This document shows, one piece after another, positions 1-64,000 of a stretch of DNA of 64,000 nucleotides. This stretch comes from an uncultured Christensenellaceae bacterium. GTDB lineage: Bacteria > Bacillota > Clostridia > Christensenellales > UBA3700. Numbering within the stretch: position 1 is the stretch's first letter; each line of letters starts with the position of its first letter. The notes below the pieces were generated by a model, which did not search any database, had not been told where the DNA came from, and worked only from the letters and a program-made list of their open reading frames with translations. The stretch spans positions 64,318 through 128,317 of the forward strand of contig CALWKW010000002.1 of NCBI GenBank assembly GCA_944381365.1. Direction: 5' to 3'. A program made the translations under genes and the position numbers.

Positions 1-579
1 CTCTACGCCTTTTTTCTCAGTCTTAGCTACTGCTTCGCCTTCATTGGAAACAGAGCTTTCTATCTCAGCGTTTTCTTCCAAGGTATTTGCAAGTTCTGAA
101 TTTTCCTTCTGACCTTTCTTTGACAATACAATGAGATAAACAAAGAAAATGATAAAGAATACCCACATTATTATACCGTCTACCCAATTGAGGCTCTCGC
201 CTATTACTCCCATAAGAAGCAAGGCAACGCTTATGAGCACCACAAAAGGAATCTCTATCCACAAAGTATTTTTTTGTATTGCAAGAGGCGTAAACAATGC
301 ACTTATACCGAGAATAAGGAATATATTCATGATATTGCTACCCAAAATATTTCCTATCGCAAGTCCCGCACTTTGCTGAACCGCCGAAGTAATACTTATT
401 GCAGCTTCTGGTGCACTAGTACCGAATGCTACGATGGTAAGACCTATAACTATCTGCGGTATGCCGAATTTTTTAGCAATCCACGAAGCTCCGTCTACGA
501 ACCAATCTGCACCTTTGATAAGCATTACAAAACCTACAATGATAAGACAAGCTTGAGCTGCTATTGACCAAAAATCCAT
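1..579 (-). CDS. CaCA-family Na+/Ca2+ exchanger (YrbG-like), N-terminal 193 codons; the 3-prime end runs off the window
   Basis: Not in the ORF track because no stop falls inside the window. My translation from ATG (complement of 577-579) reads MDFWSIAAQACLIIVGFVMLIKGADWFVDGASWIAKKFGIPQIVIGLTIVAFGTSAPEAA...GNILGSNIMNIF. This is a close paralog of the 715..1761 product, and the frame stays open to base 1. Confidence 0.8.
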   Translation of the reverse strand, partial: MDFWSIAAQACLIIVGFVMLIKGADWFVDGASWIAKKFGIPQIVIGLTIVAFGTSAPEAAISITSAVQQSAGLAIGNILGSNIMNIFLILGISALFTPLAIQKNTLWIEIPFVVLISVALLLMGVIGESLNWVDGIIMWVFFIIFFVYLIVLSKKGQKENSELANTLEENAEIESSVSNEGEAVAKTEKKGVE

Positions 580-714
580 ATTATTTTACCACTTTCTTTA
601 TAAAATTATAAATTATCCAAGGTACGACCTTGGATAATTATTACCTAGATATTTTAATTTAATCCCCAAAAAATGTCAAATATTTTGTCAGGATATGCTT
701 TTATAATTATACTT

Positions 715-1761
715 TTAGTTCAGAGCAAAATCTTTTGCCACGAGCCAAGCAAAATATATCGCATAAATTACAAGCATTACTACACCGCCTGCTTTTTTGA
801 GTTTTTTGTCTTTTGTCAATATGATGCAAAGGAACAATACTACGGCAGCCAATATAGCGATAATGTTGTCGAGAGTAAAACCTGTCAACCAGTTTGTATC
901 ATAAGCAATCGGAGTGATAAGTGCCGATGTACCCAAAATAAAGAGTATATTGAAAATATTGCTTCCTACGATGTTGCCAATAGCAATATCTGCTTCGCCC
1001 TTTCTTGCTGCCGCTACTGAAGTGACAAGTTCTGGCAAGCTTGTGCCGAATGCCACGATTGTAAGACCGATAAGACTTTCTGACATCCCCACTTCTCTTG
1101 CGATAGTTCTTGCGCCGTTTACTGCCATCTGACTGCCAAGCACTACTATGGATATACCGATGACAAGCTTCAATATCATTTTAAGAGCTTCGACACCTTT
1201 TTTCTGAGTTTTTACGGCTACTTCGCCTTCGATTTGAACTTCAGCTTCCTGAGCACCTTTTGTATTGTCAAGCAGTTCTGGATTTTTGTTTCTTCCTTTG
1301 AGCGAGATGACAATGAGATATACAAAAAACAATATAAACAATACCCAAAGAATAATACCGTCAATCCAACCGAGCTGACCGCCTATAAATCCCATAATCA
1401 TAAGCACCACGCTCACGACTACTACATAAGGGATTTCGTACCAAAGAGTATTTTTCTGAACGGCGAGAGAAGAAAACAACGCACTAATACCGAGAATAAG
1501 GAAAATATTAAGAATATTGCTACCCAAAATATTACCAATCGCAAGTCCTGCACTCTTCTGAACAGCCGAAGTAATACTTACAGCAGCTTCGGGCAAGCTT
1601 GTGCCGAATGCCACGATTGTAAGACCTATAACTATCTGCGGTATGCCGAATTTTTTAGCAATCCACGAAGCTCCGTCTACAAACCAATCTGCACCTTTTA
1701 CCAGCAAAAAGAAGCCTACAACAAGCAAACACAGTTGTGCCGATACGCCCCAAAAATCCAT
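715..1761 (-). CDS. CaCA-family Na+/Ca2+ exchanger (YrbG-like), 348 aa
   Basis: Two internal alpha-repeats (GTSLPEAAVS...GNILGSNILNIF and GTSLPELVTS...GNIVGSNIFNILF) and a multi-TM profile. Confidence 0.9.
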   Translation of the reverse strand: MDFWGVSAQLCLLVVGFFLLVKGADWFVDGASWIAKKFGIPQIVIGLTIVAFGTSLPEAAVSITSAVQKSAGLAIGNILGSNILNIFLILGISALFSSLAVQKNTLWYEIPYVVVVSVVLMIMGFIGGQLGWIDGIILWVLFILFFVYLIVISLKGRNKNPELLDNTKGAQEAEVQIEGEVAVKTQKKGVEALKMILKLVIGISIVVLGSQMAVNGARTIAREVGMSESLIGLTIVAFGTSLPELVTSVAAARKGEADIAIGNIVGSNIFNILFILGTSALITPIAYDTNWLTGFTLDNIIAILAAVVLFLCIILTKDKKLKKAGGVVMLVIYAIYFAWLVAKDFALN

Positions 1762-2054
1762 AAATCCTCCTTATCGCAAACAGTATCATCTGCACATTTA
1801 TTTCTTACACATATTAAGTTATTATGATATGAGAATTTAGTCAACTTTTAATATTTGTCTATACAACAATTAAAATGTAAATTTTGCAAAAATCATGTAG
1901 AAAATACAAGATTTTCATTTAACATATTTATTTTATCTAAAAACTTATAAATTATATCTTCATACATTGATATTTTTTCTGAAATCAAAAAAATGCAACC
2001 GCATATAAAGCGGTTGCATCAAGCGATTATTATATATTTTGGGGGATATTAATA

Positions 2055-2618
2055 TTACTTCTTAAAATACTTGTTGTAAAGTCCGAGGAAACCGCAACCG
2101 TGTCTTGCTTCGTCCTTAGCCATTTCATGAACAGTATCGTGAACATCGTCATATCCGAGTTTCTTTGCGAGCTTAGCAAGTTCAAACTTACCTGCACAAG
2201 CACCGTTTTCTGCTTCCATACGCATCTTTACATTCTTTTCTGTGCTGTCTGTCAATACATCGCCCAAAAGCTCTGCAAACTTGGAAGCATGCTCTGCCTC
2301 TTCAAAAGCATATCTTTTGAAAGCTTCTGCGATATCGGGATAGCCTTCTCTGTCAGCTTGTCTTGACATAGCAAGATACATACCTACTTCAGCACATTCG
2401 CCATTGAAGTTGTCTACCAAACCTTTGATAACTTCTTGATCATAGTTTTTTGCAGAACCAACGATGTGCTCGGTAGCCCAGCTCATTTCGCCAGCCTTAA
2501 CTTCTGTGAATTTCTCCTTGGGTGCCTTGCAAATAGGACATTGCTCGGGAGCACTGTCTCCTTCGTGAACATAACCACATACTGAACATACAAATTTTGC
2601 CATTTTAATTACCTCCAT
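2055..2618 (-). CDS. rbr: reverse rubrerythrin (N-terminal rubredoxin-like CxxC...CxxC followed by a ferritin-like di-iron domain)
   Basis: The N-terminus carries [20 protein letters not shown]. Ferritin-like EExH-type helices follow ([18 protein letters not shown]). Confidence 0.9.
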
Positions 2619-2651
2619 TGATTACAATGATTTGATTTTTATTTTATGTTT

Positions 2652-3059
2652 TTACAATTCTTTCAAATTGTCATTACCATTTTGATTGGACTTGCAATTA
2701 TCGCATAGCCCGTAAAAACTCAAACCGAATTTGCTAAATCCTTCCTGCTTGCAATAATCGTCTAAATATTGTTTGAGCTTTTGAGGATAATCCATATCCA
2801 TGACTTCTCCGCACTTAGTGCAGATAATATGACAATGCGTATCCATCTCGACATCATACCTTTCCTTGTTGTCGCAACCTACTACTCTGCCCACCAATCC
2901 TTGCTTTTCATAAAAAGCCAAGTTGCGATATACCGTGGCAAGCGATATGTTTGGGATAGTCTTGCGACATTCCTCATACACCATATCTGCCGAAGGATGG
3001 CATCTCATTTTTTGCATTACCTCAAGCACTGCTTGTCGGCGAGAAGAAAAGTTTGCCAT
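2652..3059 (-). CDS. Fur-family transcriptional regulator, PerR-like
   Basis: Winged-helix SLATVYRNL, HCHIICTKCG and CDNC metal-site cysteines. It sits directly upstream of, and co-oriented with, rubrerythrin. Confidence 0.85.
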   Translation of the reverse strand: MANFSSRRQAVLEVMQKMRCHPSADMVYEECRKTIPNISLATVYRNLAFYEKQGLVGRVVGCDNKERYDVEMDTHCHIICTKCGEVMDMDYPQKLKQYLDDYCKQEGFSKFGLSFYGLCDNCKSNQNGNDNLKEL

Positions 3060-3348
3060 ATATCGATATCATATTATCATAGCTTTAATATATTGTCAAC
3101 TGTTTTGAAAACAAAAATGATAATTATTTTTATTTTTATATCTAAATCAATATTTTTGTGTATATGTGTCGATAATATTGATTATACTATGATAATTTTT
3201 ATATGATTTTAAGACTTTATTATTATTTTTATAATCAATAGATATTATTTGGGATATCTATTTTATTTTCTAAAAAACCCGTAAATCTTGGGTATATTAT
3301 AAAAACTCCCCTATTGATTATCTATATAAAATATGATATACTAAACCT

Positions 3349-3915
3349 ATGGAAAATAAACTTGAAAATATGACTCTACAACAATTATGGAAATTGTTTC
3401 CGATATTTTTGACAAAGCATGACGATAATTGGAAAGATTGGTATATTGAAGAAGAAAAAAAATTAAAAGCTCTTATCCCATCATGCTATATTGTGCGAAT
3501 ATCTCACATAGGAAGCACTGCAATCGACAAAATATGGTCAAAAGCAATTGTCGACATCCTTGTCGAAGTACTGCCCGATTCTTTAGACGAAGTAGCAGAT
3601 ATATTAAAACAAAACAGATACCTTCTTATGTCAAAGACGGATAAAAGATATTCTTTCAACAAGGGCTATACCCCTAAAGGCTTTGCCGAAAAAGTATATC
3701 ATATACATCTAAGAAAGCAAGGCGATAATGATGAGCTTTATTTCAGAGATTATCTTGCCACACACGACAGCGTAGCTTGGGAATATGAAAAACTCAAACT
3801 AAGACTTTGGCGAAAATATCCCTATGACAGAGATGCTTATACCTTGGCAAAAAGTGAATTTGTCAGCAAATATACAAACATAGCAAAACAGCTTTATAAA
3901 GAAAGATATACATAA
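3349..3915 (+). CDS. GrpB-family (UPF0157) nucleotidyltransferase-fold protein
   Basis: HIGSTAI...DILVEV and HIHLR...FRDYL motifs, typical of the GrpB domain. Confidence 0.75.
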   Translation: MENKLENMTLQQLWKLFPIFLTKHDDNWKDWYIEEEKKLKALIPSCYIVRISHIGSTAIDKIWSKAIVDILVEVLPDSLDEVADILKQNRYLLMSKTDKRYSFNKGYTPKGFAEKVYHIHLRKQGDNDELYFRDYLATHDSVAWEYEKLKLRLWRKYPYDRDAYTLAKSEFVSKYTNIAKQLYKERYT

Positions 3916-3998
3916 TAATAAAAGATTAGATAATTTAAAAATGGCTAAAAAAATGCACACCGAAATAAGTGTGCATTTTTTGTTCAATCACAAAACTT

Positions 3999-4286
3999 TT
4001 ATAATAAACTTGTAAAAAGCAATAATATAAGCATAAGTGCAAAATTTAAAATTATATTTGCCAATACTCCTTGTCCAGCTTTTCTTGCATTGTTGGGGCT
4101 TGATTTTCTCCACAAAAAATATAAAATCGCTCCCACCGCAGGTATAAAAAATCCAAGTATGCCCCAGCCTGCACTTCCTGTATCGCCGGCAGAAGCAACT
4201 GTGCGATTATTATACAAACTATTATGATTTGTATTCACATTGTTTGGCATTTCTTTTTTAACAAATTGTGATTCATCGTTTTTCAT
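3999..4286 (-). CDS. small membrane protein, function unknown
   Basis: Two C-terminal hydrophobic helices (GWGILGFFIPAVGAILYFLW, ANIILNFALMLILLLF). I prefer the internal ATG at 4286 (MKNDESQF, purine-rich stretch upstream) over the track's TTG at 4370. Confidence 0.5.
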   Translation of the reverse strand: MKNDESQFVKKEMPNNVNTNHNSLYNNRTVASAGDTGSAGWGILGFFIPAVGAILYFLWRKSSPNNARKAGQGVLANIILNFALMLILLLFTSLL

Positions 4287-4346
4287 AATTTTGTCACCCA
4301 CCTGTATAAAAATAATTAAGTTGGTTATACTTATCGGGTATATTAT

Positions 4347-4365
4347 ACTAGACAATTTGTCTAGT
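4347..4365. promoter_or_regulatory. perfect 19-bp palindrome ACTAGACAA-T-TTGTCTAGT; candidate operator of the adjacent XRE regulator
   Basis: Read directly from the sequence. It lies in the divergent region between the membrane-protein gene and the XRE gene. Confidence 0.5.
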
Positions 4366-4403
4366 GTCAAGACATTTTATCTAGTATGAGATAGGATTTT
4401 TGT

Positions 4404-4610
4404 ATGGATAAGATATTTTGTAAAAACTTAAGAGAAGCTAGAAAAGTTTGCAATCTCACTCAAAAAGAAGTGGCATTAAGACTCGGGGTAGTCGAAAGTT
4501 GTTATGCCAACTGGGAACAAGGTCGCACCGAACCAAGCATTGAAATGCTACGAAAATTGAGTGCGATATTATCTGTCGGTCTTGACGAATTGATAGAAAC
4601 AAACAATTAA
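4404..4610 (+). CDS. XRE-family helix-turn-helix transcriptional regulator, 68 aa
   Basis: LTQKEVALRLGVVESCYANWEQGRTEPSIEMLRKLSAIL is a canonical Cro/C1 HTH. Confidence 0.85.
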   Translation: MDKIFCKNLREARKVCNLTQKEVALRLGVVESCYANWEQGRTEPSIEMLRKLSAILSVGLDELIETNN

Positions 4611-4635
4611 ATTCTTTTATAAAACTCTTTGTCTT

Positions 4636-4670
4636 TAAAAAAGCACACTCAAACGAGTGTGCTTTTTATT
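4636..4670 (+). terminator. Rho-independent terminator
   Basis: GCACACTC-AAAC-GAGTGTGC stem-loop followed by TTTTTATT (coordinates +/-2). Confidence 0.7.
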
Positions 4671-4779
4671 CAGCTGATTGAGTATTTTAATTTTATCAAC
4701 ATAATATTAATCACAATATAGAATATGCCGTCCATATCCAATGCAATAATATTTATATATCGATATTAATTATTTATAA

Positions 4780-6549
4780 TCAAAGTCCTCTTATGGTATA
4801 GCCGTTTTTCTCCAAGACTTTTACTTGATTTATAATCGACTCGATAAATTCTTCGTTGTTTTTTGTCTTTTGCATCATATTGAGAAGCTGGTCGGTAGTC
4901 TCCTGAGGATCTCCTGAAGAAAGCATCTTTCTCAATGCCCATACACCTTCTATCTCCTTTTGAGTCAACAGCAAATCTTCTCTTCTTGTGGACGAACGGT
5001 TGAGGTCGATTGCAGGGAATATTCTTCTCTCGCTGAGTTTTCTGTCAAGAGTGATTTCCATATTTCCCGTACCTTTGAATTCTTCGTAGATTACATCGTC
5101 CATTCTGCTGCCTGTATCAACCAATGCGGTAGCTATAATAGTGAGCGAACCGCCGTTTTCGATATTTCTTGCCGCACCGAAAAATTTCTTGGGACTAGCT
5201 AAGGCACCGGGGTCAATACCGCCTGATAATGTTCTGCCTGTGGGAGGTATTGTGAGATTGTATGCTCTTGCCAATCTTGTGAGCGAATCCATCATAATTA
5301 CTACATCCTGACCGAGTTCGACAAGTCGCTTTGCTCTCTCGATAAGAATCTCAGACGCCTGACAATGATGCTCGGGCATTTCGTCAAAAGTAGAATAAAT
5401 TACTTCGCCCTTTATCGAACGCTTCATGTCCGTGACTTCCTCGGGACGCTCGTCTACGAGAAGCACAAACAATTTTACTTCAGAATGGTTTGTAGTGATA
5501 GAATTTGCTATTTTTTTGAGCAAAGTCGTTTTACCTGCTTTGGGAGGAGAAACTATCATTGCTCTTTGACCTTTGCCGATAGGAGCGATAAGGTCGAGAC
5601 TTCTTATGGCAAAATCGCTTCTCGTGACATTTTTTTCTTGAGTATTGATTTCCAATCTCAATCTTTCCTGAGGGAATACGGGAGTAAGATTGTCAAAATG
5701 AGGTCTTTTTCTGAGTTCGCTATAATCTTTGCCGCTATCTCCCACATAGCCTACGGATTTATATTCTCCCGTACCTGCGATATCTCTGCCCTTCTCGTCT
5801 TTTTGATATACTATTTTGTATTCAATCTCGGGATTTACTCTTTCTATTGCCACAAGAGCGGGAGGCTTGTTGTCGCTGTTGCGTTTTGCCACACCCACGA
5901 CAAAATCGCCGGCTCTAAGTCCTATATTTTTGATAAGTCTTCCTGACACATAGACATCTTTTTCGCTGCACTCACAATTTTCTGCACGCAAAAATCCATA
6001 TCCGTCAAGCATCTCCAAAATACCGCTTCGCATCTCACAATCTTCTTGCTTTAGCATATCCTCTATGCTCATATTGCCTTTTTTCTCATCGGATTGCTTT
6101 TCTTTTTGTTCGTCAATTTTGTTTTCTGCAAAATTATAATGAAGCTGATTTGTTGGATCGTTTACCTCCAGAGGGGGAATAGCCGATTTGGGAGGTCTGC
6201 CCCTTTTGCTTACGGGAGTCACGATATGCTCCTCATTGTTTATCAAATCATAACATTCATTGATTATCTCTTCTTTTTTCTTGGTAGTAGGCGATTTGAT
6301 ACCTATCTCACGAGCAAATTCTCTGAGATTATGTATCGTCATATTGTTGAAATCTTCTTTTGTATATCCCGAAGCCCAATCAGGGAGCTTTCCTCTGTTG
6401 TCTTCTTGTTCATCTCCCATAATTCTTTTGATAAGAGCTTCTTCAGAAAGGTAGCTTGCATTGTCAACACCTTTTTTCTTGGCGATATCTCTCAATTGAA
6501 ATATGGTTTTTGCTTTTAACTCTTCAATAGTATAGTTCTTTTTTGCCAT
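4780..6549 (-). CDS. rho: transcription termination factor Rho with extended N-terminus (589 aa)
   Basis: P-loop PPKAGKTTLLKKIA, the RecA-type core, and C-terminal RKLSERRIFPAIDLNRSSTRREDLL. Confidence 0.95.
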   Translation of the reverse strand: MAKKNYTIEELKAKTIFQLRDIAKKKGVDNASYLSEEALIKRIMGDEQEDNRGKLPDWASGYTKEDFNNMTIHNLREFAREIGIKSPTTKKKEEIINECYDLINNEEHIVTPVSKRGRPPKSAIPPLEVNDPTNQLHYNFAENKIDEQKEKQSDEKKGNMSIEDMLKQEDCEMRSGILEMLDGYGFLRAENCECSEKDVYVSGRLIKNIGLRAGDFVVGVAKRNSDNKPPALVAIERVNPEIEYKIVYQKDEKGRDIAGTGEYKSVGYVGDSGKDYSELRKRPHFDNLTPVFPQERLRLEINTQEKNVTRSDFAIRSLDLIAPIGKGQRAMIVSPPKAGKTTLLKKIANSITTNHSEVKLFVLLVDERPEEVTDMKRSIKGEVIYSTFDEMPEHHCQASEILIERAKRLVELGQDVVIMMDSLTRLARAYNLTIPPTGRTLSGGIDPGALASPKKFFGAARNIENGGSLTIIATALVDTGSRMDDVIYEEFKGTGNMEITLDRKLSERRIFPAIDLNRSSTRREDLLLTQKEIEGVWALRKMLSSGDPQETTDQLLNMMQKTKNNEEFIESIINQVKVLEKNGYTIRGL

Positions 6550-6701
6550 TCGGTAATCTCCTATATAAATAGTCTATGCCCTATAAGGCTATAAATGAAT
6601 AAGTAATGAATTAAAACGAATTTTTCCCTAATGGGTAAATAAAAAATGATTTTCTTAAAGATTTTTGACTGAATAAAAAAATTTATACTCAAAAGCAATT
6701 T

Positions 6702-6724
6702 GCAAGAGGTATTGCTACCTCTTG
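6702..6724 (-). terminator. hairpin downstream of the MBL-fold gene (weak terminator candidate)
   Basis: GCAAGAGGT-ATTGCT-ACCTCTTGC, a 9-bp stem. The T-tract on the minus strand is poor. Confidence 0.35.
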
Positions 6725-6740
6725 CGGATAGCTTTATCAA

Positions 6741-7397
6741 TTAAAAAATGTTATCTTTGAATACGATGACTTTGGTACTGTCTTCTTCGAAGTATTCTCT
6801 GTCAACCTCGAGAGTCTGTCCGTCAATATATACAATCTGGTTCTCATCGAAAAGCTCGAGAAACTCATCGAGTTTTTCTATATCAACCTGACTATTGGGC
6901 GTCTTGAAGTGCATGGGTATTACTATGTCGGGCATAATATAATCCACATACTCTTTTGCTTGTTGGGCATTGATTGTATAATTTCCGCCTACGGGAATCA
7001 TAAGCACATTGACAGAACCTATACCCTCAGCAAGGTGAATTGTACATTCTTCTCCCACATCTCCCATGTGGCAAAGGTCTACGCCGTCCATTCTGAATTT
7101 AAAGATACGGTTTTCGCCTCTTTTCTTGCCGTTTTTGTCGTCATGATAAGACAATATAGAAGAAATGTCTACGCCTTTGACATCCCAAAATCCGCATTCG
7201 CTCAAAACCATAGGGCTTCCCAAAACATTGACGATAGCATTATGGTCTTTGTGCTGATGCGAACATGTGACAACATCGGCATGCGTTTTTTTCATATCGA
7301 GTCCTACAATAGACTTCTCGTAAGGGTCCGTGATAATGGTAGTACCGGTAGATTCGGTCAATTTAAAACACGAGTGCCCCAGCCATTCAATATTCAT
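6741..7397 (-). CDS. MBL-fold metallo-hydrolase (UPF0173-like)
   Basis: MNIEWLGHSCF start and the SHQHKDH (HxHxDH-like) motif. Confidence 0.8.
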   Translation of the reverse strand: MNIEWLGHSCFKLTESTGTTIITDPYEKSIVGLDMKKTHADVVTCSHQHKDHNAIVNVLGSPMVLSECGFWDVKGVDISSILSYHDDKNGKKRGENRIFKFRMDGVDLCHMGDVGEECTIHLAEGIGSVNVLMIPVGGNYTINAQQAKEYVDYIMPDIVIPMHFKTPNSQVDIEKLDEFLELFDENQIVYIDGQTLEVDREYFEEDSTKVIVFKDNIF

Positions 7398-7398
7398 T

Positions 7399-8598
7399 TT
7401 ACTCCTCGCTGATATCCATAGCTAATTGTTGTGGCTTACTAGCATTGAATTTTTCGATAAGTTCGTGAATCTTATCGTGAGGGTCAAGCAACTGACCAAC
7501 GGATTTGTTCTGATCGATAGCTGCGATAATATATGCTACAAACTTGGACATATCTGCCTGAACAAACCATTCTTTTTTAAGAACTTCTTCAGTAGCGTAT
7601 GTAAGGTTTGTGGACAGCACCGCCGTAAACAATCCTTGCTCGTATGCCTTCTGGAACTTTTCAAGTCCTTCGGTAAACAGAGCGTAGGTAGCCGACAAGA
7701 AGATTTTGCCACAGCCTGCTGCTTTGAGCTCGGTACAGAGCTTGAGCATACTGTCACCCGTAGCGATGATATCGTCTGCTACGAAGATATCCTTGCCTCT
7801 TACATCGTTTCCGATATATTCGTGAGCAACGATAGGATTTCTTCCATTGACTACATTTGCATAATCTCTACGCTTGTAGAACATACCGAGGTCGGTACCG
7901 AGCACTGAAGCGTAGTAAATATTTCTGCCCATAGCACCTTCGTCAGGGCTGACAATCATGAAGTTTTCTTTTTTCATGTTGAGCTCAGGGAAAGTACGGA
8001 GCATTGCTTTCAAAATTTGATAAGTAGGCATAAAGTTGTCAAATCCCATTGTAGGAACTGCATTCTGAACTCTGGGATCGTGAGCGTCAAAAGTAACGAC
8101 ATCGTTTACGCCCAAAACTTCGAGCTCATGCAACATTTGTGAGCAGTCGAGGGATTCTCTTGCCGTGCGTCTGTGTTGTCTGCCGCCATAGAGAAGGGGC
8201 ATTACGACAGTAATTTTATTTGCTTTGCCGGCACATGCAGAGATAATTCTCTTGAGGTCAGCATAGTGGTCGTCAGGGGACATACGATTGGGTGTACCGA
8301 ACATATTGTATTTGATAGAATAGTTGCCCACATCGCAGATTATAAACAAATCCTTGCCTCTGATACTGTCGTTGATAAGAGCTTTGCCGTCACCTGTGGT
8401 AAATCTGGGGCAGCTGTTGCTTACCAAAAAAGTTTGTTTTGAAGCTTTTTTGCCATTGGCTTTTGCCTCGCTGTTGTACCAGTTGACAAGATAATAATCA
8501 ACTTTTTTGCCGAGTTCTTCTGCTCCTTTCAAAGCAATAATAGCCATGTTTGAGGAGTCTTTTTCAAAGTTAAATACAGACTCAAAAAACGGTCTCAT
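7399..8598 (-). CDS. ribose-phosphate pyrophosphokinase family protein (long 399-aa form)
   Basis: FDAHDPRVQN plus the PRPP-binding loop FVADDIIATGDSMLK. Confidence 0.8.
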   Translation of the reverse strand: MRPFFESVFNFEKDSSNMAIIALKGAEELGKKVDYYLVNWYNSEAKANGKKASKQTFLVSNSCPRFTTGDGKALINDSIRGKDLFIICDVGNYSIKYNMFGTPNRMSPDDHYADLKRIISACAGKANKITVVMPLLYGGRQHRRTARESLDCSQMLHELEVLGVNDVVTFDAHDPRVQNAVPTMGFDNFMPTYQILKAMLRTFPELNMKKENFMIVSPDEGAMGRNIYYASVLGTDLGMFYKRRDYANVVNGRNPIVAHEYIGNDVRGKDIFVADDIIATGDSMLKLCTELKAAGCGKIFLSATYALFTEGLEKFQKAYEQGLFTAVLSTNLTYATEEVLKKEWFVQADMSKFVAYIIAAIDQNKSVGQLLDPHDKIHELIEKFNASKPQQLAMDISEE

Positions 8599-8954
8599 TG
8601 TAACCTCCGTGTATATGTATTAAATTTTCATTTCCTGAGTAATTATATAAAAAATCAACACAATATTTATTTATTGTATTACGAAAAACATTATTTAACT
8701 GGCAACTGTGTGAATCCATACAGCCTCACTTAAAAATAATAATAACATTCTTATCGAATCTTACACCATTATGATATCATACCCTACAACCAAAATCAAG
8801 CCTTTTAATCTTTTTTTGACACAAAAACTATAATTTTTTGTTATTATTTTATATTAAAAACAGAGTTTTCATAAAACCTATATTATCTCTAAGACATATT
8901 TGATATTATATATATGCTTATTATTCCCTTTTAAGAATTGCAAATTGTACCTAT

Positions 8955-8994
8955 AAAATAAAATACGGCAAGACAAGTCCTGCCGTATTTTTTT
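8955..8994 (-). terminator. Rho-independent terminator after ypeB
   Basis: ATACGGCA...TGCCGTAT stem flanked by A/T runs on both strands (coordinates +/-2). Confidence 0.65.
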
Positions 8995-9029
8995 GCCGTA
9001 TTCGGCTTTTAAGGGATATATAGATTGTG

Positions 9030-10391
9030 TCACATAAGAAGTTCGCCTTCATCGCTGTCTATTATCTGCATTACTTTGACAGCATTTCCGCTCTTTGCGT
9101 CTATGAATACATAAAAAGCAAATCCTTCTATCGTGCCGTATACCTCATAGGTCAATGTTTCTTTGCCGTTGTCCATAGGTATCAACGCAAGTCTTACTGA
9201 TTTTATCTCCAGCCCGCCAAAGTCCATATTTCTTATCTGTCCTTCGGTCATTTCGGGAGATTCAATCTGTCTTTGAGTATGATTGTAGATATAATTGAGT
9301 CCCTCAAATCCCAAAATCTTGCCATCATCGAGGCTGACTTTGATTTTTACCATATCGGGATAATAGATTATATCGTCTTTTACAAAGCACATGTTGACAT
9401 ACAATACGCTGTTTGTCACGCAAGCATATACTCCCTTCATATCAGTATATCCAAGCTTTTTCATATATTGCTCAGCAAGTTCTACTCCTTCTTCCATGCT
9501 GAGCTTTGGCTCTTGAGAATGGAATTCCTTATCCCACATCACCAAGGTTCCGCCCTTTTTGGCAAGCTGCAAGGATACCTGAGAATTGTCATCGAGCACA
9601 ACTTTGTACATATAGCTCACAAAGCCGTTGTCGCTTTCGCCCATATAGGTTATGCTTTTTACATTGTAGTCGCAAAGAATCTTTTTGATGTTTTCATTTT
9701 GAGAATCCGACTTGACATCTTCGCCCGTCAAAGCTTTTGCTTCTCTGTCTTCAAGAGAATCGCTGAAAGCTCCGTCATATATCAAAGAAGGATAAACTAT
9801 ACTTCCGTCCTGAAGACTTGTGGCAATATCCACAAAGTAATCATTGAGCTCTTTCATGCCCGTAGCGATTTTATTGCCCGACATCAATGAGTCTTTGACT
9901 GAGTTAAGCTTTTTTCCTATTTTGTATGTGATATCATAAAGCTGTCCCAATGTCTTATAGTCATCATCGTTAAGCTCAAGTCCCGATGTGATTTTGTGTG
10001 CAAGATACTTGCTGTAATCTCCCACCTGATTGTAATATTTTACTACCGATGCCATATCGTATCCGCTGTATGACAATATCGTGAGATTGGATACTGCCGT
10101 CTGACTGTTCATAGCTATGTCTATAAGCATTTCGTTGACAAGCAAATCGCTTCTCGTGATTCTTAATTTTGACAAGTTGTTTTCTATATTGAGCAAACTG
10201 TCCGTAAGCGTATAATATGCACTTTCATAGTTGTTTTCGCTTCTCGTCATCCACTTGTTTTCTTCAGACTTGGACAATCCCAAAAATACCGACAATAGTA
10301 CGATAGCCGTCACAAGCACCACTGCCATGCAAATATGAAATATCTTCCAGCCTCTTGTCAAAACAAGTCTTCCCGATGCATCTCTTAACAT
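9030..10391 (-). CDS. ypeB: germination protein YpeB (PepSY-domain membrane protein)
   Basis: N-terminal TM helix and C-terminal PepSY-like repeats. It lies immediately downstream of sleB, as in Bacillus and Clostridium. Confidence 0.8.
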   Translation of the reverse strand: MLRDASGRLVLTRGWKIFHICMAVVLVTAIVLLSVFLGLSKSEENKWMTRSENNYESAYYTLTDSLLNIENNLSKLRITRSDLLVNEMLIDIAMNSQTAVSNLTILSYSGYDMASVVKYYNQVGDYSKYLAHKITSGLELNDDDYKTLGQLYDITYKIGKKLNSVKDSLMSGNKIATGMKELNDYFVDIATSLQDGSIVYPSLIYDGAFSDSLEDREAKALTGEDVKSDSQNENIKKILCDYNVKSITYMGESDNGFVSYMYKVVLDDNSQVSLQLAKKGGTLVMWDKEFHSQEPKLSMEEGVELAEQYMKKLGYTDMKGVYACVTNSVLYVNMCFVKDDIIYYPDMVKIKVSLDDGKILGFEGLNYIYNHTQRQIESPEMTEGQIRNMDFGGLEIKSVRLALIPMDNGKETLTYEVYGTIEGFAFYVFIDAKSGNAVKVMQIIDSDEGELLM

Positions 10392-10405
10392 AATTCATCA
10401 CCTCT

Positions 10406-11101
10406 CTATACTGCAAACCTGTGTTTGCCTATCGTAAGTTTTACAGTCCTTGACCATATCCATGAACTTGTTGCGGTAGCAGGATTGTAATAATACAAAC
10501 AGCCGTTTGTAGGATCCCAGCCGTTCATCGCATCTCTTGCCGCAGAATAAGCCGTTTCGTTTGGCTCGAGATTTATCTGGCCGTCAATTACAGCCGTAAA
10601 AGCATAAGGCTGATATATTACACCCGATATCGAATTGGGGAAAGCACTGCTTTTTACTCTGTTCAGAACTACCGCTCCGACTGCAACTTGTCCGAGATAT
10701 GGCTCACCTCTCGCTTCTGCATGTATGCACTTGGCAAGCAGATAAATGTCTGAAGAGTTATAACTGCTGTTTGAGCTGCTGCTACTCGACAAAGTCATGC
10801 CGAGAGCCTGAGCTGTCTTTGCTCCTACTATTCCGTCTGCTACAAGTCCGTTGTTTTTCTGGAATTGCTTGACAGCAGTCTGCGTCTTTGAACCGAATAT
10901 TCCGTCCACGCTGCCGCAGTTATATCCCCACCTGTTGAGTTTTGTCTGCAAGGTGCGTACCTGCGAACCGCTTGAACCGAGCTTTAAAACAGCCGTTTCC
11001 TCTGCGGGTTGCACAGAATAAAACGAGACGATACCGACCACAATCGTCAAAAGTACGAGAATAGCTACTATACTTCTTTTTGCTATTACCTTCTTATCCA
11101 T
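10406..11101 (-). CDS. sleB: spore cortex-lytic enzyme SleB
   Basis: PG-binding repeat (VRTLQTKLNRWGYNCGSVDGIFGSKTQTAVKQFQKNNGL) plus a Hydrolase_2-type C-terminus (AEARGEPYLGQVAVGAVVLNRV). Confidence 0.85.
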   Translation of the reverse strand: MDKKVIAKRSIVAILVLLTIVVGIVSFYSVQPAEETAVLKLGSSGSQVRTLQTKLNRWGYNCGSVDGIFGSKTQTAVKQFQKNNGLVADGIVGAKTAQALGMTLSSSSSSNSSYNSSDIYLLAKCIHAEARGEPYLGQVAVGAVVLNRVKSSAFPNSISGVIYQPYAFTAVIDGQINLEPNETAYSAARDAMNGWDPTNGCLYYYNPATATSSWIWSRTVKLTIGKHRFAV

Positions 11102-11384
11102 ATTTACTCCTTTTTGTTTGCTGAATTGATTATTGCCTGCGAATACGAAAAATATACTTCTATCAAAAAAGGATTGAATTGATAAGGATTATGATAAAAG
11201 TAATCAAACAGATAATGAGATAATAAAGATTTGAATATAAAGATTAAAGTGCTTCTTAAAAATCGGTAATTTCTTTAAAAAACTAAAAACTTACTATTTT
11301 CAGCAAGTCTTATCGAGAATGTAATAGGAAAATTTAATCTATGTAATATCTTCATTAAAACACGCACAACTATCGCATTTGCTA

Positions 11385-11413
11385 TTGACGGAGATGATTT
11401 TTTAGTATAGAAT
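11385..11413 (+). promoter_or_regulatory. candidate sigma-A promoter for the glycosyltransferase gene
   Basis: TTGACG, 17 nt, TAGAAT. Confidence 0.35.
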
Positions 11414-11522
11414 GACCTTAGCCTTCAAGAGTTTGGAGCAATATGTGGAAAAGTGATAAAATACTCACCGCCCCGTATAAGTTATGGCGGTCAAGTCTTA
11501 AAGACGATTTTATCATATTGTT

Positions 11523-12818
11523 ATGCAAAAGACTTTTTTATATCTGGACATCATATTGCTTGTGGGCGTAGCACTTTTTATATTTTTTGCTCTTCCCAAG
11601 ATTATTTATTATATTATAGGCATGTTTTCGCACAAGCCGCAAAAACTGCCCAAGTCAAAGACAAATCATAAGTTTGCCTTGTTGATTCCTGCAAGAAACG
11701 AGAGTGCCGTGATTGAAAAACTTCTCCAAAGTCTCGATATGCAGACTTTCCCTAGAGAATATTTTGATATTTTTGTGGCAGTAGAAAGCGGCGATGATCC
11801 TACTTGTGCTATTGCAAAATCTTATGACGCAGAAGTATATATAAAACAAGATTTTTCTCACAACGGAAAAGGCTATGTCCTAGAGGAACTTATAGACTAT
11901 ATTTTCCGTTTCAAAGAAGACAAAAACTACGAAGCTTTTATGATAATCGATGCAGACAATATCTTAGCTTCTGACTATCTCGAAAAAATGAACAATGCCC
12001 TAGATGCGGGATATGACATCGCTTTGGGATACAGAAATTCAAAAAATTGGAACAGCGGTTGGGTTTCGGCTTGCACAGGTCTTACCTTTACTAGATTTTC
12101 GCATTTTCAAAATTATGCAAAAAGCAAATTCAATTCTACCGTTTATCTGTCCGGCACTTGCTATTACATAAAAACAGATATCATAAAAGAGCACGGCGGC
12201 TGGATATGGCATAGCCTTACAGAAGATGTACAGCTCACATCTGTCGCTGCCATAAACGGCTATAATACGATATACCTTGATGATGCCGTGTTTTATGACG
12301 AACAACCTACCGATGTCAGGACTTCTTTCAATCAAAGACGCCGTTGGCTCAAAGGTTTTTTCGACAACAAGGCTTTGTACAGAACAGACCTTCAAAAAGG
12401 CGTGTTCGCCGAAAAGAGCAACAGCCTTGCGTGCTTTGAAATGTCGCTCGGCTCGCTGTGTATGATATGTTTTGCATTTTGTTTTGCAATATATACTCTC
12501 GGCAATTTCGGTATTATACTTGCAAATATCAAAAATATACCTGTCGTAAGAATGGCTCTTATAAGAATTCTTTTGTCATGGGCAGGATACTTTTGGGCTC
12601 TTTATTTAGATACGGCAATAATGCTGATAACTGAAAGAAAACGCATAAATATGAAACCTTCTAAAAAACTTCAGGCTATCATAATGCGTCCCGTATATTC
12701 TCTTATGTATATTCCCGTGGCGATATCCACTCTCTTCAAACAAGTAGAATGGACACCTATAAAACACAATATCAATGCGATAGATGACTTGGAAAAGACC
12801 GATAAAGTAAAAAAATAA
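11523..12818 (+). CDS. family-2 glycosyltransferase, membrane-integrated
   Basis: LLIPARNES...IIDADN (DxD), QRRRW-type motif (FNQRRRWLKG), and flanking TM helices. Confidence 0.8.
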   Translation: MQKTFLYLDIILLVGVALFIFFALPKIIYYIIGMFSHKPQKLPKSKTNHKFALLIPARNESAVIEKLLQSLDMQTFPREYFDIFVAVESGDDPTCAIAKSYDAEVYIKQDFSHNGKGYVLEELIDYIFRFKEDKNYEAFMIIDADNILASDYLEKMNNALDAGYDIALGYRNSKNWNSGWVSACTGLTFTRFSHFQNYAKSKFNSTVYLSGTCYYIKTDIIKEHGGWIWHSLTEDVQLTSVAAINGYNTIYLDDAVFYDEQPTDVRTSFNQRRRWLKGFFDNKALYRTDLQKGVFAEKSNSLACFEMSLGSLCMICFAFCFAIYTLGNFGIILANIKNIPVVRMALIRILLSWAGYFWALYLDTAIMLITERKRINMKPSKKLQAIIMRPVYSLMYIPVAISTLFKQVEWTPIKHNINAIDDLEKTDKVKK

Positions 12819-13000
12819 CCTTCTCTTTATCTAAAAACTCCCCCCTTATTATTCACAATATCAATCTCCATTATCGAAGGTTTTGATAAGTCAATATCGC
12901 TTTGAATAGACAAAAAGACTCGGTCTCCCGAGTCTTTTTATTATGACAGATATCGTCATACAATTATGAAGATTTTATTGATTGCGAATATGTTTTTTAA

Positions 13001-13531
13001 TTATTTGTTTGAATATTTATTATAAAGCTCTTCAAAAAAAGACTTGTATTCAAATTCTTCTTTATCGTTTTCTTCCCCTACAAAACACAGAGGAGGAAAT
13101 ACCACGCACCACCAATTATCCCCTATGCCGCTTCCGAGCTCAATTATCAAAGCGTCATATACTCCGCTGTCCAATGTCAAATCTCCGTATGTACGCACGG
13201 GAAATTCTTCCTGACATAGTCTAATGTTTGAAGTATAATCAAAGCCGTTCAATGCCAATGTTCTGTCTGCTACTTTCTTCATGTTGTTCAGATTTTTTTC
13301 AAGTATTGACATTGCCTCTTTTTTTGAAGTTGCGTTTTCAAGCTTGGGAGTCATATACTCCACCACGCTTTCTTTGACCTTGTACTTTACGCTTTGGTCT
13401 TTGGCTTCGTTGCTGTTGGCTCTTATATGTATTCTCAAATATTGCTCTTCATTTTTAGAGTTGCTTTTCATTGCGATTAATATCGCTCCGATTATTATAA
13501 GACATATTATCATTACCGCTACAAATTTCAT
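13001..13531 (-). CDS. spoIIR: stage II sporulation protein R
   Basis: LRIHIRANSN...DQSVKYKV...GDNWWCVVFPPLCF, the diagnostic SpoIIR pattern. Confidence 0.85.
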   Translation of the reverse strand: MKFVAVMIICLIIIGAILIAMKSNSKNEEQYLRIHIRANSNEAKDQSVKYKVKESVVEYMTPKLENATSKKEAMSILEKNLNNMKKVADRTLALNGFDYTSNIRLCQEEFPVRTYGDLTLDSGVYDALIIELGSGIGDNWWCVVFPPLCFVGEENDKEEFEYKSFFEELYNKYSNK

Positions 13532-13661
13532 GTTCCACCTCGCTTGTACTCAAAGTATTGCCATAAAATTTGCTTTTATTCATCGAAGATAAAAAATCAA
13601 ACAAAAAAGAGCCTCTGCATATTTTGCAAAGACTCCTATTTATTGTAATTATCGCAATGTT

Positions 13662-14897
13662 TTATTTGCCGTTGTCAAAATCTTCGAGTGCTTGAACGGT
13701 GATTTTAAAACAATCTGCAAGACACTTCTTATCCATATTGTCATAGCTGTCAAGTCTTGTATGATAATACTTGGGAAGATTGTGATCCAAAGCCGTAATA
13801 CCGGTAGCTGCATATCCGCCCTTGTTGAAAGCGGCAGAATCGGTAGCACCCAAAGGCACTGAGCCGTAATAACAAGGTATTTCCAATTTTTTTGCAGCAT
13901 TGTAGAACAATTCGCTTGCGTGCTCGTCTGCTTTGACTGTGTTGTTGAGGTCCTTTTTATTGACAAAGAGGAAATCGCCATCTCTTATCGTGTCATAAGA
14001 GAATATGATTGTTTCTACATCCTTATAGTCGCCCTTTTCGCCGTGTGCCTTTGCCCAAGCTCTCGCACCTCTGATACCCGCTTCTTCAGCACCCGATATC
14101 AATACGCCGACTTCTGTGTTTTCAAATTCTATACCTTCGTCATTCAAAGCTTTCAAAAGAGCAATACCCATATAGCAGCCTGTAAGATTGTCGTTTGCTC
14201 CGTCTACGACCACACTTGTATTCCACATACGATACATGGCAAGCCAGAAAGGCAAAAATACAAAACAGCCGAATCCGAGATACATGGGAAGTCCTTCAGC
14301 AATATAAGGATTTACGCCTTTTTGCAAGACGATAGCAGCCACAGAAATACCCGTAAGATAGAAAATACCAAGCATGGAAATCAAAAAGTGAGCCACAAAA
14401 GCTTTGCCGTTTATGAGATAACTCATTGTCCATTCATGAGCGGCATCGGGATGACCGTTGAAGAAAATTCTTCTTTTTACTTCGCCCTTGGGATGCTTGA
14501 CGGCGGTAAGATTGTGAGAAGTCTTTTTGGGGAACAAAAAGTCTACTATCTCGAGATAAAATACGAATTGCAAAAGCATGAGCATCATACCAAGTCCTAT
14601 CAAAATGATAGTGAGCAAAGGTATAAAGAAATAGCTTACAAATGCCATAAGCATTATCGTAACCATAATATGTATCCAGTAGAAGAACGAATTGGGATGA
14701 ATACTAAAAGGCTCGATATCGATTTTGTCGCAATAGGGCTTTAATGTGTCAGCCATTTGCTCTACCGCTTTCTTTTCTCCCTCGCTTCCGGGAAATCTTT
14801 TGCCGCATTGTTTGATTACGGAAGTGATTTCCTGCATCATATAATCTGCATGCTTTTCACTTTCGTCTCTGAGTTTTTTTAAATCCATAAAAGGCAT
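13662..14897 (-). CDS. M28-family metallopeptidase with inserted transmembrane segments
   Basis: GHPDAAH, GANDNLTG, SGAEEAGIRGA and HTRLD metal-ligand motifs. Hydrophobic helices sit between the N-terminal part and the catalytic part. Confidence 0.75.
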   Translation of the reverse strand: MPFMDLKKLRDESEKHADYMMQEITSVIKQCGKRFPGSEGEKKAVEQMADTLKPYCDKIDIEPFSIHPNSFFYWIHIMVTIMLMAFVSYFFIPLLTIILIGLGMMLMLLQFVFYLEIVDFLFPKKTSHNLTAVKHPKGEVKRRIFFNGHPDAAHEWTMSYLINGKAFVAHFLISMLGIFYLTGISVAAIVLQKGVNPYIAEGLPMYLGFGCFVFLPFWLAMYRMWNTSVVVDGANDNLTGCYMGIALLKALNDEGIEFENTEVGVLISGAEEAGIRGARAWAKAHGEKGDYKDVETIIFSYDTIRDGDFLFVNKKDLNNTVKADEHASELFYNAAKKLEIPCYYGSVPLGATDSAAFNKGGYAATGITALDHNLPKYYHTRLDSYDNMDKKCLADCFKITVQALEDFDNGK

Positions 14898-15231
14898 CTC
14901 CCTTCATATAATAAAGTCATTATATCACAACTGATTTGTAAAAAAAAGAGCTTTTTAAAAATTGAGTGATATTTATAATATTTTATAAGTATGATATATA
15001 CTCAAAACATTTCCGACATAAAAAATTATATTTATATTATAAAATATTAATCAGAATATAGTGTATCATGCTTATCTTTTTAAAAATTTTATAATATATC
15101 AACAAAATAAGCTTATTTTTGACAAATATTTGTTTTATCAAAAAAAGTGTTTTCCCTATTAATTGACAAATGCTTATATTTGGGTATAAAATCATTAGTA
15201 TAATAATTTTACACGAAAAAGAGGAACAAAA

Positions 15232-16608
15232 ATGATATCCAAAAGCGATGCAGAGATGTACAAAGACATCAATACTATGTGCGAAAAGTTTAAAACAAAC
15301 GGTCTTATCGATCCCGAACTTTTTATTCAGCACAAAGTAAACAAAGGTCTCAGAGATCAAAAAGGTAAAGGCGTTTTGACAGGTCTTACCAACATAAGCG
15401 ATGTTGTCGGCAAAGAAATTGTCAACGGCGAAGTAGTTCCCTGCGAAGGCAGACTTTATTATCGTGGCTACAATATCAATGACCTCTGCAATGATTTTCT
15501 CTCAAGCAAAAGATTCGGCTTTGAAGAGATCACTTACCTTTTGCTTTTCGGCGAATTGCCTTCAATAAAAGAATTGGACAAATTCAGAGCTATTCTTGCA
15601 AAATACAGAAAATCTTTGCCCAATACTTTTGTAAGAGATATCATAATGAAAGCTCCCAGCAGCGATATCATGAATTCGCTTGCAAGAAGCGTGCTTACTC
15701 TTTATTCTTATGACGACAAGGCAAACGATATTTCCCTCAACAATGTTTTGAGTCAATGTCTCCAGCTTATCGCTCTTTTCCCCTTGTTGTCGGTATATGC
15801 TTATCAAGCTTATGACTATTATATCAAGGGCAATCACTCTTTCTTTATTCATGAGCCTAAGGACGAATTGTCTACTGCCGAAAACATTTTGCACATGCTC
15901 AGAATAGACAGCAAATATACAGAGCTCGAAGCAAGAGTTCTTGACCTTGCTCTCGTACTTCATGCCGAGCATGGCGGCGGAAACAACTCTACTTTTACCG
16001 CTCGTGCCGTCACTTCTTCTGGTACTGATACATATTCTGCAATCGCTGCGGCTCTCGGTTCACTCAAAGGACCTAAACACGGCGGTGCAAACATAAAAGT
16101 ATCGCAGATGTTTGCCGACATAAAGAAAAATGTCGCAGATTGGAATGACGAAGAAGAAATCGAGAGATATCTCAACAAGATTCTCAACAAAGAGTGTTTT
16201 GACAAATCTGGACTTATCTACGGTATCGGACATGCTGTATATTCTATCTCCGACCCTAGAGCAGAACTTCTTAAAAAGTCCACAGAATCTTTGAGTGAAG
16301 AGAAGGGACTCAAGAGAGATTTTGAACTTTACTCAAAAGTAGAGAAAATCGCAATCAAACTTATATCTACTCAGAAGAATATCTACAAGAATGTGAGTGC
16401 AAATATAGACTTTTACAGTGGCTTTATATATGATATGTTGGGCTTGCCTCAAGAATTGTTTACACCTATATTTGCTATCTCGAGAATTTCAGGTTGGTCA
16501 GCACACAGAATGGAAGAACTTCTTAACTCATCAAAAATCATGCGTCCTGCTTACAACTGCACTCAGCCCGCTCTCGATTATGTACCTATGAAAGACAGAA
16601 ACAACTGA
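15232..16608 (+). CDS. citrate synthase
   Basis: LHAEHGGGNNSTF, GHAVY and the DFYSG catalytic-site context. Confidence 0.9.
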   Translation: MISKSDAEMYKDINTMCEKFKTNGLIDPELFIQHKVNKGLRDQKGKGVLTGLTNISDVVGKEIVNGEVVPCEGRLYYRGYNINDLCNDFLSSKRFGFEEITYLLLFGELPSIKELDKFRAILAKYRKSLPNTFVRDIIMKAPSSDIMNSLARSVLTLYSYDDKANDISLNNVLSQCLQLIALFPLLSVYAYQAYDYYIKGNHSFFIHEPKDELSTAENILHMLRIDSKYTELEARVLDLALVLHAEHGGGNNSTFTARAVTSSGTDTYSAIAAALGSLKGPKHGGANIKVSQMFADIKKNVADWNDEEEIERYLNKILNKECFDKSGLIYGIGHAVYSISDPRAELLKKSTESLSEEKGLKRDFELYSKVEKIAIKLISTQKNIYKNVSANIDFYSGFIYDMLGLPQELFTPIFAISRISGWSAHRMEELLNSSKIMRPAYNCTQPALDYVPMKDRNN

Positions 16609-16664
16609 TTAAAATATAAAATCATTTGTAGCTTGTCCTTAGGATAAAAAGACAAATACAAAAA

Positions 16665-16695
16665 AGACGATGCAAAACATCGTCTTTCTTTTTTG
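16665..16695. terminator. bidirectional Rho-independent terminator between convergent genes
   Basis: AGACGATG-CAAAA-CATCGTCT with an A-run before and a T-run after (coordinates +/-2). Confidence 0.65.
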
Positions 16696-16706
16696 TTGTT
16701 TTGTGA

Positions 16707-17222
16707 TTATCTTATTTTTCGATAACCGTTTCTTTTGAATGCAGGGTTGTTGAGCACTTCTCCCAAAACCATTGCTCTTTGTAATTCGTTGAGTCGGAGA
16801 CCTTCTTTCTTTTCCTCTCTGTCTTCTTTGACAAATCTTACATCATAATGCTCTTGACAGCCTTCGGTGGATTTTCCTCCTATGCTGTTCATAACAGGCA
16901 CTTTTTCTACTCTGTATCTGTCATTAAAAGAATGATTGTCCACATCGCAATGGCTTTGATGGTGGCCAAGGGATTTTGCTCCCCTGACCTCATCTTTTTG
17001 CTTGATGTCTCGAAATGCGGTCTGTCTTGCTCTTTGGTCAAAACTTCTCATAGAAGCCATCTCATTGTTTTGTTCTGGCTGACGCATTGCAGCCTGTCTT
17101 TGTCTGATGATTTCTTCCTGAGTATGTTCTTCTTCTGAGTGCGTCTTGCTGCCGCCTTTTAATTTGATTATCGTCAATACGACCGATATGATCATTATCA
17201 ACGCTATTCCCGCAAATTCCAT
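16707..17222 (-). CDS. hypothetical membrane-anchored protein, last gene of the nfeD-floA operon
   Basis: N-terminal TM helix (GIALIMIISVVLTII) followed by a charged, His-rich tail. Its start overlaps the floA stop by 1 nt. Confidence 0.55.
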   Translation of the reverse strand: MEFAGIALIMIISVVLTIIKLKGGSKTHSEEEHTQEEIIRQRQAAMRQPEQNNEMASMRSFDQRARQTAFRDIKQKDEVRGAKSLGHHQSHCDVDNHSFNDRYRVEKVPVMNSIGGKSTEGCQEHYDVRFVKEDREEKKEGLRLNELQRAMVLGEVLNNPAFKRNGYRKIR

Positions 17223-18268
17223 TATTTCTTGCTGTCCTTCTTCTTGGTTTCTTTGTCGCCCTGCAATTCTGTATCGTTGCCGCTTATTGCATTACGCATA
17301 TTGGTATCCGCCATGATATTCTGCATGTTGTAATAATCCATTACGCCAAGCTTGCCGCTTTTGAGAGCTGCCGCCATTGCCTTGGGCACTTCTGACTCCG
17401 CCTCTATAACGAGGGCTTTCATTTCCTGAGTCTTTGCTTTCATTTCCTGCTCCAAAGCTACTGCCATGGCTCTTCTTTCTTCTGCTCTTGCTTCTGCAAT
17501 TCTCTTGTCGGCTTCTGCCTGATCCATCTGAAGCTGTGCACCTATATTTCTGCCTACATCGATATCTGCTATATCAATAGACAAAATTTCAAATGCCGTT
17601 CCGCTGTCAAGACCTTTATTAAGAACCGTCTTGGATATAGTATCGGGATTTTCAAGCACATCCTTATGAGATATTGACGAACCTACTGTCGTCACTATAC
17701 CTTCGCCTATACGGGCAATTATCGTATCTTCACCTGCACCACCGATAAGTCTTGTAATGTTGGCTCTTACGGTTACTCTTGCTTTTACTCTGAGCTCTAT
17801 ACCGTCTTTTGCGATAGCAGATATTGCAGGAGTTTCGATTACTTTAGGATTTACCGATACTCTTACCGCATTAAGCACATCTCTACCCGCAAGGTCGATT
17901 GCTCTTGCCGTTTCTGCTGTAAGTTCCATATTCGCAGAGTGAGCAGATATAAGTGCATTGACTACTTTTATTACATCACCTCTGGCAAGCACATGGCTTT
18001 CCAATTCATCGATGGTGAGATCGAGTCCCGCTTTTTTTGCAGATATGTATGCATCTACCAATGGCGTGACTTTAATACCTCTCCACTTCATACCTATAAG
18101 TCTTGCCATAGATATCTTTACGCCGGACACCAAAGCCCTGAACCACAACTTGATAGGCAATACCGCCAAAAGGACGATTATACCTATAACTAATGCTACC
18201 GCAACAACAATAATAGCTGTGATAGCTGCGGGAGTCAAAGCTCCCAATGTCATCAAAATCATATTCAT
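17222..18268 (-). CDS. floA: flotillin-like protein FloA (UPF0365/YqfA family)
   Basis: N-terminal hairpin TM, an SPFH-like core, and an EA-rich coiled-coil ([23 protein letters not shown]). Confidence 0.9.
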
Positions 18269-18283
18269 CTCCTTATAAATTTA

Positions 18284-18850
18284 TTATTTTTTTTGGTCTT
18301 CTACTTCCCTTACTACAATACGCACGCCTTCTACCGCAACTACTTCCACAACTTTGTCTTTTTCGATAAATTTATTTTGGGCTACCACGCTGTAAGTTTC
18401 GCCGCCGATAACAACATTACCGCTTGGACGAAGTACGGTTGTAGTCATACCGCCCTTGCCGACAAGCCCCGTAAAGTCTTGCGTACCTTTGGTTATACCT
18501 TCTGGTACAGCAGTCGTACTTTGGACAAAAGCCGTCTTTGAGAGTTTTCCTTTTTTCATAGAATGTACCATTATAATAAGTGCAATTCCCACCGCTATGG
18601 CCACACACAAAATCATCACAAAAAACTGAAGCACGGGATTACCTCTTTCACTCCTGTAAAGCCTTATTGCAATACCCACAATTACGAGTATTATGCCGCT
18701 TATACCGAAAAAGCCGAATCCGGGCTGGAATATTTCTATAATGATAAATATAGTACCAAGCAAAAGAAGAATTGCCGGAATTATACCAATATCGGCAAAA
18801 GCTATCTGAAGCTCTTGCCAAAAAGTCAATCCGTCACTAGCTAACAACAT
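18284..18850 (-). CDS. NfeD-family membrane protein
   Basis: Multi-TM N-terminus plus a C-terminal OB-fold (GKGGMTTTVLRPSGNVVIGGETYSVV). It lies upstream of floA. Confidence 0.85.
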   Translation of the reverse strand: MLLASDGLTFWQELQIAFADIGIIPAILLLLGTIFIIIEIFQPGFGFFGISGIILVIVGIAIRLYRSERGNPVLQFFVMILCVAIAVGIALIIMVHSMKKGKLSKTAFVQSTTAVPEGITKGTQDFTGLVGKGGMTTTVLRPSGNVVIGGETYSVVAQNKFIEKDKVVEVVAVEGVRIVVREVEDQKK

Positions 18851-19082
18851 ATTTGCCTCCTTTGCTAATATTATAACTTATGTATAATAACAAATCAATA
18901 GTCTTTTTACTTAAAGTTTGCTTATATTCTGCAATTTTTACATAAAGGCGATATTTATACCATCATAATAAAAAATATGTATCTAAAACAAACAAAATAC
19001 GAATTCATTTTTGAGAATTCGTATTTTTGATTGCGACAATATTGATTATATATTTATATCATCTTATATCAATATGTATTAA

Positions 19083-19343
19083 TTAGTTGATTCTTTCAAA
19101 AATAAGGTTGCAGACCGTACGATCTCCTCCGCCAAAGCCTGTCGATGTAGCGGTAGACTGAGCAAATGTGTGCAATCTGTATCCCTCATTGAATTGCTGA
19201 TTGCAGATATCTTCTATTTCTGAAAAGTTTTTAGAGCCCTTTCCCACAAATTTTTCTCTGAGCACTACCTGAATAACACGATATTTGCCAGAATTGTGAT
19301 TGATTTTTCCCTTTTCGTCATTAAAAGCATCAAAAATTCCCAT
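19083..19343 (-). CDS. hypothetical 86-aa protein (possibly DUF4177-like)
   Basis: Isolated ORF with its own AT-rich flanks. The KYRVIQVV...EGYRLHTF pattern is only weakly suggestive. Confidence 0.45.
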   Translation of the reverse strand: MGIFDAFNDEKGKINHNSGKYRVIQVVLREKFVGKGSKNFSEIEDICNQQFNEGYRLHTFAQSTATSTGFGGGDRTVCNLIFERIN

Positions 19344-19475
19344 AAATTCCTCCTAATGTAAAGTTTTTCTTTTATTATACATAAACTTAACATCTATGTC
19401 AATACTTAAATTTATAAAATTTATGATTATTATCAATACAAATTTTATATTTATTTTTAAAATATAGAGTCTTTA

Positions 19476-20829
19476 TTATGCTCGACTGCTTATTATGTTA
19501 TCTGTATATGTTTTTTTGTACTTTTTTAAAAATAAAACATAAAAAACAATACCTATAATGCTTGTTAGAGTTTCAGTAACAGGAAATGTCAGCCAGAACC
19601 ACTTAAGCCCTGCTCTTGAAAATATAAATCCCAACGGGACAAACAATATTATCGTGCGTACTATCGTCAAAAGAGAACTCTTTATGCCTGCTTCTACAGC
19701 CTGAAAAAATACAGGAAAAATCAATGATGTAACCATAGGTAAAAAGCTTATACCTATCCACCTGAATCCCCATTTTCCTATTTCGATTACTTCATTATCT
19801 TTTGTAAACGCCTTAAGCATCAGTTCAGGTATTGCCACAAAGCATATTGTCCCGACAGCCATAAGTATCAATCCAAATATAATTGCATCTCTCAATGTGT
19901 TTTGCATCTTTGCAAATTGTTGTTTGCAAAGTTAAAACTTATCAAAGGCACTATGCAAGACTGCATTGCTCCCAAAGGAATAAAGAAAAATGTCTGCCAC
20001 TTATAGTACAAACCGAGTGCACTTACCGCTTGGTCAGAGAAAGTCTCCAAGACCATATTAAGTCCAAAAATATAACTAGTATAAGCTGATTGCATCAAAA
20101 TGTTTGGCAAACCTATTTTGAATATTTTTATAGAATATCTAAAAAACTTCTTTATAGATGGAAGCCTTCTTATACCTTTTATCATGACCACTATTGCTGC
20201 ACAAATCTGACCTAGCACAGTAGCAATTGCCGCTCCGGCTATACCCATAGCAGGAAAACCAATCAGGCCGAATATAAGCAATGGATCCAAAACTATATTT
20301 ACTAATGCACCGATAATTTGAGCTACCATTGGTGTTTTCATATCACCATTGGCTTGCAAAACTTTTGTCCATGCACTTTCTAAAAACAGTCCAAAACTAA
20401 ATACGCATACTATCCTGCCATAAACGATTACATCGTCAATGACTTGAGCAGAACTTGTAAGATTTTTGCAAAATACGGCAATAAAACATAGCATATAATT
20501 GCAAATACAAGCCAAAGCATAACTGCCAAGGGCAATGCCGTACCCGCATACTCATCTGCCTGTTTTTTATCCCCTTGTCCAAGCTTTGACGCAACTATCG
20601 TATTAATACCTACTCCTGTACCCACAGCAAAAGCTATCATCAGCAATTGCAATGGATAAATGATAGACAAGGCTGTCAAGCCCGATTCAGAATACTTGCC
20701 CACAAAAAGACTGTCCACAAGATTATATAAAGCCTGAATAAGTTGTGCAAACATAACAGGCGGAGCAAGTTTTAAAAGTATTTTTATAATACTATCAGTT
20801 CCCCATGACTGAGTTTTATCTGTTGCCAT
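19476..20829 (-). pseudogene. MATE-family efflux transporter split into three frames
   Basis: A continuous MATE-like sequence is spread over track ORFs 20428..21075 (from MATDKTQSWG at 20829), 19892..20515 and 19476..19907. Each piece overlaps the next in a different frame. Confidence 0.75.
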
Positions 20830-21274
20830 TTTTTCTTCTGCTCCATTCAAAGCGATACTGAGCGATTTGTCATACTCTAAAAAAAGGTTTTTTAATTTGC
20901 TCATATTTTCCTTTCCCATGCTGTCAAAAGCCAAAGTCTCTGATTTGTCGAGTTTGCTCATAAATTGCAAATATTTTTTCTCTCCTTTTTCTGTCAAGAC
21001 AAATATCTTTTCTCTGCTCTCCTCTATTTGTATCCTGCGATAAAATTCCTTCTTTACGCAAAACGACAAATACATTATTAATAGTCTGTTTTGGCAAAAG
21101 ATAACTATCGCAAATCAGCTTTTGCGTGCAAAAACCATATTCTCTTATCGTGTAATACACAAGCATTTCATGATAACTTATACCATGAATGTTTGACCAC
21201 TGAGAATACATTCCTCTGAACTTAATGATAGCTCTGTTCAACTCATTGATAATATCCAATTTCTCTCTATCCAT
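20830..21274 (-). pseudogene. MarR-family regulator, frameshifted and running into the MATE start without a stop
   Basis: The N-terminal wHTH part lies in ORF 20924..21274 (YHEMLVYYTIREYGFCTQKLICDSYLLPKQTINNVFVVLRKEG). The C-terminal part continues in the frame of ORF 20428..21075 (REKIFVLTEKGEKKYLQFMSKLD). Confidence 0.65.
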
Positions 21275-21293
21275 ATTATATTTTACTCACTTA

Positions 21294-21311
21294 TAGTCCC
21301 ATTTGGGACTA
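21294..21311. promoter_or_regulatory. 18-bp palindrome TAGTCCCA-TT-TGGGACTA; candidate MarR operator
   Basis: Perfect 8-bp arms located 20 nt upstream of the marR-like start. Confidence 0.5.
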
Positions 21312-21578
21312 ATTATATATTTTTTTATAAGTTTGCCAATGCTATTTAAAAAATTTATTTAAAAACGCAATAAAAATTTATCTATAAAATAAATTGGAAA
21401 AAAATGACTTTAATTGATATATAAAAAAGTCATCCTTTAACTCAAAAAAGAAAAGATGACTTAATAGAATTTTTTATTTTTATACTATTTTTTGAAGACA
21501 GACGAGAGTCTCTACATGGCGCAAGACTACAAAAGGTCTCAAAAACGCCCGTTTTCAAAGGGTGAAACTATAAAAAAA

Positions 21579-21607
21579 TTGACAAACCGTGCGATGTATG
21601 TTATAAT
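21579..21607 (+). promoter_or_regulatory. perfect consensus sigma-A promoter with extended -10
   Basis: TTGACA, 17 nt, TGT-TATAAT, positioned 56 nt upstream of the lipoprotein ATG. Confidence 0.6.
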
Positions 21608-21662
21608 GTGCCTAATATCAGGTTGCCTTCTCGGAAGGAGAGGGCGGATAAGGAGGGCATGT

Positions 21663-22385
21663 ATGAAAAAAGTTGTAATTACCGCCATCGGCACGTTGAT
21701 GCTTTTTTCCGTGTTGCTGTTATCCGTCGGATGCGGGGGGAGATTAGTTAGTACCCCTTTGTATGGTAAGACGGTCACGTTCACGGGGAAAACCATGCCC
21801 GTCGATTGGGACGGGCAGACGAGTGCGGGATATGCCGACGGGGAGTCGGAAACTCCCGTCGGCGATCTGATCGAAAAGTATTTTGACGAGATCGATTGGG
21901 ACTTCACCAATGAATGCGATAACTACGATATTCTCGGAGGTTTGCAGGAAGAGGACAAGGCAAGCCCCGAAGCGTTCATGGCATATATCGATACCGTCGT
22001 GCAGGAGCGCGGCATCTATGCCGGGTGGGAAGGCGCGACGGTCGCCGTGGGGAGCAAGAGCGATGAGGTTGAAGTGGTCTTTTCTGCCCCCGACGGCAAG
22101 GAATATCGCTATATGTGCACCGATACTTCCCCGGATCGGGACGGAACGGTGCTGTCGAGCGAAATGCTGTCGGGCGAAAATTGGAGCGGCAACGCAAGTT
22201 TTGCGACTTCCTGGAACGGCGTAAGGGAGTATTTTTGTATGAGCGTTCCGGATATCGCTCCGCCCATGGGGATCAGTCTTCCCGTTTCCGTCATTTTGTA
22301 TGATTATGAAAGCGACGGCGCTGGCGGCGGGTCGGGGACCTCGCTGGTAGAGATCAGGATCCTGGCAGAAACCACAATCGAATGA
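21663..22385 (+). CDS. lipoprotein of unknown function, encoded in a GC-rich islet
   Basis: AGGAGGG RBS 5 nt before the ATG at 21663. Signal peptide MKKVVITAIGTLMLFSVLLLSVGC with lipobox L-S-V-G-C. GC content is far above the flanks. Confidence 0.75.
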   Translation: MKKVVITAIGTLMLFSVLLLSVGCGGRLVSTPLYGKTVTFTGKTMPVDWDGQTSAGYADGESETPVGDLIEKYFDEIDWDFTNECDNYDILGGLQEEDKASPEAFMAYIDTVVQERGIYAGWEGATVAVGSKSDEVEVVFSAPDGKEYRYMCTDTSPDRDGTVLSSEMLSGENWSGNASFATSWNGVREYFCMSVPDIAPPMGISLPVSVILYDYESDGAGGGSGTSLVEIRILAETTIE

Positions 22386-22557
22386 CGCGCCTGCTTCATC
22401 GGAACAGAACGACAATAAATCAGCCCGCGGATAACAGCTGATGGGCGAGGTCAATTCTAACGCCTTTTTCGGCACGTTCGAGCGTGTGACAAAAATCAAC
22501 TCTGCAAGGCGCTATGCGGAGTATATCGTTGCAGCCATGTCCGCACAATGAACATTT

Positions 22558-22589
22558 CAAAGGGGCTTCCTTCGAGGAGCCCTTTTTTT
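22558..22589. terminator. Rho-independent terminator shared by the GC-rich islet and the convergent rlmD-like gene
   Basis: GGGCT(T)CCT-TCG-AGGAGCCC followed by TTTTTTT (coordinates +/-2). Confidence 0.6.
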
Positions 22590-22609
22590 CTATGGTCGGC
22601 GGCTTTGCA

Positions 22610-23965
22610 TTATTTCCGTTCAAGACAAATTAGAGTTTCAACATGGCGGGTATTAGGAAACATGTCGTATGGGGTGACTGACTGTATTTTATACTTATCG
22701 CTCAAAATTTTCATATCCCTTGCCAATGTAGCAGGATTGCAGGATACATAAATAATTTTGGTAGGAAGAGATTTTAGCATGGCTTCAAGGACTTTGCCGT
22801 CACAACCTTTTCGAGGAGGATCTATCACAACAATGGATTTGTCGAGCGATGCTACTACTTTTGGCAATTCCTTTGCACAATCCCCGCAAATATTGATTAT
22901 TTTATTTTCATTGCCATTGACTTTTGCAAGCACTTTGGCATCTTCTATCGCTTCCGGCACTATCTCTATCGCATAGACTTTCTTTGCATACTTGGCAAAA
23001 ATATTGCTCATTATGCCTATACCGCTGTATGCGTCAATCACATTGTCTATTCCGCTTTCTTTTATGATTTCGCCTACTTTAGAATATATTTTATCCCTTA
23101 TAGAATCGTTTACTTGCATAAAGGATTTTAGAGATACAAAATACTTAATACCCAAAGCTTGACCTTCAAGTTTATCTTCGCCGTAAAGCGTAAAGACTTT
23201 ATCTCCGAGAATGACATTCGTGCGTTTTTCGTTTTGAGATATATACAATGAAAATGTATATCCTTTGTCTTCCAACATTTTGACAAAAACTTTGTATGAA
23301 GGCAATTCCTTGCCGTTTATTACAATGCATACTGCATACTTGTCGTCTACTTTTCTTATTACAAGATGTCTTACAAGACCTTTGTGAGATTTTTCGTCAT
23401 AACAAGACAACTTCGTCTTTTTCACAAAATCCAAAAAGCTTTCTATTATACATTGCATGCCTTTGTCGTTGAGAAGACACTCACCGCCTTTTCCCTGCCT
23501 GATAAAAGGCACAATATCGTGGCTGTCGGGAGCAAAAAAGCCTGCCACCACCTCGTCTTTTATTCTGGTTACGGGAAGCTGAATTTTATTGCGATAGCCT
23601 ACTATGTTTTCGCAAGCTACGACTTCGTCCACATCGCAGTCAATTCTCAATTCTTTGTCAATGCAATTCTTTACGATATCTCTTTTTATTTCAAGCTGAT
23701 GATTATAAGCAATATGAAGCATTTCACAGCCGCCGCACTTAAAGCATATTTTGCACAAAGGCACTACTCTGTAAGGCGAAGGTTTGATAAGCTTTATGAC
23801 TTTTGCAAGAGCAAAAGCCTTTTTTATCTGCGTAATCTCTATCATTGCTTTTTCATTTTCCATGACGCAAGGAACAAAGACGACTCTGCCGTCAATTCTC
23901 GCAATTCCCTCGCCGTTCATACCGCAGGATAAAATCTCAACTTCGTATTTTTCGCCTATATTCAT
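22610..23965 (-). CDS. 23S rRNA (uracil-C5)-methyltransferase, RlmD/RumA family
   Basis: TRAM-like N-terminus, Fe-S cysteine cluster CKICFKCGGC, SAM-MTase motifs (DAYSGIG, VVIDPPRKG), and C-terminal VSCNPATLARD. GGAGG RBS precedes the ATG at 23965. Confidence 0.85.
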   Translation of the reverse strand: MNIGEKYEVEILSCGMNGEGIARIDGRVVFVPCVMENEKAMIEITQIKKAFALAKVIKLIKPSPYRVVPLCKICFKCGGCEMLHIAYNHQLEIKRDIVKNCIDKELRIDCDVDEVVACENIVGYRNKIQLPVTRIKDEVVAGFFAPDSHDIVPFIRQGKGGECLLNDKGMQCIIESFLDFVKKTKLSCYDEKSHKGLVRHLVIRKVDDKYAVCIVINGKELPSYKVFVKMLEDKGYTFSLYISQNEKRTNVILGDKVFTLYGEDKLEGQALGIKYFVSLKSFMQVNDSIRDKIYSKVGEIIKESGIDNVIDAYSGIGIMSNIFAKYAKKVYAIEIVPEAIEDAKVLAKVNGNENKIINICGDCAKELPKVVASLDKSIVVIDPPRKGCDGKVLEAMLKSLPTKIIYVSCNPATLARDMKILSDKYKIQSVTPYDMFPNTRHVETLICLERK

Positions 23966-24060
23966 ATTGCCTCCGCTATTTGTTTTGAATATATAATGAA
24001 AGCCAAAATTTGTCAAGAGTATATATCAAATTTTTTCTCATGCTAACTATGGAGGTAATT

Positions 24061-24189
24061 ATGAAAAAAACAGATAAAAACAAAAAATCAAAACAAACAA
24101 AATCTTCATCAAAACAAAACCCTAGCAAAATGCGTGAGATTGACAAGCAAAATATGATTATGGCTTTAAAAGACGCATACAATGAATAA
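24061..24189 (+). CDS. possible 42-aa lysine-rich small protein
   Basis: Below the track cutoff. GGAGG sits 5 nt upstream of the ATG. My translation is MKKTDKNKKSKQTKSSSKQNPSKMREIDKQNMIMALKDAYNE. Confidence 0.35.
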   Translation: MKKTDKNKKSKQTKSSSKQNPSKMREIDKQNMIMALKDAYNE

Positions 24190-24316
24190 TTTCGCTTATA
24201 AATTATTTATTTGATATGATTCTTTATAAAGTATTAAAATAAATATTTTGCAAAAAAACGATGTCGCAGATTTCTCTGCGACATCTCAACTTTGAACTAT
24301 ACAATCGTATAGCTTT

Positions 24317-24718
24317 TTACTTTTTGGGAGCGATGCCTTTTTCTTGCATCATAAGGCTTATTACCTCACATACTTTCTTTACGCACAACTCGGATTTTAC
24401 GGGAATCATAGCAGGAACTTCGCTGTATGCCTTTGAAGAAGACATGTCTCTGAAATGAAGTTTTTTGCTTACTACTTCTTCCTTGTTTGCATCAATAGCA
24501 AGATATATCTTCAAAGTCTTTCCGCCGATTGCCATTTTGCAAAGAAGCTCACGACCTACTCGGTAGCTGTCACATCTGTTGCTCAATCTGCTTTTGACCT
24601 TTTTGAAAGATAGTAAATAATCCTTAAGCTGATTATAGTAAAGCTTTGCATCATCGCTCAACTCTGCTATTCTCGCCTCAAAACTTGCTCTTTGCTCTTC
24701 CAAAATTTTTACCTCCAA
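24317..24718 (-). CDS. hypothetical protein, 133 aa
   Basis: Clean ORF with a GGAGG-like RBS. No domain recognised. Confidence 0.55.
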   Translation of the reverse strand: MEVKILEEQRASFEARIAELSDDAKLYYNQLKDYLLSFKKVKSRLSNRCDSYRVGRELLCKMAIGGKTLKIYLAIDANKEEVVSKKLHFRDMSSSKAYSEVPAMIPVKSELCVKKVCEVISLMMQEKGIAPKK

Positions 24719-24864
24719 CTCTTATCGGATTGTCAATGATAATATTATAATAAATATGTCTTATTTTGTCAACACTAAAAATTATATAATTTTAATTTTT
24801 TTTAAGATTGGAATATAAGTATTACAATACTATAAAGAGTCCTTTTATATTATCATATAAATGA

Positions 24865-25122
24865 TTATTTATTATCAGAGTTCTCGATTTCTTTCAATGC
24901 TTTTGCCAGCTGATCAGGACAAGATGTGGATTTGAAACCGCATTTGATGCCTTCGAGTCTTTTTATGACTTCATCAACCTTCATACCCTCAACCAATTTA
25001 CCTATGCCTTTGAGATTTCCGTTGCAACCTCCCTCATAACTTACATTCTTGAGCACTCCGTCTTCGATATCAAAATTAATACTTCTTGAGCATACACCGC
25101 TTGTTTTGTATGTATAATTCAT
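24865..25122 (-). CDS. TSCPD-domain protein (TIGR03905-like), 85 aa
   Basis: GVCSRSINFDIEDGVLKNVSYEGGCNGNLKGI...CGFKSTSCPDQL. Confidence 0.8.
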   Translation of the reverse strand: MNYTYKTSGVCSRSINFDIEDGVLKNVSYEGGCNGNLKGIGKLVEGMKVDEVIKRLEGIKCGFKSTSCPDQLAKALKEIENSDNK

Positions 25123-25196
25123 ATTTACCTCGCTTTTGAACTTGATTTATTCTATCAAAATAACAATAATGTATTATATATTTATTATTGATTTTA

Positions 25197-26108
25197 TTAT
25201 TTTGTCTTGTAAAGGTCGTATTCGGGATAAATCTCGTCTATATATTTCAAAATATCCTCTCTTTTGCCCTTATAAGGACCGGGGGCTTCCATCTTTGTGG
25301 ATACAGTAGCAGTCGCCCAAAGCAAAGCTTTTTGCATATTTTCTTTTTGTCTTTCTGTAATATATGCTGCAAATGTTGTATCTCCTCTTCCGCTTCTGCC
25401 GGAGAGGTTTCTCGCTCTTATAGGACAAGTGTACAATTCTTTTCCGTCATAAGCCAAAACTTCTGCCGAATTTGTGATTACAACTTCTTTTGCTCCCCAT
25501 TCGTGCAACATTTTTGCAGCCACTATTCTGTCTGTCTGGCCTGTCAATATTTCTGCCTCGGCAGTATCTGTCTTGAGATAATCCACATAAGGCAAAATCT
25601 CTTTTTTATCCTTCCAATCCTCAAAATACATTCTGCCTGTCGATCTGTCGGCATGTCTTAAAAGTGCCTGTACATCGACAGCTATTTTTCCTCTTTTTGA
25701 CAACTCTATCATAAGATCTCCCGTAAAGTCGCCGTATATAAGTCCTGCAAAATGATATACATCGCAATCCACATCGGGGATATCTTCGAGTTTGAAGCTG
25801 TCGCCTTGACCTATACAAGTACAAGTACGGCGTTCTTTGTCGGCTGTATGATATTTGTTGCGAATAGATGTGGATTCCTTCGAAGGGATATAAAAAATAT
25901 CTTCCTTGGGAATGACAAATGTATTGAGTCTGTCTTTGTCTTCGGGTGCCACTTTGGTGACAACTCCTACCTTATATCCTCCTGCATACGCAGCAGCAGA
26001 CGAATATATTACCGCACCGCCTACTTCTATTATCTGATTGTCAAGATAGTCGATATTGTAATCGAGAGAGATATGACCGATGGTCAATGTGTCATAATGC
26101 TTTTTCAT
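25197..26108 (-). CDS. PfkB-family carbohydrate/nucleoside kinase
   Basis: N-terminal GHISLDY, and a C-terminal GRGDTTFAAY anion-hole/ATP motif. Start taken at MKKHYDTLTIG. Confidence 0.8.
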   Translation of the reverse strand: MKKHYDTLTIGHISLDYNIDYLDNQIIEVGGAVIYSSAAAYAGGYKVGVVTKVAPEDKDRLNTFVIPKEDIFYIPSKESTSIRNKYHTADKERRTCTCIGQGDSFKLEDIPDVDCDVYHFAGLIYGDFTGDLMIELSKRGKIAVDVQALLRHADRSTGRMYFEDWKDKKEILPYVDYLKTDTAEAEILTGQTDRIVAAKMLHEWGAKEVVITNSAEVLAYDGKELYTCPIRARNLSGRSGRGDTTFAAYITERQKENMQKALLWATATVSTKMEAPGPYKGKREDILKYIDEIYPEYDLYKTK

Positions 26109-26245
26109 AAATACTCCTTTCACTTCCAAAATCTGACAATGCCTGTGTAATAACACAGGCATGATCTACGAATAATATTATATAACCAAATTTATAAATT
26201 GTCCAATACTTTTATAAAATATTTAGATATTAAAAGACTATCAAA

Positions 26246-29200
26246 TTAAAATCTTTCCATAGCTTTTGTGATATTGAAAGTCATCATACCCTTTCCGTCT
26301 ACGGCAGTATTGGTATTGTCATTGGGTCTTATAATTATACTGTTGCTCTTTATTACATCATCGAGCGTAAGCTGCATCTGTCCATAACCTTCATAGGTAT
26401 AATTAAGAAGTACCGTGCTAAGCAAATCCGACTTCATACTATCGAGTTTTTCCTTGGAAAGACAGCTATCGGGTGTTTCACCTTGGTTTTTGCTGATAAT
26501 GCTTTCGAGTGTTTTTTCTTGCTGGCTGTCAAGCTTGTTGTATGTGATATGAATATCACTTGTGTCTGAAGACAAATCCACGCAGAATGTAGTATAGATA
26601 TGCTGAGGCAAGATTGTAATTTCTTCAGACGATGTCGTATTACCCACAATGTCTTTGCTCGATATTTTGAAGGTAATTACAAAATATTCTTTTGTATCAT
26701 CCAATCTGAATTCATCTCTCAATATAGCGAAATCATTTTGAGAATCATTTGCCAGCATAGGTATGAATGCTGTCTGCTCAGCCGATGTAACATTGAATGA
26801 TTGACCAATCTTGGACATATCGAGTTTTGACATCAAATTGCCTTCGCCGATAGCTCCCTCTACGGTAGCACTCATATCGATGATATTGCCTTCTATAAAT
26901 ATATTATAATTGTTTTTCTGACTCTCGTCTGCCGTATCCGTAATATTTGTAGCTCCTTCTGTATAGCCGTTGAGCTCGAAGTTAGCAAACAATGCTTTCA
27001 ATACCGATTGCAAATCAGATGGAGTAATCTCATTGTCCTGAGTAGACAATTTCTTGGATGCTACTTCATATATGCTTTCCAAACTGATTTGTCCGGGTGT
27101 TGTGCTCTGAACTCCTTCAGTTTCTGAAGTAATGCCTTCTGTAAGTGTAAGCTGCATATTATTTGTCAATTCACTCATAGTTTTCTTTACGCTTTCAGAA
27201 CACTGGCTGTTTACTTCATTGATATCCATAGGCGATGTGGAGCCGTCAGGCTGTTTTTCGTCCGTGACTTTTTTCATCAACGCATTGATCGCAAACATTT
27301 CGCTTGTCGTGAGGTCATTGACATATATGTTGGTGCATATCTCTGCACTCAATTTATTCATGTCCACCAATACCAAAAGTGCAAGCTTGTCAGGCATAAG
27401 CTCCTGATATTTTGCGTCTACTATGCTCTTGTCGAGAGGACTGTTGAATACAAGCAACAATTCTCCTTTGTCCGCTGTCATAGCACTCGAGCTTCTTGTG
27501 ATATACAATCCCGTCATCTTGGCATTTTCGTATCCCTTTGCCGTGATTGTTATGCTGTTTTCAAGCATGACGAGCATTTCACTTCCGTCAATTACAGGCT
27601 TTAATTCATTGAAAGACAATGCTGTGTTTGCCATTGCCTGACCGTTTATCGAAGTGGCATAGCTTGTTGCCTTTGCCGAAATGGAGTCAAACACATTGCC
27701 TTTTGTGATATCATAACTCAATTTGTGAGAATCATTGAGGAAATATTTGTTGTTTATTTCATCGATAGCATTGTTGGCATTTTCTGCTTTGTTTCCGACA
27801 AGAAGGTCTATTACAAAATCCTTTCTGTCTGAAGATGTATATATGGTCGAATCAGGCATATTGTTGATTTTACAAATAGCGTTTCTAAAATCGTTTTCGC
27901 TGGGAATTTCACTCTCATCGGGCTCGCTGCCGTCTTCGGTCTTGTAAAGTTCGTTGATGACGATTTCATATATCGTCTGGTTTACTCTAAAACCGCCGTC
28001 TTCGAGGAATGTCACAGTATAGACATCATTGTGAATTTGATTTTTAAGACAAACCGTCTTTACCGTCACTCCGTCTTCTTCATAGATATCCTCGTTTAGA
28101 CCTTCTTCAATCTTTTTCTTTGTGCTCTCTGTGGTCATCTCCTCTTGCTCTAAATCGCTGCCTCTCGATATTCTCGAAATAAACAACAAAAGCAAGTCGA
28201 GTCTGTTCATAGAAGCCGATTGACTCATATCGCCTATATCGTTGACTTTGAGACTATTGACAAGCAAATCGTCTCTTGTTCCGTCAGCATTAATTTCGCC
28301 GAGATTGAGTATTATATTGACATTTATTTTTTCAGGCAACAACGAATTGATGCTTTGATCTTCGATGTTTCCCTTGCCCTCAACGATAAGACTCATTTCG
28401 TCAGTATTGTTGTAGGCATAAATTACTTTGAGATCTTTTAAGAATGAAAGGCTGCTAAGTATTTGCGATTGAGTATTGATAAGATATGCTATCTCTTCAA
28501 TCATAAATACGGGCTTGAATTTTTCTGTGATATACTGCTCGTTGTAGACGGGAGTAATATTGTTTTTGGACATAATGCCGTCTATGATTTCAAAACCGCC
28601 GTCAGGCAATTCTATCGTCTTGTCCTTTAATCTTACTTTGTCCGTACCGAAATTCACACCCACACCCTTTTTGAGGACATCGAGGAATGTTTCGTTTGCC
28701 TGCGAATCAATAAGTTCTTGCTTAAATGAATCGCTTATGAAAAATTTGTTATAAAGTTCATCTATAAAATTAGAAATATTGTCAGCGGGCACAAAACTTC
28801 CGTCATCCACATATTCATAGTCATAAAGACCTTTCATAAGCTCCCATACTTCTCCGTCCGTGATAATATGTTCGCCTTCCTCGAGATTGCCGTTGACTTT
28901 TTCGTTGGCACTTACAAGCTCGAATACATTGGGAAGATATGCCCCTTCTTCTTCAAAAATGATATCGCAATTCAATGCGTCTTTTATCTTTTGAAGTCCT
29001 TGTCTTACACCGCTGTCAATCTGCTGACAAATCTTGTCATAATCTATATTTTCCACATTCATGCCGAAAGAATTGGCAAGAGCCGTCAAAGTAGCAAGAT
29101 GTTCTTTTGACTTCTCCACTCCCACTTTGTTGACATCCATAGTGGTGACGATATTGAGATTTTCATCAAGACATATATTGGCTTTGACAAATATCTCCTC

Positions 29201-30904
29201 AGGCACAAGCTGATTTATAAGATTTGCCATAGCACCGCTTTGCTCGATTCCTAGCATCTCAGATACTTTGACTTTGATTTCTACTCCGAGTATAGACTTT
29301 GATTTGTCGTATGTCATGTTGATAAATTCCGCTTTGATATTGCCAAGCATATTTTCGTCATTGACATACTTTGTGAGCATATTCGCAAGTGCTACATAAC
29401 TTGTTTTCGCTCTGTAATACACATTAGAATATTCATTTGTATATTGCATATTCTTTATCTGAATATTCTGCAAGAAATTTTGACTGCTTGCGAGATTTAC
29501 CACATCGGATATTGTGTTTGTAGTAGTGATAATGTTTTGTGAATTGTCAATGCAATATTTGTCTACCAAATCATTGACAAATGTAGTTGTTTCCTGCTCT
29601 TTTCTCTCGGGAGTATAGATATCATAACCCAATGATTCTTCAGTGGGAAGTTTGATATCTCTCATCATATACAAAAATGCTTGTTCGCTGATATCCACTT
29701 TGAGAGTTTTCATCAAAGTTTCGATAGGATACATATCCACACTTCCCGAGTTGACGAAACTGAGAGGTATTTTTTCTTGAGCTTTTTCGAGCACCTCTAC
29801 TACTTTTGTATTAACTTTAACAAGCATATCGTGAATATTGAACTCTACTTTTGCTTTTTGCAAAACTACATCGACAATGCTCACTATTTTATCCACATTG
29901 ACTTCGCTAAGCTGATTCAACGAAGCCTGAACAGCCTTTGTATTGTCAAAAGGATATACAATAACCGTAGCATAAAGATGCTTGGGTATGAGATTTTTCA
30001 AAAACGGAGGCAATCCCTTGTCATCGATAGTCTTTGACAAAGCGTCTCTTGCATTAAGACCTACTGTGAGTTTGAGCTGAACATCCTGAGGTTTTGTAAT
30101 ATCGCTGTTGATGATAATCTGCTTGACCTCAATCAATTCTTCTAAAGGTTTGCCAAGCTTTTCTTCTACACTGTTTATCTGAGGGAATATATCGCTAAGC
30201 GAGCCGTAAATCTCATCTATCACAGCAGCAAGCTGCTTGTCAGAAATCTCTAAAATATTCTTTTCGCCTTTGTAGTTTTCCAGGGAAGAAAAATCAAACT
30301 CGAGCTCTTGCAAAAAAGCATCAAGAGCCTCATTTCCCGTGCTTCCGGGATTTGTATTTTCGTCTTGAGATGTATCTTGATTTTCGTCTGCCAAAGCGAT
30401 TTCACTCTCTACCACTCTGCCGTCAGAATAAGTATATACATATCTTAGGTCATAGCCGTCTGTGCCAACGGTACTTACTTGAGGTTCTGACGAATCTTCT
30501 GTGGTAGTCTCGCTATTTCCGAAAATGCCGCTCAAAAGCTTTGTAATATCCAAATCATAGTCTGCTGAAAGATACAACTTGTTTTTAATATTGGTATAAA
30601 AAATTTCGAGGTCGTCTTCAGAATATTTGTTGACTACGATTTTGCTCTCGTCTGTCTTGCTTACGCCGTTGAGAATGCCAAACAATTCGTTGAAAGCTAC
30701 ACCCGATTCTTCGCCAATCTCCTTGTTCCAATAATATTCTGCAATTTTATATCCGCCGAAAGCAAGTCCGAATATGCCTGCCAAAAAAACAACCACGCAT
30801 ATACATGCAATGATAGCACCCGTCTTCTTGTTTATTCTGTTGTGACGGATAGCTCTCTCGTTTCTTTCTATATCAACCTTTCTGACCTGTTTTTTCTTTG
30901 CCAT
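26246..30904 (-). CDS. 1552-aa membrane-anchored protein of unknown function
   Basis: Basic N-terminus and a single TM helix (GAIIACICVVVFLAGIFGLAFGG), then about 1480 aa with no repeats or motifs I recognise. Single uninterrupted ORF. Confidence 0.8.
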   Translation of the reverse strand: MAKKKQVRKVDIERNERAIRHNRINKKTGAIIACICVVVFLAGIFGLAFGGYKIAEYYWNKEIGEESGVAFNELFGILNGVSKTDESKIVVNKYSEDDLEIFYTNIKNKLYLSADYDLDITKLLSGIFGNSETTTEDSSEPQVSTVGTDGYDLRYVYTYSDGRVVESEIALADENQDTSQDENTNPGSTGNEALDAFLQELEFDFSSLENYKGEKNILEISDKQLAAVIDEIYGSLSDIFPQINSVEEKLGKPLEELIEVKQIIINSDITKPQDVQLKLTVGLNARDALSKTIDDKGLPPFLKNLIPKHLYATVIVYPFDNTKAVQASLNQLSEVNVDKIVSIVDVVLQKAKVEFNIHDMLVKVNTKVVEVLEKAQEKIPLSFVNSGSVDMYPIETLMKTLKVDISEQAFLYMMRDIKLPTEESLGYDIYTPERKEQETTTFVNDLVDKYCIDNSQNIITTTNTISDVVNLASSQNFLQNIQIKNMQYTNEYSNVYYRAKTSYVALANMLTKYVNDENMLGNIKAEFINMTYDKSKSILGVEIKVKVSEMLGIEQSGAMANLINQLVPEEIFVKANICLDENLNIVTTMDVNKVGVEKSKEHLATLTALANSFGMNVENIDYDKICQQIDSGVRQGLQKIKDALNCDIIFEEEGAYLPNVFELVSANEKVNGNLEEGEHIITDGEVWELMKGLYDYEYVDDGSFVPADNISNFIDELYNKFFISDSFKQELIDSQANETFLDVLKKGVGVNFGTDKVRLKDKTIELPDGGFEIIDGIMSKNNITPVYNEQYITEKFKPVFMIEEIAYLINTQSQILSSLSFLKDLKVIYAYNNTDEMSLIVEGKGNIEDQSINSLLPEKINVNIILNLGEINADGTRDDLLVNSLKVNDIGDMSQSASMNRLDLLLLFISRISRGSDLEQEEMTTESTKKKIEEGLNEDIYEEDGVTVKTVCLKNQIHNDVYTVTFLEDGGFRVNQTIYEIVINELYKTEDGSEPDESEIPSENDFRNAICKINNMPDSTIYTSSDRKDFVIDLLVGNKAENANNAIDEINNKYFLNDSHKLSYDITKGNVFDSISAKATSYATSINGQAMANTALSFNELKPVIDGSEMLVMLENSITITAKGYENAKMTGLYITRSSSAMTADKGELLLVFNSPLDKSIVDAKYQELMPDKLALLVLVDMNKLSAEICTNIYVNDLTTSEMFAINALMKKVTDEKQPDGSTSPMDINEVNSQCSESVKKTMSELTNNMQLTLTEGITSETEGVQSTTPGQISLESIYEVASKKLSTQDNEITPSDLQSVLKALFANFELNGYTEGATNITDTADESQKNNYNIFIEGNIIDMSATVEGAIGEGNLMSKLDMSKIGQSFNVTSAEQTAFIPMLANDSQNDFAILRDEFRLDDTKEYFVITFKISSKDIVGNTTSSEEITILPQHIYTTFCVDLSSDTSDIHITYNKLDSQQEKTLESIISKNQGETPDSCLSKEKLDSMKSDLLSTVLLNYTYEGYGQMQLTLDDVIKSNSIIIRPNDNTNTAVDGKGMMTFNITKAMERF

Positions 30905-31285
30905 ATTTTTCTCCCGATAAAATACGATAAATTATTCTGATATACAATTTCTATAATTTTGTTTCGACCATTATATTTTTATGTGTTATGGATACGATTA
31001 TCCATATATCGCACACTTATTTATTGTATTATAGCACATAAAAAACTTTTTGTATAGTAATGTAATTTTATAATAAATACTTTATTTATATTTTGCAAGC
31101 TTTTTTGACTCAATTGTTATTGACAAAATCTTCCTCTTGAAGATTGTACGACTTTGGGAGAATTTTTTGGGTATATATGTCGATAAATAGTCGGTTTTTA
31201 GCTCAAAATTCTTCGCTACTCCTACAATATTGGCAAAAGACTTGCAAAAAACTTGATTTTGATATATAATATGAATTAACAAATT

Positions 31286-32722
31286 TTGCACGATATGTGC
31301 ATAAGGGGATTTCTGACTTTTTGTATGAGAAAACCTTTTAGTTTGAACGAATCTATTCTTACTCGTTCATACAAAAATATAATATTTAAGCATCTTACGA
31401 CAGCAAGAATACTCTTGCTTGGTTTTGCTATAATAATCTTGGTCGGTTCTCTTCTTCTTATGTTGCCCTTTGCGACAAAAGAAGGTGTCGAACTCAAGTT
31501 CATAGACGCATTGTTTACAGCCACTTCCGCCACTTGCGTGACAGGTCTTATAATTGCCCCTACGGCAAACATCTTTACGCCATTCGGTCAAGTGGTTATT
31601 CTTTTGTTGATACAAATCGGCGGTCTGGGATTCATGACGCTTACTTCCTTTTTCTATTCTATGCTCGGAAGAAAGCTCTCCTTAAGACGCAGAATAAGCA
31701 TGAGCGAAGATATGCAGTCAGGTATGGGAAGACTCAAATCTATTGCTATCAAAATCGTAATCCTCGCTTTCGGCGTGGAAATTCTGGGTATAATATTTCT
31801 TACAATAGGTTTTTCGATACAAGGATATTCTTTCGGACAGTCTTTGTGGTATGGTATATTCCACAGCGTTTCTGCTTTTTGTAATGCCGGCTTTGATGTC
31901 GTAAGTCTTACGGGCACTTCCCTTGTCGGTGTAAACAACAACTATCTTATTCTCATTACTCTTGCCCTTCTTATAGGAATAGGCGGTATAGGTTTTATAG
32001 TGCTTATCGACATATCCGAAAACAGAAGATTCAGAAGATTGTCCTTGCACACAAAGATAGTAATTTTAATGACATTGGTATTCACTTTCGGCGGAGCTTT
32101 CGTCTTCTGGATTGCCGAAAGAAACAACCCTGCCACTATCGGCAATATGCCTTTATTGGGACAATGGGTGAATTGTTATTTCCACTCTGTTTCCTGCCGT
32201 ACAGCAGGCTTCAACAGCTTTGATTTGACAAAAATGAGCGATTTGTCGACAGGCACCACAATGCTTTTGATGTTTGTGGGTGCAGCTCCCGGCTCTACGG
32301 GCGGCGGTATAAAAGTCACGACAGTATTTATTCTTGCTGCACAAGTTATCGCTACTTTGCGTAATAAAAAAGAATTTGTAGTGGATATGAAAGCCGTAGG
32401 CACAAATACCCTTACAAAAGCCGTAACGGTAGTATCCCTCGCTCTTTCAGTAATGATTACAAGTATGTTTATCATGCTTATCGCAGAAAACAATGTCGAA
32501 GAGACCTCAATGGAAGCTCTCATATTTGAGCAGATAAGTGCTTATGCTACATGCGGACTGTCTCTTGGAGTGACGCCGTTGTTGTCGCCTATAAGCAAAA
32601 TCATAATAATGCTGAATATGTATCTCGGTCGTATAGGTGCGTTCACATTCTTCATGTCTTTTACGAAAAACACAAGACAAGTGGACAAAATCAAATACCC
32701 CGAGGCAAATATAACTGTATAA
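31286..32722 (+). CDS. TrkH/KtrB-family potassium uptake membrane subunit
   Basis: Repeated pore-loop signatures (SATCVTGL, SAFCNAGF, SCRTAGF, CGLSLG). The true start may be the ATG at 31325. Confidence 0.9.
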   Translation: MHDMCIRGFLTFCMRKPFSLNESILTRSYKNIIFKHLTTARILLLGFAIIILVGSLLLMLPFATKEGVELKFIDALFTATSATCVTGLIIAPTANIFTPFGQVVILLLIQIGGLGFMTLTSFFYSMLGRKLSLRRRISMSEDMQSGMGRLKSIAIKIVILAFGVEILGIIFLTIGFSIQGYSFGQSLWYGIFHSVSAFCNAGFDVVSLTGTSLVGVNNNYLILITLALLIGIGGIGFIVLIDISENRRFRRLSLHTKIVILMTLVFTFGGAFVFWIAERNNPATIGNMPLLGQWVNCYFHSVSCRTAGFNSFDLTKMSDLSTGTTMLLMFVGAAPGSTGGGIKVTTVFILAAQVIATLRNKKEFVVDMKAVGTNTLTKAVTVVSLALSVMITSMFIMLIAENNVEETSMEALIFEQISAYATCGLSLGVTPLLSPISKIIIMLNMYLGRIGAFTFFMSFTKNTRQVDKIKYPEANITV

Positions 32723-32749
32723 TACACAATACACAAAAAGGAGTTTGTT

Positions 32750-33454
32750 ATGAGAAAATTCAAACACCAGAAAAACCAACAATTTGCCATATTGGGACTA
32801 GGAAAATTCGGTATGGAAATTGCAAAAGCCCTTTATAATTACGGTTATGAAGTACTCGCAGTCGATATCGATGAGGAAAAAGTAAACGAAATCACAAATT
32901 TCTGCACGCACTCTCTCGTGGCAGATGTAAGTGAAGAAAGCACTTTAAGATCCATAGGAATAGAAAATTTCGATACGGTAGTAATCGCTATCGGCAACAA
33001 TATGCAGGCTTCTATCATTACTGCCCTTACCTGTATGGAAATGGGAGTAAAAAACATACTCGCCAAAGCTCACAACGAAAAACACGGAAAAGTTCTCAAC
33101 AAGATAGGTATAAATCAAGTTATTTATCCTGAGGCTGCTATGGCGATAAAAGTAGCTACTACTCTCATAAACCCCAATATTCAAAACCACATGGAGATAG
33201 TGGCAGGATATTCTATCGCTGAAATCAGAATTCCCGACAAATGGATAAACAAAAATCTCGGCGAACTTGCATTAAGAAGCGAATATGCAGTCAATGTCCT
33301 TATAATCATACGAGCAAATGACGAAGTTATCACATCTCCGACAGGCGACACATTGTTGCAAGAAGACGATATCATCGTTGTCGGCGGAAGCAATCAGGAT
33401 ATAGAAAACCTTAGCTTTACAGCAAACAAGCTCTCACAGGCTGATAAAGAATAA
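32750..33454 (+). CDS. TrkA/KtrA potassium uptake regulatory subunit (RCK domains)
   Basis: Rossmann ILGLGKFGMEIAKAL plus an RCK_C C-terminus. Confidence 0.9.
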   Translation: MRKFKHQKNQQFAILGLGKFGMEIAKALYNYGYEVLAVDIDEEKVNEITNFCTHSLVADVSEESTLRSIGIENFDTVVIAIGNNMQASIITALTCMEMGVKNILAKAHNEKHGKVLNKIGINQVIYPEAAMAIKVATTLINPNIQNHMEIVAGYSIAEIRIPDKWINKNLGELALRSEYAVNVLIIIRANDEVITSPTGDTLLQEDDIIVVGGSNQDIENLSFTANKLSQADKE

Positions 33455-33473
33455 TTTTATTTTATCAAAAACA

Positions 33474-33500
33474 AAAGGCGGATTTTTATCCGCCTTTTTT
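33474..33500. terminator. bidirectional Rho-independent terminator
   Basis: AAAGGCGGA-TTTTTA-TCCGCCTTT followed by a T-run (coordinates +/-2). Confidence 0.7.
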
Positions 33501-33530
33501 ATTCTGTTATAGCAATATACTATACTCTAA

Positions 33531-35825
33531 TCATATATTAAAGAAAGATTCTCTTATGCAGAAATTAAGCACGCTTGTCGTCCTTGCGGTATATACCAAT
33601 TTGCCTAGTCTCTCGGTATACAAAGCATTGTCGCCGTCTGCTTCTATATAAGTACTTGCCGTCTCTTTGACCATATTGCCCTCTTCGTCATAGCTTATGA
33701 TACCTGTCGAAAGATATGAGCTATAACCTGTATCATCTTTAAGATTTGCAAGCACCGTATCGAGTATGGTCTTATAATCTATCTGACCTTTGAGAGAATA
33801 TTTTCTTTCGCCCTTTCCATCGATTTTCTTTTGGTCAAATACGATATATTTTCCGCTCCACTTTATAGGACTGCCCAAAAATACTGCAAGGTAATAGTCT
33901 TTATCCTCGTCAAGCTCCTCATCGTTGAGAGTAATGGTAAAATCATAATAGAATACGCCGTCTTTTGCATAAGAATTGCTTTCTTGCTCTAATATACAAA
34001 GTATAGCATTTTGAAGAATTTCCTTCATCTCTTCGTCTGAAATGACAGTGCATTCTTTTTGAGCTTGTTTTTCTATCTCTACCGTCTTATCAAAATCATA
34101 GATATTGTCGATATAGCTGTCAGACAGTTTTTGCGTAAACCTATTTATTTCCGTCTCGAATACAAAATCCTCAAGGCTTCCCGCCACTGAACATGCAGCA
34201 TCGGTATTGATGAGATTTTTATTGAGATTTTCCAAGGTCTTTGCTATCTCTTTTTTTACAAGCTCGTTGTCTTTATAAATACTGTTTTGGTTGACAAACA
34301 ACATAGAGCTTTTTCTCGAGATGTTTTCGCTTGGCTGAATGTGATGACATTCTTTGATAAAATCACTGCATGCAAAGTTGTCTGATATACAGTCGTCACA
34401 AGCAATATCTTTGAGAGTGTATTCAGAGGCGTCATAGACAATCGACTTTTTTATATTCTCTTCTTTATAATAGATATTGTCGTTTTCGTCCCAGCTACCT
34501 GATACACGATAACAATTTCTGAGGCTAGTGTCTTTTGAAGGAGTCTCGTAAGGATTAAAATAATCCCATGCCTCAGTAAAATACATTACATTTTCTCCTG
34601 ACCTTCTGTAATAAGCAAGATTAGTGTATTTTGTGTTGCTAAGATATAGCGAAGGATATGCTCTGTCAATCTTCAGCATGCTGACATCGTCTTCTTTGGA
34701 ATAATCCATTTCAAAATACTTTATTACCATTCCGTATTCGCTGATATCCTGAATGTCCACTACTTCTCTTACATAATAATTTTTTTCTTCGTCAAGATAA
34801 TAATATTCTCTTAAATCATTTGATATTGTAAAAAATACCGACAACTTGGATGCACTTGAGTTTTCCGTATTCTTTATCACTTGCAAAGATATAGGATAAT
34901 AATCGTCTTTGAGTCTGACAAACTTTATGCACTGACACTCAACCACTTCTTTTCCTTCTGTGTTTGTATAATAATCCACTTGTATTACTTCTCTGAAATA
35001 ATTTATGGCTTTGCTGTCCCATACATACAATTTTCTCGTACTGCTGTCATAAGTATCAGTAAAATAATCGCTTCTGACACGAGTCATAGAGATATGTTGA
35101 TTTGTCTTGTCATATGACAAATAATAATAGTTGTTTGAATATTTATCCGCATCCTGAATATAAGGCATTGAATAAGGCATTTTGAACCACTGATTATACC
35201 CAGGAATAATCTTGAGCATAAACAATGCTTCGTCTTTTATATCCTCTATACTCATTGAGTCTTTGTATCTCGAAGTGCTGTTTAAAGCTCCAATATTTTG
35301 GATTATTTGTTCATAGTCTTCTGTATTAAGCTCGAGCGAGCCGTCTTGCAATTCAAATACATTATTCACTATCTCATAACCTTTATTTGCATTGTCATTC
35401 GATGCCATTGCTAAAGACGAAGTAGAATCGCTTGCAAGCTGATGTATATCGGGGAGATATTGTGCGTTCATGACCTTGGTCGTCATATCTATTCTTTCTC
35501 CGTTTTGAATAGGACTTTCAATGACGATTGCTTGTGGAATTTCCCTTCCGCCGCCGCTATTGAATACAATAGAAAGCACAATGACGAGTATCAGCACTAC
35601 CGATACGCATGAACTCAAAGCCACCCACAATTTCTTTGACTTTGGCAAAACAAATCTTCTTGTATTTTGCTGTGTATATGTCTTTTGTACTACATTATCG
35701 CTTTTTGTTTTTTTGTCGGATAATTCTTTTTGACGGGCATAAAGATTTTGCAAAATAGTAGTTTTTGCTTCAACGCTCATTTTGATATTCGATAAGGATT
35801 GTGTGTATTTACATTCTTTTATCAT
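33531..35825 (-). CDS. putative anti-sigma factor: short cytoplasmic N-terminus, one TM helix, ~680-aa extracytoplasmic domain
   Basis: Begins 1 nt after the ECF sigma gene. TM helix LWVALSSCVSVVLILVIVLSIVF at about aa 65-90. Confidence 0.55.
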   Translation of the reverse strand: MIKECKYTQSLSNIKMSVEAKTTILQNLYARQKELSDKKTKSDNVVQKTYTQQNTRRFVLPKSKKLWVALSSCVSVVLILVIVLSIVFNSGGGREIPQAIVIESPIQNGERIDMTTKVMNAQYLPDIHQLASDSTSSLAMASNDNANKGYEIVNNVFELQDGSLELNTEDYEQIIQNIGALNSTSRYKDSMSIEDIKDEALFMLKIIPGYNQWFKMPYSMPYIQDADKYSNNYYYLSYDKTNQHISMTRVRSDYFTDTYDSSTRKLYVWDSKAINYFREVIQVDYYTNTEGKEVVECQCIKFVRLKDDYYPISLQVIKNTENSSASKLSVFFTISNDLREYYYLDEEKNYYVREVVDIQDISEYGMVIKYFEMDYSKEDDVSMLKIDRAYPSLYLSNTKYTNLAYYRRSGENVMYFTEAWDYFNPYETPSKDTSLRNCYRVSGSWDENDNIYYKEENIKKSIVYDASEYTLKDIACDDCISDNFACSDFIKECHHIQPSENISRKSSMLFVNQNSIYKDNELVKKEIAKTLENLNKNLINTDAACSVAGSLEDFVFETEINRFTQKLSDSYIDNIYDFDKTVEIEKQAQKECTVISDEEMKEILQNAILCILEQESNSYAKDGVFYYDFTITLNDEELDEDKDYYLAVFLGSPIKWSGKYIVFDQKKIDGKGERKYSLKGQIDYKTILDTVLANLKDDTGYSSYLSTGIISYDEEGNMVKETASTYIEADGDNALYTERLGKLVYTARTTSVLNFCIRESFFNI

Positions 35826-35826
35826 A

Positions 35827-36309
35827 CTATCTTTCCTCCAACAAATTCTTGAGTTTTTCTCTTGCCCTGCAAAGTCTTATGTTTATAGAATTTGCACTTT
35901 TGCCTGTTATTTTTGCTATCTCTTTTATGCTATACCCTTCATAGTAGTACAGATATATCACATTTCTGTCAAACTCCGGCAAAAGGGTTATTTCCTCCAA
36001 TCCGTCTTCATGCGTATATGTCGGCACCTTTATGTTTTCATCGAGAGCAAGCACTTTTTTCCTCATTGATTTGAGATAGTTTTTGCTCTTGTTTATCGCC
36101 ACTCTTATGAGCCAAGCTTTGAGATATTCTTCTGTCTTGAATGGCATTTTTTTGAGCATTGCCATAAAAACATCTTGTACAATATCCTCAGATTCGCTAG
36201 AGTTTCGGGTATATTGATATGCCAATCTGAACAACATGTCGCTGTATGTATTGACAATATAATTTATATCCTTTATATCTTTATCTCCCATTTTGTCCCC
36301 GTTGTTCAA
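35827..36309 (-). CDS. ECF-type RNA polymerase sigma-70 family factor
   Basis: Region 2 (YSDMLFRLAYQYT...DIVQDVFM) and region 4 HTH (YSIKEIAKITGKSANSINIRLCRAREKLK). Confidence 0.85.
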   Translation of the reverse strand: MNNGDKMGDKDIKDINYIVNTYSDMLFRLAYQYTRNSSESEDIVQDVFMAMLKKMPFKTEEYLKAWLIRVAINKSKNYLKSMRKKVLALDENIKVPTYTHEDGLEEITLLPEFDRNVIYLYYYEGYSIKEIAKITGKSANSINIRLCRAREKLKNLLEER

Positions 36310-36312
36310 ATT

Positions 36313-37062
36313 TTATATCGTTCCTATTTGCCTCAAAACAAAATAATCCTGCGTAGTCAAAAATTCTGCATTCCTTACTGCGTCATCTACCGAAAATTCA
36401 CTAGGTTGTATGCCGTCTACCAATTCCCAATTTGTCTTTTTGAGAAAAACAGCTTCTTTGATACCGCTTTCTTTAAATGCCGAAGAATATAAATGCGTCA
36501 AACTTGCAGGAAAAACTACGCTTGTAATATTTTTACATCCTTGAAAAGCCGATTCTCCTATTTTTAAAAGGCTTTCGGGAAATACTATATCAGATATACT
36601 TGTACCTAAAAAAGCTCTGCTGTATATTATTTCCACGCCATAAGGTATATTTATTTTTGTGAGATCACTGCAACCCTGAAATGCACTAGTTCCTATATCG
36701 ACAATACTTTCAGGTAATACAACCTCTTTTAGACCGCTATAATAAAATGCATTATTATCTATTGATTTTACGCCATAAGGTATATTTATATAAGTGAGAT
36801 TTTTACACGAATGAAATGCACTTTTTCCGATAACTTCCAAAGTACTTGGAATTTGCACCTCACTGACACTGCTGAATGCAAAAGCAGATTCATTCAAAGT
36901 CGTAAGTCCCTCGGGAAGATTAATTTGAGAAAGATTTTCACATTCATAAAAAGCATATTCTTCTATTGTCTTTAAGTTTTCAGAAAACTTAATATTCTGA
37001 ATACTGCTATAAGCAAAGGCACCTTTGTTTAACCCTGTTAGAACACCATATAAGATTGCCAC
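36313..37062 (-). pseudogene. BspA-type leucine-rich-repeat protein, 5-prime truncated at the element junction
   Basis: About 23-aa LRR units recur (IPxGVxxIxxxAFxxCxxL). There is no signal peptide, the track start is a GTG, and an in-frame TAG lies immediately upstream, exactly where GC content rises. Confidence 0.6.
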
Positions 37063-37178
37063 CTAAAAAAATAGCAAATCAACCCTTATTTTTTAATGCC
37101 TTTCGTGGTGTCGTTGTACCACGGAATTAAGCGGCAAGTCAACGGAAAAATTTATTGCAGAAGCCATAAAAAGAAAGG

Positions 37179-37217
37179 ACAGTCATACTCGATCAAGAGT
37201 GTGGCTGTTCTTTTATT
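37179..37217 (+). terminator. orphan terminator-like hairpin in the non-coding left end of the element
   Basis: ACAGTCATACTC-GATCAA-GAGTGTGGCTGT: 12 bp as RNA on the + strand including two G-U pairs, followed by TCTTTTATT. Confidence 0.4.
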
Positions 37218-37379
37218 ATTCCGTGATTGCAATCAGACGCGACAAACCGACGCAATAATTTTTTCTTCATCGTTGACTTCCGAGAGGCTGCACTTGCAGG
37301 CTGACCGATTCGTGCTTCATTCGGTGGTCCTTAGCCACTGCCGAAAGGCAAAAATAAAAAATAAGGAGATTTGAAGCAA

Positions 37380-37649
37380 ATGAAAAAGGTTATCTACTCG
37401 ATCACCAAGTTAGGAAAGGTCGAAAACACAAAGATTACAGGTATCGGATACATCACCGATGAAGACCTGATTACGGCAAATGTCAGCAAGACTGGCAAGC
37501 CGTATATCAGAATTTTCCCTTGCGTGAAAAATTGCCATCCTGTAATGAACAGCACAGACGAATTCAAAGGCGCGTACTACGAAATCGTCGAATACAACGA
37601 GCGGGATATAGAGGTCAACTACTATATCTGGTTCAAACTTGCGAAATAA
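37380..37649 (+). CDS. hypothetical small protein (first gene of the + strand array)
   Basis: AAGGAG lies 11 nt upstream of the ATG at 37380 (the track ORF begins at TTG 37371). Confidence 0.55.
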   Translation: MKKVIYSITKLGKVENTKITGIGYITDEDLITANVSKTGKPYIRIFPCVKNCHPVMNSTDEFKGAYYEIVEYNERDIEVNYYIWFKLAK

Positions 37650-37666
37650 CAAAGGAGATAAAGACC

Positions 37667-37903
37667 ATGAAGAAACAATACCAACTGAGCGAATTCCAAT
37701 TCTATGACGGAGAAGAGTTCATCACCTTCAACCTCATAGACATCAACACGGAAAAGAAAGAGATCACGGTCGCCGTGACAGACCGCGGACGCATCAGCGT
37801 TCACACATTCGACCTGCTGGAAGATTGCGGCAGGCTCTACTTCGAATACGGCGTAGGCTTCAATCAGATCGACTTGGACGACTTCGAGGAGGTGGACGAA
37901 TGA
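37667..37903 (+). CDS. hypothetical acidic small protein, 78 aa
   Basis: AAAGGAG RBS. ATG at 37667 inside track ORF 37520..37903. Acidic tail DLDDFEEVDE. Confidence 0.55.
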   Translation: MKKQYQLSEFQFYDGEEFITFNLIDINTEKKEITVAVTDRGRISVHTFDLLEDCGRLYFEYGVGFNQIDLDDFEEVDE

Positions 37904-38313
37904 AACTCACTCTTGCGAACATCAAAGAACTCAAGCGCAATTCGGACAGTCCCCTGCTCAAACGAGTTTGCAACTATGTCATAGACCGTTGGAGCGACTA
38001 CAACGACAAGAAGGGCATCTTTACGGATGTCCTTCATTATGGCTGCCAATCGGGTATCGTAGGCGAACTTATCTATTATTCGGACACGGTGCGCTTTTAC
38101 AAGCAATATCGACAGGAGATCAATACGCTGCTGTATGACCTTATGAACGGAACAGGGCTTTACTCCCCTACCGAACTTTTCGGCGACAAGTGGGACAAGG
38201 AAGATCCGCTTGCGCAGGATATTTGCAACCAAAACCTTCTGGCGTGGTTCGGCTTTGAAGAAACGCTCCGGAACATCGGCTACAACTTCGAAACTTTACA
38301 AAATTGCATTTGA
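37900..38313 (+). CDS. hypothetical protein, 137 aa
   Basis: Its ATG overlaps the upstream stop (ATGA coupling). Sequence starts MKLTLANIKELKRNSDSPLL. Confidence 0.55.
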   Translation: MKLTLANIKELKRNSDSPLLKRVCNYVIDRWSDYNDKKGIFTDVLHYGCQSGIVGELIYYSDTVRFYKQYRQEINTLLYDLMNGTGLYSPTELFGDKWDKEDPLAQDICNQNLLAWFGFEETLRNIGYNFETLQNCI

Positions 38314-38326
38314 GGAGGATACGAAA

Positions 38327-38740
38327 ATGACAGACAAGAACATCGCAAAGAAAGAAAAGGCTATCGAGCTTATGAAACGGCTGGACATCTATAAGCCGTA
38401 TATCAAGGGCTTCCGCGAAAGCGACAAAGTTTGCTTCTTTGAAGGCTTCGGCGGCTTCTGGATAGACCAAGAACCCGAAGTCTATGCCAAGATGAAGGCT
38501 ATCGAAAAGAAATACGGATGCCTCGTCTATGCCGTAACGCACGAATTTACTCCGTTCGGCGAATGCTACTCCTTCCTCATCGTATCGGACTATCCCGAAG
38601 AATGGGACGACTTAATGAACGATGACGGAAACAGACACTGCGCTTACGCCTATGTCTGGAACAAAGACGATGAATGGTGTTCGGAGTTCGGCGACATAAT
38701 CGTGCAGAGCTTTGGCGGCGGTATCAAGAGAGTCGCGTGA
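38327..38740 (+). CDS. hypothetical protein, 137 aa
   Basis: GAGGAGG RBS. ATG at 38327 inside track ORF 38210..38740. Confidence 0.55.
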   Translation: MTDKNIAKKEKAIELMKRLDIYKPYIKGFRESDKVCFFEGFGGFWIDQEPEVYAKMKAIEKKYGCLVYAVTHEFTPFGECYSFLIVSDYPEEWDDLMNDDGNRHCAYAYVWNKDDEWCSEFGDIIVQSFGGGIKRVA

Positions 38741-38748
38741 GGTGAAAT

Positions 38749-39060
38749 ATGAAAGTATATCTTGTAAAACTCGATTGGTCCACCGAAGACAGCAACGACA
38801 TCGAATTGTTCGTTTGCGGCACTTATGACAAGGCTTACGAAAAGTTCAAGGAACTTATCGCAAACGAAATGAACCCTGACAACTCGTGGGTTGGCGAACT
38901 CGAATGGGAAAACGGCGTTCCGAAAGACGACAAAATCGAACTCGACTTTCTGGATCGTCGCAGCGACACCGATGAAACCGAATGCTATTGGCTTATCACC
39001 GATACTTGGGATTACGGCGTCCGCACCCACATCTCTATCGAAATCAAGGAGGTCTTATGA
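38749..39060 (+). CDS. hypothetical acidic protein, 103 aa
   Basis: GAGGTG RBS-like sequence upstream, tightly packed in the array. Confidence 0.55.
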   Translation: MKVYLVKLDWSTEDSNDIELFVCGTYDKAYEKFKELIANEMNPDNSWVGELEWENGVPKDDKIELDFLDRRSDTDETECYWLITDTWDYGVRTHISIEIKEVL

Positions 39061-39260
39061 AACCGTTCAAAACACAGGCTCACATCCACTCCCTTGACGG
39101 GCAGGTGGATGAGATAACAATCTTGGAAGAACTTGGGCACAACAGCTATTTAGTGGATTATCGCGGGGTGAAATGCTCCGCGATTTTTAATCCCTTCAAC
39201 TGCACCTACTACGCAGACGACATCTATGGAATCGTCAAGGAGGAAACGAACAATGGCTAA
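39057..39260 (+). CDS. hypothetical small protein, 67 aa
   Basis: ATGA overlap with the upstream gene. Sequence starts MKPFKTQAHIHSLDGQ. Confidence 0.5.
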   Translation: MKPFKTQAHIHSLDGQVDEITILEELGHNSYLVDYRGVKCSAIFNPFNCTYYADDIYGIVKEETNNG

Positions 39261-39627
39261 AATCGCAGAACTCAAAAAGTATCTCGGATATGAATTCTCT
39301 TCCGGGAGTTACACCGGCGAGGACTACAAGTCCTTCCAAACAAAGTACATCAACTATCTGAAAGCGATATGCCGCGAAAATCATTGGCAGCTCGTCAATG
39401 TCGGGAGAAACCACTACTGCTTCTCTGCCTTTATCAAGAGTGCGGAAAACAAGTGCGTGTACATATCCATCTCGGAGGTCAGGTACTTTACGAACGAATG
39501 GTTCAGCCATATTCTCATTCGGACAGCGAAAGACGAACAGGACTACCGAGGCGGCTTCAACCACTACACGACGCTTGAAAACCTCGATAGCAAAGCAGCC
39601 GAACTGCTTGAAGACTTACCCTTTTAA
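39253..39627 (+). CDS. hypothetical protein, 124 aa
   Basis: ATG at 39253 (MAKIAELKKYLGYEF) overlaps the upstream gene by 8 nt. Confidence 0.5.
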   Translation: MAKIAELKKYLGYEFSSGSYTGEDYKSFQTKYINYLKAICRENHWQLVNVGRNHYCFSAFIKSAENKCVYISISEVRYFTNEWFSHILIRTAKDEQDYRGGFNHYTTLENLDSKAAELLEDLPF

Positions 39628-39638
39628 GGAGGCTCGAA

Positions 39639-39902
39639 ATGAAATCCGTAATCTGGGATCTCTACCACGGCAATATATGCGGCAAAGACATCAAAGTCCC
39701 CGTTAAAGACCGCAAAGAAGAGTTCGCCGTGTATGACAAATTAAAGGCTACCATCTCGGAAGAGAGCAACGCCCTCTTTGAGGAATTTCTCGAACTTTCC
39801 TCCGAAAGTCAAGACGCAGCCATGCTTATGACTTACAAACGCGGCGTAGCGTTTGGGCTGTTGCTTGCCTTCGAATCGTTTGAACAAGGAGATGAATTAT
39901 GA
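39639..39902 (+). CDS. hypothetical small protein, 87 aa
   Basis: AAGGAGG RBS. Its stop overlaps the next start (ATGA). Confidence 0.55.
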   Translation: MKSVIWDLYHGNICGKDIKVPVKDRKEEFAVYDKLKATISEESNALFEEFLELSSESQDAAMLMTYKRGVAFGLLLAFESFEQGDEL

Positions 39903-40888
39903 AACAACTGAATTTGGAAGCGAAAACCAAAGAACAGCAGCGTATCAAAGCCTACCTCGAAGAAAACGCCTCGGATATCCTTGTAGGGAAAATCAACAAC
40001 GGCGTTCTCATCAAGAAAGACGGAAGGATCCTGCTCAACCGCAAAACAATGGACGGCTTTATGTCCTTTGCGACCGAAGAAGCGAGAAAGCAAGCCGAAA
40101 AGGGCGCAAGATACGCTATGGTTGAAGACGATGTCGTATTCGGCTGGGCTGTCCACTATTTCCAAGAGGACAGCATCGAAGGCACGCTCTTTAACGAGGA
40201 CGGCTCCGAATATAAGACGCAGCCAAAACCGGCAGCAAAGGCGCCTGCGGTGAAAGCGCAACCCAAACCGCAGCCCAAGCCGCAGATGTCTATGTTCGAC
40301 CTTATGGGAGAAGACCTCGAAGGCAAGCCCGAAGACAACGAGGATACTATGCCGTCTGATGAAGAGATACAGGAGATCATGGCGGAAATAGCCGAGGAAG
40401 AAAAGGCGAAACAACAAAAGCCCACGACCTCTCCCGTATATCGGAAGTATCTTGAGGTGCAAGACAGGTATCCGCAAGCAATTATCGCCATGCGCTTGGG
40501 CGACTTCTATGAAGTGTTCGGCAAGAACGCAGAGGTACTTGCAAACGAACTTCCTCTTACCCTTACAGGACGGAACTGCGGACTTGAAAGCCGTGTGCCG
40601 ATGGTCGGATTTCCGTATCACACTGCGGAGATGTACTTCGGCAAAATCTTGAGCAACGGGCATACACTCGTCGTCATGGAAAACGACGATGAAATGCGCG
40701 AACTGCCTGCGAAACAGGAAGTAGACCTTGAAACAAGCGAGATACTCTCCGAAGAAGAGATGCGCGAGTTTGACGGCGACATCGAAGAGCCGAAAGACCT
40801 TGACGATGACATTGACGCTTCCGCCTTCGATAGAGACGCGCTCTGTAAGCTGGACGAAATGTTCGGCGACAAACTTACTTTGAGGTGA
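39899..40888 (+). CDS. fusion protein: PcfK/AcrIIA9-like N-terminal domain + acidic/Pro-Lys linker + MutS domain I (mismatch-binding domain) homolog
   Basis: The N-terminus (RIKAYLEENAS...VEDDVVFGWAVHYFQEDSIEG) matches the PcfK-like pattern as I remember it. The C-terminus (YRKYLEVQDRYPQAIIAMRLGDFYEVFGKNAEVLANELPLTLTGR...VPMVGFPYHTAEMYFGKILSNGHTLVVME) aligns by eye to the MutS N-terminus (QYLxxKxxxPxxxLxxRxGDFYExF...LTxR...IPMxGxPYH...Y). Confidence 0.65.
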   Translation: MKQLNLEAKTKEQQRIKAYLEENASDILVGKINNGVLIKKDGRILLNRKTMDGFMSFATEEARKQAEKGARYAMVEDDVVFGWAVHYFQEDSIEGTLFNEDGSEYKTQPKPAAKAPAVKAQPKPQPKPQMSMFDLMGEDLEGKPEDNEDTMPSDEEIQEIMAEIAEEEKAKQQKPTTSPVYRKYLEVQDRYPQAIIAMRLGDFYEVFGKNAEVLANELPLTLTGRNCGLESRVPMVGFPYHTAEMYFGKILSNGHTLVVMENDDEMRELPAKQEVDLETSEILSEEEMREFDGDIEEPKDLDDDIDASAFDRDALCKLDEMFGDKLTLR

Positions 40889-40892
40889 AATC

Positions 40893-42212
40893 ATGAAAGA
40901 AACAGACATCAGACCTATCCCGAAAAACATCCTGAAAAGGATACGGAAACTTGACGGCAAATACTATCCAAGCCCAGACGGTCATGTGCGCTGCTACGCC
41001 TACCTGACCACTTGGAAAAACGAGCTTGTGAAGGTAACCATCGCCGTAAAACACCGCTACAAAAAGTGGTACTGCAAACAGGTCGCAATTCACGGATTGG
41101 ATTCGGATAAGTGCTTTGTGAAAGACATGGAATATTGCTATTGCGCCGGCATGGGATTCCGCTTCGGCTGGTACGAAGAAGGCTTGCAGAAATACAAGCA
41201 ATGGTACGAACGCGGCTGGTGCTGGGCTTACGACAAATACTATGATCCCTTCGCGGAGATCGTAAATCCGCACTTCATAGACCGCTTGCCGGAGTTCAGA
41301 TATTCCGCGTATAAAATGTATCAGGGCTGCAATATTTTCAAGTATTTACGGCTCTACCGACAGTATCCGCAGCTCGAAATGCTGATGAAGCTCGGCTTTT
41401 CACGGATCGCGTTGAGCAAAACGATACTCAAACGCTGCGGCACGGACAAAGCCTTCTGCAAGTGGCTTATCGCAAACAAAGCGGCGCTTCGGGACAGGCA
41501 CTACTACATAGATGTCATCGTCCGAGCGTATAAAACCAAGAAGCCGCTCGAACAGCTTCAACACTACAAGGAAGCAAAACTTCGGCTGATCCATGACAGC
41601 GCGCTCGAACCGTTAAAGGAGCTGTTCAAAGGCAAGGAACTTGAACGGCTCTTTGATTATGTCGCGGAGAAGCGCACCAATCCGCATACCTATCTCGACT
41701 ATCTCAAAGCCTGCCAAAATCTCGGTTTGGATATGTCCGAAGAGAAGAACCGCTTCCCACACGACTTCAAACGCTGGCACGACATCCGCATAGACCAATA
41801 CGCCGCGAAAAAGGCGATGGAAGATGCGGAAAAGCGCAAAGAATTGTACGCGCAATTCGCCGCCGTTGCGGAGAAATATCTGTCCCTGCAACACGCGAAA
41901 CGAAGCGCGTTTATCTGCGTCATCGCAAAAAGTCCTGCTGACCTTATCCGTGAGGGTGAAGCGTTGCACCATTGCGTGGGACGGATGAACTACGACCAGC
42001 GTTTTGTCCGCGAAGAATCGCTCATCTTCTTCGTCCGAGCAAAGGAAAGCCCGGATATTCCGCTCGTGACGCTCGAATACTCGCCGCGCAGTCACAAAGT
42101 CCTGCAATGCTACGGCGAACACGACCACAAACCAAGCGAAGATGTACTGCACTACGTCAACAAAATATGGCTGCCTTATGCCAACAGACAAATAAGACAA
42201 ATTGCCGCATAG
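40893..42212 (+). CDS. PcfJ-like protein
   Basis: C-terminal LIREGEALHHCVGRMNYDQRFVREESLIFFVR...LVTLEY is the PcfJ signature as I recall it. It follows a PcfK-like gene, as on pCF10. Confidence 0.65.
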   Translation: MKETDIRPIPKNILKRIRKLDGKYYPSPDGHVRCYAYLTTWKNELVKVTIAVKHRYKKWYCKQVAIHGLDSDKCFVKDMEYCYCAGMGFRFGWYEEGLQKYKQWYERGWCWAYDKYYDPFAEIVNPHFIDRLPEFRYSAYKMYQGCNIFKYLRLYRQYPQLEMLMKLGFSRIALSKTILKRCGTDKAFCKWLIANKAALRDRHYYIDVIVRAYKTKKPLEQLQHYKEAKLRLIHDSALEPLKELFKGKELERLFDYVAEKRTNPHTYLDYLKACQNLGLDMSEEKNRFPHDFKRWHDIRIDQYAAKKAMEDAEKRKELYAQFAAVAEKYLSLQHAKRSAFICVIAKSPADLIREGEALHHCVGRMNYDQRFVREESLIFFVRAKESPDIPLVTLEYSPRSHKVLQCYGEHDHKPSEDVLHYVNKIWLPYANRQIRQIAA

Positions 42213-42224
42213 GAGGAAAAAGCA

Positions 42225-42509
42225 ATGGCAAACTATTTTAGAATTACAGCATATCACCCGACCGAAAATCTCTCGGTCATTATGGATTCAAACGGACTGT
42301 TTGAAAAACTCTGGCAATTCTCGTCCTTTATGGTATCCAAAGGCTTCAAAATCATTGAAGTCGGGGGCGAAGACAAATTCAACGAAGGCGATATGCCAAA
42401 AGTCGAACCTGACAATACTCATGTTATCGTTCGTGCTTGTAAAAGCGGTCTACCGGAAATTACAGGCAACTGCATTACGGTAGAAGGTAAATCATACTCC
42501 ATTATATAA
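42225..42509 (+). CDS. hypothetical protein, 94 aa (last gene of the + array)
   Basis: AGGAGG RBS, followed by a strong terminator. Confidence 0.55.
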   Translation: MANYFRITAYHPTENLSVIMDSNGLFEKLWQFSSFMVSKGFKIIEVGGEDKFNEGDMPKVEPDNTHVIVRACKSGLPEITGNCITVEGKSYSII

Positions 42510-42512
42510 AAT

Positions 42513-42537
42513 AAAAAGCCGCTTGTTGCGGCTTTTT
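42513..42537. terminator. bidirectional Rho-independent terminator at the backbone/cargo boundary
   Basis: AAAGCCGC-TTGTT-GCGGCTTT followed by a T-run (coordinates +/-2). Confidence 0.7.
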
Positions 42538-42556
42538 ATGGCTTTTATCTCTACGA

Positions 42557-45373
42557 TTATATATTAGTATATTTATTCTTTCTTGCCAAAAACGCTTCCT
42601 TCCCTCCTTCAAGTATATTGCAAATATGCTGTTGAATACCCCTTGAACCTAAGAAAGTATCTTCGTCTATAATTGTAATATTTTCAATCGCGCCAGATCT
42701 ATATTCAAACCTAAATGATTTATTGTTTGTTTGTGCATTACTGTCAATTTGCTGATTTGCTACAATAACTTCTTCAGCATCGCAACCCAGTACCAAATTT
42801 GCATTGTGTGTAACTAATATAATTTGTCTATCCTTTTTTCTATCCCTTATAAACGAAACCAAATCAGAAACTATAGATAAATTATCCAAATCGTCCTCAG
42901 GCTGATCTAATAATATCGGGCATTTAGATTCGTCGTGACTAATAAGTAACTTTAATAATACTAACGCCTTTTTCCCTGGTGACATATTTTCAATTTGATC
43001 ACCATCCATTTCAATAGTATATATAATATTGTCAAAATCACTTAAAAGTTCTTGCAAAGCGTGATTTTTATCATATTTGCTCAATAAAACTTTTTGAGTA
43101 TCATTTCCTAAAATTGCGTTAATATAATCTTTTTTACAATCCTCATCAAACTCAGATTCTAAAATAAATTGTTCATTATCTAAATCTCGGAATACGCCAT
43201 TATGAATACTTTTTAAGGCACTTTGTGTGAATATTTTAGTGATCGTTTCCTTAAACAAAGACCTACGACGACGTTTTATCGCAACAATTTTAAAGTTTTC
43301 ATCGGTATCTTTAAATTGAATACTCTTAAATTCACTTTCAAACAAATCATATTCCGCCTCGCGTGATGTTGTTAATGAAAGAATTGAATTTATTAAATCA
43401 TCTAATGCTTTTCGTAAATTTCTTAGAATCTCATATTCATCATTAATTTTTCTCAACTGTTCCTCTTCAGTCCGTAAATCTCCTTCAAGCTTTTTAATTT
43501 CTGCATTATTATCAATCATCGGTTTAAGCCCATTAATGATCTCCATAATCTTGGCATATTCCACTTGCAATGCCTCTAATCGATCAGATATAGAATCAAG
43601 AATTTTAGCTTTAGATTCTTGCCATGATTGTTTCGCTTCTTCAGAGATAACTTTAGCAACTTCGCTTACTTTCTTAGCAATCGCTGAATCCATTAAATCC
43701 TCAATATCAATTTTAACAAAAACATCTTCACTATTCTCGATCCGCTTCTTATCTGCAGTAAGCATTTGAATATTTTTTTCTATTAAAATTTTATCTTCAA
43801 CAGCTTTATCAAATCTAGCGATATCATCTGTAGATATGTTTAATGTTTTTGCTAAAGCTTCTTTTCTTTGACGCAGCAATTCTATATTATTTTTTACAGA
43901 TTCTATTCCTCCTAAATCCTTTATTAATAAAACTTGGGAATCAAATTCTTTCTTTTTATAAACCAATTCCAATATTTTTGAATCAATCTGCTTTTGTATA
44001 TCTATATTTTTTGCATCAAATGATCTACGCAGATCACAAAAAGCTTTATTTTGACAGATAATGTTTTCAATAATTTTATCTATTTCCGTCTTTTCCGCAC
44101 GGTCATCCATTAATTTGTTAAGATATGATTGTGCAATATATACAATTTTCTTATCGTCGCTTGAGCCATTATATGAAATAGCCCCATCTTTCCAATGAAC
44201 TTTAACAGGAAATTCTAAAGGCTTTTTTTTACCATTATAAACAGTCTCAAGACGTGAAGAAACTTCTGATGAATCAATAGCTCGCGCTATATTTTGAAGC
44301 AGTATAGATTTTCCTGTAGATTTTAATCCAATTATACAAGTTAAATTTTGATTAATTGGAAGCATTTCGTTGGAAAAACGATGAGGCACAACATTATCTT
44401 CTATAACAATGCCGTCTATAATCCTATAATTGTCTACACGATCTGCAGGGCAAAATTCCTGAATACGAACACGCTCAATTGGCTCGCAAAGAATTTGACG
44501 CAGCCCTTCCCAAGTAGGATCAGCTTTTATCCAACAATATCTTTTTGTAGATTTCCCTTGGTTATCAAGGGGTTCAAATATTGCATTATTAGTATGCGCA
44601 TCACATCCCCAAACACACGGCATAATTTTACTAGGTTTTTTATCTTTTTCTCCAGAAAAAAACTTAATATCCGATGGATTAGCAGATAATATCAAATCAG
44701 AAACCATATAAAGATCTCTTCTATATTCTAATAAATCTACTAAATCCTGGGAAGGACTACTTGGATTACCTACAGCTGAGGCCCCATCAGTACTTTTATT
44801 TGGCATTAGAACCAATACGTTATCCTTACATTCTGGATAATTATTAAATATTTTGATTATGTCATCAAAATTTATATGAAACTCTTCAACTCCTTTTTTA
44901 TATGCACGTTCATCATCTAGTCCAGGGACAAGTTCCTTCCCATAACGAATCAAGTCATCTTTACGCGCACAATAAGTACTTGTTGCAGACTTGTAGATTA
45001 AATTGCTTAAAATAATAGTATCTACTCTATCCACAAAAGAAGGATTGATTAAAAGATGTACATTCATTTTAACTCCATCTTTTAATGGCAAGCATCTCAA
45101 CTCAATATTAGGAAATATAAAATCTATATTTTGATCAAGAATACCATCGGCTTTTATCTTCTTGTAGTTTTCAATAGAAAAATAATCGGTAATGCCTACT
45201 GCTGCAATTTTTCTTTGAGGATCACTTCCATCACCGATGTAATTTTTTATATCTTGATAAAACCTTGCCCATTTTTCATCGTTATCACCATGAAACTGGT
45301 CATTTTTCTTAGTATTAGGTGTATGAAGATGAAAATCCCACCTTCGCCATTCTGAACCTCTTGAATAATCCAT
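42557..45373 (-). CDS. PHP-domain phosphoesterase fused to an ABC/SMC-like ATPase with a long coiled-coil insertion (Ppl/PplA-like defence protein)
   Basis: PHP motifs WDFHLHTP, ITDY, NIEL, NVHLL, GCDAHT. Walker A GLKSTGKS, about 370 aa of K/E/L-rich heptad-like sequence, signature-like MSPGKKAL, Walker B ILLDQPEDDLD, and H-loop VTHN. Confidence 0.8.
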   Translation of the reverse strand: MDYSRGSEWRRWDFHLHTPNTKKNDQFHGDNDEKWARFYQDIKNYIGDGSDPQRKIAAVGITDYFSIENYKKIKADGILDQNIDFIFPNIELRCLPLKDGVKMNVHLLINPSFVDRVDTIILSNLIYKSATSTYCARKDDLIRYGKELVPGLDDERAYKKGVEEFHINFDDIIKIFNNYPECKDNVLVLMPNKSTDGASAVGNPSSPSQDLVDLLEYRRDLYMVSDLILSANPSDIKFFSGEKDKKPSKIMPCVWGCDAHTNNAIFEPLDNQGKSTKRYCWIKADPTWEGLRQILCEPIERVRIQEFCPADRVDNYRIIDGIVIEDNVVPHRFSNEMLPINQNLTCIIGLKSTGKSILLQNIARAIDSSEVSSRLETVYNGKKKPLEFPVKVHWKDGAISYNGSSDDKKIVYIAQSYLNKLMDDRAEKTEIDKIIENIICQNKAFCDLRRSFDAKNIDIQKQIDSKILELVYKKKEFDSQVLLIKDLGGIESVKNNIELLRQRKEALAKTLNISTDDIARFDKAVEDKILIEKNIQMLTADKKRIENSEDVFVKIDIEDLMDSAIAKKVSEVAKVISEEAKQSWQESKAKILDSISDRLEALQVEYAKIMEIINGLKPMIDNNAEIKKLEGDLRTEEEQLRKINDEYEILRNLRKALDDLINSILSLTTSREAEYDLFESEFKSIQFKDTDENFKIVAIKRRRRSLFKETITKIFTQSALKSIHNGVFRDLDNEQFILESEFDEDCKKDYINAILGNDTQKVLLSKYDKNHALQELLSDFDNIIYTIEMDGDQIENMSPGKKALVLLKLLISHDESKCPILLDQPEDDLDNLSIVSDLVSFIRDRKKDRQIILVTHNANLVLGCDAEEVIVANQQIDSNAQTNNKSFRFEYRSGAIENITIIDEDTFLGSRGIQQHICNILEGGKEAFLARKNKYTNI

Positions 45374-45391
45374 ATATTCTCCTTATAAAAT

Positions 45392-46357
45392 TTAGCTCAA
45401 CAATAACTTTGCGACTTCTTTAGCAACATACCAAAACATAACAGGGGCAATTGCGTTGCCTAACGCACGATATTGGGCGCCTTCAGACCCAATGAGCACA
45501 AAAGATTCTGGGAAAGACTGGATACGAGCAACTTCACGAGGAGTAAAACGCCTAAATCTACCATTATCCAAAAGAACAGGATCTGTACTATTCAAAGAAA
45601 CCTTTGCTAAATGAGCTCCAACCGTATTACACGGTTGATTAATATCTTGCGCTCGTCCCTTATTCATCGTCTCTCGCTTTTTCATCATACCTGCTATGGC
45701 TTTATCGCTAAAGAAATATTTTTCAGGAACTGCATTCTCAATAACTTGAGATAAAGTTGATATGGGGAGATCTCCTTCTTTAGGTAAGCACTCAAAATCG
45801 AAAATCGTATTTAAGTCCTTCCTAATACCAACAATGATAACCCTTTCTCTCTTTTGCGGAACGCCAAAATCAACCGCATTCAACAACTTAAAAGAAACAT
45901 TATAACCACTGTCCTCAAACTCCTTAATTATCAGGGGGAAAGCACTTTTCCCATTAGCCGACAAAATTCCTTTAACATTCTCAGCAATAAAACACCGAGG
46001 CTTTTTATCCCTCAAAATCCTGCACATTTCAAAGAAAAGTTTGCCTCTATCATCTTTGACTCCTAACCGCTTTGGATTCTGTGCAACAATAGAAAAAGAT
46101 TGACACGGGAACCCACCGGTCAAAATATCAATTTCGGGAATTTCAGCTGAACCAACGGATCTAATATCTCTATTATCTGGTTTAATCCCAAAATTTCGCT
46201 CAAATATGGCGCAAGCATTTTCATCTATATCATTAGCATAGACTATCTCGATTGGATTCTCATCGTATTTTTTGCCTAAAAAAACAAAATCACCAAGCAA
46301 ACCAACATCTGTACCACCGCAACCACAAAACAATGACGCAACTTTTAACTTACCCAT
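45392..46357 (-). CDS. DNA (cytosine-5)-methyltransferase (second MTase of the cassette)
   Basis: Motif I LFCGCGG, IV GFPCQSFS, VI ENVKG, VIII QKRERV, X GNAIAP. Confidence 0.9.
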   Translation of the reverse strand: MGKLKVASLFCGCGGTDVGLLGDFVFLGKKYDENPIEIVYANDIDENACAIFERNFGIKPDNRDIRSVGSAEIPEIDILTGGFPCQSFSIVAQNPKRLGVKDDRGKLFFEMCRILRDKKPRCFIAENVKGILSANGKSAFPLIIKEFEDSGYNVSFKLLNAVDFGVPQKRERVIIVGIRKDLNTIFDFECLPKEGDLPISTLSQVIENAVPEKYFFSDKAIAGMMKKRETMNKGRAQDINQPCNTVGAHLAKVSLNSTDPVLLDNGRFRRFTPREVARIQSFPESFVLIGSEGAQYRALGNAIAPVMFWYVAKEVAKLLLS

Positions 46358-47754
46358 GTCAACAACTCCTCAAAATTACCCGCAGTCGCTATTTCAAATG
46401 TAATTTCTGCACCATCTTTAGGTATCATATTGATGATATCTTTTTTATATAATCCAACAGGGTCTTGAATTACATACAACTTTTTCTCTAATTTACTTAT
46501 CATCAAACGATATACAAAATACCTATCCTTCATTGATCCAGCCGTATTCCACTCATTCGGTGTCATATGAATTTTATTAAAATGTAATGGTTTGGAACTA
46601 ATGGTTGTCTTTACTTCTATATAACGCTTCCGTTCATCAAGTTCGACGGATTGAATATCATATCCGACAGCGAATTGTGTAGGGATTCTTTTAATTAAAT
46701 GAATCAAATCAATTCTTCCACCATTTTTAATACGTTGGCACTCATGCGAATGAACTAAACTCTCCCCGATATCTCCAATATCTTTGGTTTTAATATCTTC
46801 TTGATCTAATAACTGTGAATAAGTTTCATCTCTATTGCGTTGTAATTCTTCATATTCTTTTGTACTTGAAGAAATAAAAGCCAAGATATCTGTTGTAAAA
46901 TCAGTATGACTCATATCTCTGTTAACATAATTATACCAACCTACTGTACACGATTTTATATCTTCTAATGTAGCATACCTTCTTGAGATCATTAAATCAT
47001 ACGCATTAAACCATTCAGTTGAATTAATAAATTTCAAAATAGCTTCATTTTCTAACGTGTTAGTGTAATAAGCCTTACTATCATGGGACACTAACAAATT
47101 GGCAATTTCCATATAGTCGATAATATCACCAGCATATCTAATTATATCGCCGGTAGAATCATACTCTATAGAATCATCTCTATTTTGTTTAATACGATGC
47201 CATGTATCCAACGGAGTTTCAAGTCCAGTAGTACAGCGCAAATCATTAAATATACAATGGCAGACCTCCTCTTTCGATAAACCAATTCTTTTACCAGTTT
47301 CTTGTTCGGCCGCTTGAAATACTTTTAATATGTACTGTACTGGCTTGAAATGAATGCCAGCTTCGATTTGCTTTAACACCTCGTGAGGTTTAATATGCGC
47401 GCCCGGATATTGAAAAGAATATAAAAAAACCTTAAAGGCTTCAACCAAATCTTCTTTTTCTGCCAATTCAATTGCACGCTGTCCGGGAGAAGTCGTACCA
47501 TTATCGACAATGTAAAAACCGAAGAGTGAAGAAATTTCAGTTCTCCAGTTATTAATCGTTTTGATTTTCCTTATTGCATTTCCCGGATATCTACGAATAG
47601 CATCATTTAATTGTTCTGCAAAATCTTTCTCAGATTGTGCAGGTATTTGCGCAATTTCTGTTGCCATATAAATAAGAACATTTTCTATATCCCCCTTGAA
47701 ACGAGGACGTACATGATGTATTCTAAAATAATACTTTTCAGGCACCTTGTACAT
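46345..47754 (-). CDS. putative type II restriction endonuclease with C-terminal PD-(D/E)xK (DUF3883-like) domain
   Basis: C-terminus GDIGESLV...GYDIQSV...RYIEVKTT...EWN...YFVYRL fits a D...EVK nuclease core. The gene is sandwiched between two MTases and overlaps the downstream one by 13 nt. Confidence 0.6.
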   Translation of the reverse strand: MYKVPEKYYFRIHHVRPRFKGDIENVLIYMATEIAQIPAQSEKDFAEQLNDAIRRYPGNAIRKIKTINNWRTEISSLFGFYIVDNGTTSPGQRAIELAEKEDLVEAFKVFLYSFQYPGAHIKPHEVLKQIEAGIHFKPVQYILKVFQAAEQETGKRIGLSKEEVCHCIFNDLRCTTGLETPLDTWHRIKQNRDDSIEYDSTGDIIRYAGDIIDYMEIANLLVSHDSKAYYTNTLENEAILKFINSTEWFNAYDLMISRRYATLEDIKSCTVGWYNYVNRDMSHTDFTTDILAFISSSTKEYEELQRNRDETYSQLLDQEDIKTKDIGDIGESLVHSHECQRIKNGGRIDLIHLIKRIPTQFAVGYDIQSVELDERKRYIEVKTTISSKPLHFNKIHMTPNEWNTAGSMKDRYFVYRLMISKLEKKLYVIQDPVGLYKKDIINMIPKDGAEITFEIATAGNFEELLTWVS

Positions 47755-47759
47755 ATTTG

Positions 47760-48851
47760 TTACTCCTTTATATATTTTAACAACTGTTGCGCTATTGCTT
47801 GAGCCATAAGGGGTGGCACAGCATTACCTACTTGTCTAAATTGCTGAGTTTTATTTCCTAAGAAAATAAAATCATCTGGGAAAGATTGCAATCTTGCACA
47901 TTCCCTTACAGTTGGAACACGATTATATTTATAATGGAAATGATGCCTATGACCGGTGTCTATTGTAGGAGCTGGTTTGTTGCTATCAAATCTAGTCCAT
48001 GCAACATGAAAATTTCTACTACTTCTGTAAGCTTCGGGCAAATCTTTATAGTTGCCTCCATCAGGAACCATACTAATTATCTTTTGAACCTTTTCTGAAT
48101 GAACAGCCGCTATATGATTTTTCACTACACTTGAATGCTGTCTCATCAATTCCTGATATTGACAAGTACACTCCGTTGCATAACTTTGAGTTTCCTCACC
48201 TAAAGAATCAATCAAGGGAGGCAAATCACTTAATGCCATAGAACACGTTACTTTATCTTTCTGTGTGGGCGGAAATTCGAACTCGCCATTTTTAAGTCCA
48301 ACAAAAACCACTCTGCGTCTTGTTTGCGGAACACCATAATCTGCAGCACAAATAATTTGATATCTAACAGTATATCCCAAATCTGTAAGGCGCTTTATTA
48401 TACTATCTTTTATTTGACCGCCAAATAAAGAGACTAATCCCGGAACATTTTCAATAACAAACGCTTTCGGTTTAATTTCTTCTACCAACCTAATATAAGA
48501 TAAATATAATTTGTTTCTAGGGTCATCAAAACGCCGAGGTCCAGATAAAGACATTCCTTGACAAGGGGGACCGCCAATAATAACATCTATTGTTTTATTG
48601 CCTGTCGCTTTATCAATATCCTGCTTATGCAAAACAGTAATATCGCCACAAATTGATTTAGCGCCTTTATGATTAAGTTCAAATGTTTCTAATGCCTTTT
48701 TATCATTATCTATGCCAAGAACTATATTATACCCAGCACTTTCAAAACCATATGATAAACCGCCACAGCCACAAAATAGATCCAATACATTAATCATAAT
48801 TTTACTTTTCACCTTTCGCATTTTTTCGTCCATCAATAGGCTTTTCTGCAT
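47760..48851 (-). CDS. DNA (cytosine-5)-methyltransferase (first MTase of the cassette)
   Basis: Motif I LFCGCGG, IV GPPCQGMS, VI ENVPG, VIII QTRRRV, X GNAVPP. The true start is probably the ATG at 48797 (MINVLDLF) or 48821, just after or overlapping the HTH gene. Confidence 0.9.
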   Translation of the reverse strand: MQKSLLMDEKMRKVKSKIMINVLDLFCGCGGLSYGFESAGYNIVLGIDNDKKALETFELNHKGAKSICGDITVLHKQDIDKATGNKTIDVIIGGPPCQGMSLSGPRRFDDPRNKLYLSYIRLVEEIKPKAFVIENVPGLVSLFGGQIKDSIIKRLTDLGYTVRYQIICAADYGVPQTRRRVVFVGLKNGEFEFPPTQKDKVTCSMALSDLPPLIDSLGEETQSYATECTCQYQELMRQHSSVVKNHIAAVHSEKVQKIISMVPDGGNYKDLPEAYRSSRNFHVAWTRFDSNKPAPTIDTGHRHHFHYKYNRVPTVRECARLQSFPDDFIFLGNKTQQFRQVGNAVPPLMAQAIAQQLLKYIKE

Positions 48852-48987
48852 TAATCGGAATAGCCCAATTTTCCCCTAATTTGAACACACCGGGAATTCG
48901 ATTTTCCATACATAGGATTTGAACTCTTCGCTGCGAAATATTCCATTTTTTTGCAGCTTGGCTGGCTGTCATAAATTGATTTGTCAT
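48802..48987 (-). CDS. small helix-turn-helix DNA-binding protein (MerR/excisionase-like); candidate controller of the cassette
   Basis: MTASQAAKKWNISQRRVQILCMENRIPGVFKLGENWAIP, with an AAGGAG RBS. It is the first gene of the operon. Confidence 0.7.
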   Translation of the reverse strand: MTNQFMTASQAAKKWNISQRRVQILCMENRIPGVFKLGENWAIPINAEKPIDGRKNAKGEK

Positions 48988-49022
48988 AATAGCTCCTTAT
49001 ATTGTTCCACGGGACGAATGAT

Positions 49023-49051
49023 ATTATAGCATGAATAAAATAAATTTTCAA
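49023..49051 (-). promoter_or_regulatory. near-consensus sigma-A promoter driving the defence operon
   Basis: On the minus strand: TTGAAA, 17 nt, TATAAT, about 35 nt upstream of the HTH gene ATG. Confidence 0.55.
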
Positions 49052-49117
49052 GTCTATCAACTCAAAATCGGTAAAAAATCAAAAATGCTTTTACTCGCAT
49101 TTACTCATTTTGCAACC

Positions 49118-49183
49118 GTGGCGTGTGCTTGTCTTGATACGAGAGCGGCGCCGCTTCGCGCCGCCGCGACAAGCACACGCCAC
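49118..49183. other. nested inverted repeat carrying CTTGATA; candidate rolling-circle double-strand origin / nick site
   Basis: Perfect 16-bp arms, GTGGCGTGTGCTTGTC (49118-49133) and GACAAGCACACGCCAC (49168-49183). An inner 7-bp GC stem (GCGGCGC/GCGCCGC) sits in the loop. CTTGATA lies at 49133-49139 on the + strand, at the stem/loop junction. No T-run on either side. Confidence 0.5.
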
Positions 49184-49312
49184 TCGACCAAACCTGGTTG
49201 AAGGAGGAAAAGAAAAGTGATGACGGAAGCGGAGTCGCCCGCTAACCCGCTTGGGCGATCTTCCGCTTTCACCGTCACACTTCCCTTTCTTCTTTCCGTA
49301 TCCGTTCCATCT

Positions 49313-50350
49313 TCAATTACACTTTCGCATTTGGTCGATGACGCCTTTGCTGACTTGTCCCATGTAGCAGCCCTCATCCCAGCACGAGAAATCGTCGTAA
49401 AGGAGCAGCTTCTTTTCCTCACTCCCTATCGTACAGACGATGTCCTCGTCCATGATGTCCGAGATGAAAAACTGCGGCAGTCCCTTCGAGTAGACCATTT
49501 TCTCGCCGGTCTTTTCCATATACTTCGTGAGATACGCTATCGCCTCGCCGAGCATAGAGCGGTCGTCCACGGTCTTGAAGTCAGACCTGCCGAACCTTTC
49601 GTTGAAATAAGTGTTCTGGATCGTCGTCTGCACCTTCTTCTTGATCGGCGAATAGTCCTTGACCTCAACGAGTTCTCCGGGCATCGCTCCGTCCGGAATG
49701 TAGAACAGCCCGTGGAAGTGAAGCCGCTTCTTTTCGGGCGAGCGTTCCCACACCCCGACATACTTCCAGCCCTTGCGGTGGCACATCATTTTGAAGCATC
49801 CGCGTAGCTTCCTCATAAAGCTCTCTTCGGTATGCTTTGCCCCGTCGTAGGTGAAAGTGCAAAAGTAGTTGAAGTCCTGCAAATTCACCTTGCGAGTAAG
49901 CCTGATACGCCGACAAATCAGATTCCGCAATTTCCGCTCAAATTGCACTTCCACATACTTTATCGTGCTATCTTCATCCTTAAAGTACGGCTTCATGTTG
50001 CGAACGATAAACTTCTTCCTCGCGCTTCGGGACTGCCCTGCCGACTTTTGATACAGTTCCTCGAAGAGTTCCTTCCGCGTCATCGTCCTTGACCTCGGCT
50101 TCTTCTCAACCGTAGGTTCGGCCTCCTCCTCATTTTCCGTATGCGAAGACGGCGCATCGTCATTTTCAGGCGGTGCGCTTTCTTCTGCGTCTATGGTTAC
50201 TTCCTGTTCCGTGGTCTGTTCCTCTTCCTGCTCCGTCACCTCTATCTCTTCTTCCGGCGGACGGAAACGCCGTCTTGACGGTCTTGTCGTGTGCGGTATC
50301 GCTATGTAGTGACTGCCGTCAAAATACACTTTGCATTCACCATAAGACAT
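49313..50350 (-). CDS. rolling-circle replication initiator / HUH endonuclease (superfamily I Rep; could act as an IME relaxase)
   Basis: Motif 1 FCTFTYD, motif 2 RLHFHGLFY (HUH), motif 3 AIAYLTKYMEK (YxxxY pair, as in the phiX174 A protein). Acidic low-complexity N-terminal third. Confidence 0.8.
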   Translation of the reverse strand: MSYGECKVYFDGSHYIAIPHTTRPSRRRFRPPEEEIEVTEQEEEQTTEQEVTIDAEESAPPENDDAPSSHTENEEEAEPTVEKKPRSRTMTRKELFEELYQKSAGQSRSARKKFIVRNMKPYFKDEDSTIKYVEVQFERKLRNLICRRIRLTRKVNLQDFNYFCTFTYDGAKHTEESFMRKLRGCFKMMCHRKGWKYVGVWERSPEKKRLHFHGLFYIPDGAMPGELVEVKDYSPIKKKVQTTIQNTYFNERFGRSDFKTVDDRSMLGEAIAYLTKYMEKTGEKMVYSKGLPQFFISDIMDEDIVCTIGSEEKKLLLYDDFSCWDEGCYMGQVSKGVIDQMRKCN

Positions 50351-50391
50351 GGTTGCCTCCTTTTGCCGTAAAGGAAACGGACAGCCCTAAA

Positions 50392-52521
50392 TCACGCAGA
50401 ACTGTCGCCGTCCGCGTCCCTGTACAGCGAATTGATGAAATAACTGTTCTGCATTTTGAGTTCCTCAACCGAAGCCTTTTCCGTAGCGTATTCCAAGTAG
50501 TCCGCAAGCCCCGTATAGCTGCGCCGCGCCATATCGTTGAAATAGTCCGAGAAACAGTCCGTGCTGAACCGCTGTGCATAAATCTTCGCGCTCATCAGGT
50601 AATACTTCTTATTCTCCGTCTTGCCGTCCATCGTGCCGCGCTCTTTCTCTATCTTCAAAACCGAGTAGCCGAAGCGATTGTAGATGCGTAAGTTTCGCCG
50701 CCAAAGCCATGCGACAACGCTTTTGAGGATATGCACCAGCAAGGTATTGTCCCCGCGCCTGAAGCGGAAGTCGTAGTACAGCGACAGGAAGCGGTTGAAC
50801 GCCCACTCCGAGAGCATTTCCTCTATCGTGTAGAATGGCAGAGCGAGCCGCATATCTCCGCACGAAGCGATGTTGATGATGTCCGCAAGGTCTCGCGCGT
50901 CCGCACCCCAAGACTCCGGTCTTTGCTCATCGGTGAATACCTTAATAAATGGGAAATTATCCACGGTCGCGCTATGTCTGCACATCTTCAGCCACGAATT
51001 GAAAAGGTCGTTCTTCTGGTTGGTGTCGTCCGAGCCTTTCTTTACTTCCTTGAGTTCCAGATTGTTGCCGCGCTCCTTGCCTATCTCCGTGATCCCCACG
51101 ACGCCGAACTCAAAACTGCCTGCCTTCGGGTTGTTTTCCAAGACCTTGCGGCCCAAGCGCAACACATCGAAATCAAGGATATGCGCGTGCCTGCTTTGAG
51201 GCCGTCTGCGCTTCGGGAAGAAGTCCGTGAGCCACATCGGGAAGTTGCCGTTGTCTGCCATCAGATTGTCCGTGCGGACGGAGTAATTCGCCACGATGAG
51301 GCTGCTTTCCAAGACATAGATGAAGTATGCCTGCGCATAGGTTTCCAGAACCTCGAACAATCGGCTTATTTTGAGCGAATCGTCAAAAGTCGTACCGTAA
51401 CGCGCGTAATCGTATCCGTAAAGTTGCGTTTGCGCGTTTCTGTGCCGAATGAACCTTGACCGTTTCAACGCCACCCAAGCCTTGACCGAGGCGAGGTTAT
51501 ACACCGTTCCGTGTTCCATACAATGCCGCAGTTCGTCCTCAAAGGCGATCCACGGGAAGTAGGGGAATTTCATGTCGTTCTGTTGCAGGATCTCCAATGC
51601 CTTCTGACGGAACATCACCTCTTGCGACAGCACCATGTCCGTGATGAGCGTCGTCTTTTTCTTGCCCATGCTTCCGCACGCCATAGACACGATAGGCAGC
51701 TCGTTTATGAAGCCGCAGTTCCTCGCCTCGAAGTGCCGCAGTCTGTTCTGCGCAATGTTCTTCCGCCAGCGATCAAACAACAGCCAGCAGACGAACGCGA
51801 CACACCACCACGGAAAGTGCTGGAAGATGACCTGCAAGTCGATGAACAGCTTGCACACCTGCACATAGAGATTAGTCACATCGAAGCTCAACACGAAGTA
51901 GAAGTAGTACGCGAGAAAGTCCATTACGATGCTTGCCGCGTTCAGGTGGAACGCCCACATCACCGCCCAAAGGATCCATACCGCGCGATGCTCCGTGAGA
52001 AAATCCCGATACGACAATGCAGCTCGTTTCAACGGCTGATACAGACATCGCGAAAATGATTTGAACACTTTCAGCGGTACGGTATCCTTGTTGTGTTTCG
52101 TGTTGCCGCTTTTATACAGCCGCCAGATGACCAGCCATAAGATGAGCAGGCACGGAAGCATGATTGCCACCACTTTCAACAGCACGAGCATCACATCTCC
52201 GACCTTAGACCAATAGCTTGCAAAGTTCTCTCCGTCTATGAGAAGTGCAAAGAACGATTTCGACTGCGAAGTAAAGCCCTCGAAGTCCGACGGGAGAAGG
52301 ATGCTCCAATCCATCACCGAAGAATACTCCGTAACGGACGGCACGATATTATGCTCTATCCCGAACAGCGTACAGAAATAGTACCCTACCGACAGTCCGA
52401 AGTCCTTGACGGCTTCTCCGAAACGCAGATATGAGTCCGAAAATACGAACAACGCAAGCAACGCAAATGCCGCCGTTATCAACACGGACAGGCAAATATT
52501 AAATACTCTGCGCCTGTTCAT
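50392..52521 (-). CDS. 709-aa polytopic membrane protein with C-terminal P-loop-like NTPase region
   Basis: About 6 hydrophobic helices in the first 270 aa. A deviant Walker A (ACGSMGKKKTT) sits at about aa 285, with a Walker-B-like FGVVGITEIG about 190 aa later. GGAGGTGG RBS. Confidence 0.6.
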   Translation of the reverse strand: MNRRRVFNICLSVLITAAFALLALFVFSDSYLRFGEAVKDFGLSVGYYFCTLFGIEHNIVPSVTEYSSVMDWSILLPSDFEGFTSQSKSFFALLIDGENFASYWSKVGDVMLVLLKVVAIMLPCLLILWLVIWRLYKSGNTKHNKDTVPLKVFKSFSRCLYQPLKRAALSYRDFLTEHRAVWILWAVMWAFHLNAASIVMDFLAYYFYFVLSFDVTNLYVQVCKLFIDLQVIFQHFPWWCVAFVCWLLFDRWRKNIAQNRLRHFEARNCGFINELPIVSMACGSMGKKKTTLITDMVLSQEVMFRQKALEILQQNDMKFPYFPWIAFEDELRHCMEHGTVYNLASVKAWVALKRSRFIRHRNAQTQLYGYDYARYGTTFDDSLKISRLFEVLETYAQAYFIYVLESSLIVANYSVRTDNLMADNGNFPMWLTDFFPKRRRPQSRHAHILDFDVLRLGRKVLENNPKAGSFEFGVVGITEIGKERGNNLELKEVKKGSDDTNQKNDLFNSWLKMCRHSATVDNFPFIKVFTDEQRPESWGADARDLADIINIASCGDMRLALPFYTIEEMLSEWAFNRFLSLYYDFRFRRGDNTLLVHILKSVVAWLWRRNLRIYNRFGYSVLKIEKERGTMDGKTENKKYYLMSAKIYAQRFSTDCFSDYFNDMARRSYTGLADYLEYATEKASVEELKMQNSYFINSLYRDADGDSSA

Positions 52522-52651
52522 AGACCACCTCCAAAGCCGCCGCTATCTCTTGCGTGGCGGAAAGCCGGCTACCCGTATAACACAGATAGCCGACCACGAT
52601 TCCCACCACGACCAAGAGAACAACAGCGATGATTCTCTTGACCGTTTTCAT
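52499..52651 (-). CDS. possible 50-aa single-pass membrane protein
   Basis: Below the track cutoff. Its ATG abuts the stop of the 691-aa gene. My translation is MKTVKRIIAVVLLVVVGIVVGYLCYTGSRLSATQEIAAALEVVYEQAQSI. It overlaps the start of the 709-aa gene by 23 nt. Confidence 0.4.
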   Translation of the reverse strand: MKTVKRIIAVVLLVVVGIVVGYLCYTGSRLSATQEIAAALEVVYEQAQSI

Positions 52652-54727
52652 TTACACCTCCAATCCGTCCGCATCGTCGGGCGGTTTTTGCGTCTGCTTT
52701 ATGGCAGGTTCTTTCTGCGCCTTCGCTTTCGTTTTCCGCTTTCGTCGGTTGTCTATCCCCTTGAACAGAGCCGCTATCGCCCTGAACGGCAGACAGATGA
52801 GCCAAAACAGGAATTTGAGGATATATGGCAATATCGGGAACAGAATGATGATGAGCAGAACTATCAGCACGATGGCGAGCAGGATCTGCCACCACTCCCA
52901 CTCGGAAGGCATCTGCACGGGCGGAGTTATCGCGTTGACGATATCCATAGGGCTGGACACCACGGGAATGACCGTATATACGCCGTCCCGGTTAAAAGTC
53001 AGCTGGATAATGTCAAAATCGAAGAATACGCTCTCCCAAGCCCTGTACGCCTGTCCGCTCGTGTGTTTGTCCGGAAGGATGGTGCGAAGCTCCATGATGT
53101 CCACCGCCGCGGAATAGTAGTCCGTAGTGGCGAAACGGAACAGCACGACCTGCTTTTTCTCATCGTCCTTGCCGCTGACCGTTGTGGCGTCTTTGAAATA
53201 GTCCCGAAGCGCCTGCACATCGTTGGCATTGATGAGAAGCCTGTCCGCAACTTCGTTGTCGTTGCCGTCCAGATCGCTTTCCTGTACAATGCAGATGGGC
53301 GAAACCGTCTTGCTTTCTTCTTCGGGAATGCCGCCGAATATCGTATCCCACAAGCCCCAATTTACCCAATTATCCCAGAAGGACGGATCAGTCTCCTGCC
53401 AGCTTGAAAGTTTCTGCAAGTCCACATCGGCGTCGAAATCGTAATAAGAATAGCCTTGCTGTATCTTGCCGAACTCGGTATCCATCTTGCGGTAGTCGTC
53501 GATGTCGTCCGCAAACAGGTCCGCGCTGATCGTGCCGTCCTTGATAGGCAGTGTGCCGTTTTCGAAGGTCTTGTTGTAACTCTTTATGTACTCGTACAAT
53601 GCGTTGCTCTCCACGCCGCCGATGGACACGATGTCTGCATACGGATCATACTCCTCGATGTCGTCCACCTTGAACAGGTAATACAGCGCGTCCGCAGGAA
53701 CATGGAGATAATTGTTACCGAGATTCCAGCCCCATTTTGCCACCATCATTCCGCCACCGCCGTCACCGGCTTGCTGACCGAGCGAAAGCACGGAATCGTT
53801 GTAGTTGTAGCCGAAGTATTCCCCGATATGCGCATACGCCTGATCGTAAAACTCCTGATTGCTCGTCACGACAATATCTTTGGTCTTGTACTCATACCAT
53901 TCCGCCTTGATGCGCTGCAACTTGCCGTAGGTATCAAAGAAACGCTGCGGCACGGCGAAATACACCGTATCCAGCTGATTCTGATACCCCGCGCCCTTGC
54001 TCGAAGTCTGCGTGCGGTAGAAGGTGTGCTTGACATCCAGCGTGATGGTTTCAAGATACTCCACCGAACTTTCCAGCGTACTCTTTGCGCCCGCGTCCGG
54101 ACCGTAGCCTGCCGCATAGCCGGTAAATTTGTATGTTCCGTTGACGGGATATTCGGTCGCGTTATTCGCGCCGTAAGTCACAAGCTCAATGCCGGAAACA
54201 TCGTACCTGCGCTCGTTGCTGTTCACTCTGTCCTTGAATGTCGTTCCATTTATCTCGCGGTCTACCACCTTGAATTTGTAGAACAGGTTCTTGTAGTTGC
54301 TGTCCTCGGACTTGTTCAAAAACTGCAGGTCAAACTTCGCATAATTGTTCGGCTTTCCCTCGGAATCATACGACACCGCCATCTGGATCTTGTTGCTCTT
54401 GCTGTTCGTGGAGATGTTCAGCCCTTGCGGATTATACACATAGACATACAGCCCGTAGTTACTTTGCATATTACCCTTGTACGAGTAGCAATACTCCACG
54501 AAATTGACGATCTGCGCCTGACTGTCCTCGTCATACGGATAGTCCTTCACATCGAAGGGCTGCCCGTTCACGGTGGAAGAGGTAAGGTCGTCCATGACAC
54601 TTGTCTTGTCGTAATTGAGTTCGCCGCTTTCCGCATAAGCGATATTCGGCGCCGCCGAAACGACGACGCCGAACACCATAACTATCGCGATAAGACAGAC
54701 GAACAATCTTTGCCTTACCGTGCTCAA
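52652..54727 (-). CDS. 691-aa secreted protein with cleavable-type signal peptide and C-terminal TM anchor plus basic tail
   Basis: TTG start. Signal peptide LFVCLIAIVMVFGVVVSAAPNIAYA. C-terminal helices WWQILLAIVLIVLLIIILFPILPYILKFLFWLICLPF, then RRKRKTKAKAQK. Confidence 0.7.
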   Translation of the reverse strand: MSTVRQRLFVCLIAIVMVFGVVVSAAPNIAYAESGELNYDKTSVMDDLTSSTVNGQPFDVKDYPYDEDSQAQIVNFVEYCYSYKGNMQSNYGLYVYVYNPQGLNISTNSKSNKIQMAVSYDSEGKPNNYAKFDLQFLNKSEDSNYKNLFYKFKVVDREINGTTFKDRVNSNERRYDVSGIELVTYGANNATEYPVNGTYKFTGYAAGYGPDAGAKSTLESSVEYLETITLDVKHTFYRTQTSSKGAGYQNQLDTVYFAVPQRFFDTYGKLQRIKAEWYEYKTKDIVVTSNQEFYDQAYAHIGEYFGYNYNDSVLSLGQQAGDGGGGMMVAKWGWNLGNNYLHVPADALYYLFKVDDIEEYDPYADIVSIGGVESNALYEYIKSYNKTFENGTLPIKDGTISADLFADDIDDYRKMDTEFGKIQQGYSYYDFDADVDLQKLSSWQETDPSFWDNWVNWGLWDTIFGGIPEEESKTVSPICIVQESDLDGNDNEVADRLLINANDVQALRDYFKDATTVSGKDDEKKQVVLFRFATTDYYSAAVDIMELRTILPDKHTSGQAYRAWESVFFDFDIIQLTFNRDGVYTVIPVVSSPMDIVNAITPPVQMPSEWEWWQILLAIVLIVLLIIILFPILPYILKFLFWLICLPFRAIAALFKGIDNRRKRKTKAKAQKEPAIKQTQKPPDDADGLEV

Positions 54728-55332
54728 AATACGATCACCTCCTTGTCCAATGTAACCCCTGCCGCATCCTGCAGTATGGAGAAATGAAGCGTAACGCTCG
54801 CTTCGCCGTTATACGAAGTAACGATAAGCGAATACATATCCTCATAACCTTTATCTTCACAGCCGCCAATCGTGTTGTTGGGATATACCGCCTGCAAAAC
54901 ATTTGCCACATTGCCGTTTTCAGATTTGGGCGTTATCGTGAAAGAGGTTTCCTCGCGCGCTATGTCAAACCCCGCAGTAAGGTCGGTTTCCGCCTGAAAG
55001 GAATACACCTGATCATCCAAAGTAAAATCGAAGTCTTTACCTTCAACGACATGAGGGACGATTTTCACGGAATAACCGCTGACATCACCGCCGGCTGAAC
55101 CGAATGTGTACTTCACATCAACAGTAAGGGGCATTTCCTGCGAGATCTTATAGCCGCCTGCACTCGTAAGAACATCTTTGCCGTCCACCGAAACATAAAA
55201 GGTCTTGAAGTCGCTCGTGAAGCCGCCCGTGAAATAGACGATCACGCCTATAACTCCGACCACGACCAGCACGAGCAGTATGTACCCTATAACTTTTGCA
55301 ACCGCGTTGCCTGTTTGTACACTCCTGCTCAT
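54724..55332 (-). CDS. 202-aa N-terminally anchored membrane protein
   Basis: TM helix VIGYILLVLVVVGVIGVIVYF followed by a beta-rich ectodomain. 4-nt overlap with the downstream gene. Confidence 0.65.
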   Translation of the reverse strand: MSRSVQTGNAVAKVIGYILLVLVVVGVIGVIVYFTGGFTSDFKTFYVSVDGKDVLTSAGGYKISQEMPLTVDVKYTFGSAGGDVSGYSVKIVPHVVEGKDFDFTLDDQVYSFQAETDLTAGFDIAREETSFTITPKSENGNVANVLQAVYPNNTIGGCEDKGYEDMYSLIVTSYNGEASVTLHFSILQDAAGVTLDKEVIVF

Positions 55333-55341
55333 AGGCTCACC

Positions 55342-56451
55342 TTAAAAAGAGATCGCGCTTTCGCTGAGTTGAACAGACGACACACCGGTACTAACCCAGA
55401 ATTTCACGGATGTGGACAAGCCGCTTATGCTGTCGGTTACCTTCAGAAGATAGTAGCAGGAGTCGATGTGAGACGCATTGTATGCGGCGCCTTCCTTATA
55501 CTCTTCCGAATATGCAGTTCCCATGCCTTCCATCCAATCTTCATAAAACACATAGTCGTTGTAGTACCAAGTTCCCGTGCCGTATTCATCACCCTCGCTG
55601 TGCGAATAGAAGAACGAGTCCAAAACCTTGTTAGCCGTTACGGTTACGGTATTGCCGCTCACGCTTGCAGTTACGCCGAGATACTGCATAAGATCGGATA
55701 TATTGACTTGCCTGACATTCTCATTTGTAGATCCGCCGAAAGAATCACCGAATACATCGCACACATAAATCGATCCCACTGCGCTTATCTCCGCGCTCAA
55801 GTCATACGAACCGACCGTATCCCAAACATTGCTCAAATTGACGGTAAAGGTCGTGGAGGTTTTGCTGGGAAGATCGTAGTATTCTCCCCTGCCGGAATTC
55901 GTGGTTGGCGACACGCTCGAAGTGAGATAAATGGAAGTAGCCACGCCGCGGAATGTGACAACACAAGTCGCCGTATAACCGCCTTGACGAGTTGTAACCG
56001 TGATGGTGATCTGATCGGAACCGAAAGGTTTCAAACAGGTTACGGTCGCCTCGCTGCTTCCGTCATATGTAGGCGTCACCGTCACATAATCCGTCACATC
56101 TTCGCTCTTGCCTTGATTGCTCCATGCGATAGACCAATCCACGAGTCTGTTCGTCGCGTCTATCGGATAAACGGTTGCCGTCAATGTCTTGCTCACCGAA
56201 CTATCCGCCGCAACAGTTGCAGCAGAACTCATAGCCAGCTTGACATTCGGCGAATTGAAGCACTCAGCGGTGAAATCATTGGCGTATGCCGCAGTTTCAG
56301 TTTCGGTTTCGGGTTCTTCCGTATCTATCTTATCCGAAAGAGAAACCGCTAAAGAAGCGACAACGCCTGCGATAAGCACCGCTATGAGCACGAACACGAT
56401 GATCCATTTCACCGCGTCCGATTTCTTGTGTTCATAGAATTCGTTGTTCAT
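55342..56451 (-). CDS. 369-aa N-terminally anchored protein with Big_2-like Ig domain(s)
   Basis: TM helix WIIVFVLIAVLIAGVVASLAV. VSKTLTATVYPIDATNRLVDWSIAWS...ITITVTTRQGGYTATCVVTF resembles a bacterial Ig-like group 2 domain. GGGAGG RBS. Confidence 0.65.
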   Translation of the reverse strand: MNNEFYEHKKSDAVKWIIVFVLIAVLIAGVVASLAVSLSDKIDTEEPETETETAAYANDFTAECFNSPNVKLAMSSAATVAADSSVSKTLTATVYPIDATNRLVDWSIAWSNQGKSEDVTDYVTVTPTYDGSSEATVTCLKPFGSDQITITVTTRQGGYTATCVVTFRGVATSIYLTSSVSPTTNSGRGEYYDLPSKTSTTFTVNLSNVWDTVGSYDLSAEISAVGSIYVCDVFGDSFGGSTNENVRQVNISDLMQYLGVTASVSGNTVTVTANKVLDSFFYSHSEGDEYGTGTWYYNDYVFYEDWMEGMGTAYSEEYKEGAAYNASHIDSCYYLLKVTDSISGLSTSVKFWVSTGVSSVQLSESAISF

Positions 56452-56477
56452 GTTTTACCTCCCAAAAGATTAGAAAA

Positions 56478-56505
56478 TGCGGCTCGCGGTTTCCCGTAAG
56501 CCGCA
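56478..56505 (-). terminator. hairpin / partial terminator between the 120-aa gene and the membrane-protein genes
   Basis: TGCGGCT...AGCCGCA 7-bp stem. On the minus strand it is followed by TTTTCTAATCTTTT. Confidence 0.4.
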
Positions 56506-56518
56506 CATGCGCTTTGTT

Positions 56519-56881
56519 TTACGCCGCTCTTTTGACGAGCATGGCGAGCAGAGCCTTGTCCGAATTGCGGTACGGCTTGACGCTGCACTCGTAGATCTCG
56601 CCGTCTTCGTCCACCGACTGCACGGCGTAGGAATTGCCTGCAATCACCCTGCCGGTGGCTTCGTCCTTGATCTCATACGGCTTCAGAATGAGTTCTGCCG
56701 ACATTTCGTTGCCGAACACGATATCCAGCACGGTATAGCCGCCTTTGTCGGGCGGAACGACCGCAACCTTGACATCCTTGCCGCGAATGACGCCCTTGAT
56801 GAAGTAGGAGAAGAAAGTCCTTCCGTTCTTCTCGAAAGTCTCTCTTTCCACGAAAATCTTGCCGTTGTTATTCTTTGCCAT
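56519..56881 (-). CDS. hypothetical 120-aa beta-rich protein (OB-fold/ssDNA-binding role is speculative)
   Basis: GGGAGGA RBS. Sequence starts MAKNNNGKIFVERETFEKNGRTFFSYFIKGVIRGKDVKVAVVPPDKGGY. Confidence 0.6.
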   Translation of the reverse strand: MAKNNNGKIFVERETFEKNGRTFFSYFIKGVIRGKDVKVAVVPPDKGGYTVLDIVFGNEMSAELILKPYEIKDEATGRVIAGNSYAVQSVDEDGEIYECSVKPYRNSDKALLAMLVKRAA

Positions 56882-56900
56882 GTTTCATATCCTCCCGATT

Positions 56901-57164
56901 TTACTTTTTGGCTTTGCCTTTCTGTCTGGAAATGCGCTTGGCTTCCGCCTTGGACTTCCCTTCCGCGAGAGCCTTCTTGTACTTGTAGGTGCCGGCATGA
57001 TCGGACTGACACTGAAGATACCCGGAACGCATACCCGCTTCGTAGTCCGTGAGTTCTTTGCCCTCTTTCGGACCGTGCTGATGGACCTTTGCCTTCCTTT
57101 CCTCTGCGTAGCTCTTGGCGCGCTTGGAAGGAACGGTCCAACGTCTTTCATCGTACTTTGCCAT
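56901..57164 (-). CDS. 87-aa highly basic protein
   Basis: AAAGGAG lies 8 nt upstream of the ATG at 57164 (MAKYDERRW...). Lys-rich C-terminus KSKAEAKRISRQKGKAKK. Confidence 0.6.
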   Translation of the reverse strand: MAKYDERRWTVPSKRAKSYAEERKAKVHQHGPKEGKELTDYEAGMRSGYLQCQSDHAGTYKYKKALAEGKSKAEAKRISRQKGKAKK

Positions 57165-57330
57165 TGTGATGCTCCTTTTTGAATTTTTACCCATAACGCA
57201 GGGTAAGCGCGGATATAATCGCTGAACGGCTGCTTACGGAACTCTTCGTCCCCGGCGATGAACTTACGGCAGTGGCCACATTGCGCCGTATGAACCATCG
57301 GTCTAACTCTTGAACCGTTCACGGACTACC

Positions 57331-57537
57331 TTAATGTATCGGGTAACGAGTGCCCGAAAAGGTCAGTAGGTCTTGCCTTGCGGAGAACCTTTCGAGAAGC
57401 GGACAATACAGATACGAAACCTGCCAAAGCTCCACTTCCAGATGCTTGCTCCTGCATTTTTCGAAGTATCTCTGCGCCTTCACGATGTCCTTAAAGTACC
57501 TGCAACCGAAATTGCATTCCACTCTGAACCTCTGCAT
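57331..57537 (-). CDS. hypothetical 68-aa protein
   Basis: AAGGAGG RBS upstream of the ATG. Confidence 0.5.
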   Translation of the reverse strand: MQRFRVECNFGCRYFKDIVKAQRYFEKCRSKHLEVELWQVSYLYCPLLERFSARQDLLTFSGTRYPIH

Positions 57538-57587
57538 TTTTCAACCTCCTTTTGAAGTGCCTTCACTATTTAGGCTCGAAAATCGCA

Positions 57588-57998
57588 TTATACAAGGGTG
57601 TCAGCCAAAAATTTTTGCAATTTTTTCTTGATACGGCACAATCTGTCCGTAATAGCCTGCTGACTGACTTGCTGCGCTTCTGCAACATCAATGACTTTTC
57701 TGCGCTCGATATAGACCATCTCGAACAGTTCGCGCTGACAGTCCGTAAACGAGGCGATGGCGGCGTCCAACTGTTCGCGCTGCTTTTCTCGCATAAGGCT
57801 TTCGAACGGATCGGCTTTATCGTCCATAAAGGCGTCGCCTTCATAATCGAACAGCGAGGCGGACTTGTTATGGCGGTCGTAATTGTACTTACTCTTACGC
57901 TCCGCTTCGTCCATCTCTTTCAAGATGTCGTACCACTTGTCCTCTACATCTATCGTGCTTTTCGTGCCGTCTGCAAAATAATAGGTGTACTTCTTCAT
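57588..57998 (-). CDS. sigma-70 region-4-like HTH protein (Tn916 Orf7-type regulator)
   Basis: C-terminal FTDCQRELFEMVYIERRKVIDVAEAQQVSQQAITDRLCRIKKKL matches the region 4.2 pattern. Confidence 0.65.
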   Translation of the reverse strand: MKKYTYYFADGTKSTIDVEDKWYDILKEMDEAERKSKYNYDRHNKSASLFDYEGDAFMDDKADPFESLMREKQREQLDAAIASFTDCQRELFEMVYIERRKVIDVAEAQQVSQQAITDRLCRIKKKLQKFLADTLV

Positions 57999-58140
57999 GT
58001 TTCTGCTCCTTGAATTTGGTTTGGAAATCCGCAGAGCCGGTTTCTTTCCGCAAACGAAAAGACGGCATAAAAAGCGTTTGAGATTTGCTTTCCATTGCCG
58101 TCTTGCGGTCTGCGGATATGTTGTTTTTAGTTTTCGGGAC

Positions 58141-58290
58141 TTACGCCGTTTTTGCGTTCTCTATCTCGACCGTCCCGTCGTCGAGAAACCGTATCGTGGT
58201 CTTGCAACCCTTGATAACGATCTCTACCACTCGCCTTGCCTTATCCAACCGACAGACAAGTTTGTTGCTGCTGTTCCGTATCTCTTCCAT
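58141..58290 (-). CDS. possible 49-aa protein
   Basis: Below the track cutoff. GAGGG RBS. My translation is MEEIRNSSNKLVCRLDKARRVVEIVIKGCKTTIRFLDDGTVEIENAKTA. Confidence 0.45.
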   Translation of the reverse strand: MEEIRNSSNKLVCRLDKARRVVEIVIKGCKTTIRFLDDGTVEIENAKTA

Positions 58291-58294
58291 AGCT

Positions 58295-58441
58295 TTATCC
58301 CTCGTCATTTTCCTTCTGCCGTTTCAGAATGTTCTCAAGAAACTTCTTGGCGACCGATTCCAAAACAGGCTTCGGGATCTTTGCGTAATCGGGCATACCG
58401 TTGACCTCGACTACATATTCCGCTGCCGCTTTCCTTTTCAT
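58295..58441 (-). CDS. possible 48-aa protein
   Basis: Below the track cutoff. Its ATG overlaps the regulator's TGA (ATGA coupling). My translation is MKRKAAAEYVVEVNGMPDYAKIPKPVLESVAKKFLENILKRQKENDEG. Confidence 0.4.
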   Translation of the reverse strand: MKRKAAAEYVVEVNGMPDYAKIPKPVLESVAKKFLENILKRQKENDEG

Positions 58442-58767
58442 TTCGTTACTCCTTTCAATCCGAAAGTCCTGATTATGGACTTCATTACTTCGGCGTCTTT
58501 CCCGTCAAGAGATGGCAAGAGCCTTTCCAACAATTCCTTCTGCTCGTCCTTGAGATAGGACTTGCCGAGCCTGTATTTTTCGTCTACATGAATACCGCCT
58601 CCATTGCCTTGGACGGTGTAGATCGGATACGAAAGCGACAACAGTTCTATGTCATAACGGATCGTTCGCTTACTGACTTTGAACTCGAACGCAAGATTGT
58701 CCAACGTATCGAATCTACGTAGACACAAAGCTTCGAGAATAGCTTTTCTGCGTTCTCTCGCCGTCAT
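58438..58767 (-). CDS. HTH_11/DeoR-type winged-helix transcriptional regulator, 109 aa
   Basis: RRKAILEALCLRRFDTLDNLAFEFKVSKRTIRYDIELL. It is the first gene of the minus-strand backbone operon. Confidence 0.75.
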   Translation of the reverse strand: MTARERRKAILEALCLRRFDTLDNLAFEFKVSKRTIRYDIELLSLSYPIYTVQGNGGGIHVDEKYRLGKSYLKDEQKELLERLLPSLDGKDAEVMKSIIRTFGLKGVTK

Positions 58768-58909
58768 ATCCGATTCTCACCTCCTTTCGCTTTTCTTGGC
58801 GTCATTCTAAAATCCAAACTGGCAAACTTTTTTGCCACTTTGAAAAAAATTTTTTCGCATGAAGTAACCAGTGCTATGCTTACTATAAAGCAAATATCAG
58901 GCAACTCAA

Positions 58910-58926
58910 CGGACACTATATGTCCG
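58910..58926. promoter_or_regulatory. palindromic site CGGACA-CTATA-TGTCCG (candidate operator, copy 1)
   Basis: Perfect 6-bp arms, upstream of the HTH regulator gene (coordinates +/-1). Confidence 0.4.
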
Positions 58927-58981
58927 CTAAAATAGCGATAATTTTACGCAAATCCGGTGATTATCGATAAAACAAAAAAAG

Positions 58982-59007
58982 AAAAACCTCGAGCAACCGA
59001 GGTTTTT
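58982..59007. terminator. bidirectional terminator after the ImmA/HTH gene
   Basis: AAACCTCG-AGCAAC-CGAGGTTT flanked by A-runs and T-runs (coordinates +/-2). Confidence 0.6.
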
Positions 59008-59019
59008 GCACAAAAAAAA

Positions 59020-59036
59020 CGGACACCATATGCCCG
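59020..59036. promoter_or_regulatory. related site CGGACA-CCATA-TGCCCG (candidate operator, copy 2)
   Basis: One arm mismatch relative to copy 1, located 110 bp away (coordinates +/-1). Confidence 0.3.
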
Positions 59037-59054
59037 TTTCTGAAAACTAATTTT

Positions 59055-60944
59055 TCAAATTCCGCTTATCCCTAATTTTTGAGCTTTTTCTCTAACCTCC
59101 TCTATTGATTGCCCTGCGGTCGTATATATCAAAGTATATAATCTGTAATCTTCTTCTGTTTCGTTCCTAAGTTTTACCGGCGATTTCTCAATGACATCAA
59201 ATGTCATTTTAGGCGGCAATTTCAACACAAAACAAAGAGCTAGGATATTTTCGATGCTAGTCCCACTTTCGCCATTAAGAATACGTCGTACCGTTCTTTC
59301 ATTTACTAACATTGCATCGGCAATATCTATATTGGTCAATTTACGCCATTTTTTAAGAACCTCTATCGTCCCCTTAAAATCGCGAGGTAATGACTTGAAT
59401 ACTTCAAACTCTTCTTCTTGCGTTTTACGAAGGTATTCGGTTTGTTTTTCATCAGTGGAATTTTCATATCCGTTATGAAACTTAATTTGCATTTCATAAG
59501 GAGAATTTGCATCCCTGTTTAATACGCAATAAGAAAAATATCGCTCCGAAATGTCCCTTTTTGTTATCGCTTCAATATCGAACCTGAGGCTACATTCTTC
59601 CATATGGTATCTGGCATATTTAGTCAACGCCAAATAACCGTCTTTATCCTTTTCAATATATTTTGGAGCGTTTAACACTAAATGCGTATCTACATAAACA
59701 TACCGGCCAATCGACACTTTTTCCCACAAATCGGAGTTCTCAAATATAACGCTCATTAAATCGTTTTGACTGATAGAAAATGTCTGTCTTCGATTAATTA
59801 TACCCCTTTTAGATGTGCGATGAGGCTTCACATATTTACCGTCGATATAGAGATAGGTGCCGACAGCTTCCTCATACCCGAGTTCAACCATTCTAACTTT
59901 GGCCGCCGCACGTGTCACCTTAAAGAAATCAGCCAAATTATTGATCACACTTTCCAGTATTTCTAAAGTTTCCGTTTCACCGGTTTCTCTCAATCGTGTC
60001 GCTATAAATTCGTCTGCTTTCTGTTTAAAAGTATCTGCAGGCATTATTATCCTTGGCGCTATTAAATTAGCATGATACTCCATCCAAGAAATCTCATCTT
60101 CTCTTTTTCTATCCGCTAAATCTCCTGAAACGGCACACTGTATTTTAGAAAATTCCTTATTGCACAAGCGTTCAAGTTCAAATGCTTTTCTATGCAATGC
60201 AAAATGAATACATTCGTGTGCGATAGTAATATTTAAACTTGTAGGCGAAAATAAAAAAGATGCCTGCGGATCGACAACAATAGTTTTTGCTTTTACTTTG
60301 CCTTTTCGAACACTGCCTGTGTTTCGATCATATAATTCCGTTACACTATCATAAAAATATATTTGACCAAAAACAGAGCCATCCTCTACTATACCGTGCT
60401 TATGGACCTCTAATCCCATGCGACGTGCTAAAATTTTTGCACTTACCGGTTGAGGACTTTCCAAAACTTCAGGATAATACGCTTTTAAAATTTCCGTTGC
60501 TTGTCTATCCATATCCTCTATTTTAATATATGGTACTAATCCATCCGTCATCGGTTTTTGGCGCGAATATTGCGAGTCTAATTCTTCAACATTGCTAACC
60601 CGAAAATCCCTTAATCCAATCGATAAATCACCTGAACAATGCAGCCGTAACCATAATTCATGACTGTCCGTGTCAACATCATATCTCGTCTTGCCCTCAA
60701 TAACGATAGTTGCCACAACAATAGGATAAAACCTTATTTTCATCCCGTTTGTATCACAATCTTCCGCATTAACATAACGAATCGAAACATTATCTAAGTA
60801 TGTATCTGTAATACTATAAAAACGATTGGATGTAATATTTATGCGTGTTTCATTAGCATTGTAATATCTTTCTACGCTTTGATAAATTTGATCTTCAAAA
60901 TTTTCAGCTATAAATTCTTTGAATGACCTTCTTTTTCCCATCAT
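59055..60944 (-). CDS. 629-aa ImmA/IrrE-type zinc metallopeptidase domain protein with C-terminal XRE-like HTH
   Basis: HEXXH in ITIAHECIHFALH at about aa 240. C-terminal IADAMLVNERTVRRILNGESGTSIENILALCFVL. The N-terminal ~200 aa are unassigned. Confidence 0.75.
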   Translation of the reverse strand: MMGKRRSFKEFIAENFEDQIYQSVERYYNANETRINITSNRFYSITDTYLDNVSIRYVNAEDCDTNGMKIRFYPIVVATIVIEGKTRYDVDTDSHELWLRLHCSGDLSIGLRDFRVSNVEELDSQYSRQKPMTDGLVPYIKIEDMDRQATEILKAYYPEVLESPQPVSAKILARRMGLEVHKHGIVEDGSVFGQIYFYDSVTELYDRNTGSVRKGKVKAKTIVVDPQASFLFSPTSLNITIAHECIHFALHRKAFELERLCNKEFSKIQCAVSGDLADRKREDEISWMEYHANLIAPRIIMPADTFKQKADEFIATRLRETGETETLEILESVINNLADFFKVTRAAAKVRMVELGYEEAVGTYLYIDGKYVKPHRTSKRGIINRRQTFSISQNDLMSVIFENSDLWEKVSIGRYVYVDTHLVLNAPKYIEKDKDGYLALTKYARYHMEECSLRFDIEAITKRDISERYFSYCVLNRDANSPYEMQIKFHNGYENSTDEKQTEYLRKTQEEEFEVFKSLPRDFKGTIEVLKKWRKLTNIDIADAMLVNERTVRRILNGESGTSIENILALCFVLKLPPKMTFDVIEKSPVKLRNETEEDYRLYTLIYTTAGQSIEEVREKAQKLGISGI

Positions 60945-60969
60945 AATTGCCCCTTAACTTGATACCACA

Positions 60970-62016
60970 TCAGTTTTTTCTGAAATAAAACGTTGCTTTG
61001 CCTTTCCCTTCTCTGCCGATTATTCCTTCTTGTACTAAGGACTTTAACGCATTCTCTACTGATGCTTTGCTGACAGAGGGAACATATTCCATTATATCGT
61101 TCTTTGTGAACTTTCCTATTGTATTTCCTACTGCTTTTCTTACCAAATCAATAGTAGTTACCTTGCCCTCTACAATGGTTACTCTTTCCTCGAAATCCCT
61201 GTATGCAGCCAAAATCGTACCGAGAATATACTTGATAAACGGCGTTATATCGTTTCCTTCGCGATGCCAATCTATATCGCTTTTCTCCAATGCGTCATAA
61301 TAACTGTCTTTCGTTTTCTCGATCTTACTCTCCAAACTCACATACTTTCCTACGACATAACCCGCACGGTAAAGGAGCAGCGTCGTAAGAAGTCTGGACA
61401 TCCTTCCGTTTCCGTCATTAAAAGGATGAATACACAAGAAGTCGACAATAAATGCGGGGATCAAAATCAAAGGATCTATTTCGCACACATCCATCTCCCT
61501 GTTAAAACTATCGCATATTGCCTCGATTGCCATAGGCGTTTCAAATGGTTCAAGCGGCATAAATCGAACATATTGTTCTCCGCTTTCTTTTATCTCCGCA
61601 ATATAATTTTGTATATTTTTAAACCTTCCGCCGATTCCTTTTTGTGAATAACGATATAAGACCTGATGCAGTTGCAGAATATAAGAGGGCTTGATAGGAA
61701 TGTATTCGTAACTTTCGTGTATCAAAGCCAATGCATCCCGATAACCCGAAATTTCTTCCTCATCTCTGTTTCTCGGCGTGGTTTTTTGCTCGCACAACTG
61801 CTTGATTCGAGTTGCCGTAGTCACAATCCCTTCTATTTTATTGGATGCCTCCGTGCTTTGTATTTTAGCTATCTCCACGAGTTTTTCCAGCGTTGCGGGC
61901 TTTTGCCTTAAAAATAACATCTGCTTCCCCTTGTATTCGTGAATTTGAGCAACCAACCCAAGCACTTCACTATCCCACCTCACCTCTTTTAATCTACCGT
62001 AATTAAAATTTCTCAT
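60970..62016 (-). CDS. Fic-family protein (AMPylase-type) with intrinsic inhibitory helix and C-terminal winged helix
   Basis: Fic motif HPFNDGNGRMSRLL. Upstream S-x-x-x-E-G inhibitory motif (SNKIEG). Confidence 0.9.
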   Translation of the reverse strand: MRNFNYGRLKEVRWDSEVLGLVAQIHEYKGKQMLFLRQKPATLEKLVEIAKIQSTEASNKIEGIVTTATRIKQLCEQKTTPRNRDEEEISGYRDALALIHESYEYIPIKPSYILQLHQVLYRYSQKGIGGRFKNIQNYIAEIKESGEQYVRFMPLEPFETPMAIEAICDSFNREMDVCEIDPLILIPAFIVDFLCIHPFNDGNGRMSRLLTTLLLYRAGYVVGKYVSLESKIEKTKDSYYDALEKSDIDWHREGNDITPFIKYILGTILAAYRDFEERVTIVEGKVTTIDLVRKAVGNTIGKFTKNDIMEYVPSVSKASVENALKSLVQEGIIGREGKGKATFYFRKN

Positions 62017-62058
62017 GCACCTATCCTCCTATTCGATTGGCATAATTATAGCATTATT

Positions 62059-62140
62059 TTAGGCGATTGTCAATCGTGTCACCAGAGTATTCGCATAAAA
62101 ATTTCAAATATTAGGCGATTTTTCTGAGGTTTAGGCAATA
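62059..62140 (+). repeat. three direct copies of TTAGGCRAT(T) upstream of the Fic gene
   Basis: TTAGGCGATT at ~62059 and ~62111, TTAGGCAATA at ~62131 (coordinates +/-1). Confidence 0.4.
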
Positions 62141-62472
62141 ATAATGCCTTTTGATAAAAGAGACACATAAGCTGCCAATCTAAATATAAAATTTAACTGT
62201 CTTTCTCCTCTTTTGGGTATCAGAAAAAGTCTTGCTGTCAAGCCAAAAAAATATGGCGCAAAACTCAAAGCAGAATAACCTGTACGACAATATTTTTTTA
62301 CCGAAAAACTTTCAGCCTCTAAAACCGCTTGACCGACTGCGCCTTTTCCTGATTGGCGGTGGCTGTCGAAAGACAGAGCAAGAAAAAACGAAAAGAGCAG
62401 AAAATTTTTTCAAAGTGGCAAGAAACCTTGCCCCTTTGACTTATAAACTGCTCTCAAAAAAGGAGGCTTGCA

Positions 62473-62946
62473 ATGAAAACTGCGGTGATCTACGCGAGGT
62501 ACAGCAGCGATCGACAGACGGAACAGTCCATCGAAGGACAAGTCCGCGTATGCAATGACTATGCCGAGCGTAACGACATTTTGATCGTAAATCAGTACAT
62601 AGACCGAGCCACAACGGGTACAAACGACAACCGCGAAGCCTTTCAGCAGATGATGAAAGACAGCGACAAAAAGACTTGGGATTTTGTTCTGGTTTACAAA
62701 TTAGACCGGTTCTCCCGTAACAAGTTCGAGATGGCTATGCACAGAAAGCACCTGAAGGACAACGGGATAAAAATCCTGTCCGCTATGGAGAATATCCCGG
62801 ACAGTCCCGAAGGCATTCTCTTGGAGAGCCTGCTGGAAGGGTTTAAGCGTTCAAATGGACATAATATATCTAATTTAAGAACAAAGCAGCCAATTCAGTG
62901 TAAAGTAAAAGCCATCGGAGACAATATCCGATGGCTTTTATCATGA
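62473..62946 (+). pseudogene. serine recombinase, truncated after the catalytic resolvase domain (~aa 123)
   Basis: AVIYARYSSDRQ (catalytic Ser), VLVYKLDRFSRN, and PEGILLESLLEG match large serine recombinase N-termini. After codon ~124 (~62845) both sequence and composition switch to AT-rich host-like DNA, and the ORF ends 33 codons later. No recombinase or zinc-ribbon domains follow. Confidence 0.75.
62907..62939. terminator. hairpin terminator of the convergent ABC-2 permease gene
   Basis: AAAAGCCATCGGA-GACAATA-TCCGATGGCTTTT (coordinates +/-2). Confidence 0.6.
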
Positions 62947-62954
62947 AACAGTCT

Positions 62955-63611
62955 TCAAACATCGATTCTTTGAAAATTCTCCATTGACAGATTACAGCTC
63001 ACGGTAGACAAGATCGCATAGACAGCAATACCTATAACAAGTGCTACGAGCTTTGCGCCTGTATTTTCGGAATTGAGTCCGTTCAGGGTTGTAGAATAGA
63101 GCGGTGTTACCCAACGCAAAGCGATAAAAACGCTGATTAGCAAAAATATAACAACTGCACCTATTACGAAAGGGGCTCCGATTTTGTCGGGGGTTTTGAA
63201 ATAACAGGGGAAGAAGATCAGATTGAATATGCCGAGCAAAATCGCCCCGTTGCCTACCAAAACAAGATTCGCCGATATTCCCGCTTGGTTGACATACTGC
63301 TCCGCAGGCAAAATTGCTCCTTTGACTGCGCCGATAATTCCCACAAGCAATAAAATTATACACTGCAATCCAATCGTTACGAGTATTTTTGCAAGAGGAA
63401 TATGCTCCTTTTTTACGGGCAGTGCGCAGGAAAACGCAATATCACCGTTTTCCCTTGTCATCATACAGCAGAAAAATACCGAAAGGCAAGAGAAAAAGAA
63501 AATGACTTCATACGGATAATTCGGCACAAATACAAGCGCGGCAAAGGCGAGAAAGATAAAAGCCGTAGGGTGCAAGCATAAAGCTATTTCTTTTTTAATC
63601 AGATTCAGCAT
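62955..63611 (-). CDS. ABC-2-type transporter permease
   Basis: Six hydrophobic helices. Overlaps the stop of the upstream ABC ATPase gene. Confidence 0.65.
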   Translation of the reverse strand: MLNLIKKEIALCLHPTAFIFLAFAALVFVPNYPYEVIFFFSCLSVFFCCMMTRENGDIAFSCALPVKKEHIPLAKILVTIGLQCIILLLVGIIGAVKGAILPAEQYVNQAGISANLVLVGNGAILLGIFNLIFFPCYFKTPDKIGAPFVIGAVVIFLLISVFIALRWVTPLYSTTLNGLNSENTGAKLVALVIGIAVYAILSTVSCNLSMENFQRIDV

Positions 63612-64000
63612 ACCTTTTCTCCTCGTTTGCCTTTTCCAAATGAACTATGATATTGTCTATCGTTGCGTCTGCAAAAGTAACTCCGTTCAATCTTTGCGTA
63701 TCGTGCGGAAGAAGTCCTTCATATCCTTCCTTTACCGACTTGACACCGATGGCATTTGCTGCCGTTGCGTCTGCAAGAGAAGAAAAATGCGCCAACTTAT
63801 ATTGATCAAGCAATTCTTTTAGCGGACACGCCGCAAGAATTTTCCCTTGCGAAATATAAACGATATCGTCTGCAATTCGCATAAGATCTGACGTTATGTG
63901 CGTAGAGAAAAGAACCGATACGCCTTCTTCGCGTACAAGCTGTAAAATAATGTCGCAAAACTCTTCACGGGAAAGCGGATCGAGACCGCTTGTCGGCTCG
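63595..64000 (-). CDS. ABC transporter ATP-binding protein, C-terminal part (5-prime end beyond the window)
   Basis: The frame stays open to the window edge. My translation of 63883-63999 gives EPTSGLDPLSREEFCDIILQLVREEGVSVLFSTHITSDL (Walker B/D-loop/H-loop), continuing into the track ORF. Confidence 0.85.
   Translation of the reverse strand, partial: EPTSGLDPLSREEFCDIILQLVREEGVSVLFSTHITSDLMRIADDIVYISQGKILAACPLKELLDQYKLAHFSSLADATAANAIGVKSVKEGYEGLLPHDTQRLNGVTFADATIDNIIVHLEKANEEKRYAESD

What the first reader, a model, noticed from the sequence alone, without database searches (positions are those of the whole stretch)
42541..49117. Five-gene low-GC defence operon (HTH, M, R, M, PHP-ATPase) nested inside the GC-rich element next to its putative origin
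The block has host-like AT-richness inside a ~50% GC backbone. It is bounded by a bidirectional terminator at 42.5 kb and by the Rep-proximal inverted repeat at 49.12 kb. It is driven by a near-consensus promoter (TTGAAA, 17 nt, TATAAT).

The genes are tightly coupled: the HTH and MTase-1 ORFs overlap, R follows MTase-1 after a 5-nt gap, R and MTase-2 overlap by 13 nt, and MTase-2 and the PHP-ATPase are separated by 18 nt. A restriction-modification unit co-transcribed with a Ppl-like effector looks like one co-regulated defence unit carried as cargo. It may be more than two systems that happen to sit side by side.
Basis: partly seen in the sequence, partly recalled or inferred. Interest (0 to 1): 0.7.

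Follow-up and report, generated by a model that had tools for sequence, protein, structure and literature searches.

The report
Restriction-modification operon with appended TrlF nuclease-ATPase
A mobile element carries a known type of restriction-modification system (BpuJI-like) that shares a promoter and terminator with a separate, poorly studied nuclease-ATPase gene (TrlF family); the two usually occur apart, but relatives of this ATPase often sit inside restriction-modification operons of many types.

Summary
Five tightly packed minus-strand genes (42557-48987) have 31-39% GC inside a roughly 50% GC element. They run from a near-consensus promoter to a bidirectional terminator.

The block is a composite of two modules.
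- **R-M module (HTH-M1-R-M2).** This is a BpuJI-family Type IIS system. It recurs in 80 other species-representative genomes. None of the 60 loci with enough downstream sequence has a close homolog of this ATPase; three have only distant family members there.
- **ATPase module.** The fifth gene belongs to the NCBIfam TrlF family (508 bits, cut-off 350). It is not Ppl (70 bits, cut-off 1000). It is a PHP phosphoesterase fused to an SMC/Rad50-like ATPase with a coiled coil. Its closest relatives (92% and 80% identity) have no R-M upstream, and a 64% relative follows an AlwI-type R-M.

Across the family, however, at least 20 of 72 TrlF loci have R-M genes of Types I, II, IIG, III or ISP in the same gene run. 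Some TrlF genes sit between hsdS and hsdR, or between mod and res. Co-transcription here is likely; functional dependence is unproven.

Separately, a 14-nt motif containing CCCGT, the BpuJI target, accompanies the HTH gene in 41 of 47 loci that have it and 0 of 30 that lack it.

The parts
49023..49051 (-). Sigma-70-type promoter: TTGAAA, 17-nt spacer, TG-extended TATAAT
   Evidence: It matches 11 of 12 positions, the best of 36 promoter-like sites in 42000-49600. Equivalent promoters sit upstream of homologous HTH genes in other loci.
49005..49018 (-). Probable operator of the HTH protein: TTCGTCCCGTGGAA. It contains CCCGT, the BpuJI recognition sequence. It lies between the -10 element and the ribosome-binding site.
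   Evidence: The strict motif TTCGYCCCGTNGAA occurs in 41 of 47 HTH-bearing loci and 0 of 30 HTH-lacking loci. It occurs nowhere else in 1.15 Mb of those loci. There is one exact copy in the window. Binding by the HTH protein is inferred, not shown.
48802..48987 (-). 61-aa HTH protein (weak HTH_17/HTH_59 matches), the likely autoregulator of the R-M unit
   Evidence: Pfam E about 1e-4. It has 727 homologs at 70-98% identity, named only 'DNA-binding protein'. It sits upstream of M1 in 47 of 80 loci, and also in L184-L189.
47760..48851 (-). M1, a C5 cytosine DNA methyltransferase. The true start may be 48821 or 48797.
   Evidence: PF00145 at 7.9e-82, TIGR00675 and PADLOC MTase_II. Gene callers on sister contigs chose 353- or 363-aa forms.
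46345..47754 (-). R, a BpuJI-family Type IIS restriction endonuclease with an N-terminal recognition domain and a C-terminal NOV_C (archaeal Holliday-junction-resolvase-like) nuclease
   Evidence: BpuJI_N at 1.3e-105 and NOV_C at 1.1e-13. PADLOC REase_II at 2.5e-34. It matches the PDB 2VLA BpuJI N-domain at 5e-19.
45392..46357 (-). M2, the second C5 cytosine DNA methyltransferase (presumably modifying the other strand of an asymmetric site)
   Evidence: PF00145 at 1.9e-73. The M1-R-M2 order is the one described for BpuJI (PMC1874659).
42557..45373 (-). TrlF-family protein of 938 aa: a PHP phosphoesterase fused to an SMC/Rad50-like ABC ATPase with a coiled coil
   Evidence: NF045780 at 5.5e-152, 508.6 bits, cut-off 350. 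AlphaFold model with mean pLDDT 78.6. Foldseek matches to JetC, MukB, RecN, Rad50, AriA and PHP enzymes.
44459..45349 (-). PHP domain of TrlF, about aa 9-305. It has H15-x-H17, E91, H106 and D258-x-H260.
   Evidence: These residues are invariant in alignments A2 and A4. pLDDT is about 90. Fold matches are 3o0f/3e0f, RNase AM (9etk, 7ug9) and the Pol III alpha PHP domain.
43328..44047 (-). Antiparallel coiled-coil arm of TrlF, about aa 443-682, inserted between the two ATPase lobes
   Evidence: The model shows long helices at 443-546 and 563-682. The topology is SMC/Rad50-like.
42511..42539 (.). Bidirectional intrinsic terminator shared by the cassette and the convergent 94-aa gene (42225-42509)
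   Evidence: It has a 12-bp stem with T-runs on both strands.
49118..49183 (.). Perfect 16-nt inverted repeat with a 34-nt spacer, lying between the Rep gene and the cassette. It marks the GC-rich side of the junction.
   Evidence: Homology with L012, a different genomic context, starts at 49032. The cassette's upstream boundary therefore lies between 49032 and about 49117.

Best explanation
The block is a composite operon of two self-sufficient defence modules that share one promoter and one terminator.

**Module 1: a BpuJI-type Type IIS R-M unit (HTH-M1-R-M2).**
- M1 and M2 are C5 methyltransferases that presumably protect the two strands of an asymmetric site.
- R binds that site with its N-terminal domain and cuts nearby with its C-terminal nuclease.
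- The 61-aa HTH protein probably autoregulates the promoter through the conserved TTCGYCCCGTNGAA operator. The spacer of that operator is the BpuJI target, CCCGT.

**Module 2: a TrlF-family protein.**
- It is a PHP metal-dependent phosphoesterase fused to an SMC/Rad50-like ABC ATPase with a coiled coil. In effect it is a single-chain counterpart of SbcCD/Mre11-Rad50, or of the Wadjet and Lamassu sensor-nuclease pairs.
- It most likely uses ATP-driven DNA binding to direct its nuclease against foreign nucleic acid.
- It works as an independent second layer that is simply co-expressed with the R-M.

**How the two came together.** The TrlF gene is a discrete recombining unit. In this element family it is present in every variant seen at this cargo slot, while the R-M unit in front of it is exchangeable.

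**Basis of each step.**
- Shown: gene content, motifs, synteny and modularity.
- Inferred: the single transcript, HTH binding to the operator, CCCGT specificity, and the nuclease and defence activity of TrlF.
For: **Architecture and signals:**

**Module 1.**
- Domain assignments match the published BpuJI M1-R-M2 layout.
- The unit recurs in 80 species-level loci.
- The HTH gene and the operator motif co-occur: 41 of 47 against 0 of 30.

**Module 2.**
- TrlF family score is above the cut-off.
- Invariant motifs: PHP residues H15, H17, E91, D258 and H260; Walker A G349-S356; Q415; signature S798/G800; Walker B D823-D827; H856.
- The model and fold matches show SMC-like ATPases plus PHP nucleases.

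**Modularity.**
- DNA homology with L011 and L013 covers only the TrlF gene. In L011 it starts 21 nt before the ATG.
- L103 has 92%-identical TrlF, the same downstream backbone and no R-M.
- L013 has an AlwI-type R-M in front of TrlF in the same Rep...PcfJ slot.
- TrlF stands alone on pEh1A, the one example inspected among 341 plasmid records with a match, 185 of them Klebsiella.
- The whole five-gene block is shared with L012 in a different context. The DNA homology starts at the -10 element.

**A variable slot after M2.** Its occupants include Vsr, OLD-family nucleases, GmrSD, DUF6119, HNH, AIPR, a helicase and TrlF.
Against: - No transcript data exist. An internal promoter inside M2 cannot be excluded in AT-rich DNA.
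- The recurrence of TrlF inside R-M operons suggests more than passive co-expression.
  - At least 20 of 72 loci have R-M genes in the same gene run as TrlF.
  - In some loci TrlF sits between hsdS and hsdR, or between mod and res.
- No experimental work on any TrlF-family protein was found in the searchable literature. Its defence role rests on fold, genomic context and distant similarity to Ppl.
Confidence: 0.63

Rival explanations
1. TrlF is functionally coupled to restriction in one of two ways.
- **End processor:** it loads on DNA ends made by the restriction enzyme and degrades the cut DNA, making restriction irreversible.
- **Guard:** like PrrC in the EcoprrI locus or AriA in PARIS, it is triggered when a phage anti-restriction protein disables the R-M.

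On either reading the five genes form one integrated system.
For: - 13 of 20 tightly coupled upstream partners of TrlF genes are R-M components of Types I, II, IIG, III and ISP.
- TrlF is embedded as hsdS-TrlF-hsdR (L137), mod-TrlF-res (L164/L165) and mod-TrlF-YhcG-res (L151).
- Where R-M genes are near TrlF, they are in the same gene run in 20 of 26 loci.
- The link to BpuJI-type R-M is polyphyletic: the branches share only 20-22% identity.
- The SMC/Rad50-like and AriA-like ATPase fold, together with a PHP nuclease related to an exonuclease family, fits either end-sensing or a sensor role.
- A widespread clade places TrlF directly after SbcD-SbcC.
Against: - The nearest relatives work without any R-M next to them (L103, L011; the one inspected plasmid, pEh1A).
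- The partner R-M type is not conserved along the TrlF tree. A specific protein-protein partnership is therefore unlikely.
- R-M systems are the commonest defence genes, and their operon ends and interiors are known docking sites for unrelated defence genes, for example DarTG2 (PMC12255303).
- OLD, GmrSD, AIPR and other genes occupy the same slot after M2.
- No control family was analysed for comparison.
Confidence: 0.22
2. The juxtaposition is pure chance. Two unrelated systems landed side by side in the element's cargo hotspot. They are expressed separately, and the tight spacing has no regulatory meaning.
For: - Most BpuJI-type R-M units lack TrlF. None of the 60 evaluable loci has a close homolog, and the abundant versions L184-L189 lack it as well.
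- 23 of 72 TrlF loci are monocistronic.
- The same slot in related elements holds TrlF alone, or TrlF with an AlwI-type R-M.
Against: - The 18-nt gap holds only a ribosome-binding site, leaving no room for a promoter. There is no terminator after M2.
- The five-gene block, from promoter to TrlF stop, is shared as a unit at about 75% DNA identity between different genomic contexts (L012, L022).
- TrlF genes repeatedly overlap or abut R-M genes, with gaps from -14 to +30 nt.
Confidence: 0.1
3. TrlF is not an immune gene. It is a DNA-maintenance or repair factor of the mobile element, an SbcCD-like end or hairpin processor used in the element's rolling-circle replication or transfer.
For: - The fold is Rad50/SbcC-like with a phosphoesterase domain.
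- The gene lies next to the Rep gene and the inverted repeat.
- One clade is linked to SbcCD.
Against: - TrlF has cargo-like low GC, unlike the element backbone.
- It occurs in many unrelated contexts without Rep.
- Its neighbours are overwhelmingly defence genes: R-M, Abi, OLD and AbiEii.
- It has a distant but significant relationship to the anti-phage protein Ppl.
Confidence: 0.05

Closest known systems
BpuJI restriction-modification system of Bacillus pumilus (Type IIS, target 5'-CCCGT; PMC1874659; PDB 2VLA)
   Same: - The R protein has the BpuJI_N recognition domain and a C-terminal resolvase-like nuclease.
- R is flanked by two C5 methyltransferase genes in the order M1-R-M2.
   Different: - R shares only about 30% identity with the BpuJI N-domain (71.8 bits), so its specificity is not proven.
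- This system has a leading 61-aa HTH gene and a conserved operator, neither of which is described in the BpuJI paper.
- It carries an extra ATPase gene at its 3' end.
Ppl, a single-gene anti-phage system combining PHP and ATPase domains (NCBIfam NF042955, PADLOC PDLC02208)
   Same: - Same general architecture: an N-terminal PHP domain and a C-terminal ABC-type ATPase.
- Significant similarity in the C-terminal ATPase region.
   Different: - It scores far below the Ppl family cut-off (69.8 bits against 1000).
- The PADLOC profile aligns only to residues 491-931.
- The protein belongs instead to the sister TrlF family (NF045780).
Defence genes embedded in R-M operons: PrrC in EcoprrI (from my own knowledge) and DarTG2 in an EPEC Type I R-M controlled by RptR (PMC12255303)
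   Same: - A second defence gene is transcribed with R-M genes.
- A small regulator encoded by the first gene represses the promoter.
- The embedding site behaves as a recombination hotspot.
   Different: - The passenger is a PHP-SMC-like ATPase, not an anticodon nuclease or a toxin-antitoxin pair.
- The host system is Type IIS, and the passenger is appended after M2 rather than inserted between hsdS and hsdR.
- The regulator has an HTH_17-type domain and is unrelated to RptR.
SMC-like ATPase and nuclease defence machines: SbcCD/Mre11-Rad50, Wadjet JetABCD, Lamassu LmuACB and PARIS AriA-AriB
   Same: - An ABC/SMC head with a coiled coil, paired with a nuclease (fold matches; sequence matches).
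   Different: - The nuclease is a PHP domain fused in the same chain.
- The coiled coil is short, about 100 residues per arm.
- No kleisin-like or partner subunits are encoded.
Controller (C) proteins of Type II R-M systems
   Same: - A small DNA-binding protein encoded first in the operon.
- A conserved site at the promoter.
   Different: - The HTH matches HTH_17/HTH_59 weakly. No HTH_3 (Xre-type) match was reported at E up to 0.01.
- The motif is not a C-box, and it contains the putative R-M target itself.

Membership tests
BpuJI-type Type IIS R-M | Endonuclease with a BpuJI_N recognition domain and a C-terminal resolvase-like (NOV_C) nuclease | tested here: met
   PF11564 at 1.3e-105 over the full profile; PF13020 at 1.1e-13. 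PDB 2VLA at 5e-19.
BpuJI-type Type IIS R-M | R gene flanked by two C5 methyltransferase genes (M1-R-M2) | tested here: met
   The layout matches PMC1874659.
BpuJI-type Type IIS R-M | Recognition of 5'-CCCGT and methylation of both strands | not testable with these tools
   The only evidence is indirect: CCCGT is invariant in the conserved operator motif. CCCGT is not avoided in the window: host-left 38 sites observed against 19-29 expected.
TrlF family AAA-like ATPase (NCBIfam NF045780) | Full-length match above the curated cut-off | tested here: met
   508.6 bits against a cut-off of 350. Residues 5-935 align to profile positions 1-943 of 944.
TrlF family AAA-like ATPase (NCBIfam NF045780) | N-terminal PHP phosphoesterase with intact metal-binding motifs | tested here: met
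   H15, H17, E91, H106, D258 and H260 are invariant. Fold matches to PHP enzymes. The Pfam PHP model itself did not reach E 0.01 on this protein, but it does hit the family member in L093.
TrlF family AAA-like ATPase (NCBIfam NF045780) | ABC/SMC-type ATPase motifs with a coiled-coil insertion | tested here: met
   Walker A, Q-loop, signature motif, Walker B and H-loop are invariant. Coiled-coil helices span 443-682. Fold matches include SMC, Rad50 and JetC.
Ppl anti-phage protein | Full-length match to the Ppl model above its cut-off | tested here: not met
   NF042955 scores 69.8 bits against a cut-off of 1000, over residues 791-932 only. PADLOC Ppl scores 2.8e-15 over residues 491-931 only.
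Ppl anti-phage protein | Protects cells from phage as a single gene | not testable with these tools
   This needs a phage challenge experiment.
Single operon (co-regulated unit) | One promoter, no internal terminator, and coupled or overlapping genes | tested here: met
   This rests on sequence signals only.
Single operon (co-regulated unit) | One transcript covering all five genes | not testable with these tools
   This needs RNA-seq, 5' RACE or RT-PCR.
Obligate R-M plus ATPase system | The two parts co-occur in homologous loci | tested here: not met
   - None of 60 evaluable R-M loci has a close homolog of this ATPase. Three have distant family members.
- The closest ATPase relatives lack an R-M.
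- In the family census, at least 20 of 72 TrlF loci are linked to an R-M.
C-protein-controlled Type II R-M | Xre-type (HTH_3) controller protein with a C-box operator | tested here: not met
   There are only weak HTH_17/HTH_59 matches, and the motif is different. The arrangement may work like a controller system, but it is not a member of that family.
PrrC/RloC-type R-M-linked guards | Anticodon-nuclease effector domain | tested here: not met
   No such domain was found. The effector domain is PHP.
PrrC/RloC-type R-M-linked guards | Gene located inside or at the end of an R-M operon | tested here: met
   In the window the gene follows M2. Elsewhere it sits between hsdS and hsdR, or between mod and res.

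The most novel reading that the evidence does not exclude
TrlF-family PHP-SMC-like ATPases are a general accessory arm of restriction-modification systems of every type. They act on the outcome of restriction, either by destroying the DNA ends it creates or by firing when anti-restriction proteins block it. In this cassette the whole two-layer unit is set by an HTH repressor whose operator carries the system's own methylation target, so that expression reads the host's methylation state.
Probability: 0.2. Interest if true: 0.75.

Novelty: new variant of a known kind. Interest (0 to 1): 0.48.

Why it matters
- **A testable synergy question.** R-M operons that carry a second defence gene are known (PrrC, DarTG2), but no experimental study of the TrlF family turned up in the literature searched. 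This cassette is a compact natural construct of about 6.5 kb. Natural variants exist with no R-M or a different R-M in front of TrlF, and many related R-M units lack TrlF. That makes it a convenient system for asking whether an SMC-like nuclease and an R-M system cooperate.
- **A family-wide pattern.** TrlF genes occur inside Type I, II, IIG, III and ISP operons. If this holds against proper controls, it would make TrlF a candidate generic partner of restriction.
- **A possible new regulator.** The HTH gene and the CCCGT-containing operator suggest a class of R-M regulator that has not, to my knowledge, been described and may sense methylation.
- **An annotation gap.** The PADLOC profiles label only the methyltransferase and endonuclease genes as R-M components. 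The fifth gene gets only a partial Ppl match, so automated tools may well miss it; the tools themselves were not run.

Tried and rejected
- **CCCGT avoidance** as a test of R-M specificity. The site is not depleted in host or element sequence, so the test is uninformative.
- **Profile search of PDB sequences for the PHP domain.** It returned only ATPase and coiled-coil matches. The PHP domain was shown by motifs and fold instead.
- **Origin of the name TrlF.** Four literature searches found only an unrelated tropolone thioesterase of the same name. The namesake could not be traced.
- **Near-identical DNA in annotated collections.** The plasmid search found nothing, and the phage search found one irrelevant 343-bp match.
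- **Terminator-like site at 45460-45446.** Rejected: it is the coding sequence of the conserved GNAIAP methyltransferase motif, and its stem and T-tail are weak.
- **Internal promoter-like sites** (for example 47989-47962). They are not above the shuffle expectation.
- **A tblastn-only screen for TrlF next to R-M loci**. It missed distant family members that the NCBIfam models then revealed, so the first zero count was corrected.
- **RptR as the regulator.** Rejected: the HTH protein here is a different family (one search compared).

Full report
**1. Observation**

- HTH: 48802-48987, 61 aa.
- M1: 47760-48851. Alternative starts at 48821 and 48797 change a 50-nt overlap with the HTH gene into a 20-nt overlap or a 4-nt gap.
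- R: 46345-47754, 5-nt gap after M1.
- M2: 45392-46357, 13-nt overlap with R.
- A 938-aa protein: 42557-45373, 18-nt gap after M2. The gap holds AAGGAG 5 nt before the ATG.

The signals also hold.
- The promoter TTGAAA-17-TATAAT with a TG extension (49051-49023) is the best of 36 promoter-like sites in the region.
- The bidirectional terminator (42511-42539) is real, as is the 16-nt perfect inverted repeat (49118-49133 and 49168-49183).
- No credible internal terminator exists. Internal promoter-like sites do not exceed the shuffle expectation.
- Cassette genes have GC3 of 0.21-0.32, against 0.64-0.68 for the flanking Rep and PcfJ genes.
- The identical block is on all 10 contigs shown (22 were read) that carry the identical ATPase.

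**2. What the genes are**

- M1 and M2 are C5 cytosine methyltransferases.
- R has the BpuJI_N recognition domain (1e-105) and a NOV_C nuclease domain. It matches the solved BpuJI N-domain.
- BpuJI recognises CCCGT. Its gene is flanked by two m5C methyltransferase genes (PMC1874659). That is the same M1-R-M2 order as here.
- The fifth protein passes the NCBIfam TrlF-family model: 508.6 bits against a cut-off of 350, aligned end to end.
- It fails the Ppl model at 69.8 bits against a cut-off of 1000. The PADLOC Ppl profile aligns only to its C-terminal part, residues 491-931.
- Alignments show invariant PHP residues (H15, H17, E91, H106, D258, H260) and the full ABC-ATPase motif set.
- An AlphaFold model has mean pLDDT 78.6, and about 90 in the N-terminal domain.
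  - It shows a PHP barrel, a split ATPase head and a coiled coil of about 100 residues per arm.
  - Foldseek matches JetC, MukB, RecN, Rad50, LmuB and AriA.
  - It also matches PHP phosphoesterases, including RNase AM and the Pol III alpha PHP domain.
- The protein is therefore a single-chain nuclease plus SMC-like ATPase. "PHP-ATPase" is right; "Ppl" is not.

**3. Does the ATPase travel with this R-M?**

*Starting from the R-M.*
- A scan of one genome per species found 80 loci with M1-R-M2, with R at 56-84% identity.
- Sixty of them have at least 3 kb downstream of M2. None has a close homolog of the ATPase.
- The gene just after M2 is highly variable:
  - Vsr in 12 loci and a third C5 methyltransferase in 4;
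  - GmrSD, DUF6119, HNH, OLD-family nucleases, an STM2767 helicase, AIPR and SRAP;
  - non-defence genes in others.
- Distant TrlF-family proteins, at 20-22% identity to this one, sit directly after M2 in L069 and L093, and after a Vsr gene in L049.
- The two most widespread HTH homologs head HTH-M-R-M units without TrlF.

*Starting from the ATPase.*
- The 92% homolog (L103) lies in the same kind of backbone, with the 94-aa gene, PcfJ and PcfK downstream. It has no R-M upstream.
- The 80% homolog (L011) has no R-M. It shares DNA homology with the window only from 21 nt before the ATG to the end of the gene.
- The 70-71% homologs (L012, L022) have the full BpuJI-type unit. L012 is in an unrelated context.
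- The 64% homolog (L013) follows an AlwI-type R-M in the same Rep...PcfJ slot.
- The roughly 40% clades follow SbcD-SbcC or stand alone.
- 341 plasmid records, mostly Klebsiella, hold a match. In the one example inspected, pEh1A, the gene stands alone beside an Abi gene.
- A neighbour-joining tree shows that BpuJI-linked TrlF genes are polyphyletic, and that the partner type is scattered across the tree.

**4. A family-level association**

- In 80 metagenome loci with TrlF relatives at 27-92% identity, the commonest families among the two upstream ORFs are R-M components: ResIII, N6_N4_Mtase, SWI2_SNF2, N6_Mtase, HSDR_N, Methylase_S, Eco57I and C5 methyltransferase.
- Of 20 tightly coupled upstream partners, 13 are R-M proteins of Types I, II, IIG, III and ISP.
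- TrlF lies between hsdS and hsdR in L137, between mod and res in L164/L165, and between mod and a YhcG nuclease followed by res in L151.
- A seed-based census gives a lower bound. It includes a few duplicate loci.

| TrlF loci (72 evaluable) | Count |
|---|---|
| R-M genes in the same co-directional gene run | at least 20 |
| R-M genes nearby only | 6 |
| Monocistronic | 23 |

- R-M operons are known docking sites for other defence genes (PMC12255303). I ran no control family. I therefore cannot say whether the link is specific to TrlF or generic to defence islands.

**5. Regulation**

- The motif TTCGYCCCGTNGAA (window 49005-49018) sits between the -10 element and the ribosome-binding site.
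- It occurs in 41 of 47 HTH-bearing loci and 0 of 30 HTH-lacking loci. It occurs nowhere else in 1.15 Mb of those loci.
- In many loci it fills the spacer between the -35 and -10 elements.
- Its outer arms are palindromic and its core is CCCGT.
- This is strong comparative evidence for an HTH operator. It is suggestive evidence, with a chance of about 2% for a given pentamer, that the R-M target is built into its own control region.
- In the window, the ATPase gene would be under the same control.

**6. Mechanism and verdict**

- Best reading (0.63): a composite operon of two autonomous modules, an HTH-controlled BpuJI-type R-M and an appended TrlF nuclease-ATPase. They share a promoter and a terminator and act as independent layers.
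- Main rival (0.22): TrlF acts on the products of restriction or on its failure.
Co-transcription is likely. The Ppl label is imprecise.
- Novelty: a new variant of the known "defence gene riding in an R-M operon" arrangement.
- Family sizes: 1367 clusters at 50% identity for TrlF at E up to 1e-30, 2675 R homologs and 727 HTH homologs.

Noticed in passing
window 49005-49018 (minus strand); also upstream of the HTH genes in L023-L098: A conserved 14-nt motif, TTCGYCCCGTNGAA, contains the BpuJI target CCCGT. It co-occurs strictly with the 61-aa HTH gene: 41 of 47 loci with the gene against 0 of 30 without. It lies either in the -35/-10 spacer or just after the -10 element, and is inverted in L025-L028 and L098. 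It is probably an operator, possibly sensitive to methylation.
   Followed up: yes
window about 37000-59000: The GC-rich element has a Rep of the ORF2/G2P type (49313-50350), PcfJ and PcfK-like genes (40893-42212 and 39899-40888), and several large proteins with no Pfam match (709 aa at 50392-52521; 691 aa at 52652-54727). No close relative exists in the phage or plasmid collections. Its nature (conjugative element, or a replicating plasmid-like or phage-like element) is unresolved.
   Followed up: partly
window about 49348; L004, L005 and L009: On three contigs with the identical cassette, homology to the window stops at 49348, in the last codons of Rep. A large serine recombinase gene replaces Rep upstream. 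This looks like a recombination breakpoint or an alternative backbone.
   Followed up: partly
L014-L018 (TrlF relative P0082): A very widespread operon, found in 230 blocks of the collection: a PLD-nuclease/helicase (RE_NgoFVII, ResIII, DUF3427), then SbcD, SbcC and TrlF, with a 12-nt gap before TrlF. A serine recombinase and a Fic gene lie nearby.
   Followed up: partly
L137:9895-13866: The HsdR gene that overlaps the embedded TrlF gene encodes 1324 aa. It carries extra DUF559 and GIY-YIG nuclease domains inserted between the HSDR_N domain and the helicase domain.
   Followed up: no
P0145, P0164 and P0221: Some R homologs are 816-819 aa proteins whose precomputed Pfam hits combine a C5 methyltransferase domain with BpuJI_N and NOV_C. 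They look like natural M-R fusions of this system.
   Followed up: no
L155:9872-11149 and L156:9594-10865: A DUF2130 protein follows TrlF directly (gaps of 9 and 22 nt) in two unrelated loci. It may be a recurrent partner.
   Followed up: no
window 59055-62016 and 36313-37062: Low-GC genes flank the element. One side has a 629-aa protein with weak Peptidase_M78 and HTH_3 matches and a Fic-domain protein. The other side has a BspA-type LRR_5 protein.
   Followed up: no
L183 (plasmid pEh1A, NZ_KR822246.1): 341 plasmid records hold a TrlF-family match, 185 of them Klebsiella, and 234 of the 341 are typed as conjugative. On pEh1A, the one example inspected, the gene stands alone next to an Abi-family gene, with an ATP-binding protein and UvrD-helicase gene pair upstream.
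   Followed up: partly

What the first reader, a model, noticed from the sequence alone, without database searches (positions are those of the whole stretch)
42557..45373. 938-aa PHP phosphoesterase fused to a Rad50/SMC-like ABC ATPase (Ppl-like): an SbcCD-analogous single-chain effector
All PHP metal-binding motifs are visible (HxH in WDFHLHTP, ITDY, NIEL, NVHLL, GCDAH). They are followed by a split ABC ATPase head: Walker A GLKSTGKS, then SPGKKA, ILLDQPEDDLD and VTHN. The two halves of the head are separated by about 370 aa of heptad-like K/E/L-rich sequence, which is the Rad50/SbcC layout.

As I recall, Gao et al. 2020 reported a single-gene PHP + ATPase defence system (ppl) whose mechanism is unresolved. 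Here it is the terminal gene of an R-M operon. That placement suggests it may act on DNA ends or on unmodified DNA produced by the restriction step.
Basis: partly seen in the sequence, partly recalled or inferred. Interest (0 to 1): 0.65.

Follow-up and report, generated by a model that had tools for sequence, protein, structure and literature searches.

The report
TrlF-family PHP nuclease–ATPase behind restriction operon
The gene is real and encodes a metal-dependent phosphoesterase fused to an SMC/Rad50-like ATPase, but it belongs to the already catalogued TrlF family, a distant relative of the anti-phage protein Ppl; the mildly new point is that TrlF genes repeatedly sit as the last gene after restriction-modification genes.

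Summary

**Structure.** Models confirm an N-terminal PHP fold. They also confirm a split ABC ATPase head interrupted by about 240 helical residues (not about 370), with no zinc hook.

**Family.** The protein is a full-length, above-threshold member of NCBIfam NF045780, "TrlF family AAA-like ATPase". It fails the Ppl model (70 bits against a cutoff of 1000). Direct comparison with E. coli Ppl shows collinear distant homology with the same architecture.

**Context.** The gene is the last of a four-gene Type IIS R-M operon: m5C MTase, BpuJI-like REase, m5C MTase, then TrlF. This operon is low-GC cargo on a higher-GC integrated element.

**Link to R-M.**
- A 94%-identical copy stands alone beside an integrase in at least four genomic sites, so R-M is not obligatory.
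- Across 80 species-level loci, 32 have R-M genes nearby. In 23 of those 32 the nearest R-M gene is upstream and co-oriented (P=6e-8).
- All R-M types are represented.

**Literature.** Ppl's mechanism is no longer unresolved (Xu et al., Mol Cell 2026).

**Verdict.** This is a new member of a known kind, of moderate-to-low interest. The recurrent "R-M then TrlF" arrangement is the part worth testing.

The parts
42557..45373 (-). TrlF-family gene (938 aa): PHP phosphoesterase + ABC ATPase with coiled-coil insert
   Evidence: ORF. NCBIfam NF045780 scores 508.6 bits against a cutoff of 350, aligned over aa 5-935. There are 1,367 cluster-50 relatives at E<=1e-30.
44459..45349 (-). PHP domain (aa 9-305); metal ligands H15, H17, D63, E91, H106, D258, H260
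   Evidence: AF2 domain model has pLDDT 86.8. Its top 27 Foldseek PDB hits are all PHP domains. The ligand residues are 95-100% conserved in 134 representatives.
44099..44419 (-). ABC ATPase N-lobe (aa 319-425): Walker A GLKSTGKS (K355), Q-loop Q415
   Evidence: SMC_N and AAA_21 hits.
43328..44047 (-). Helical arm (aa 443-682): ascending helices 443-546, non-conserved apex 547-562, descending helices 563-682
   Evidence: DSSP of the AF2 model. Foldseek matches to Smc/JetC/Rad50 heads with coiled coil. Heptad periodicity is z=6.1 in the descending arm only. There is no conserved Cys.
42569..43294 (-). ABC ATPase C-lobe (aa 694-935): signature SPGKKA, Walker B ILLDQPE, D-loop, H-loop THN, C-terminal EGGKxAF
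   Evidence: PADLOC Ppl E 5.6e-16 on this part. BLASTP to Ppl at 32% identity.
45379..45384 (-). Ribosome-binding site AAGGAG, 5 nt before the ATG; 18-nt gap after the upstream MTase stop
   Evidence: Sequence read.
42511..42539 (.). Bidirectional intrinsic-terminator-like hairpin (12-bp stem) just after the TrlF stop
   Evidence: It lies inside the 170 bp of downstream DNA that travels with the solo TrlF copies.
45392..46357 (-). m5C DNA methyltransferase M2 (321 aa)
   Evidence: PF00145, E 1.9e-73.
46345..47754 (-). BpuJI-like Type IIS restriction endonuclease (469 aa)
   Evidence: PF11564 BpuJI_N at 353 bits plus NOV_C. PADLOC REase_II.
47760..48851 (-). m5C DNA methyltransferase M1 (363 aa), first gene of the operon
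   Evidence: PF00145, E 7.9e-82.
49023..49051 (-). Promoter-like site (TTGAAA-17-TATAAT, TG extended) upstream of M1
   Evidence: 11 of 12 matches. This is a consensus match only.
42500..49000 (.). Low-GC (~34%) cargo block (R-M + TrlF) inside a ~50% GC element (~37.1-58.9 kb) in a ~37% GC host
   Evidence: Composition profiles.

Best explanation
The gene encodes a TrlF-family protein. This is a single-chain, horizontally mobile defence-type nuclease that is homologous in architecture to the anti-phage protein Ppl.

The N-terminal PHP domain is the metal-dependent phosphodiesterase, most likely an exonuclease acting at DNA ends. The SMC/Rad50-like ABC ATPase is split by a ~240-residue helical arm. 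It is the nucleotide-binding regulatory and DNA-engaging module, and it presumably dimerises head-to-head on ATP.

By analogy with Ppl, nuclease activity would be held off by cellular NTPs. It would be released on DNA carrying free 3'-OH ends or overhangs.

In this window the gene is co-transcribed as the last gene of a BpuJI-type Type IIS R-M operon, carried as cargo on an integrated element. The protein can work on its own. Where it follows R-M genes, restriction breaks in unmethylated invader DNA plausibly supply the ends it attacks, turning repairable cuts into irreversible degradation.

**Shown:** the ORF, domain folds, conservation of both active sites, family membership, operon layout, mobility as a single-gene cassette, and the statistical polarity relative to R-M genes.

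**Inferred:** nuclease activity and polarity, NTP gating, dimerisation, the defence phenotype, and synergy with restriction.
For: **Family and relation to Ppl**
- NF045780 is met over the full length.
- PGAP annotates homologs as TrlF on hundreds of mostly conjugative plasmids.
- Homology to Ppl is collinear.

**Structure and conservation**
- PHP fold.
- SMC/Rad50-like head plus arm.
- Both catalytic centres are 95-100% conserved across 134 diverse representatives.

**Ppl biochemistry (from the literature)**
- Ppl is a ssDNA 3'-5' exonuclease, inhibited by NTPs and triggered by 3'-OH ends (PMC12904381; Xu et al. 2026 as cited).

**Operon signals**
-.

**Mobility and autonomy**
- The 94%-identical P0001 lies next to xis/int in at least 4 different chromosomal sites.
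- DNA homology there is limited to the gene plus 170 bp downstream.
- The gene has 31% GC in 42-61% GC flanks.

**Defence-island contexts**
- The same element carries a swapped AlwI-type R-M.
- Type III R-M.
- SbcCD-like genes plus an NgoFVII/PLD-helicase.
- A Gabija-like pair plus Abi on an IncI plasmid.
- Wadjet-like genes in Flavobacteriia.

**R-M polarity**
- In 23 of 32 loci the nearest R-M gene is upstream and co-oriented (P=6e-8).
- This holds in 11 of 17 independent TrlF clusters (P=8e-4).
- It spans Types I, II, IIG and III.
Against: - I found no experiment on any TrlF-family protein showing nuclease activity or phage defence.
- The only genetic study, of the Photorhabdus temperature-restriction locus, found no mutations in trlF. 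It mapped the phenotype to trlG, which is absent here (PMC7554251).
- Similarity to Ppl is weak in the PHP domain (E 0.17 to the PADLOC model), so substrate and polarity may differ.
- PHP structural neighbours include RNase AM and a nucleotide bisphosphatase, so an RNA or nucleotide substrate is not excluded.
- The R-M adjacency statistic lacks a baseline from other defence genes. It uses only recurrent neighbour clusters.
- The AF2 full-length pTM is only 0.55. I could not inspect coordinates to verify antiparallel packing of the arm.
Confidence: 0.6

Rival explanations
1. R-M guard or backup (PrrC/RloC/PARIS logic). TrlF is kept silent by, or monitors, the neighbouring R-M complex. It fires when a phage anti-restriction factor disables restriction.
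For: - TrlF is embedded in or appended to R-M operons, including between hsdS and hsdR with 19-nt and 6-nt gaps in L076. It also lies directly after hsdS or hsdR in L057, L065 and L053.
- The orientation bias is strong.
- The best sequence-level PDB match of the ATPase is AriA of PARIS, a sensor of the anti-restriction protein Ocr (PMC11464382 listed).
- From memory, not tested here: PrrC is embedded in the EcoprrI hsd locus, and RloC is a Rad50-like ATPase-nuclease fusion linked to R-M loci.
Against: - One and the same TrlF lineage is paired with unrelated R-M types. Specific protein-protein sensing would therefore have to be generic.
- The 94% homolog and many others have no R-M neighbour.
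- The AriA match is marginal (E 0.0025).
Confidence: 0.15
2. Fully autonomous single-gene defence. The position behind R-M genes reflects only defence-island clustering and cassette insertion at operon ends, with no functional interplay.
For: - Solo copies beside integrases.
- No universal neighbour among 80 loci; the largest neighbour cluster covers 11 of 80.
- Between the window and L006, the R-M proteins are 85-89% identical but TrlF only 71%. The two parts therefore have different histories.
- Diverse defence neighbours.
Against: The upstream, co-oriented bias (P=6e-8, and P=8e-4 after collapsing lineages) is not expected from mere co-location. Tight 6-28-nt junctions imply co-transcription.
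Confidence: 0.2
3. Housekeeping DNA-repair or growth-control enzyme. Either an SbcCD/Mre11-Rad50 analogue for host break or hairpin processing, or a stress-induced growth-arrest module as in the Photorhabdus TRL locus.
For: - Rad50/SMC-like head and arm.
- The PHP domains of Pol III and PolX are DNA exonucleases (one search hits).
- The family name derives from a temperature-restriction operon.
Against: - Patchy distribution, location on plasmids and integrated elements, and atypical GC.
- It sits next to bona fide SbcD-SbcC genes in P0082 loci rather than replacing them.
- There is no trlG or trlR partner here or among the recurrent neighbours.
- trlF itself was not implicated in the TRL phenotype.
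Confidence: 0.05

Closest known systems
TrlF family AAA-like ATPase (NCBIfam NF045780; named after trlF of the Photorhabdus laumondii temperature-restriction locus, Hapeshi et al. 2020, PMC7554251)
   Same: Full-length equivalog-level match (508.6 bits against 350, aa 5-935 of 938). Same length class (~900-990 aa) and the same conserved motifs.
   Different: The Photorhabdus gene sits in trlR-trlF-trlG. Here there is no TrlG or TrlR, and the partners are Type IIS R-M genes. No biochemical function is established for the family.
Ppl (Gao et al. 2020; NF042955 / PADLOC PDLC02208; mechanism in Xu et al., Mol Cell 2026)
   Same: Single polypeptide with an N-terminal PHP (HxH at residues ~15, GxDAH) followed by an ABC ATPase with a helical insert. 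It shares an identical LLDQPEDDLD Walker B/D-loop, an SPGxK signature and an EGGxxAF tail. The BLASTP HSPs are collinear and hhalign gives probability 99.3.
   Different: It fails the Ppl family cutoffs (70 bits against 1000). Only the C-lobe aligns confidently. The TrlF PHP domain is ~45 residues longer, and overall identity is below detection in the arm. No activity data exist for TrlF.
SbcCD / Mre11-Rad50
   Same: A Rad50/SMC-type split ABC head with a coiled-coil arm, coupled to a metal-dependent nuclease that acts at DNA ends (structural matches).
   Different: The nuclease is a PHP domain, not a calcineurin-like Mre11/SbcD. It is fused in cis at the N-terminus. The arm is short (~100-120 residues per strand) and lacks the CxxC zinc hook. 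The Walker B is DQPE, the AAA_21/OLD/AriA type. TrlF can lie next to true SbcCD.
R-M-linked ABC ATPase-nuclease fusions PrrC and RloC; OLD-family, GajA, and AriA-AriB (PARIS)
   Same: An ABC ATPase regulates a nuclease effector in defence. PrrC and RloC are classically embedded in or linked to Type I/III R-M loci (from memory). AriA is the best sequence-level PDB hit.
   Different: Those effectors are anticodon nucleases or Toprim domains placed C-terminal or in trans. Here the effector is an N-terminal PHP. No evidence for tRNA targeting was obtained here.

Membership tests
TrlF family AAA-like ATPase (NF045780) | Whole-protein score above NCBI's curated cutoff, with end-to-end alignment | tested here: met
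   508.6 bits against a cutoff of 350. Protein aa 5-935 align to model positions 1-943 of 944.
TrlF family AAA-like ATPase (NF045780) | Genomic partnership with trlG (AlbA_2 + HATPase_c_4) and trlR, as in the founding locus | tested here: not met
   The neighbours are m5C MTase, BpuJI-like REase and PcfJ. No such cluster appears among the recurrent neighbours of 80 loci. The paper itself reports three-gene synteny only in Photorhabdus, V. anguillarum and a Yersinia plasmid, so this is not a family-defining trait.
Ppl (NF042955 / PADLOC Ppl) | Score above the curated cutoff of the Ppl equivalog model | tested here: not met
   69.8 bits against a cutoff of 1000, covering only aa 791-932. The PADLOC Ppl model scores 53.6 bits over aa 491-931.
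Ppl (NF042955 / PADLOC Ppl) | Architecture: N-terminal PHP plus C-terminal NTPase in one chain | tested here: met
   Collinear HSPs to E. coli Ppl at the HxH motif, at GxDAH through Walker A, and at the C-lobe. Folds confirmed.
Ppl (NF042955 / PADLOC Ppl) | 3'-5' ssDNA exonuclease inhibited by NTPs and activated by 3'-OH overhangs; anti-phage phenotype | not testable with these tools
   These properties are known for Ppl only from the literature. No experiment exists for this protein.
PHP superfamily (PF02811-type) | Distorted (beta/alpha)7 barrel with His/Asp/Glu metal ligands (HxH, D, E, H, DxH) | tested here: met
   The fold was matched by Foldseek: the top 27 hits are all PHP domains (E 4e-6 to 2e-2). 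The ligand residues are 95-100% conserved. At sequence-profile level there is no Pfam or PDB hit.
Rad50/SbcC (SMC-like) ATPases | Split ABC head (Walker A, Q-loop, signature, Walker B, D-loop, H-loop) with an intervening antiparallel coiled coil | tested here: met
   All motifs are present and conserved. Long helices lie at 443-546 and 563-682. Foldseek matches Smc, JetC, Rad50 and MukB (E 3e-10 to 1e-5). Antiparallel packing could not be inspected directly.
Rad50/SbcC (SMC-like) ATPases | CxxC zinc hook (Rad50/SbcC) or globular hinge (SMC) at the arm apex | tested here: not met
   No column in aa 430-690 has more than 20% Cys in 134 representatives. The apex at 547-562 is the least conserved segment (0.16).

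The most novel reading that the evidence does not exclude
TrlF may be a generic restriction-coupled end-processing nuclease. On this reading, whatever the R-M type (I, II/IIS, IIG or III), the upstream enzymes make the first break. The co-transcribed TrlF then loads on the resulting ends and destroys the DNA, or fires when restriction is blocked. That would make 'R-M + TrlF' a recurrent two-layer immune operon rather than a chance neighbourhood.
Probability: 0.22. Interest if true: 0.6.

Novelty: new member of a known kind. Interest (0 to 1): 0.33.

Why it matters
As an annotation this is ordinary. PGAP would name the protein automatically, and its relative Ppl already has a published phenotype and mechanism.

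Two points could matter:
- The TrlF family is very large: 1,367 50%-identity clusters at E<=1e-30. It spans many phyla and hundreds of conjugative plasmids, yet I found no demonstrated function for it.
- It shows a statistically supported tendency to be the 3'-terminal, co-oriented gene of R-M operons of every type. One TrlF lineage switches between R-M partners.

If that reflects cooperation, with restriction breaks feeding an end-dependent exonuclease, it would be a simple and testable example of layered immunity encoded in one transcript. It might also explain how weakly cutting or variably cutting enzymes such as BpuJI achieve effective restriction.

Tried and rejected
- **Plus-strand reading.** Translating the given coordinates on the + strand gives only stop-ridden sequence. 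The gene is on the minus strand.
- **Pfam PHP.** No hit for the query or any of 27 homologs at E<=1. A profile of the N-terminal domain against PDB sequences gave only noise. The PHP call therefore had to be settled by structure.
- **phmmer of the full protein against PDB.** Only coiled-coil noise.
- **PHROGs.** No family for TrlF or for most element genes, so there is no sign it is a phage gene.
- **Xu et al. 2026.** The paper is not held. Ppl's mechanism is taken second-hand from two papers that cite or summarise it.
- **"Spaf_1101" literature.** It led only to a genome paper with no functional information.
- **BpuJI paper.** Term searches of the original paper (PMC1874659) surfaced no description of the gene organisation or of any accessory gene.
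- **TrlG partnership.** Considered and rejected for this locus.
- **Zinc hook.** Rejected.
Full report

Yes. The ORF listing finds a 938-aa ATG-initiated ORF at exactly 42557..45373, on the minus strand. The plus-strand translation is full of stops.
- PHP motifs: WDFHLHTP, ITDY, NIEL, NVHLL, GCDAH.
- ATPase motifs: GLKSTGKS, SPGKKA, ILLDQPEDDLD, VTHN.

These are not chance strings. I aligned 134 family representatives, each from a different 50%-identity cluster. Conservation was:

| Residue | Conserved in |
|---|---|
| H15 | 95% |
| H17 | 99% |
| D63 | 98% |
| E91 | 99% |
| H106 | 99% |
| D258 | 100% |
| H260 | 99% |
| K355 | 100% |
| Q415 | 100% |
| D823-Q-P | 100% |
| E826 | 99% |
| H856 | 100% |

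**2. Domains**

Sequence profiles alone do not establish the PHP domain:
- Pfam reports only AAA_21 (27.5 bits, just over threshold) and sub-threshold SMC_N.
- None of 28 homologs hits Pfam PHP at E<=1.
- A profile of the N-terminal 312 residues finds no solved PHP structure by sequence.

Structure settles it. An AlphaFold2 model of residues 1-312 has pLDDT 86.8 and pTM 0.88. Its 27 best PDB matches are exclusively PHP domains: Pol III alpha from Taq, E. coli and M. tuberculosis, PolC, RNase AM, BAD_1165 and Cv1693. E-values run from 4e-6 and TM-scores are about 0.37-0.46.

The full-length model has pLDDT 78.9 and pTM 0.55. Its layout is:
- PHP domain, residues 9-305.
- ATPase N-lobe, residues 319-425.
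- Ascending helices, residues 443-546.
- Unstructured apex, residues 547-562.
- Descending helices, residues 563-682.
- ATPase C-lobe, residues 694-935.

Foldseek places the ATPase and arm with several SMC-like proteins: Smc head with coiled coil (5xei, E 3e-10), condensin, JetC, Rad50, MukB, Lamassu LmuB and AriA.

- The helical insert is about 240 residues, not about 370.
- Heptad periodicity is strong only in the descending arm (z=6.1, 0 of 500 shuffles). It is weak in the ascending arm (z=1.2).
- There is no conserved cysteine anywhere in the arm, and the apex is the least conserved segment. So there is no zinc hook or hinge.

The Walker B is DQPE. That is the form I associate, from memory, with AAA_21/OLD-type ABC ATPases, and AriA shows LIDQPE in the alignment.

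**3. Which family?**

NCBIfam gives a full-length equivalog match to NF045780, "TrlF family AAA-like ATPase": 508.6 bits against a cutoff of 350, over aa 5-935. Two sister models fail:
- Spaf_1101 scores 95.6 bits against a cutoff of 475.
- Ppl_antiphage scores 69.8 bits against a cutoff of 1000 and covers only aa 791-932.

PADLOC's Ppl model hits at 53.6 bits over aa 491-931. Split into parts, the N-terminus gives only a faint hit to the HxH region (E 0.17, aa 5-23 to model 3-21). The C-terminal part gives E 5.6e-16.

I retrieved a PGAP-annotated Ppl (WP_059331541.1, 895 aa) from an E. coli IncF plasmid. BLASTP gives three collinear HSPs:
- 4-21 to 2-19, covering the HxH motif.
- 251-387 to 205-324, from GxDAH through the end of PHP to Walker A.
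- 772-934 to 751-892, at 32% identity and E 4e-18. This shares LLDQPEDDLD and EGGxxAF.

hhalign gives 99.3% probability. So TrlF and Ppl are distant homologs with the same architecture, but this protein is a TrlF, not a Ppl.

The name comes from the Photorhabdus laumondii temperature-restriction locus trlR-trlF-trlG. There the phenotype mapped to trlG, and trlF was never hit (PMC7554251).

The family is large:
- 6,835 cluster-50 representatives at E<=1e-3, and 1,367 at E<=1e-30. The full-length ones among the 150 listed are about 900-990 aa.
- At least 416 confirmed loci in species-representative genomes. The 80 retained come from Clostridia, Bacteroidota, Patescibacteria, Corynebacterium, Chloroflexota, Bdellovibrionales and a methanogen, among others.
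- 1,102 plasmid records contain TrlF or Ppl homologs, and 821 of those plasmids are conjugative.

**4. Local context**

The gene closes a four-gene minus-strand operon:

| Gene | Coordinates | Evidence |
|---|---|---|
| m5C MTase M1 | 48851-47760 | |
| BpuJI-like REase (BpuJI_N 353 bits + NOV_C) | 47754-46345 | |
| m5C MTase M2 | 46357-45392 | |
| TrlF | 45373-42557 | |

Supporting signals:
- The M2-TrlF gap is 18 nt, with AAGGAG five bases before the ATG.
- The best promoter-like site (11 of 12, TG-extended) lies upstream of M1 at 49051-49023.
- A 12-bp-stem bidirectional terminator at 42511-42539 follows the TrlF stop.

BpuJI is a Type IIS enzyme (5'-CCCGT) that cuts at multiple positions 2-23 nt from its site (PMC1874659).

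Composition shows nested foreign DNA:
- Host DNA is about 37% GC.
- An element at about 37.1-58.9 kb is about 50% GC. It carries a rolling-circle Rep-like gene, PcfJ and PcfK/MutS_I genes.
- Inside that element, the R-M + TrlF block at 42.5-49.0 kb is about 34% GC, with sharp edges.

**5. Is TrlF tied to the R-M system?**

Evidence against obligatory coupling:
- The closest homolog (P0001, 94% aa) occurs in at least four different chromosomal neighbourhoods. It sits immediately after an excisionase-like HTH_17 gene and a tyrosine integrase, with no R-M genes next to it.
- DNA homology to the window runs from 11 nt inside the start codon to 170 bp past the stop, at 92% identity. That span includes the terminator and nothing upstream.
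- That copy has 31% GC, in flanks of 42-61% GC.
- So the gene moves and presumably works as a single-gene cassette.

Evidence on the related elements:
- A 70% homolog (P0008) keeps the whole BpuJI R-M + element context.
- Between that locus and the window, the R-M proteins are 85-89% identical, TrlF 71% and the backbone proteins 44-62%. The parts have different histories.
- A 63% homolog (P0016) sits in the same element slot but behind a different Type IIS-like system, AlwI-family REase with a fused double Dam-type MTase.

Other contexts found:
- Convergent with Type III Mod-Res.
- Directly after SbcD-SbcC-like genes and an NgoFVII/PLD-helicase.
- Between a Gabija-like pair and an Abi gene on an IncI plasmid.
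- Directly upstream of Wadjet-like genes in four Flavobacteriia.

Evidence for a non-random link comes from 80 species-representative loci. I called ORFs, clustered the neighbours and annotated the recurrent clusters.
- No neighbour is universal. The largest cluster, m5C MTase, covers 11 of 80 loci.
- 32 of 80 loci have an R-M gene within 7 kb or less. This is a lower bound, because singleton neighbours were not annotated.
- 13 loci have an R-M gene within 300 nt, and 11 of those are co-oriented.
- In 23 of the 32 loci, the nearest R-M gene is upstream and on the same strand as TrlF. The expectation is 25.6% (binomial P=6e-8).
- Collapsing to TrlF lineages at 50% identity or more still gives 11 of 17 (P=8e-4).
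- Single lineages pair with different R-M types, for example HsdR and m5C; HsdR, IIG and m5C; or ResIII, HsdM and N6N4.
- Junctions are often operon-tight: 6-28 nt in L053, L057, L065, L075, L076 and L085. In L076, TrlF lies between hsdS and hsdR.

This is more than simple island co-location. However, I have no baseline from other defence genes, so functional coupling remains inferred.

**6. Mechanism**

The best-supported reading is an autonomous Ppl-like defence nuclease.
- The PHP domain hydrolyses phosphodiester bonds at DNA ends.
- The SMC/Rad50-like ATPase binds nucleotide and DNA and controls access.
- For Ppl, the literature reports a ssDNA 3'-5' exonuclease whose PHP and NTPase domains are inhibited by NTPs. 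It is activated by NTP depletion plus 3'-OH ends or overhangs (PMC12904381; Xu et al., Mol Cell 2026, cited in PMC13434339 and a 2026 preprint).
- If TrlF shares end-dependence, any upstream R-M system would supply substrates. That would explain the indifference to R-M type and the terminal, co-transcribed position.

All of the following are inferred and untested: activity, polarity, NTP gating, dimerisation and the defence phenotype.

Rivals:
- An R-M guard that fires when restriction is inhibited (PrrC/RloC/PARIS logic).
- Pure island co-location.
- A housekeeping repair or growth-arrest role.

A substrate other than DNA is not excluded, because RNase AM and a nucleotide bisphosphatase are among the structural neighbours.

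**7. Novelty and score**

The protein is a new member of a curated, automatically annotated family whose sister, Ppl, is a published defence system with a published mechanism. Its family label and its "mechanism unresolved" premise were not.

The residual interest lies in the uncharacterised TrlF family itself and its recurrent "R-M then TrlF" arrangement. Interest is 0.33.

Noticed in passing
window ~37100-58900: A ~22-kb block of ~50% GC sits in a ~37% GC host. It carries a rolling-circle Rep-like gene (PF23343, 49313-50350), PcfJ (40893-42212) and a PcfK+MutS_I fusion (39899-40888). It also has several large ORFs with no Pfam or PHROG hit (709, 691 and 369 aa). Related elements in L006 and L013 keep the same slot between Rep and PcfJ for R-M + TrlF cargo. 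The element type and its ends were not determined.
   Followed up: partly
L047, L049, L067, L082 (downstream of TrlF, e.g. L067 9829-14998): In four Flavobacteriia, TrlF is followed 27-48 nt later by three co-oriented genes. These are a 445-aa protein with no Pfam hit, a 216-aa MksE-like protein and a ~1070-aa protein. The set looks like a Wadjet/JetABC(D) system, so this is a possible TrlF-Wadjet pairing.
   Followed up: partly
L008-L012 (P0082 loci) 1-9805: A widespread gut-metagenome island is seen on 139 contigs. It has a 1051-aa NgoFVII/PLD + helicase + DUF3427 protein, then SbcD-like, SbcC-like and TrlF genes in tight succession, beside a serine recombinase and a Fic gene.
   Followed up: no
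L024, L060, L061 (directly downstream of TrlF): A DUF2130 protein (PF09903, ~430 aa, coiled-coil N-terminus) lies 32-249 nt downstream of TrlF and is co-oriented in three loci. In L060 and L061, m5C MTases also lie upstream.
   Followed up: no
window 59055-60944 (-) and 60970-62016 (-): A 629-aa protein matches phrog_4031 end to end (558 bits), with weak sub-threshold M78-peptidase and HTH hits. Next to it is a Fic/DOC protein. An HTH + Fic gene also flanks the related element in L006.
   Followed up: no
window 26246-30904 (-): A 1552-aa ORF with no Pfam family at E<=1e-3. It lies in the host-GC part of the window. A BspA-type LRR protein (36313-37062) and an ECF-type sigma factor (35827-36309) lie some 5 kb further on.
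   Followed up: no
window 39899-40888 (+): An unusual 329-aa protein combines a PcfK-like N-terminus with a MutS domain I (mismatch-binding domain, E 6e-22) and no MutS ATPase. It is conserved in the related element L006.
   Followed up: no

Follow-up and report, generated by a model that had tools for sequence, protein, structure and literature searches.

Rolling-circle origins have a nick-plus-bind organization (PMC5714925). In the pMV158-type double-strand origin, a nic hairpin is combined with a bind locus of 11-bp direct repeats and with a separate ssoA hairpin. Single-strand origins of the ssoA type carry the loop sequence CS-6 (TAGCGA/T) and an RSB sequence (PMC6395029). The pC194 origin contains the heptamer CTTGATA (PMC7072734), while DNA mini-hairpins of the GCGNAGC type are known from complementary-strand initiation sites on the genomes of ssDNA phages (PMC13037366). 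Additionally, genes that are transcribed from an incoming strand have been reported to point toward the nick site (PMC11541004).

The locus compared here with these systems lies in a window of 64,000 nt (the whole stretch of DNA analyzed), where a bulged hairpin, hairpin 2, separates the Rep operon from a PcfJ/PcfK operon convergent with it and thus marks the center of an integrated element of ~15 kb (Table 1). We consider it reasonably likely that this hairpin, its conserved flank and the iterons found in related elements form the region in which the adjacent Rep recognizes and nicks its double-strand origin, and that the element so served, ~15 kb plus 6.6 kb of cargo (window ~37088-58855), is integrated in a Clostridia chromosome.

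Table 1. Positions, strands and supporting evidence of the features at the rep locus and in the surrounding element
Feature	Position in window	Strand	Evidence
Approximate module-B-side element end, ...CACGAAAGGCATTAAAAAAT on the minus strand	37085-37100	none	analogy; conserved terminal sequence
Module B, operon convergent on the hairpin	37371-42509	plus	ORFs, Pfam
AT-rich defence cargo	42557-49107	minus	GC 29-39%; Pfam and PADLOC matches
Ppl-like ATPase	42557-45373	minus	cargo gene
C5 methyltransferase	45392-46357	minus	cargo gene
BpuJI-like endonuclease	46345-47754	minus	cargo gene
Second C5 methyltransferase	47760-48851	minus	cargo gene
Small HTH	48802-48987	minus	cargo gene
Predicted promoter of the cargo	49023-49051	minus	promoter match 11/12
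Pair of 10-bp direct repeats (minus strand, GAGTAAATGC and GAGTAAAAGC)	49087-49106	none	repeat search
Conserved distal flank GGTTGCAAAA, last bases common to related elements	49108-49117	minus	alignments; blastn end points 49102-49109
Hairpin 2, proposed nick region of the double-strand origin	49118-49183	none	perfect 16-bp inverted repeat, folds, conservation
CTTGATA heptamer of the first-pass annotation	49133-49139	plus	15 window copies vs 11.9 expected; in 68/107 variants
Unpaired 11-nt bulge, favored candidate nick/recognition site	49134-49144	minus TCTCGTATCAA, plus TTGATACGAGA	invariant alignment columns
Inner GC hairpin, minus-strand apex GCGAAGC (complement of 49153-49159)	49145-49167	minus	folds
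Hairpin 1, long and imperfect, conserved apical CAAGCGGGTTAGCGG; candidate single-strand origin or packaging signal	49206-49297	minus	fold
rep, 345-aa HUH rolling-circle initiator	49313-50350	minus	ORF and translation, PF23343, motif residues
Module A, upstream of rep	50392-58767	minus	ORFs; synteny conserved in L001-L009
Module-A-side element end	58853-58855	none	common end point of blastn matches to 8 loci from two subfamilies

Rep and the conserved hairpin beside its gene

The first-pass annotation had described the rep product as an HUH protein of phiX174/pC194 type carrying rolling-circle motifs 1-3, and all of these motifs are present in the translation: motif 1 FCTFTYD, the HUH motif LHFHG (within LHFHGLFY) and motif 3 YLTKYMEK, a YxxKY arrangement with two tyrosines as in phiX174 gpA and Microviridae VP4. 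Across 11 homologues (62-100% identity), the invariant residues are T165, F166, T167, Y168 and D169 in the first motif, H211, F212, H213 and G214 in the second, and Y273, K276 and Y277 in the third, which include the metal-binding histidines (H211 and H213) and the catalytic pattern of Y or YxxxY followed by K (Y273, K276 and Y277). The two-tyrosine rolling-circle initiator was thus supported, but its attribution to the phiX174/pC194 type was not, as the profile search matched Pfam PF23343 (REP_ORF2-G2P) only, with an E value of 6e-11 and 42.9 bits (gathering cutoff, 27.8 bits) over residues 161-281. Rep_1 (pC194/pUB110), Phage_GPA (phiX174 A), Phage_CRI and Rep_trans gave no match to Rep even at E <= 10, which ruled out membership in the pC194 or phiX families. 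Rep is also neither Rep_2 nor Rep_1, a difference from the pMV158-type systems. PF23343, also the annotation on nearly all Rep homologues listed, is a profile of inovirus and plectrovirus replication proteins, and our literature search found no description of this family or of the element. Judged from its sequence, Rep is therefore an HUH rolling-circle initiator of PF23343, outside the pC194 and phiX174 families.

Rep is 27% identical to a gokushovirus Rep, and its motif trio is similar to that of the gokushovirus VP4 in L093 (FVTFTYD, HYHALLF, YVLKYLSK). No sequence relative of Rep was found among solved structures, and the AF2 model was poor overall (pLDDT 55; 60-85 in the core, residues 160-280); the best Foldseek matches of this low-confidence model were the Rep domains of geminiviruses, nanoviruses, circoviruses and Vientovirus and a Helitron, with probabilities of 0.7-0.97 but E values of 0.03-0.3.

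The perfect 16-bp inverted repeat with an inner GC hairpin that had been reported ~130 nt past the rep stop was confirmed: its arms (49118-49133 and 49168-49183) are 16 nt each, 100% complementary and 34 nt apart, and the nearer one begins 129 nt from the stop codon. Folded as ssDNA, hairpin 2 reached -32.7 kcal/mol (z = -6.9) on the plus strand and -36.8 kcal/mol (z = -8.3) on the minus strand, and none of 200 shuffles folded as well. Beside Rep homologues we found 108 distinct variants, whose arm core does not vary and whose two stems show compensatory substitutions, although these variants are phylogenetically related and their counts overstate the independent support. In the alignment 89% of the cells were paired and 17 of the 28 pairs showed double changes, giving a covariation score of 0.206 vs 0.077 for shuffles (0/500 reaching 0.206) and 0.04-0.07 for slid partners. 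Moreover, the Rep 3' end lay within 600 nt of the hairpin, on the proper side, in 137/169 testable cases, and this linkage spans Rep identities from 54 to 99%. These alignments bear out the view of the repeat as a structured element conserved beside rep, and the repeat is not a product of chance. The repeat was also present in relatives without cargo, and hence does not belong to the defence cassette.

A role of the hairpins in RNA, as 3'-end stabilizers or as a factor-dependent terminator between convergent operons, would fit the conserved structure of the hairpins and the position of both between such operons, where they are sense with respect to the rep mRNA. In agreement with the first-pass annotation, however, an intrinsic terminator was ruled out by the lack of a T-run and of any terminator-like site in the scan of 48700-49500, and in the relatives a separate canonical terminator next to the hairpin serves module B. 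Sequence invariance, as shown by the arm core and the bulge, would be unnecessary in a terminator, the apex loops obey the DNA rule GNA/GNNA (GTCA and GCCA included) and not the RNA rule GNRA, no Rfam family matches the hairpin, and in a second element backbone every gene lies antisense to the hairpins. Taken together, these observations make an RNA function very unlikely.

Strand, candidate nick sequence and flanking repeats

The heptamer CTTGATA was located, as had been reported, at the junction of the left arm and the loop on the plus strand, where it had been taken for the conserved core of a nick site. Following phiX174 and pC194, Rep would then cut the plus strand at CTTG/ATA (49136/49137) and the displaced strand would be antisense to rep. 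The heptamer lies within the unpaired plus-strand bulge, the core of the pC194/pUB110 origin has the same sequence, and the tyrosine motif of Rep is phiX-like. Nevertheless, its 15 copies in the window vs 11.9 expected correspond to chance frequency, and while the repeat itself recurs next to homologous reps, CTTGATA is kept in only 68/107 variants and is replaced in a third of them by TTCAAG, TTTCAAG, CTATGA and other sequences. In contrast to the phiX174 and pC194 systems, the heptamer is neither conserved in the family nor placed on the strand with ssDNA-specific features, and Rep lacks a Rep_1 or Phage_GPA match. CTTGATA as a nick heptamer is thus weakly supported, and an origin of this kind appears unlikely.

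The opposite strand, which is the Rep-sense strand, carries instead an invariant bulge pentamer, CTYGT (CTCGT in the window, the complement of 49139-49143), with C, T, G and T as invariant alignment columns and CT[CT]GT in all oriented hairpin variants. The GCGNAGC/GCGNNAGC mini-hairpin, of the type found at microvirus complementary-strand origins, forms the apex on the minus strand in 101/108 variants and on the other strand in 0/108 (shuffles, 3.8), with N varying, and hairpin 2 folds more stably on the minus strand in 84 variants vs 15. Since CTYGT is invariant and the mini-hairpin apex occurs on that strand alone, the functional single strand is probably the minus strand of the window, which probably also carries the nick, and the plus strand favored in the first-pass annotation is disfavored by the same features. 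Against a minus-strand model, the anti-Rep strand carries the pC194-like TCTTGATAC, and recognition by a protein, instead of ssDNA folding, could be what conserves the GNA apex. The location of a motif on the strand opposite to rep has little weight either way, because in the second element backbone the same hairpins are inverted with respect to its rep. Only rarely does sequence alone indicate the strand that is single-stranded in vivo, as the strand-specific GCGNAGC cap would do here.

Hairpin 1 (-26.4 kcal/mol, z = -5.1) has an equivalent in most of 65 relatives, in which the stem sequences differ and the loop is conserved as TTAGCGG or TCAGCGG; the Rep-sense strand is the more stable in 49 of the 65 relatives vs 16. 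RNAalifold on the MAFFT alignment recovered the apical pairs alone because the variable stems misalign, and conservation was judged from the individual folds. The TAGCG of this loop is close to the CS-6 TAGCGA of ssoA (PMC6395029), but no RSB-like sequence was identified at hairpin 1.

Directly past hairpin 2, relatives carry three to five copies of 11-bp iterons (by TRF, 4.6 x 11 bp in L051 and 3.4 x 11 bp in L085), as in the pMV158-type bind locus. At least three phased copies were found in 59/174 flanks vs 19/174 shuffles, and clear iterons are confined to about a third of the relatives; the window has two copies only, its 10-bp direct repeats being a weak counterpart. Also as in pMV158-type origins, a conserved hairpin exposing a conserved unpaired sequence adjoins an HUH initiator gene, and the combination of long hairpin 1, bulged hairpin 2 and the iterons of relatives matches, by analogy, the layout of a rolling-circle origin. 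The differences are that the candidate nick sequence lies in an asymmetric bulge and not in an apical loop, and that the replicon is a ~15-kb integrated element and not a small plasmid.

The integrated element and its defence cargo

Module A encodes an HTH regulator, a sigma-like protein, small proteins, a 50-aa TM protein, a 709-aa membrane P-loop ATPase (p709) and further membrane or secreted proteins of 120, 369, 202 and 691 aa. The p709 model has a pLDDT of 88 and is only weakly similar in structure to a Zot model (E 0.28); the 120-aa protein has no sequence relative among solved structures. Module B comprises small ORFs, DUF7222, DUF6809, a fusion of PcfK with MutS domain I, PcfJ and a last gene of 94 aa; it is convergent to rep in 27-30 related loci and adjoins the hairpin directly where cargo is absent. 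The module-B-side end was placed with the break points of L046, L082 and L043 and the conserved terminal sequence as a guide and is not base-exact in the window. No convincing att direct repeats were found at the element ends, no integrase is recognizable in the element, and a search for an empty site via the flanking LRR protein returned occupied or truncated contigs only. Every copy seen was integrated: a metagenome junction-pattern search found no circular form, and no hairpin-bearing contig has a terminal overlap. Among species-representative genomes, 436 candidate stretches contained Rep relatives, and the hairpin was seen in >120 metagenome contigs, while PLSDB plasmids yielded no Rep relative and the phage collection a single faecal scaffold with a putative one.

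The element resembles inoviruses in that a membrane P-loop ATPase and other membrane or secreted proteins are encoded upstream of rep, and its series of hairpins downstream of the last gene recalls the intergenic region of filamentous phages. However, neither p709 nor its 36 diverse homologues matched any Pfam profile, Zot/pI included, no major coat protein is identifiable, and in size the element exceeds typical Gram-positive inoviruses. Moreover, Inoviridae have their genes on a single strand, and this coding strand also bears the intergenic origin, whereas module B occupies the opposite strand. A conjugative oriT with its leading region is another point of comparison, as the candidate nick site is flanked on one side by the nickase gene, the module B genes (PcfJ, PcfK) point toward it from the other, in the orientation of genes expressed from an incoming strand, and a variable accessory region starts at the putative nick site. 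Unlike in conjugative elements, Pfam and NCBIfam searches of modules A and B matched no relaxase family, coupling protein or VirB4, only PcfJ and PcfK, and the cargo genes of the window are wrongly oriented for expression from a transferred strand.

The cargo has a GC content of 29-39% vs ~50% in the element and, from its sequence matches, combines a Ppl-like gene with a restriction-modification system of BpuJI-like type. Homology with related elements stops at 49106-49109, ~10 nt past the left arm, where the AT-rich cargo follows, and therefore the cassette abuts the repeat, as the first-pass annotation had stated. Related elements carry differing cargo exactly on this distal side of the hairpin, with gaps of 119 nt to 9.4 kb across loci and, in L023, the Ppl gene alone at the cargo position.

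That cargo always lies distal to the hairpin and that the main element has no integrase could mean that the hairpin is mainly a recombination site, namely the entry point of cargo or the attachment site of the element, rather than an origin of replication. In line with such a role, L003/L004, L008/L025 and L053 have a unit with GTCACATATTTTTATGGA at its end in place of the distal arm, starting at exactly the same base. Even so, most cargo junctions fall ~10 nt past an intact hairpin and not within it, the window cargo has no accompanying recombinase, and the hairpin is equally conserved where cargo is absent. It is also tied to an HUH nickase and iterons and occupies a central position in the element, away from both ends, and we regard a primarily recombinational function as quite unlikely.

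A proposed origin and its implications

For the double-strand origin that we favor, a sequence of events can be outlined. Rep would recognize the invariant arm core GCGTGTGCTTGTC, and extrusion or melting of the repeat would expose the 11-nt bulge, allowing Y273 or Y277 to cut in or beside the invariant CTYGT of the window minus strand. From the resulting 3'-OH, synthesis could then proceed in the direction leading away from rep, displacing the strand across the distal arm, the cargo and module B, and the displaced minus strand may then fold into hairpin 1 and the GCGAAGC-capped inner hairpin, which might serve complementary-strand priming, packaging or both. The displaced strand may be used for replication, transfer or packaging.

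A wider reading would see in these loci a widespread, undescribed lineage of temperate ssDNA elements of gut Clostridia and Christensenellales, virus-like or self-exporting and built around a new membrane-anchored ATPase of packaging type, in which Rep and its origin hairpin also form the point where defence cargo is captured, with faulty termination or transfer of a strand at the nick as conceivable routes. We hold this reading to be doubtful; if true, it would account for the build-up of other mobile units and of unrelated defence systems within exactly this range of bases.

If hairpin 2 is the origin, it provides a precise, testable handle, consisting of two oligonucleotides and the 345-aa protein, on abundant and unstudied integrated elements of human-gut Firmicutes. 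It would also tie a hotspot of defence genes to an origin of replication or transfer, and such a tie, if true, bears on the movement of defence systems and on their early expression after entry.

Rep and the element that carries it

The translated product of rep carries the motifs FCTFTYD, LHFHGLFY and YLTKYMEK, and its HUH histidines and YxxKY tyrosines are invariant among homologues. Its sole Pfam match, above threshold, was PF23343 (REP_ORF2-G2P), the family of inovirus G2P and plectrovirus ORF2, and since no other Pfam family appeared even at E <= 10, Rep lies outside Rep_1 (pC194/pUB110), Phage_GPA (phiX174 A), Phage_CRI and Rep_trans, as these are defined in the literature (PMC5714925). 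The first-pass annotation had described phiX174/pC194-type motifs; the phiX-like pattern stands as a resemblance of motifs and not as family membership. It is fair in that sense because a distant relative with the same motif trio (FVTFTYD, HYHALLF, YVLKYLSK; 255 aa, 27% identity over the HUH domain) is encoded by a gokushovirus-like microvirus, the circular IMG/VR contig IMGVR_UViG_3300020043_004979 (L093; 4454 bp, 121-nt terminal overlap). The structure model of Rep was poor, and its core best matched HUH Rep nuclease domains. Homologues number thousands in gut metagenomes, and a scan of species-representative genomes returned 436 relatives, mostly in MAGs of Clostridia, Christensenellales and Eubacteriales.

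The element resides in a spore-forming Firmicute of low GC content (~37%), with Rho, citrate synthase and YpeB encoded in positions 1-37000. The two modules of the element are convergent on hairpin 2; module A, whose synteny is kept among relatives, also encodes four membrane or secreted proteins and has rep as its last gene, and module B is convergent to rep in 27-30 loci. No integrase was found in the main element, which lies between host genes in one related locus (L055) and near tRNA 3' ends in three (L046, L049, L055). The junction search in metagenomes found no circular junctions, and none of the hairpin-bearing contigs was terminally redundant. One such contig (L104, NODE-3265) is about element size (15,210 bp) and has a stated coverage of 149, where most others of its assembly that bear the hairpin have far less (5-78x); this could reflect an amplified extrachromosomal form.

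Features of the element and its flanks (window coordinates)
Feature	Position	Strand	Description
Element	~37088 to 58855		~50% GC; interrupted by the AT-rich block 42557-49107
Inverted repeat, upstream end of module B	37133-37158 and 37252-37281; also 37100-37135		Long-range
Module B	37371-42509	+	DUF7222, DUF6809, PcfK-MutS domain I fusion, PcfJ, 94-aa last gene
PcfK-MutS domain I fusion	39899-40888	+	Hairpin-facing operon
Defence cassette	42557-49107		AT-rich; Ppl-like ATPase, BpuJI-like restriction enzyme, two C5 methyltransferases, own promoter
Hairpin 2	Arms 49118-49133 and 49168-49183		Perfect 16-bp inverted repeat
Hairpin 2 bulge			11 nt; TTGATACGAGA on plus strand, TCTCGTATCAA on minus strand
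CTTGATA	49133-49139	+	
Hairpin 1	49206-49297		Between rep and hairpin 2; long, imperfect; fold z = -5.1
rep	49313-50350	-	345-aa protein
p709 gene	50392-52521	-	
Second copy of hairpin 2 distal flank	55294-55318		Compared with 49108-49132
Sigma-like protein gene	57588-57998		
Module A	58767 down to 49313	-	HTH regulator, sigma-like protein, small proteins, 709-aa membrane P-loop ATPase (p709)
Genes outside module-A end	59055-62016	-	629-aa ImmA/IrrE-type metallopeptidase-HTH protein, weak CapP match; Fic protein matching SoFic defence model

Two further observations concern module B. The fusion of a PcfK-like N-terminus to MutS domain I, the mismatch-recognition domain, is kept in 26 related loci. 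The inverted repeat at the upstream end of the module, kept in L049 and L055, holds two CGTTGACTT boxes (GGCAAGTCAACGG...TTATTGC paired with GCAATAA...CGTTGACTTCC); one TTGACT box faces module B without a usable -10, and the second points outward from the element end and, in a circular form, would read into module A. These boxes may be targets of the sigma-like protein.

Hairpin 2 and the candidate nick sequence

The first annotation is confirmed in that a perfect 16-bp repeat lies beside the HUH-motif Rep; 129 nt separate the rep stop codon from the nearest arm, which is downstream of it. The 34 nt between the arms comprise the unpaired bulge and an inner GC hairpin, and the region folded as ssDNA (z = -6.9 for plus, -8.3 for minus) clearly beat all 200 shuffles. 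Rfam gave no match at hairpin 2. The earlier statement that the repeat is not an intrinsic terminator was borne out, as neither a T-run nor a terminator-like site was found.

Hairpin 2 lies behind Rep in loci with Rep identity as low as 54%. Of 169 testable cases, 137 had the Rep 3' end no more than 600 nt from the hairpin and on its proper side. Alignment of 56 distinct hairpin sequences revealed an invariant arm core (CGTG.GCTTG) and four invariant bulge positions (C, T, G and T of CTYGT). For the specified structure, 89% of cells were paired and 17 of 28 pairs had changes on both sides, with a covariation score of 0.206 against 0.077 for shuffles (0/500 reached 0.206) and 0.04-0.07 when the partners were slid; relatedness is left in by the shuffle and removed by the slid control, and the two controls agree. 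This comparative evidence indicates that hairpin 2 is under selection. Where the 369-aa and 202-aa genes meet, the window also holds another copy of TTTTGCAACCG, the conserved sequence that flanks hairpin 2 distally (25 nt at 76% identity), possibly by chance.

The heptamer CTTGATA, proposed earlier as the nick site, is indeed present in the repeat, but the window holds 15 copies where 11.9 are expected, so that any significance could come only from its position. Its complement TATCAAG was found in 68 of the 107 oriented distinct hairpin variants, with TTCAAG, TTTCAAG, TACAAAG, TATAAAG, CTATGA and others in its place elsewhere, whereas CT[CT]GT was present in all 107. The heptamer thus corresponds to the half of the bulge that is less conserved.

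Strand preference was evident at the apex of the inner hairpin, where GCGNAGC or GCGNNAGC occurred on the minus strand in 101/108 variants and on the complementary strand in 0/108 (shuffles averaged 3.8), and in folding energies, which favoured the minus strand for hairpin 2 (84 variants vs 15) and hairpin 1 (49 vs 16), all counted over variants that are not independent of one another. The GCGNAGC type is an "extraordinarily stable" DNA mini-hairpin motif that occurs at complementary-strand initiation sites of the ssDNA phages G4, St-1 and alpha3 and in RSF1010 ssiA (PMC13037366). The variable part of the apex (GAA, GCA, GTA, GGA, GTCA, GCCA, GACA, GATA) includes the tetraloops GTCA and GCCA, which conform to GNNA, the rule for DNA loops, and not to GNRA, the rule for RNA. 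Because both the apex motif and the energies favour the minus strand, we infer that this is the strand existing single-stranded. In a rolling-circle scheme it would be the nicked strand, contrary to the plus-strand nick first proposed, and CTYGT in the bulge would then be the best candidate nick or recognition sequence. Neither CTTGATA as the nick sequence nor the plus strand as the nicked one is supported.

Origin-like layout and the adjoining cargo hotspot

In cargo-free relatives, hairpin 2 is followed directly by 3-5 direct repeats of 11 bp (GGGATAATCAA, 4.6 copies, in locus L051; 3.4 copies in L085; CCCAAACTTT-type in other loci) and then by the module-B terminator. At least three phased copies were present in 59 of 174 distinct distal flanks, against 19 after shuffling; the distal flank in the window has two weak 10-bp repeats only. 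The stems of hairpin 1 differ among relatives and its loop, CAAGCGGNTYAGCGG, is conserved; the TAGCG within it recalls the CS-6 sequence of ssoA, TAGCGA (PMC6395029), a likeness that serves as a lead and not as a test. Taken together, a nickase gene, a candidate structured nick, iterons and a single-strand-origin-like hairpin are how rolling-circle origins are ordinarily laid out (PMC5714925), and a rolling-circle origin is the best reading of the hairpin, one we consider moderately probable.

The defence cassette lies immediately beside the repeat, as previously noted. Homology among close relatives covers the hairpin and stops ~10 nt past its distal arm, at GGTTGCAAA, and therefore the hairpin is part of the element and not of the cassette. 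Between the hairpin and the final gene of module B there are 119-135 nt in six loci without cargo, ~385 nt in four, 0.9-1.5 kb in five and 2-9.4 kb in the rest, and the inserted genes vary by locus (among them PAPS-reductase/DUF786x, AAA-M41 protease, DruA with an FtsK-like protein). On these sequence comparisons, the site just beyond the hairpin is a cargo hotspot. Related locus L023 (11411-14270) holds only a Ppl-like gene at this site, 83% identical in DNA to that of the window, whose cargo (42557-48987) additionally has the BpuJI-like restriction-modification system between Ppl and the hairpin. This pattern suggests that cargo accrued step by step, on the side nearer the hairpin.

In some related loci, a mobile unit ending GTCACATATTTTTATGGA(C/T)A stands in place of the distal arm of hairpin 2, from exactly the same point each time, after ...TATCAAGAC[A/T] (L003:11224-11241 and 18344-18361; L004:11224; L008:3073; L025:10301; L053:3606). 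It occurs in at least three element subfamilies, with different DNA behind its end in each, and in L003 its end also breaks an IS200-like tnpA gene after GTTGATACA. Outside the module-A end, L001-L004 carry WYL and LexA-like S24 genes instead of the ImmA/IrrE-type and Fic genes of the window, so this side is variable too.

A second backbone (L125, 1435-11421; L146, L170, L155, L212; second copies in L008 and L025) encodes a large serine recombinase, a 310-aa PF23343 Rep (~43% identical) and a 231-aa protein. Both hairpins recur in it but in the opposite orientation to rep, with the CTYGT strand antisense to rep and every other gene; from the rep side, hairpin 1, hairpin 2 and cargo still follow in that order. 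Directly adjoining hairpin 2 in L125 is a type III restriction-modification system. The earlier remark that CTTGATA lies opposite to rep is thus correct in position but uninformative, and the cargo side is set by the hairpin itself.

Possible roles of the putative nick

The AlphaFold model of p709 (pLDDT 88) has a membrane domain of several helices at the N-terminus, followed by a P-loop domain that resembles STIV2 B204, HerA, TcpA and Zot-type ATPases only weakly. Pfam gave no match to p709 or to any of 36 diverse homologues, and the family (1055 clusters at 50% identity) matched no Pfam, NCBIfam or PHROG entry; the best viral match was the unnamed BFVD entry A0A894JLK1 (E 4e-4). In conjugative elements, leading-region genes point towards oriT, allowing transcription from the entering strand (PMC11541004), and module B likewise points towards the hairpin. 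A minus-strand nick would displace module B first, making it readable from the displaced strand. The data fit replication, transfer and packaging alike. Overall, Rep and its probable origin form a pair of an ordinary kind, and the surrounding element and the defence hotspot beside that origin appear to be undescribed in the literature searched.
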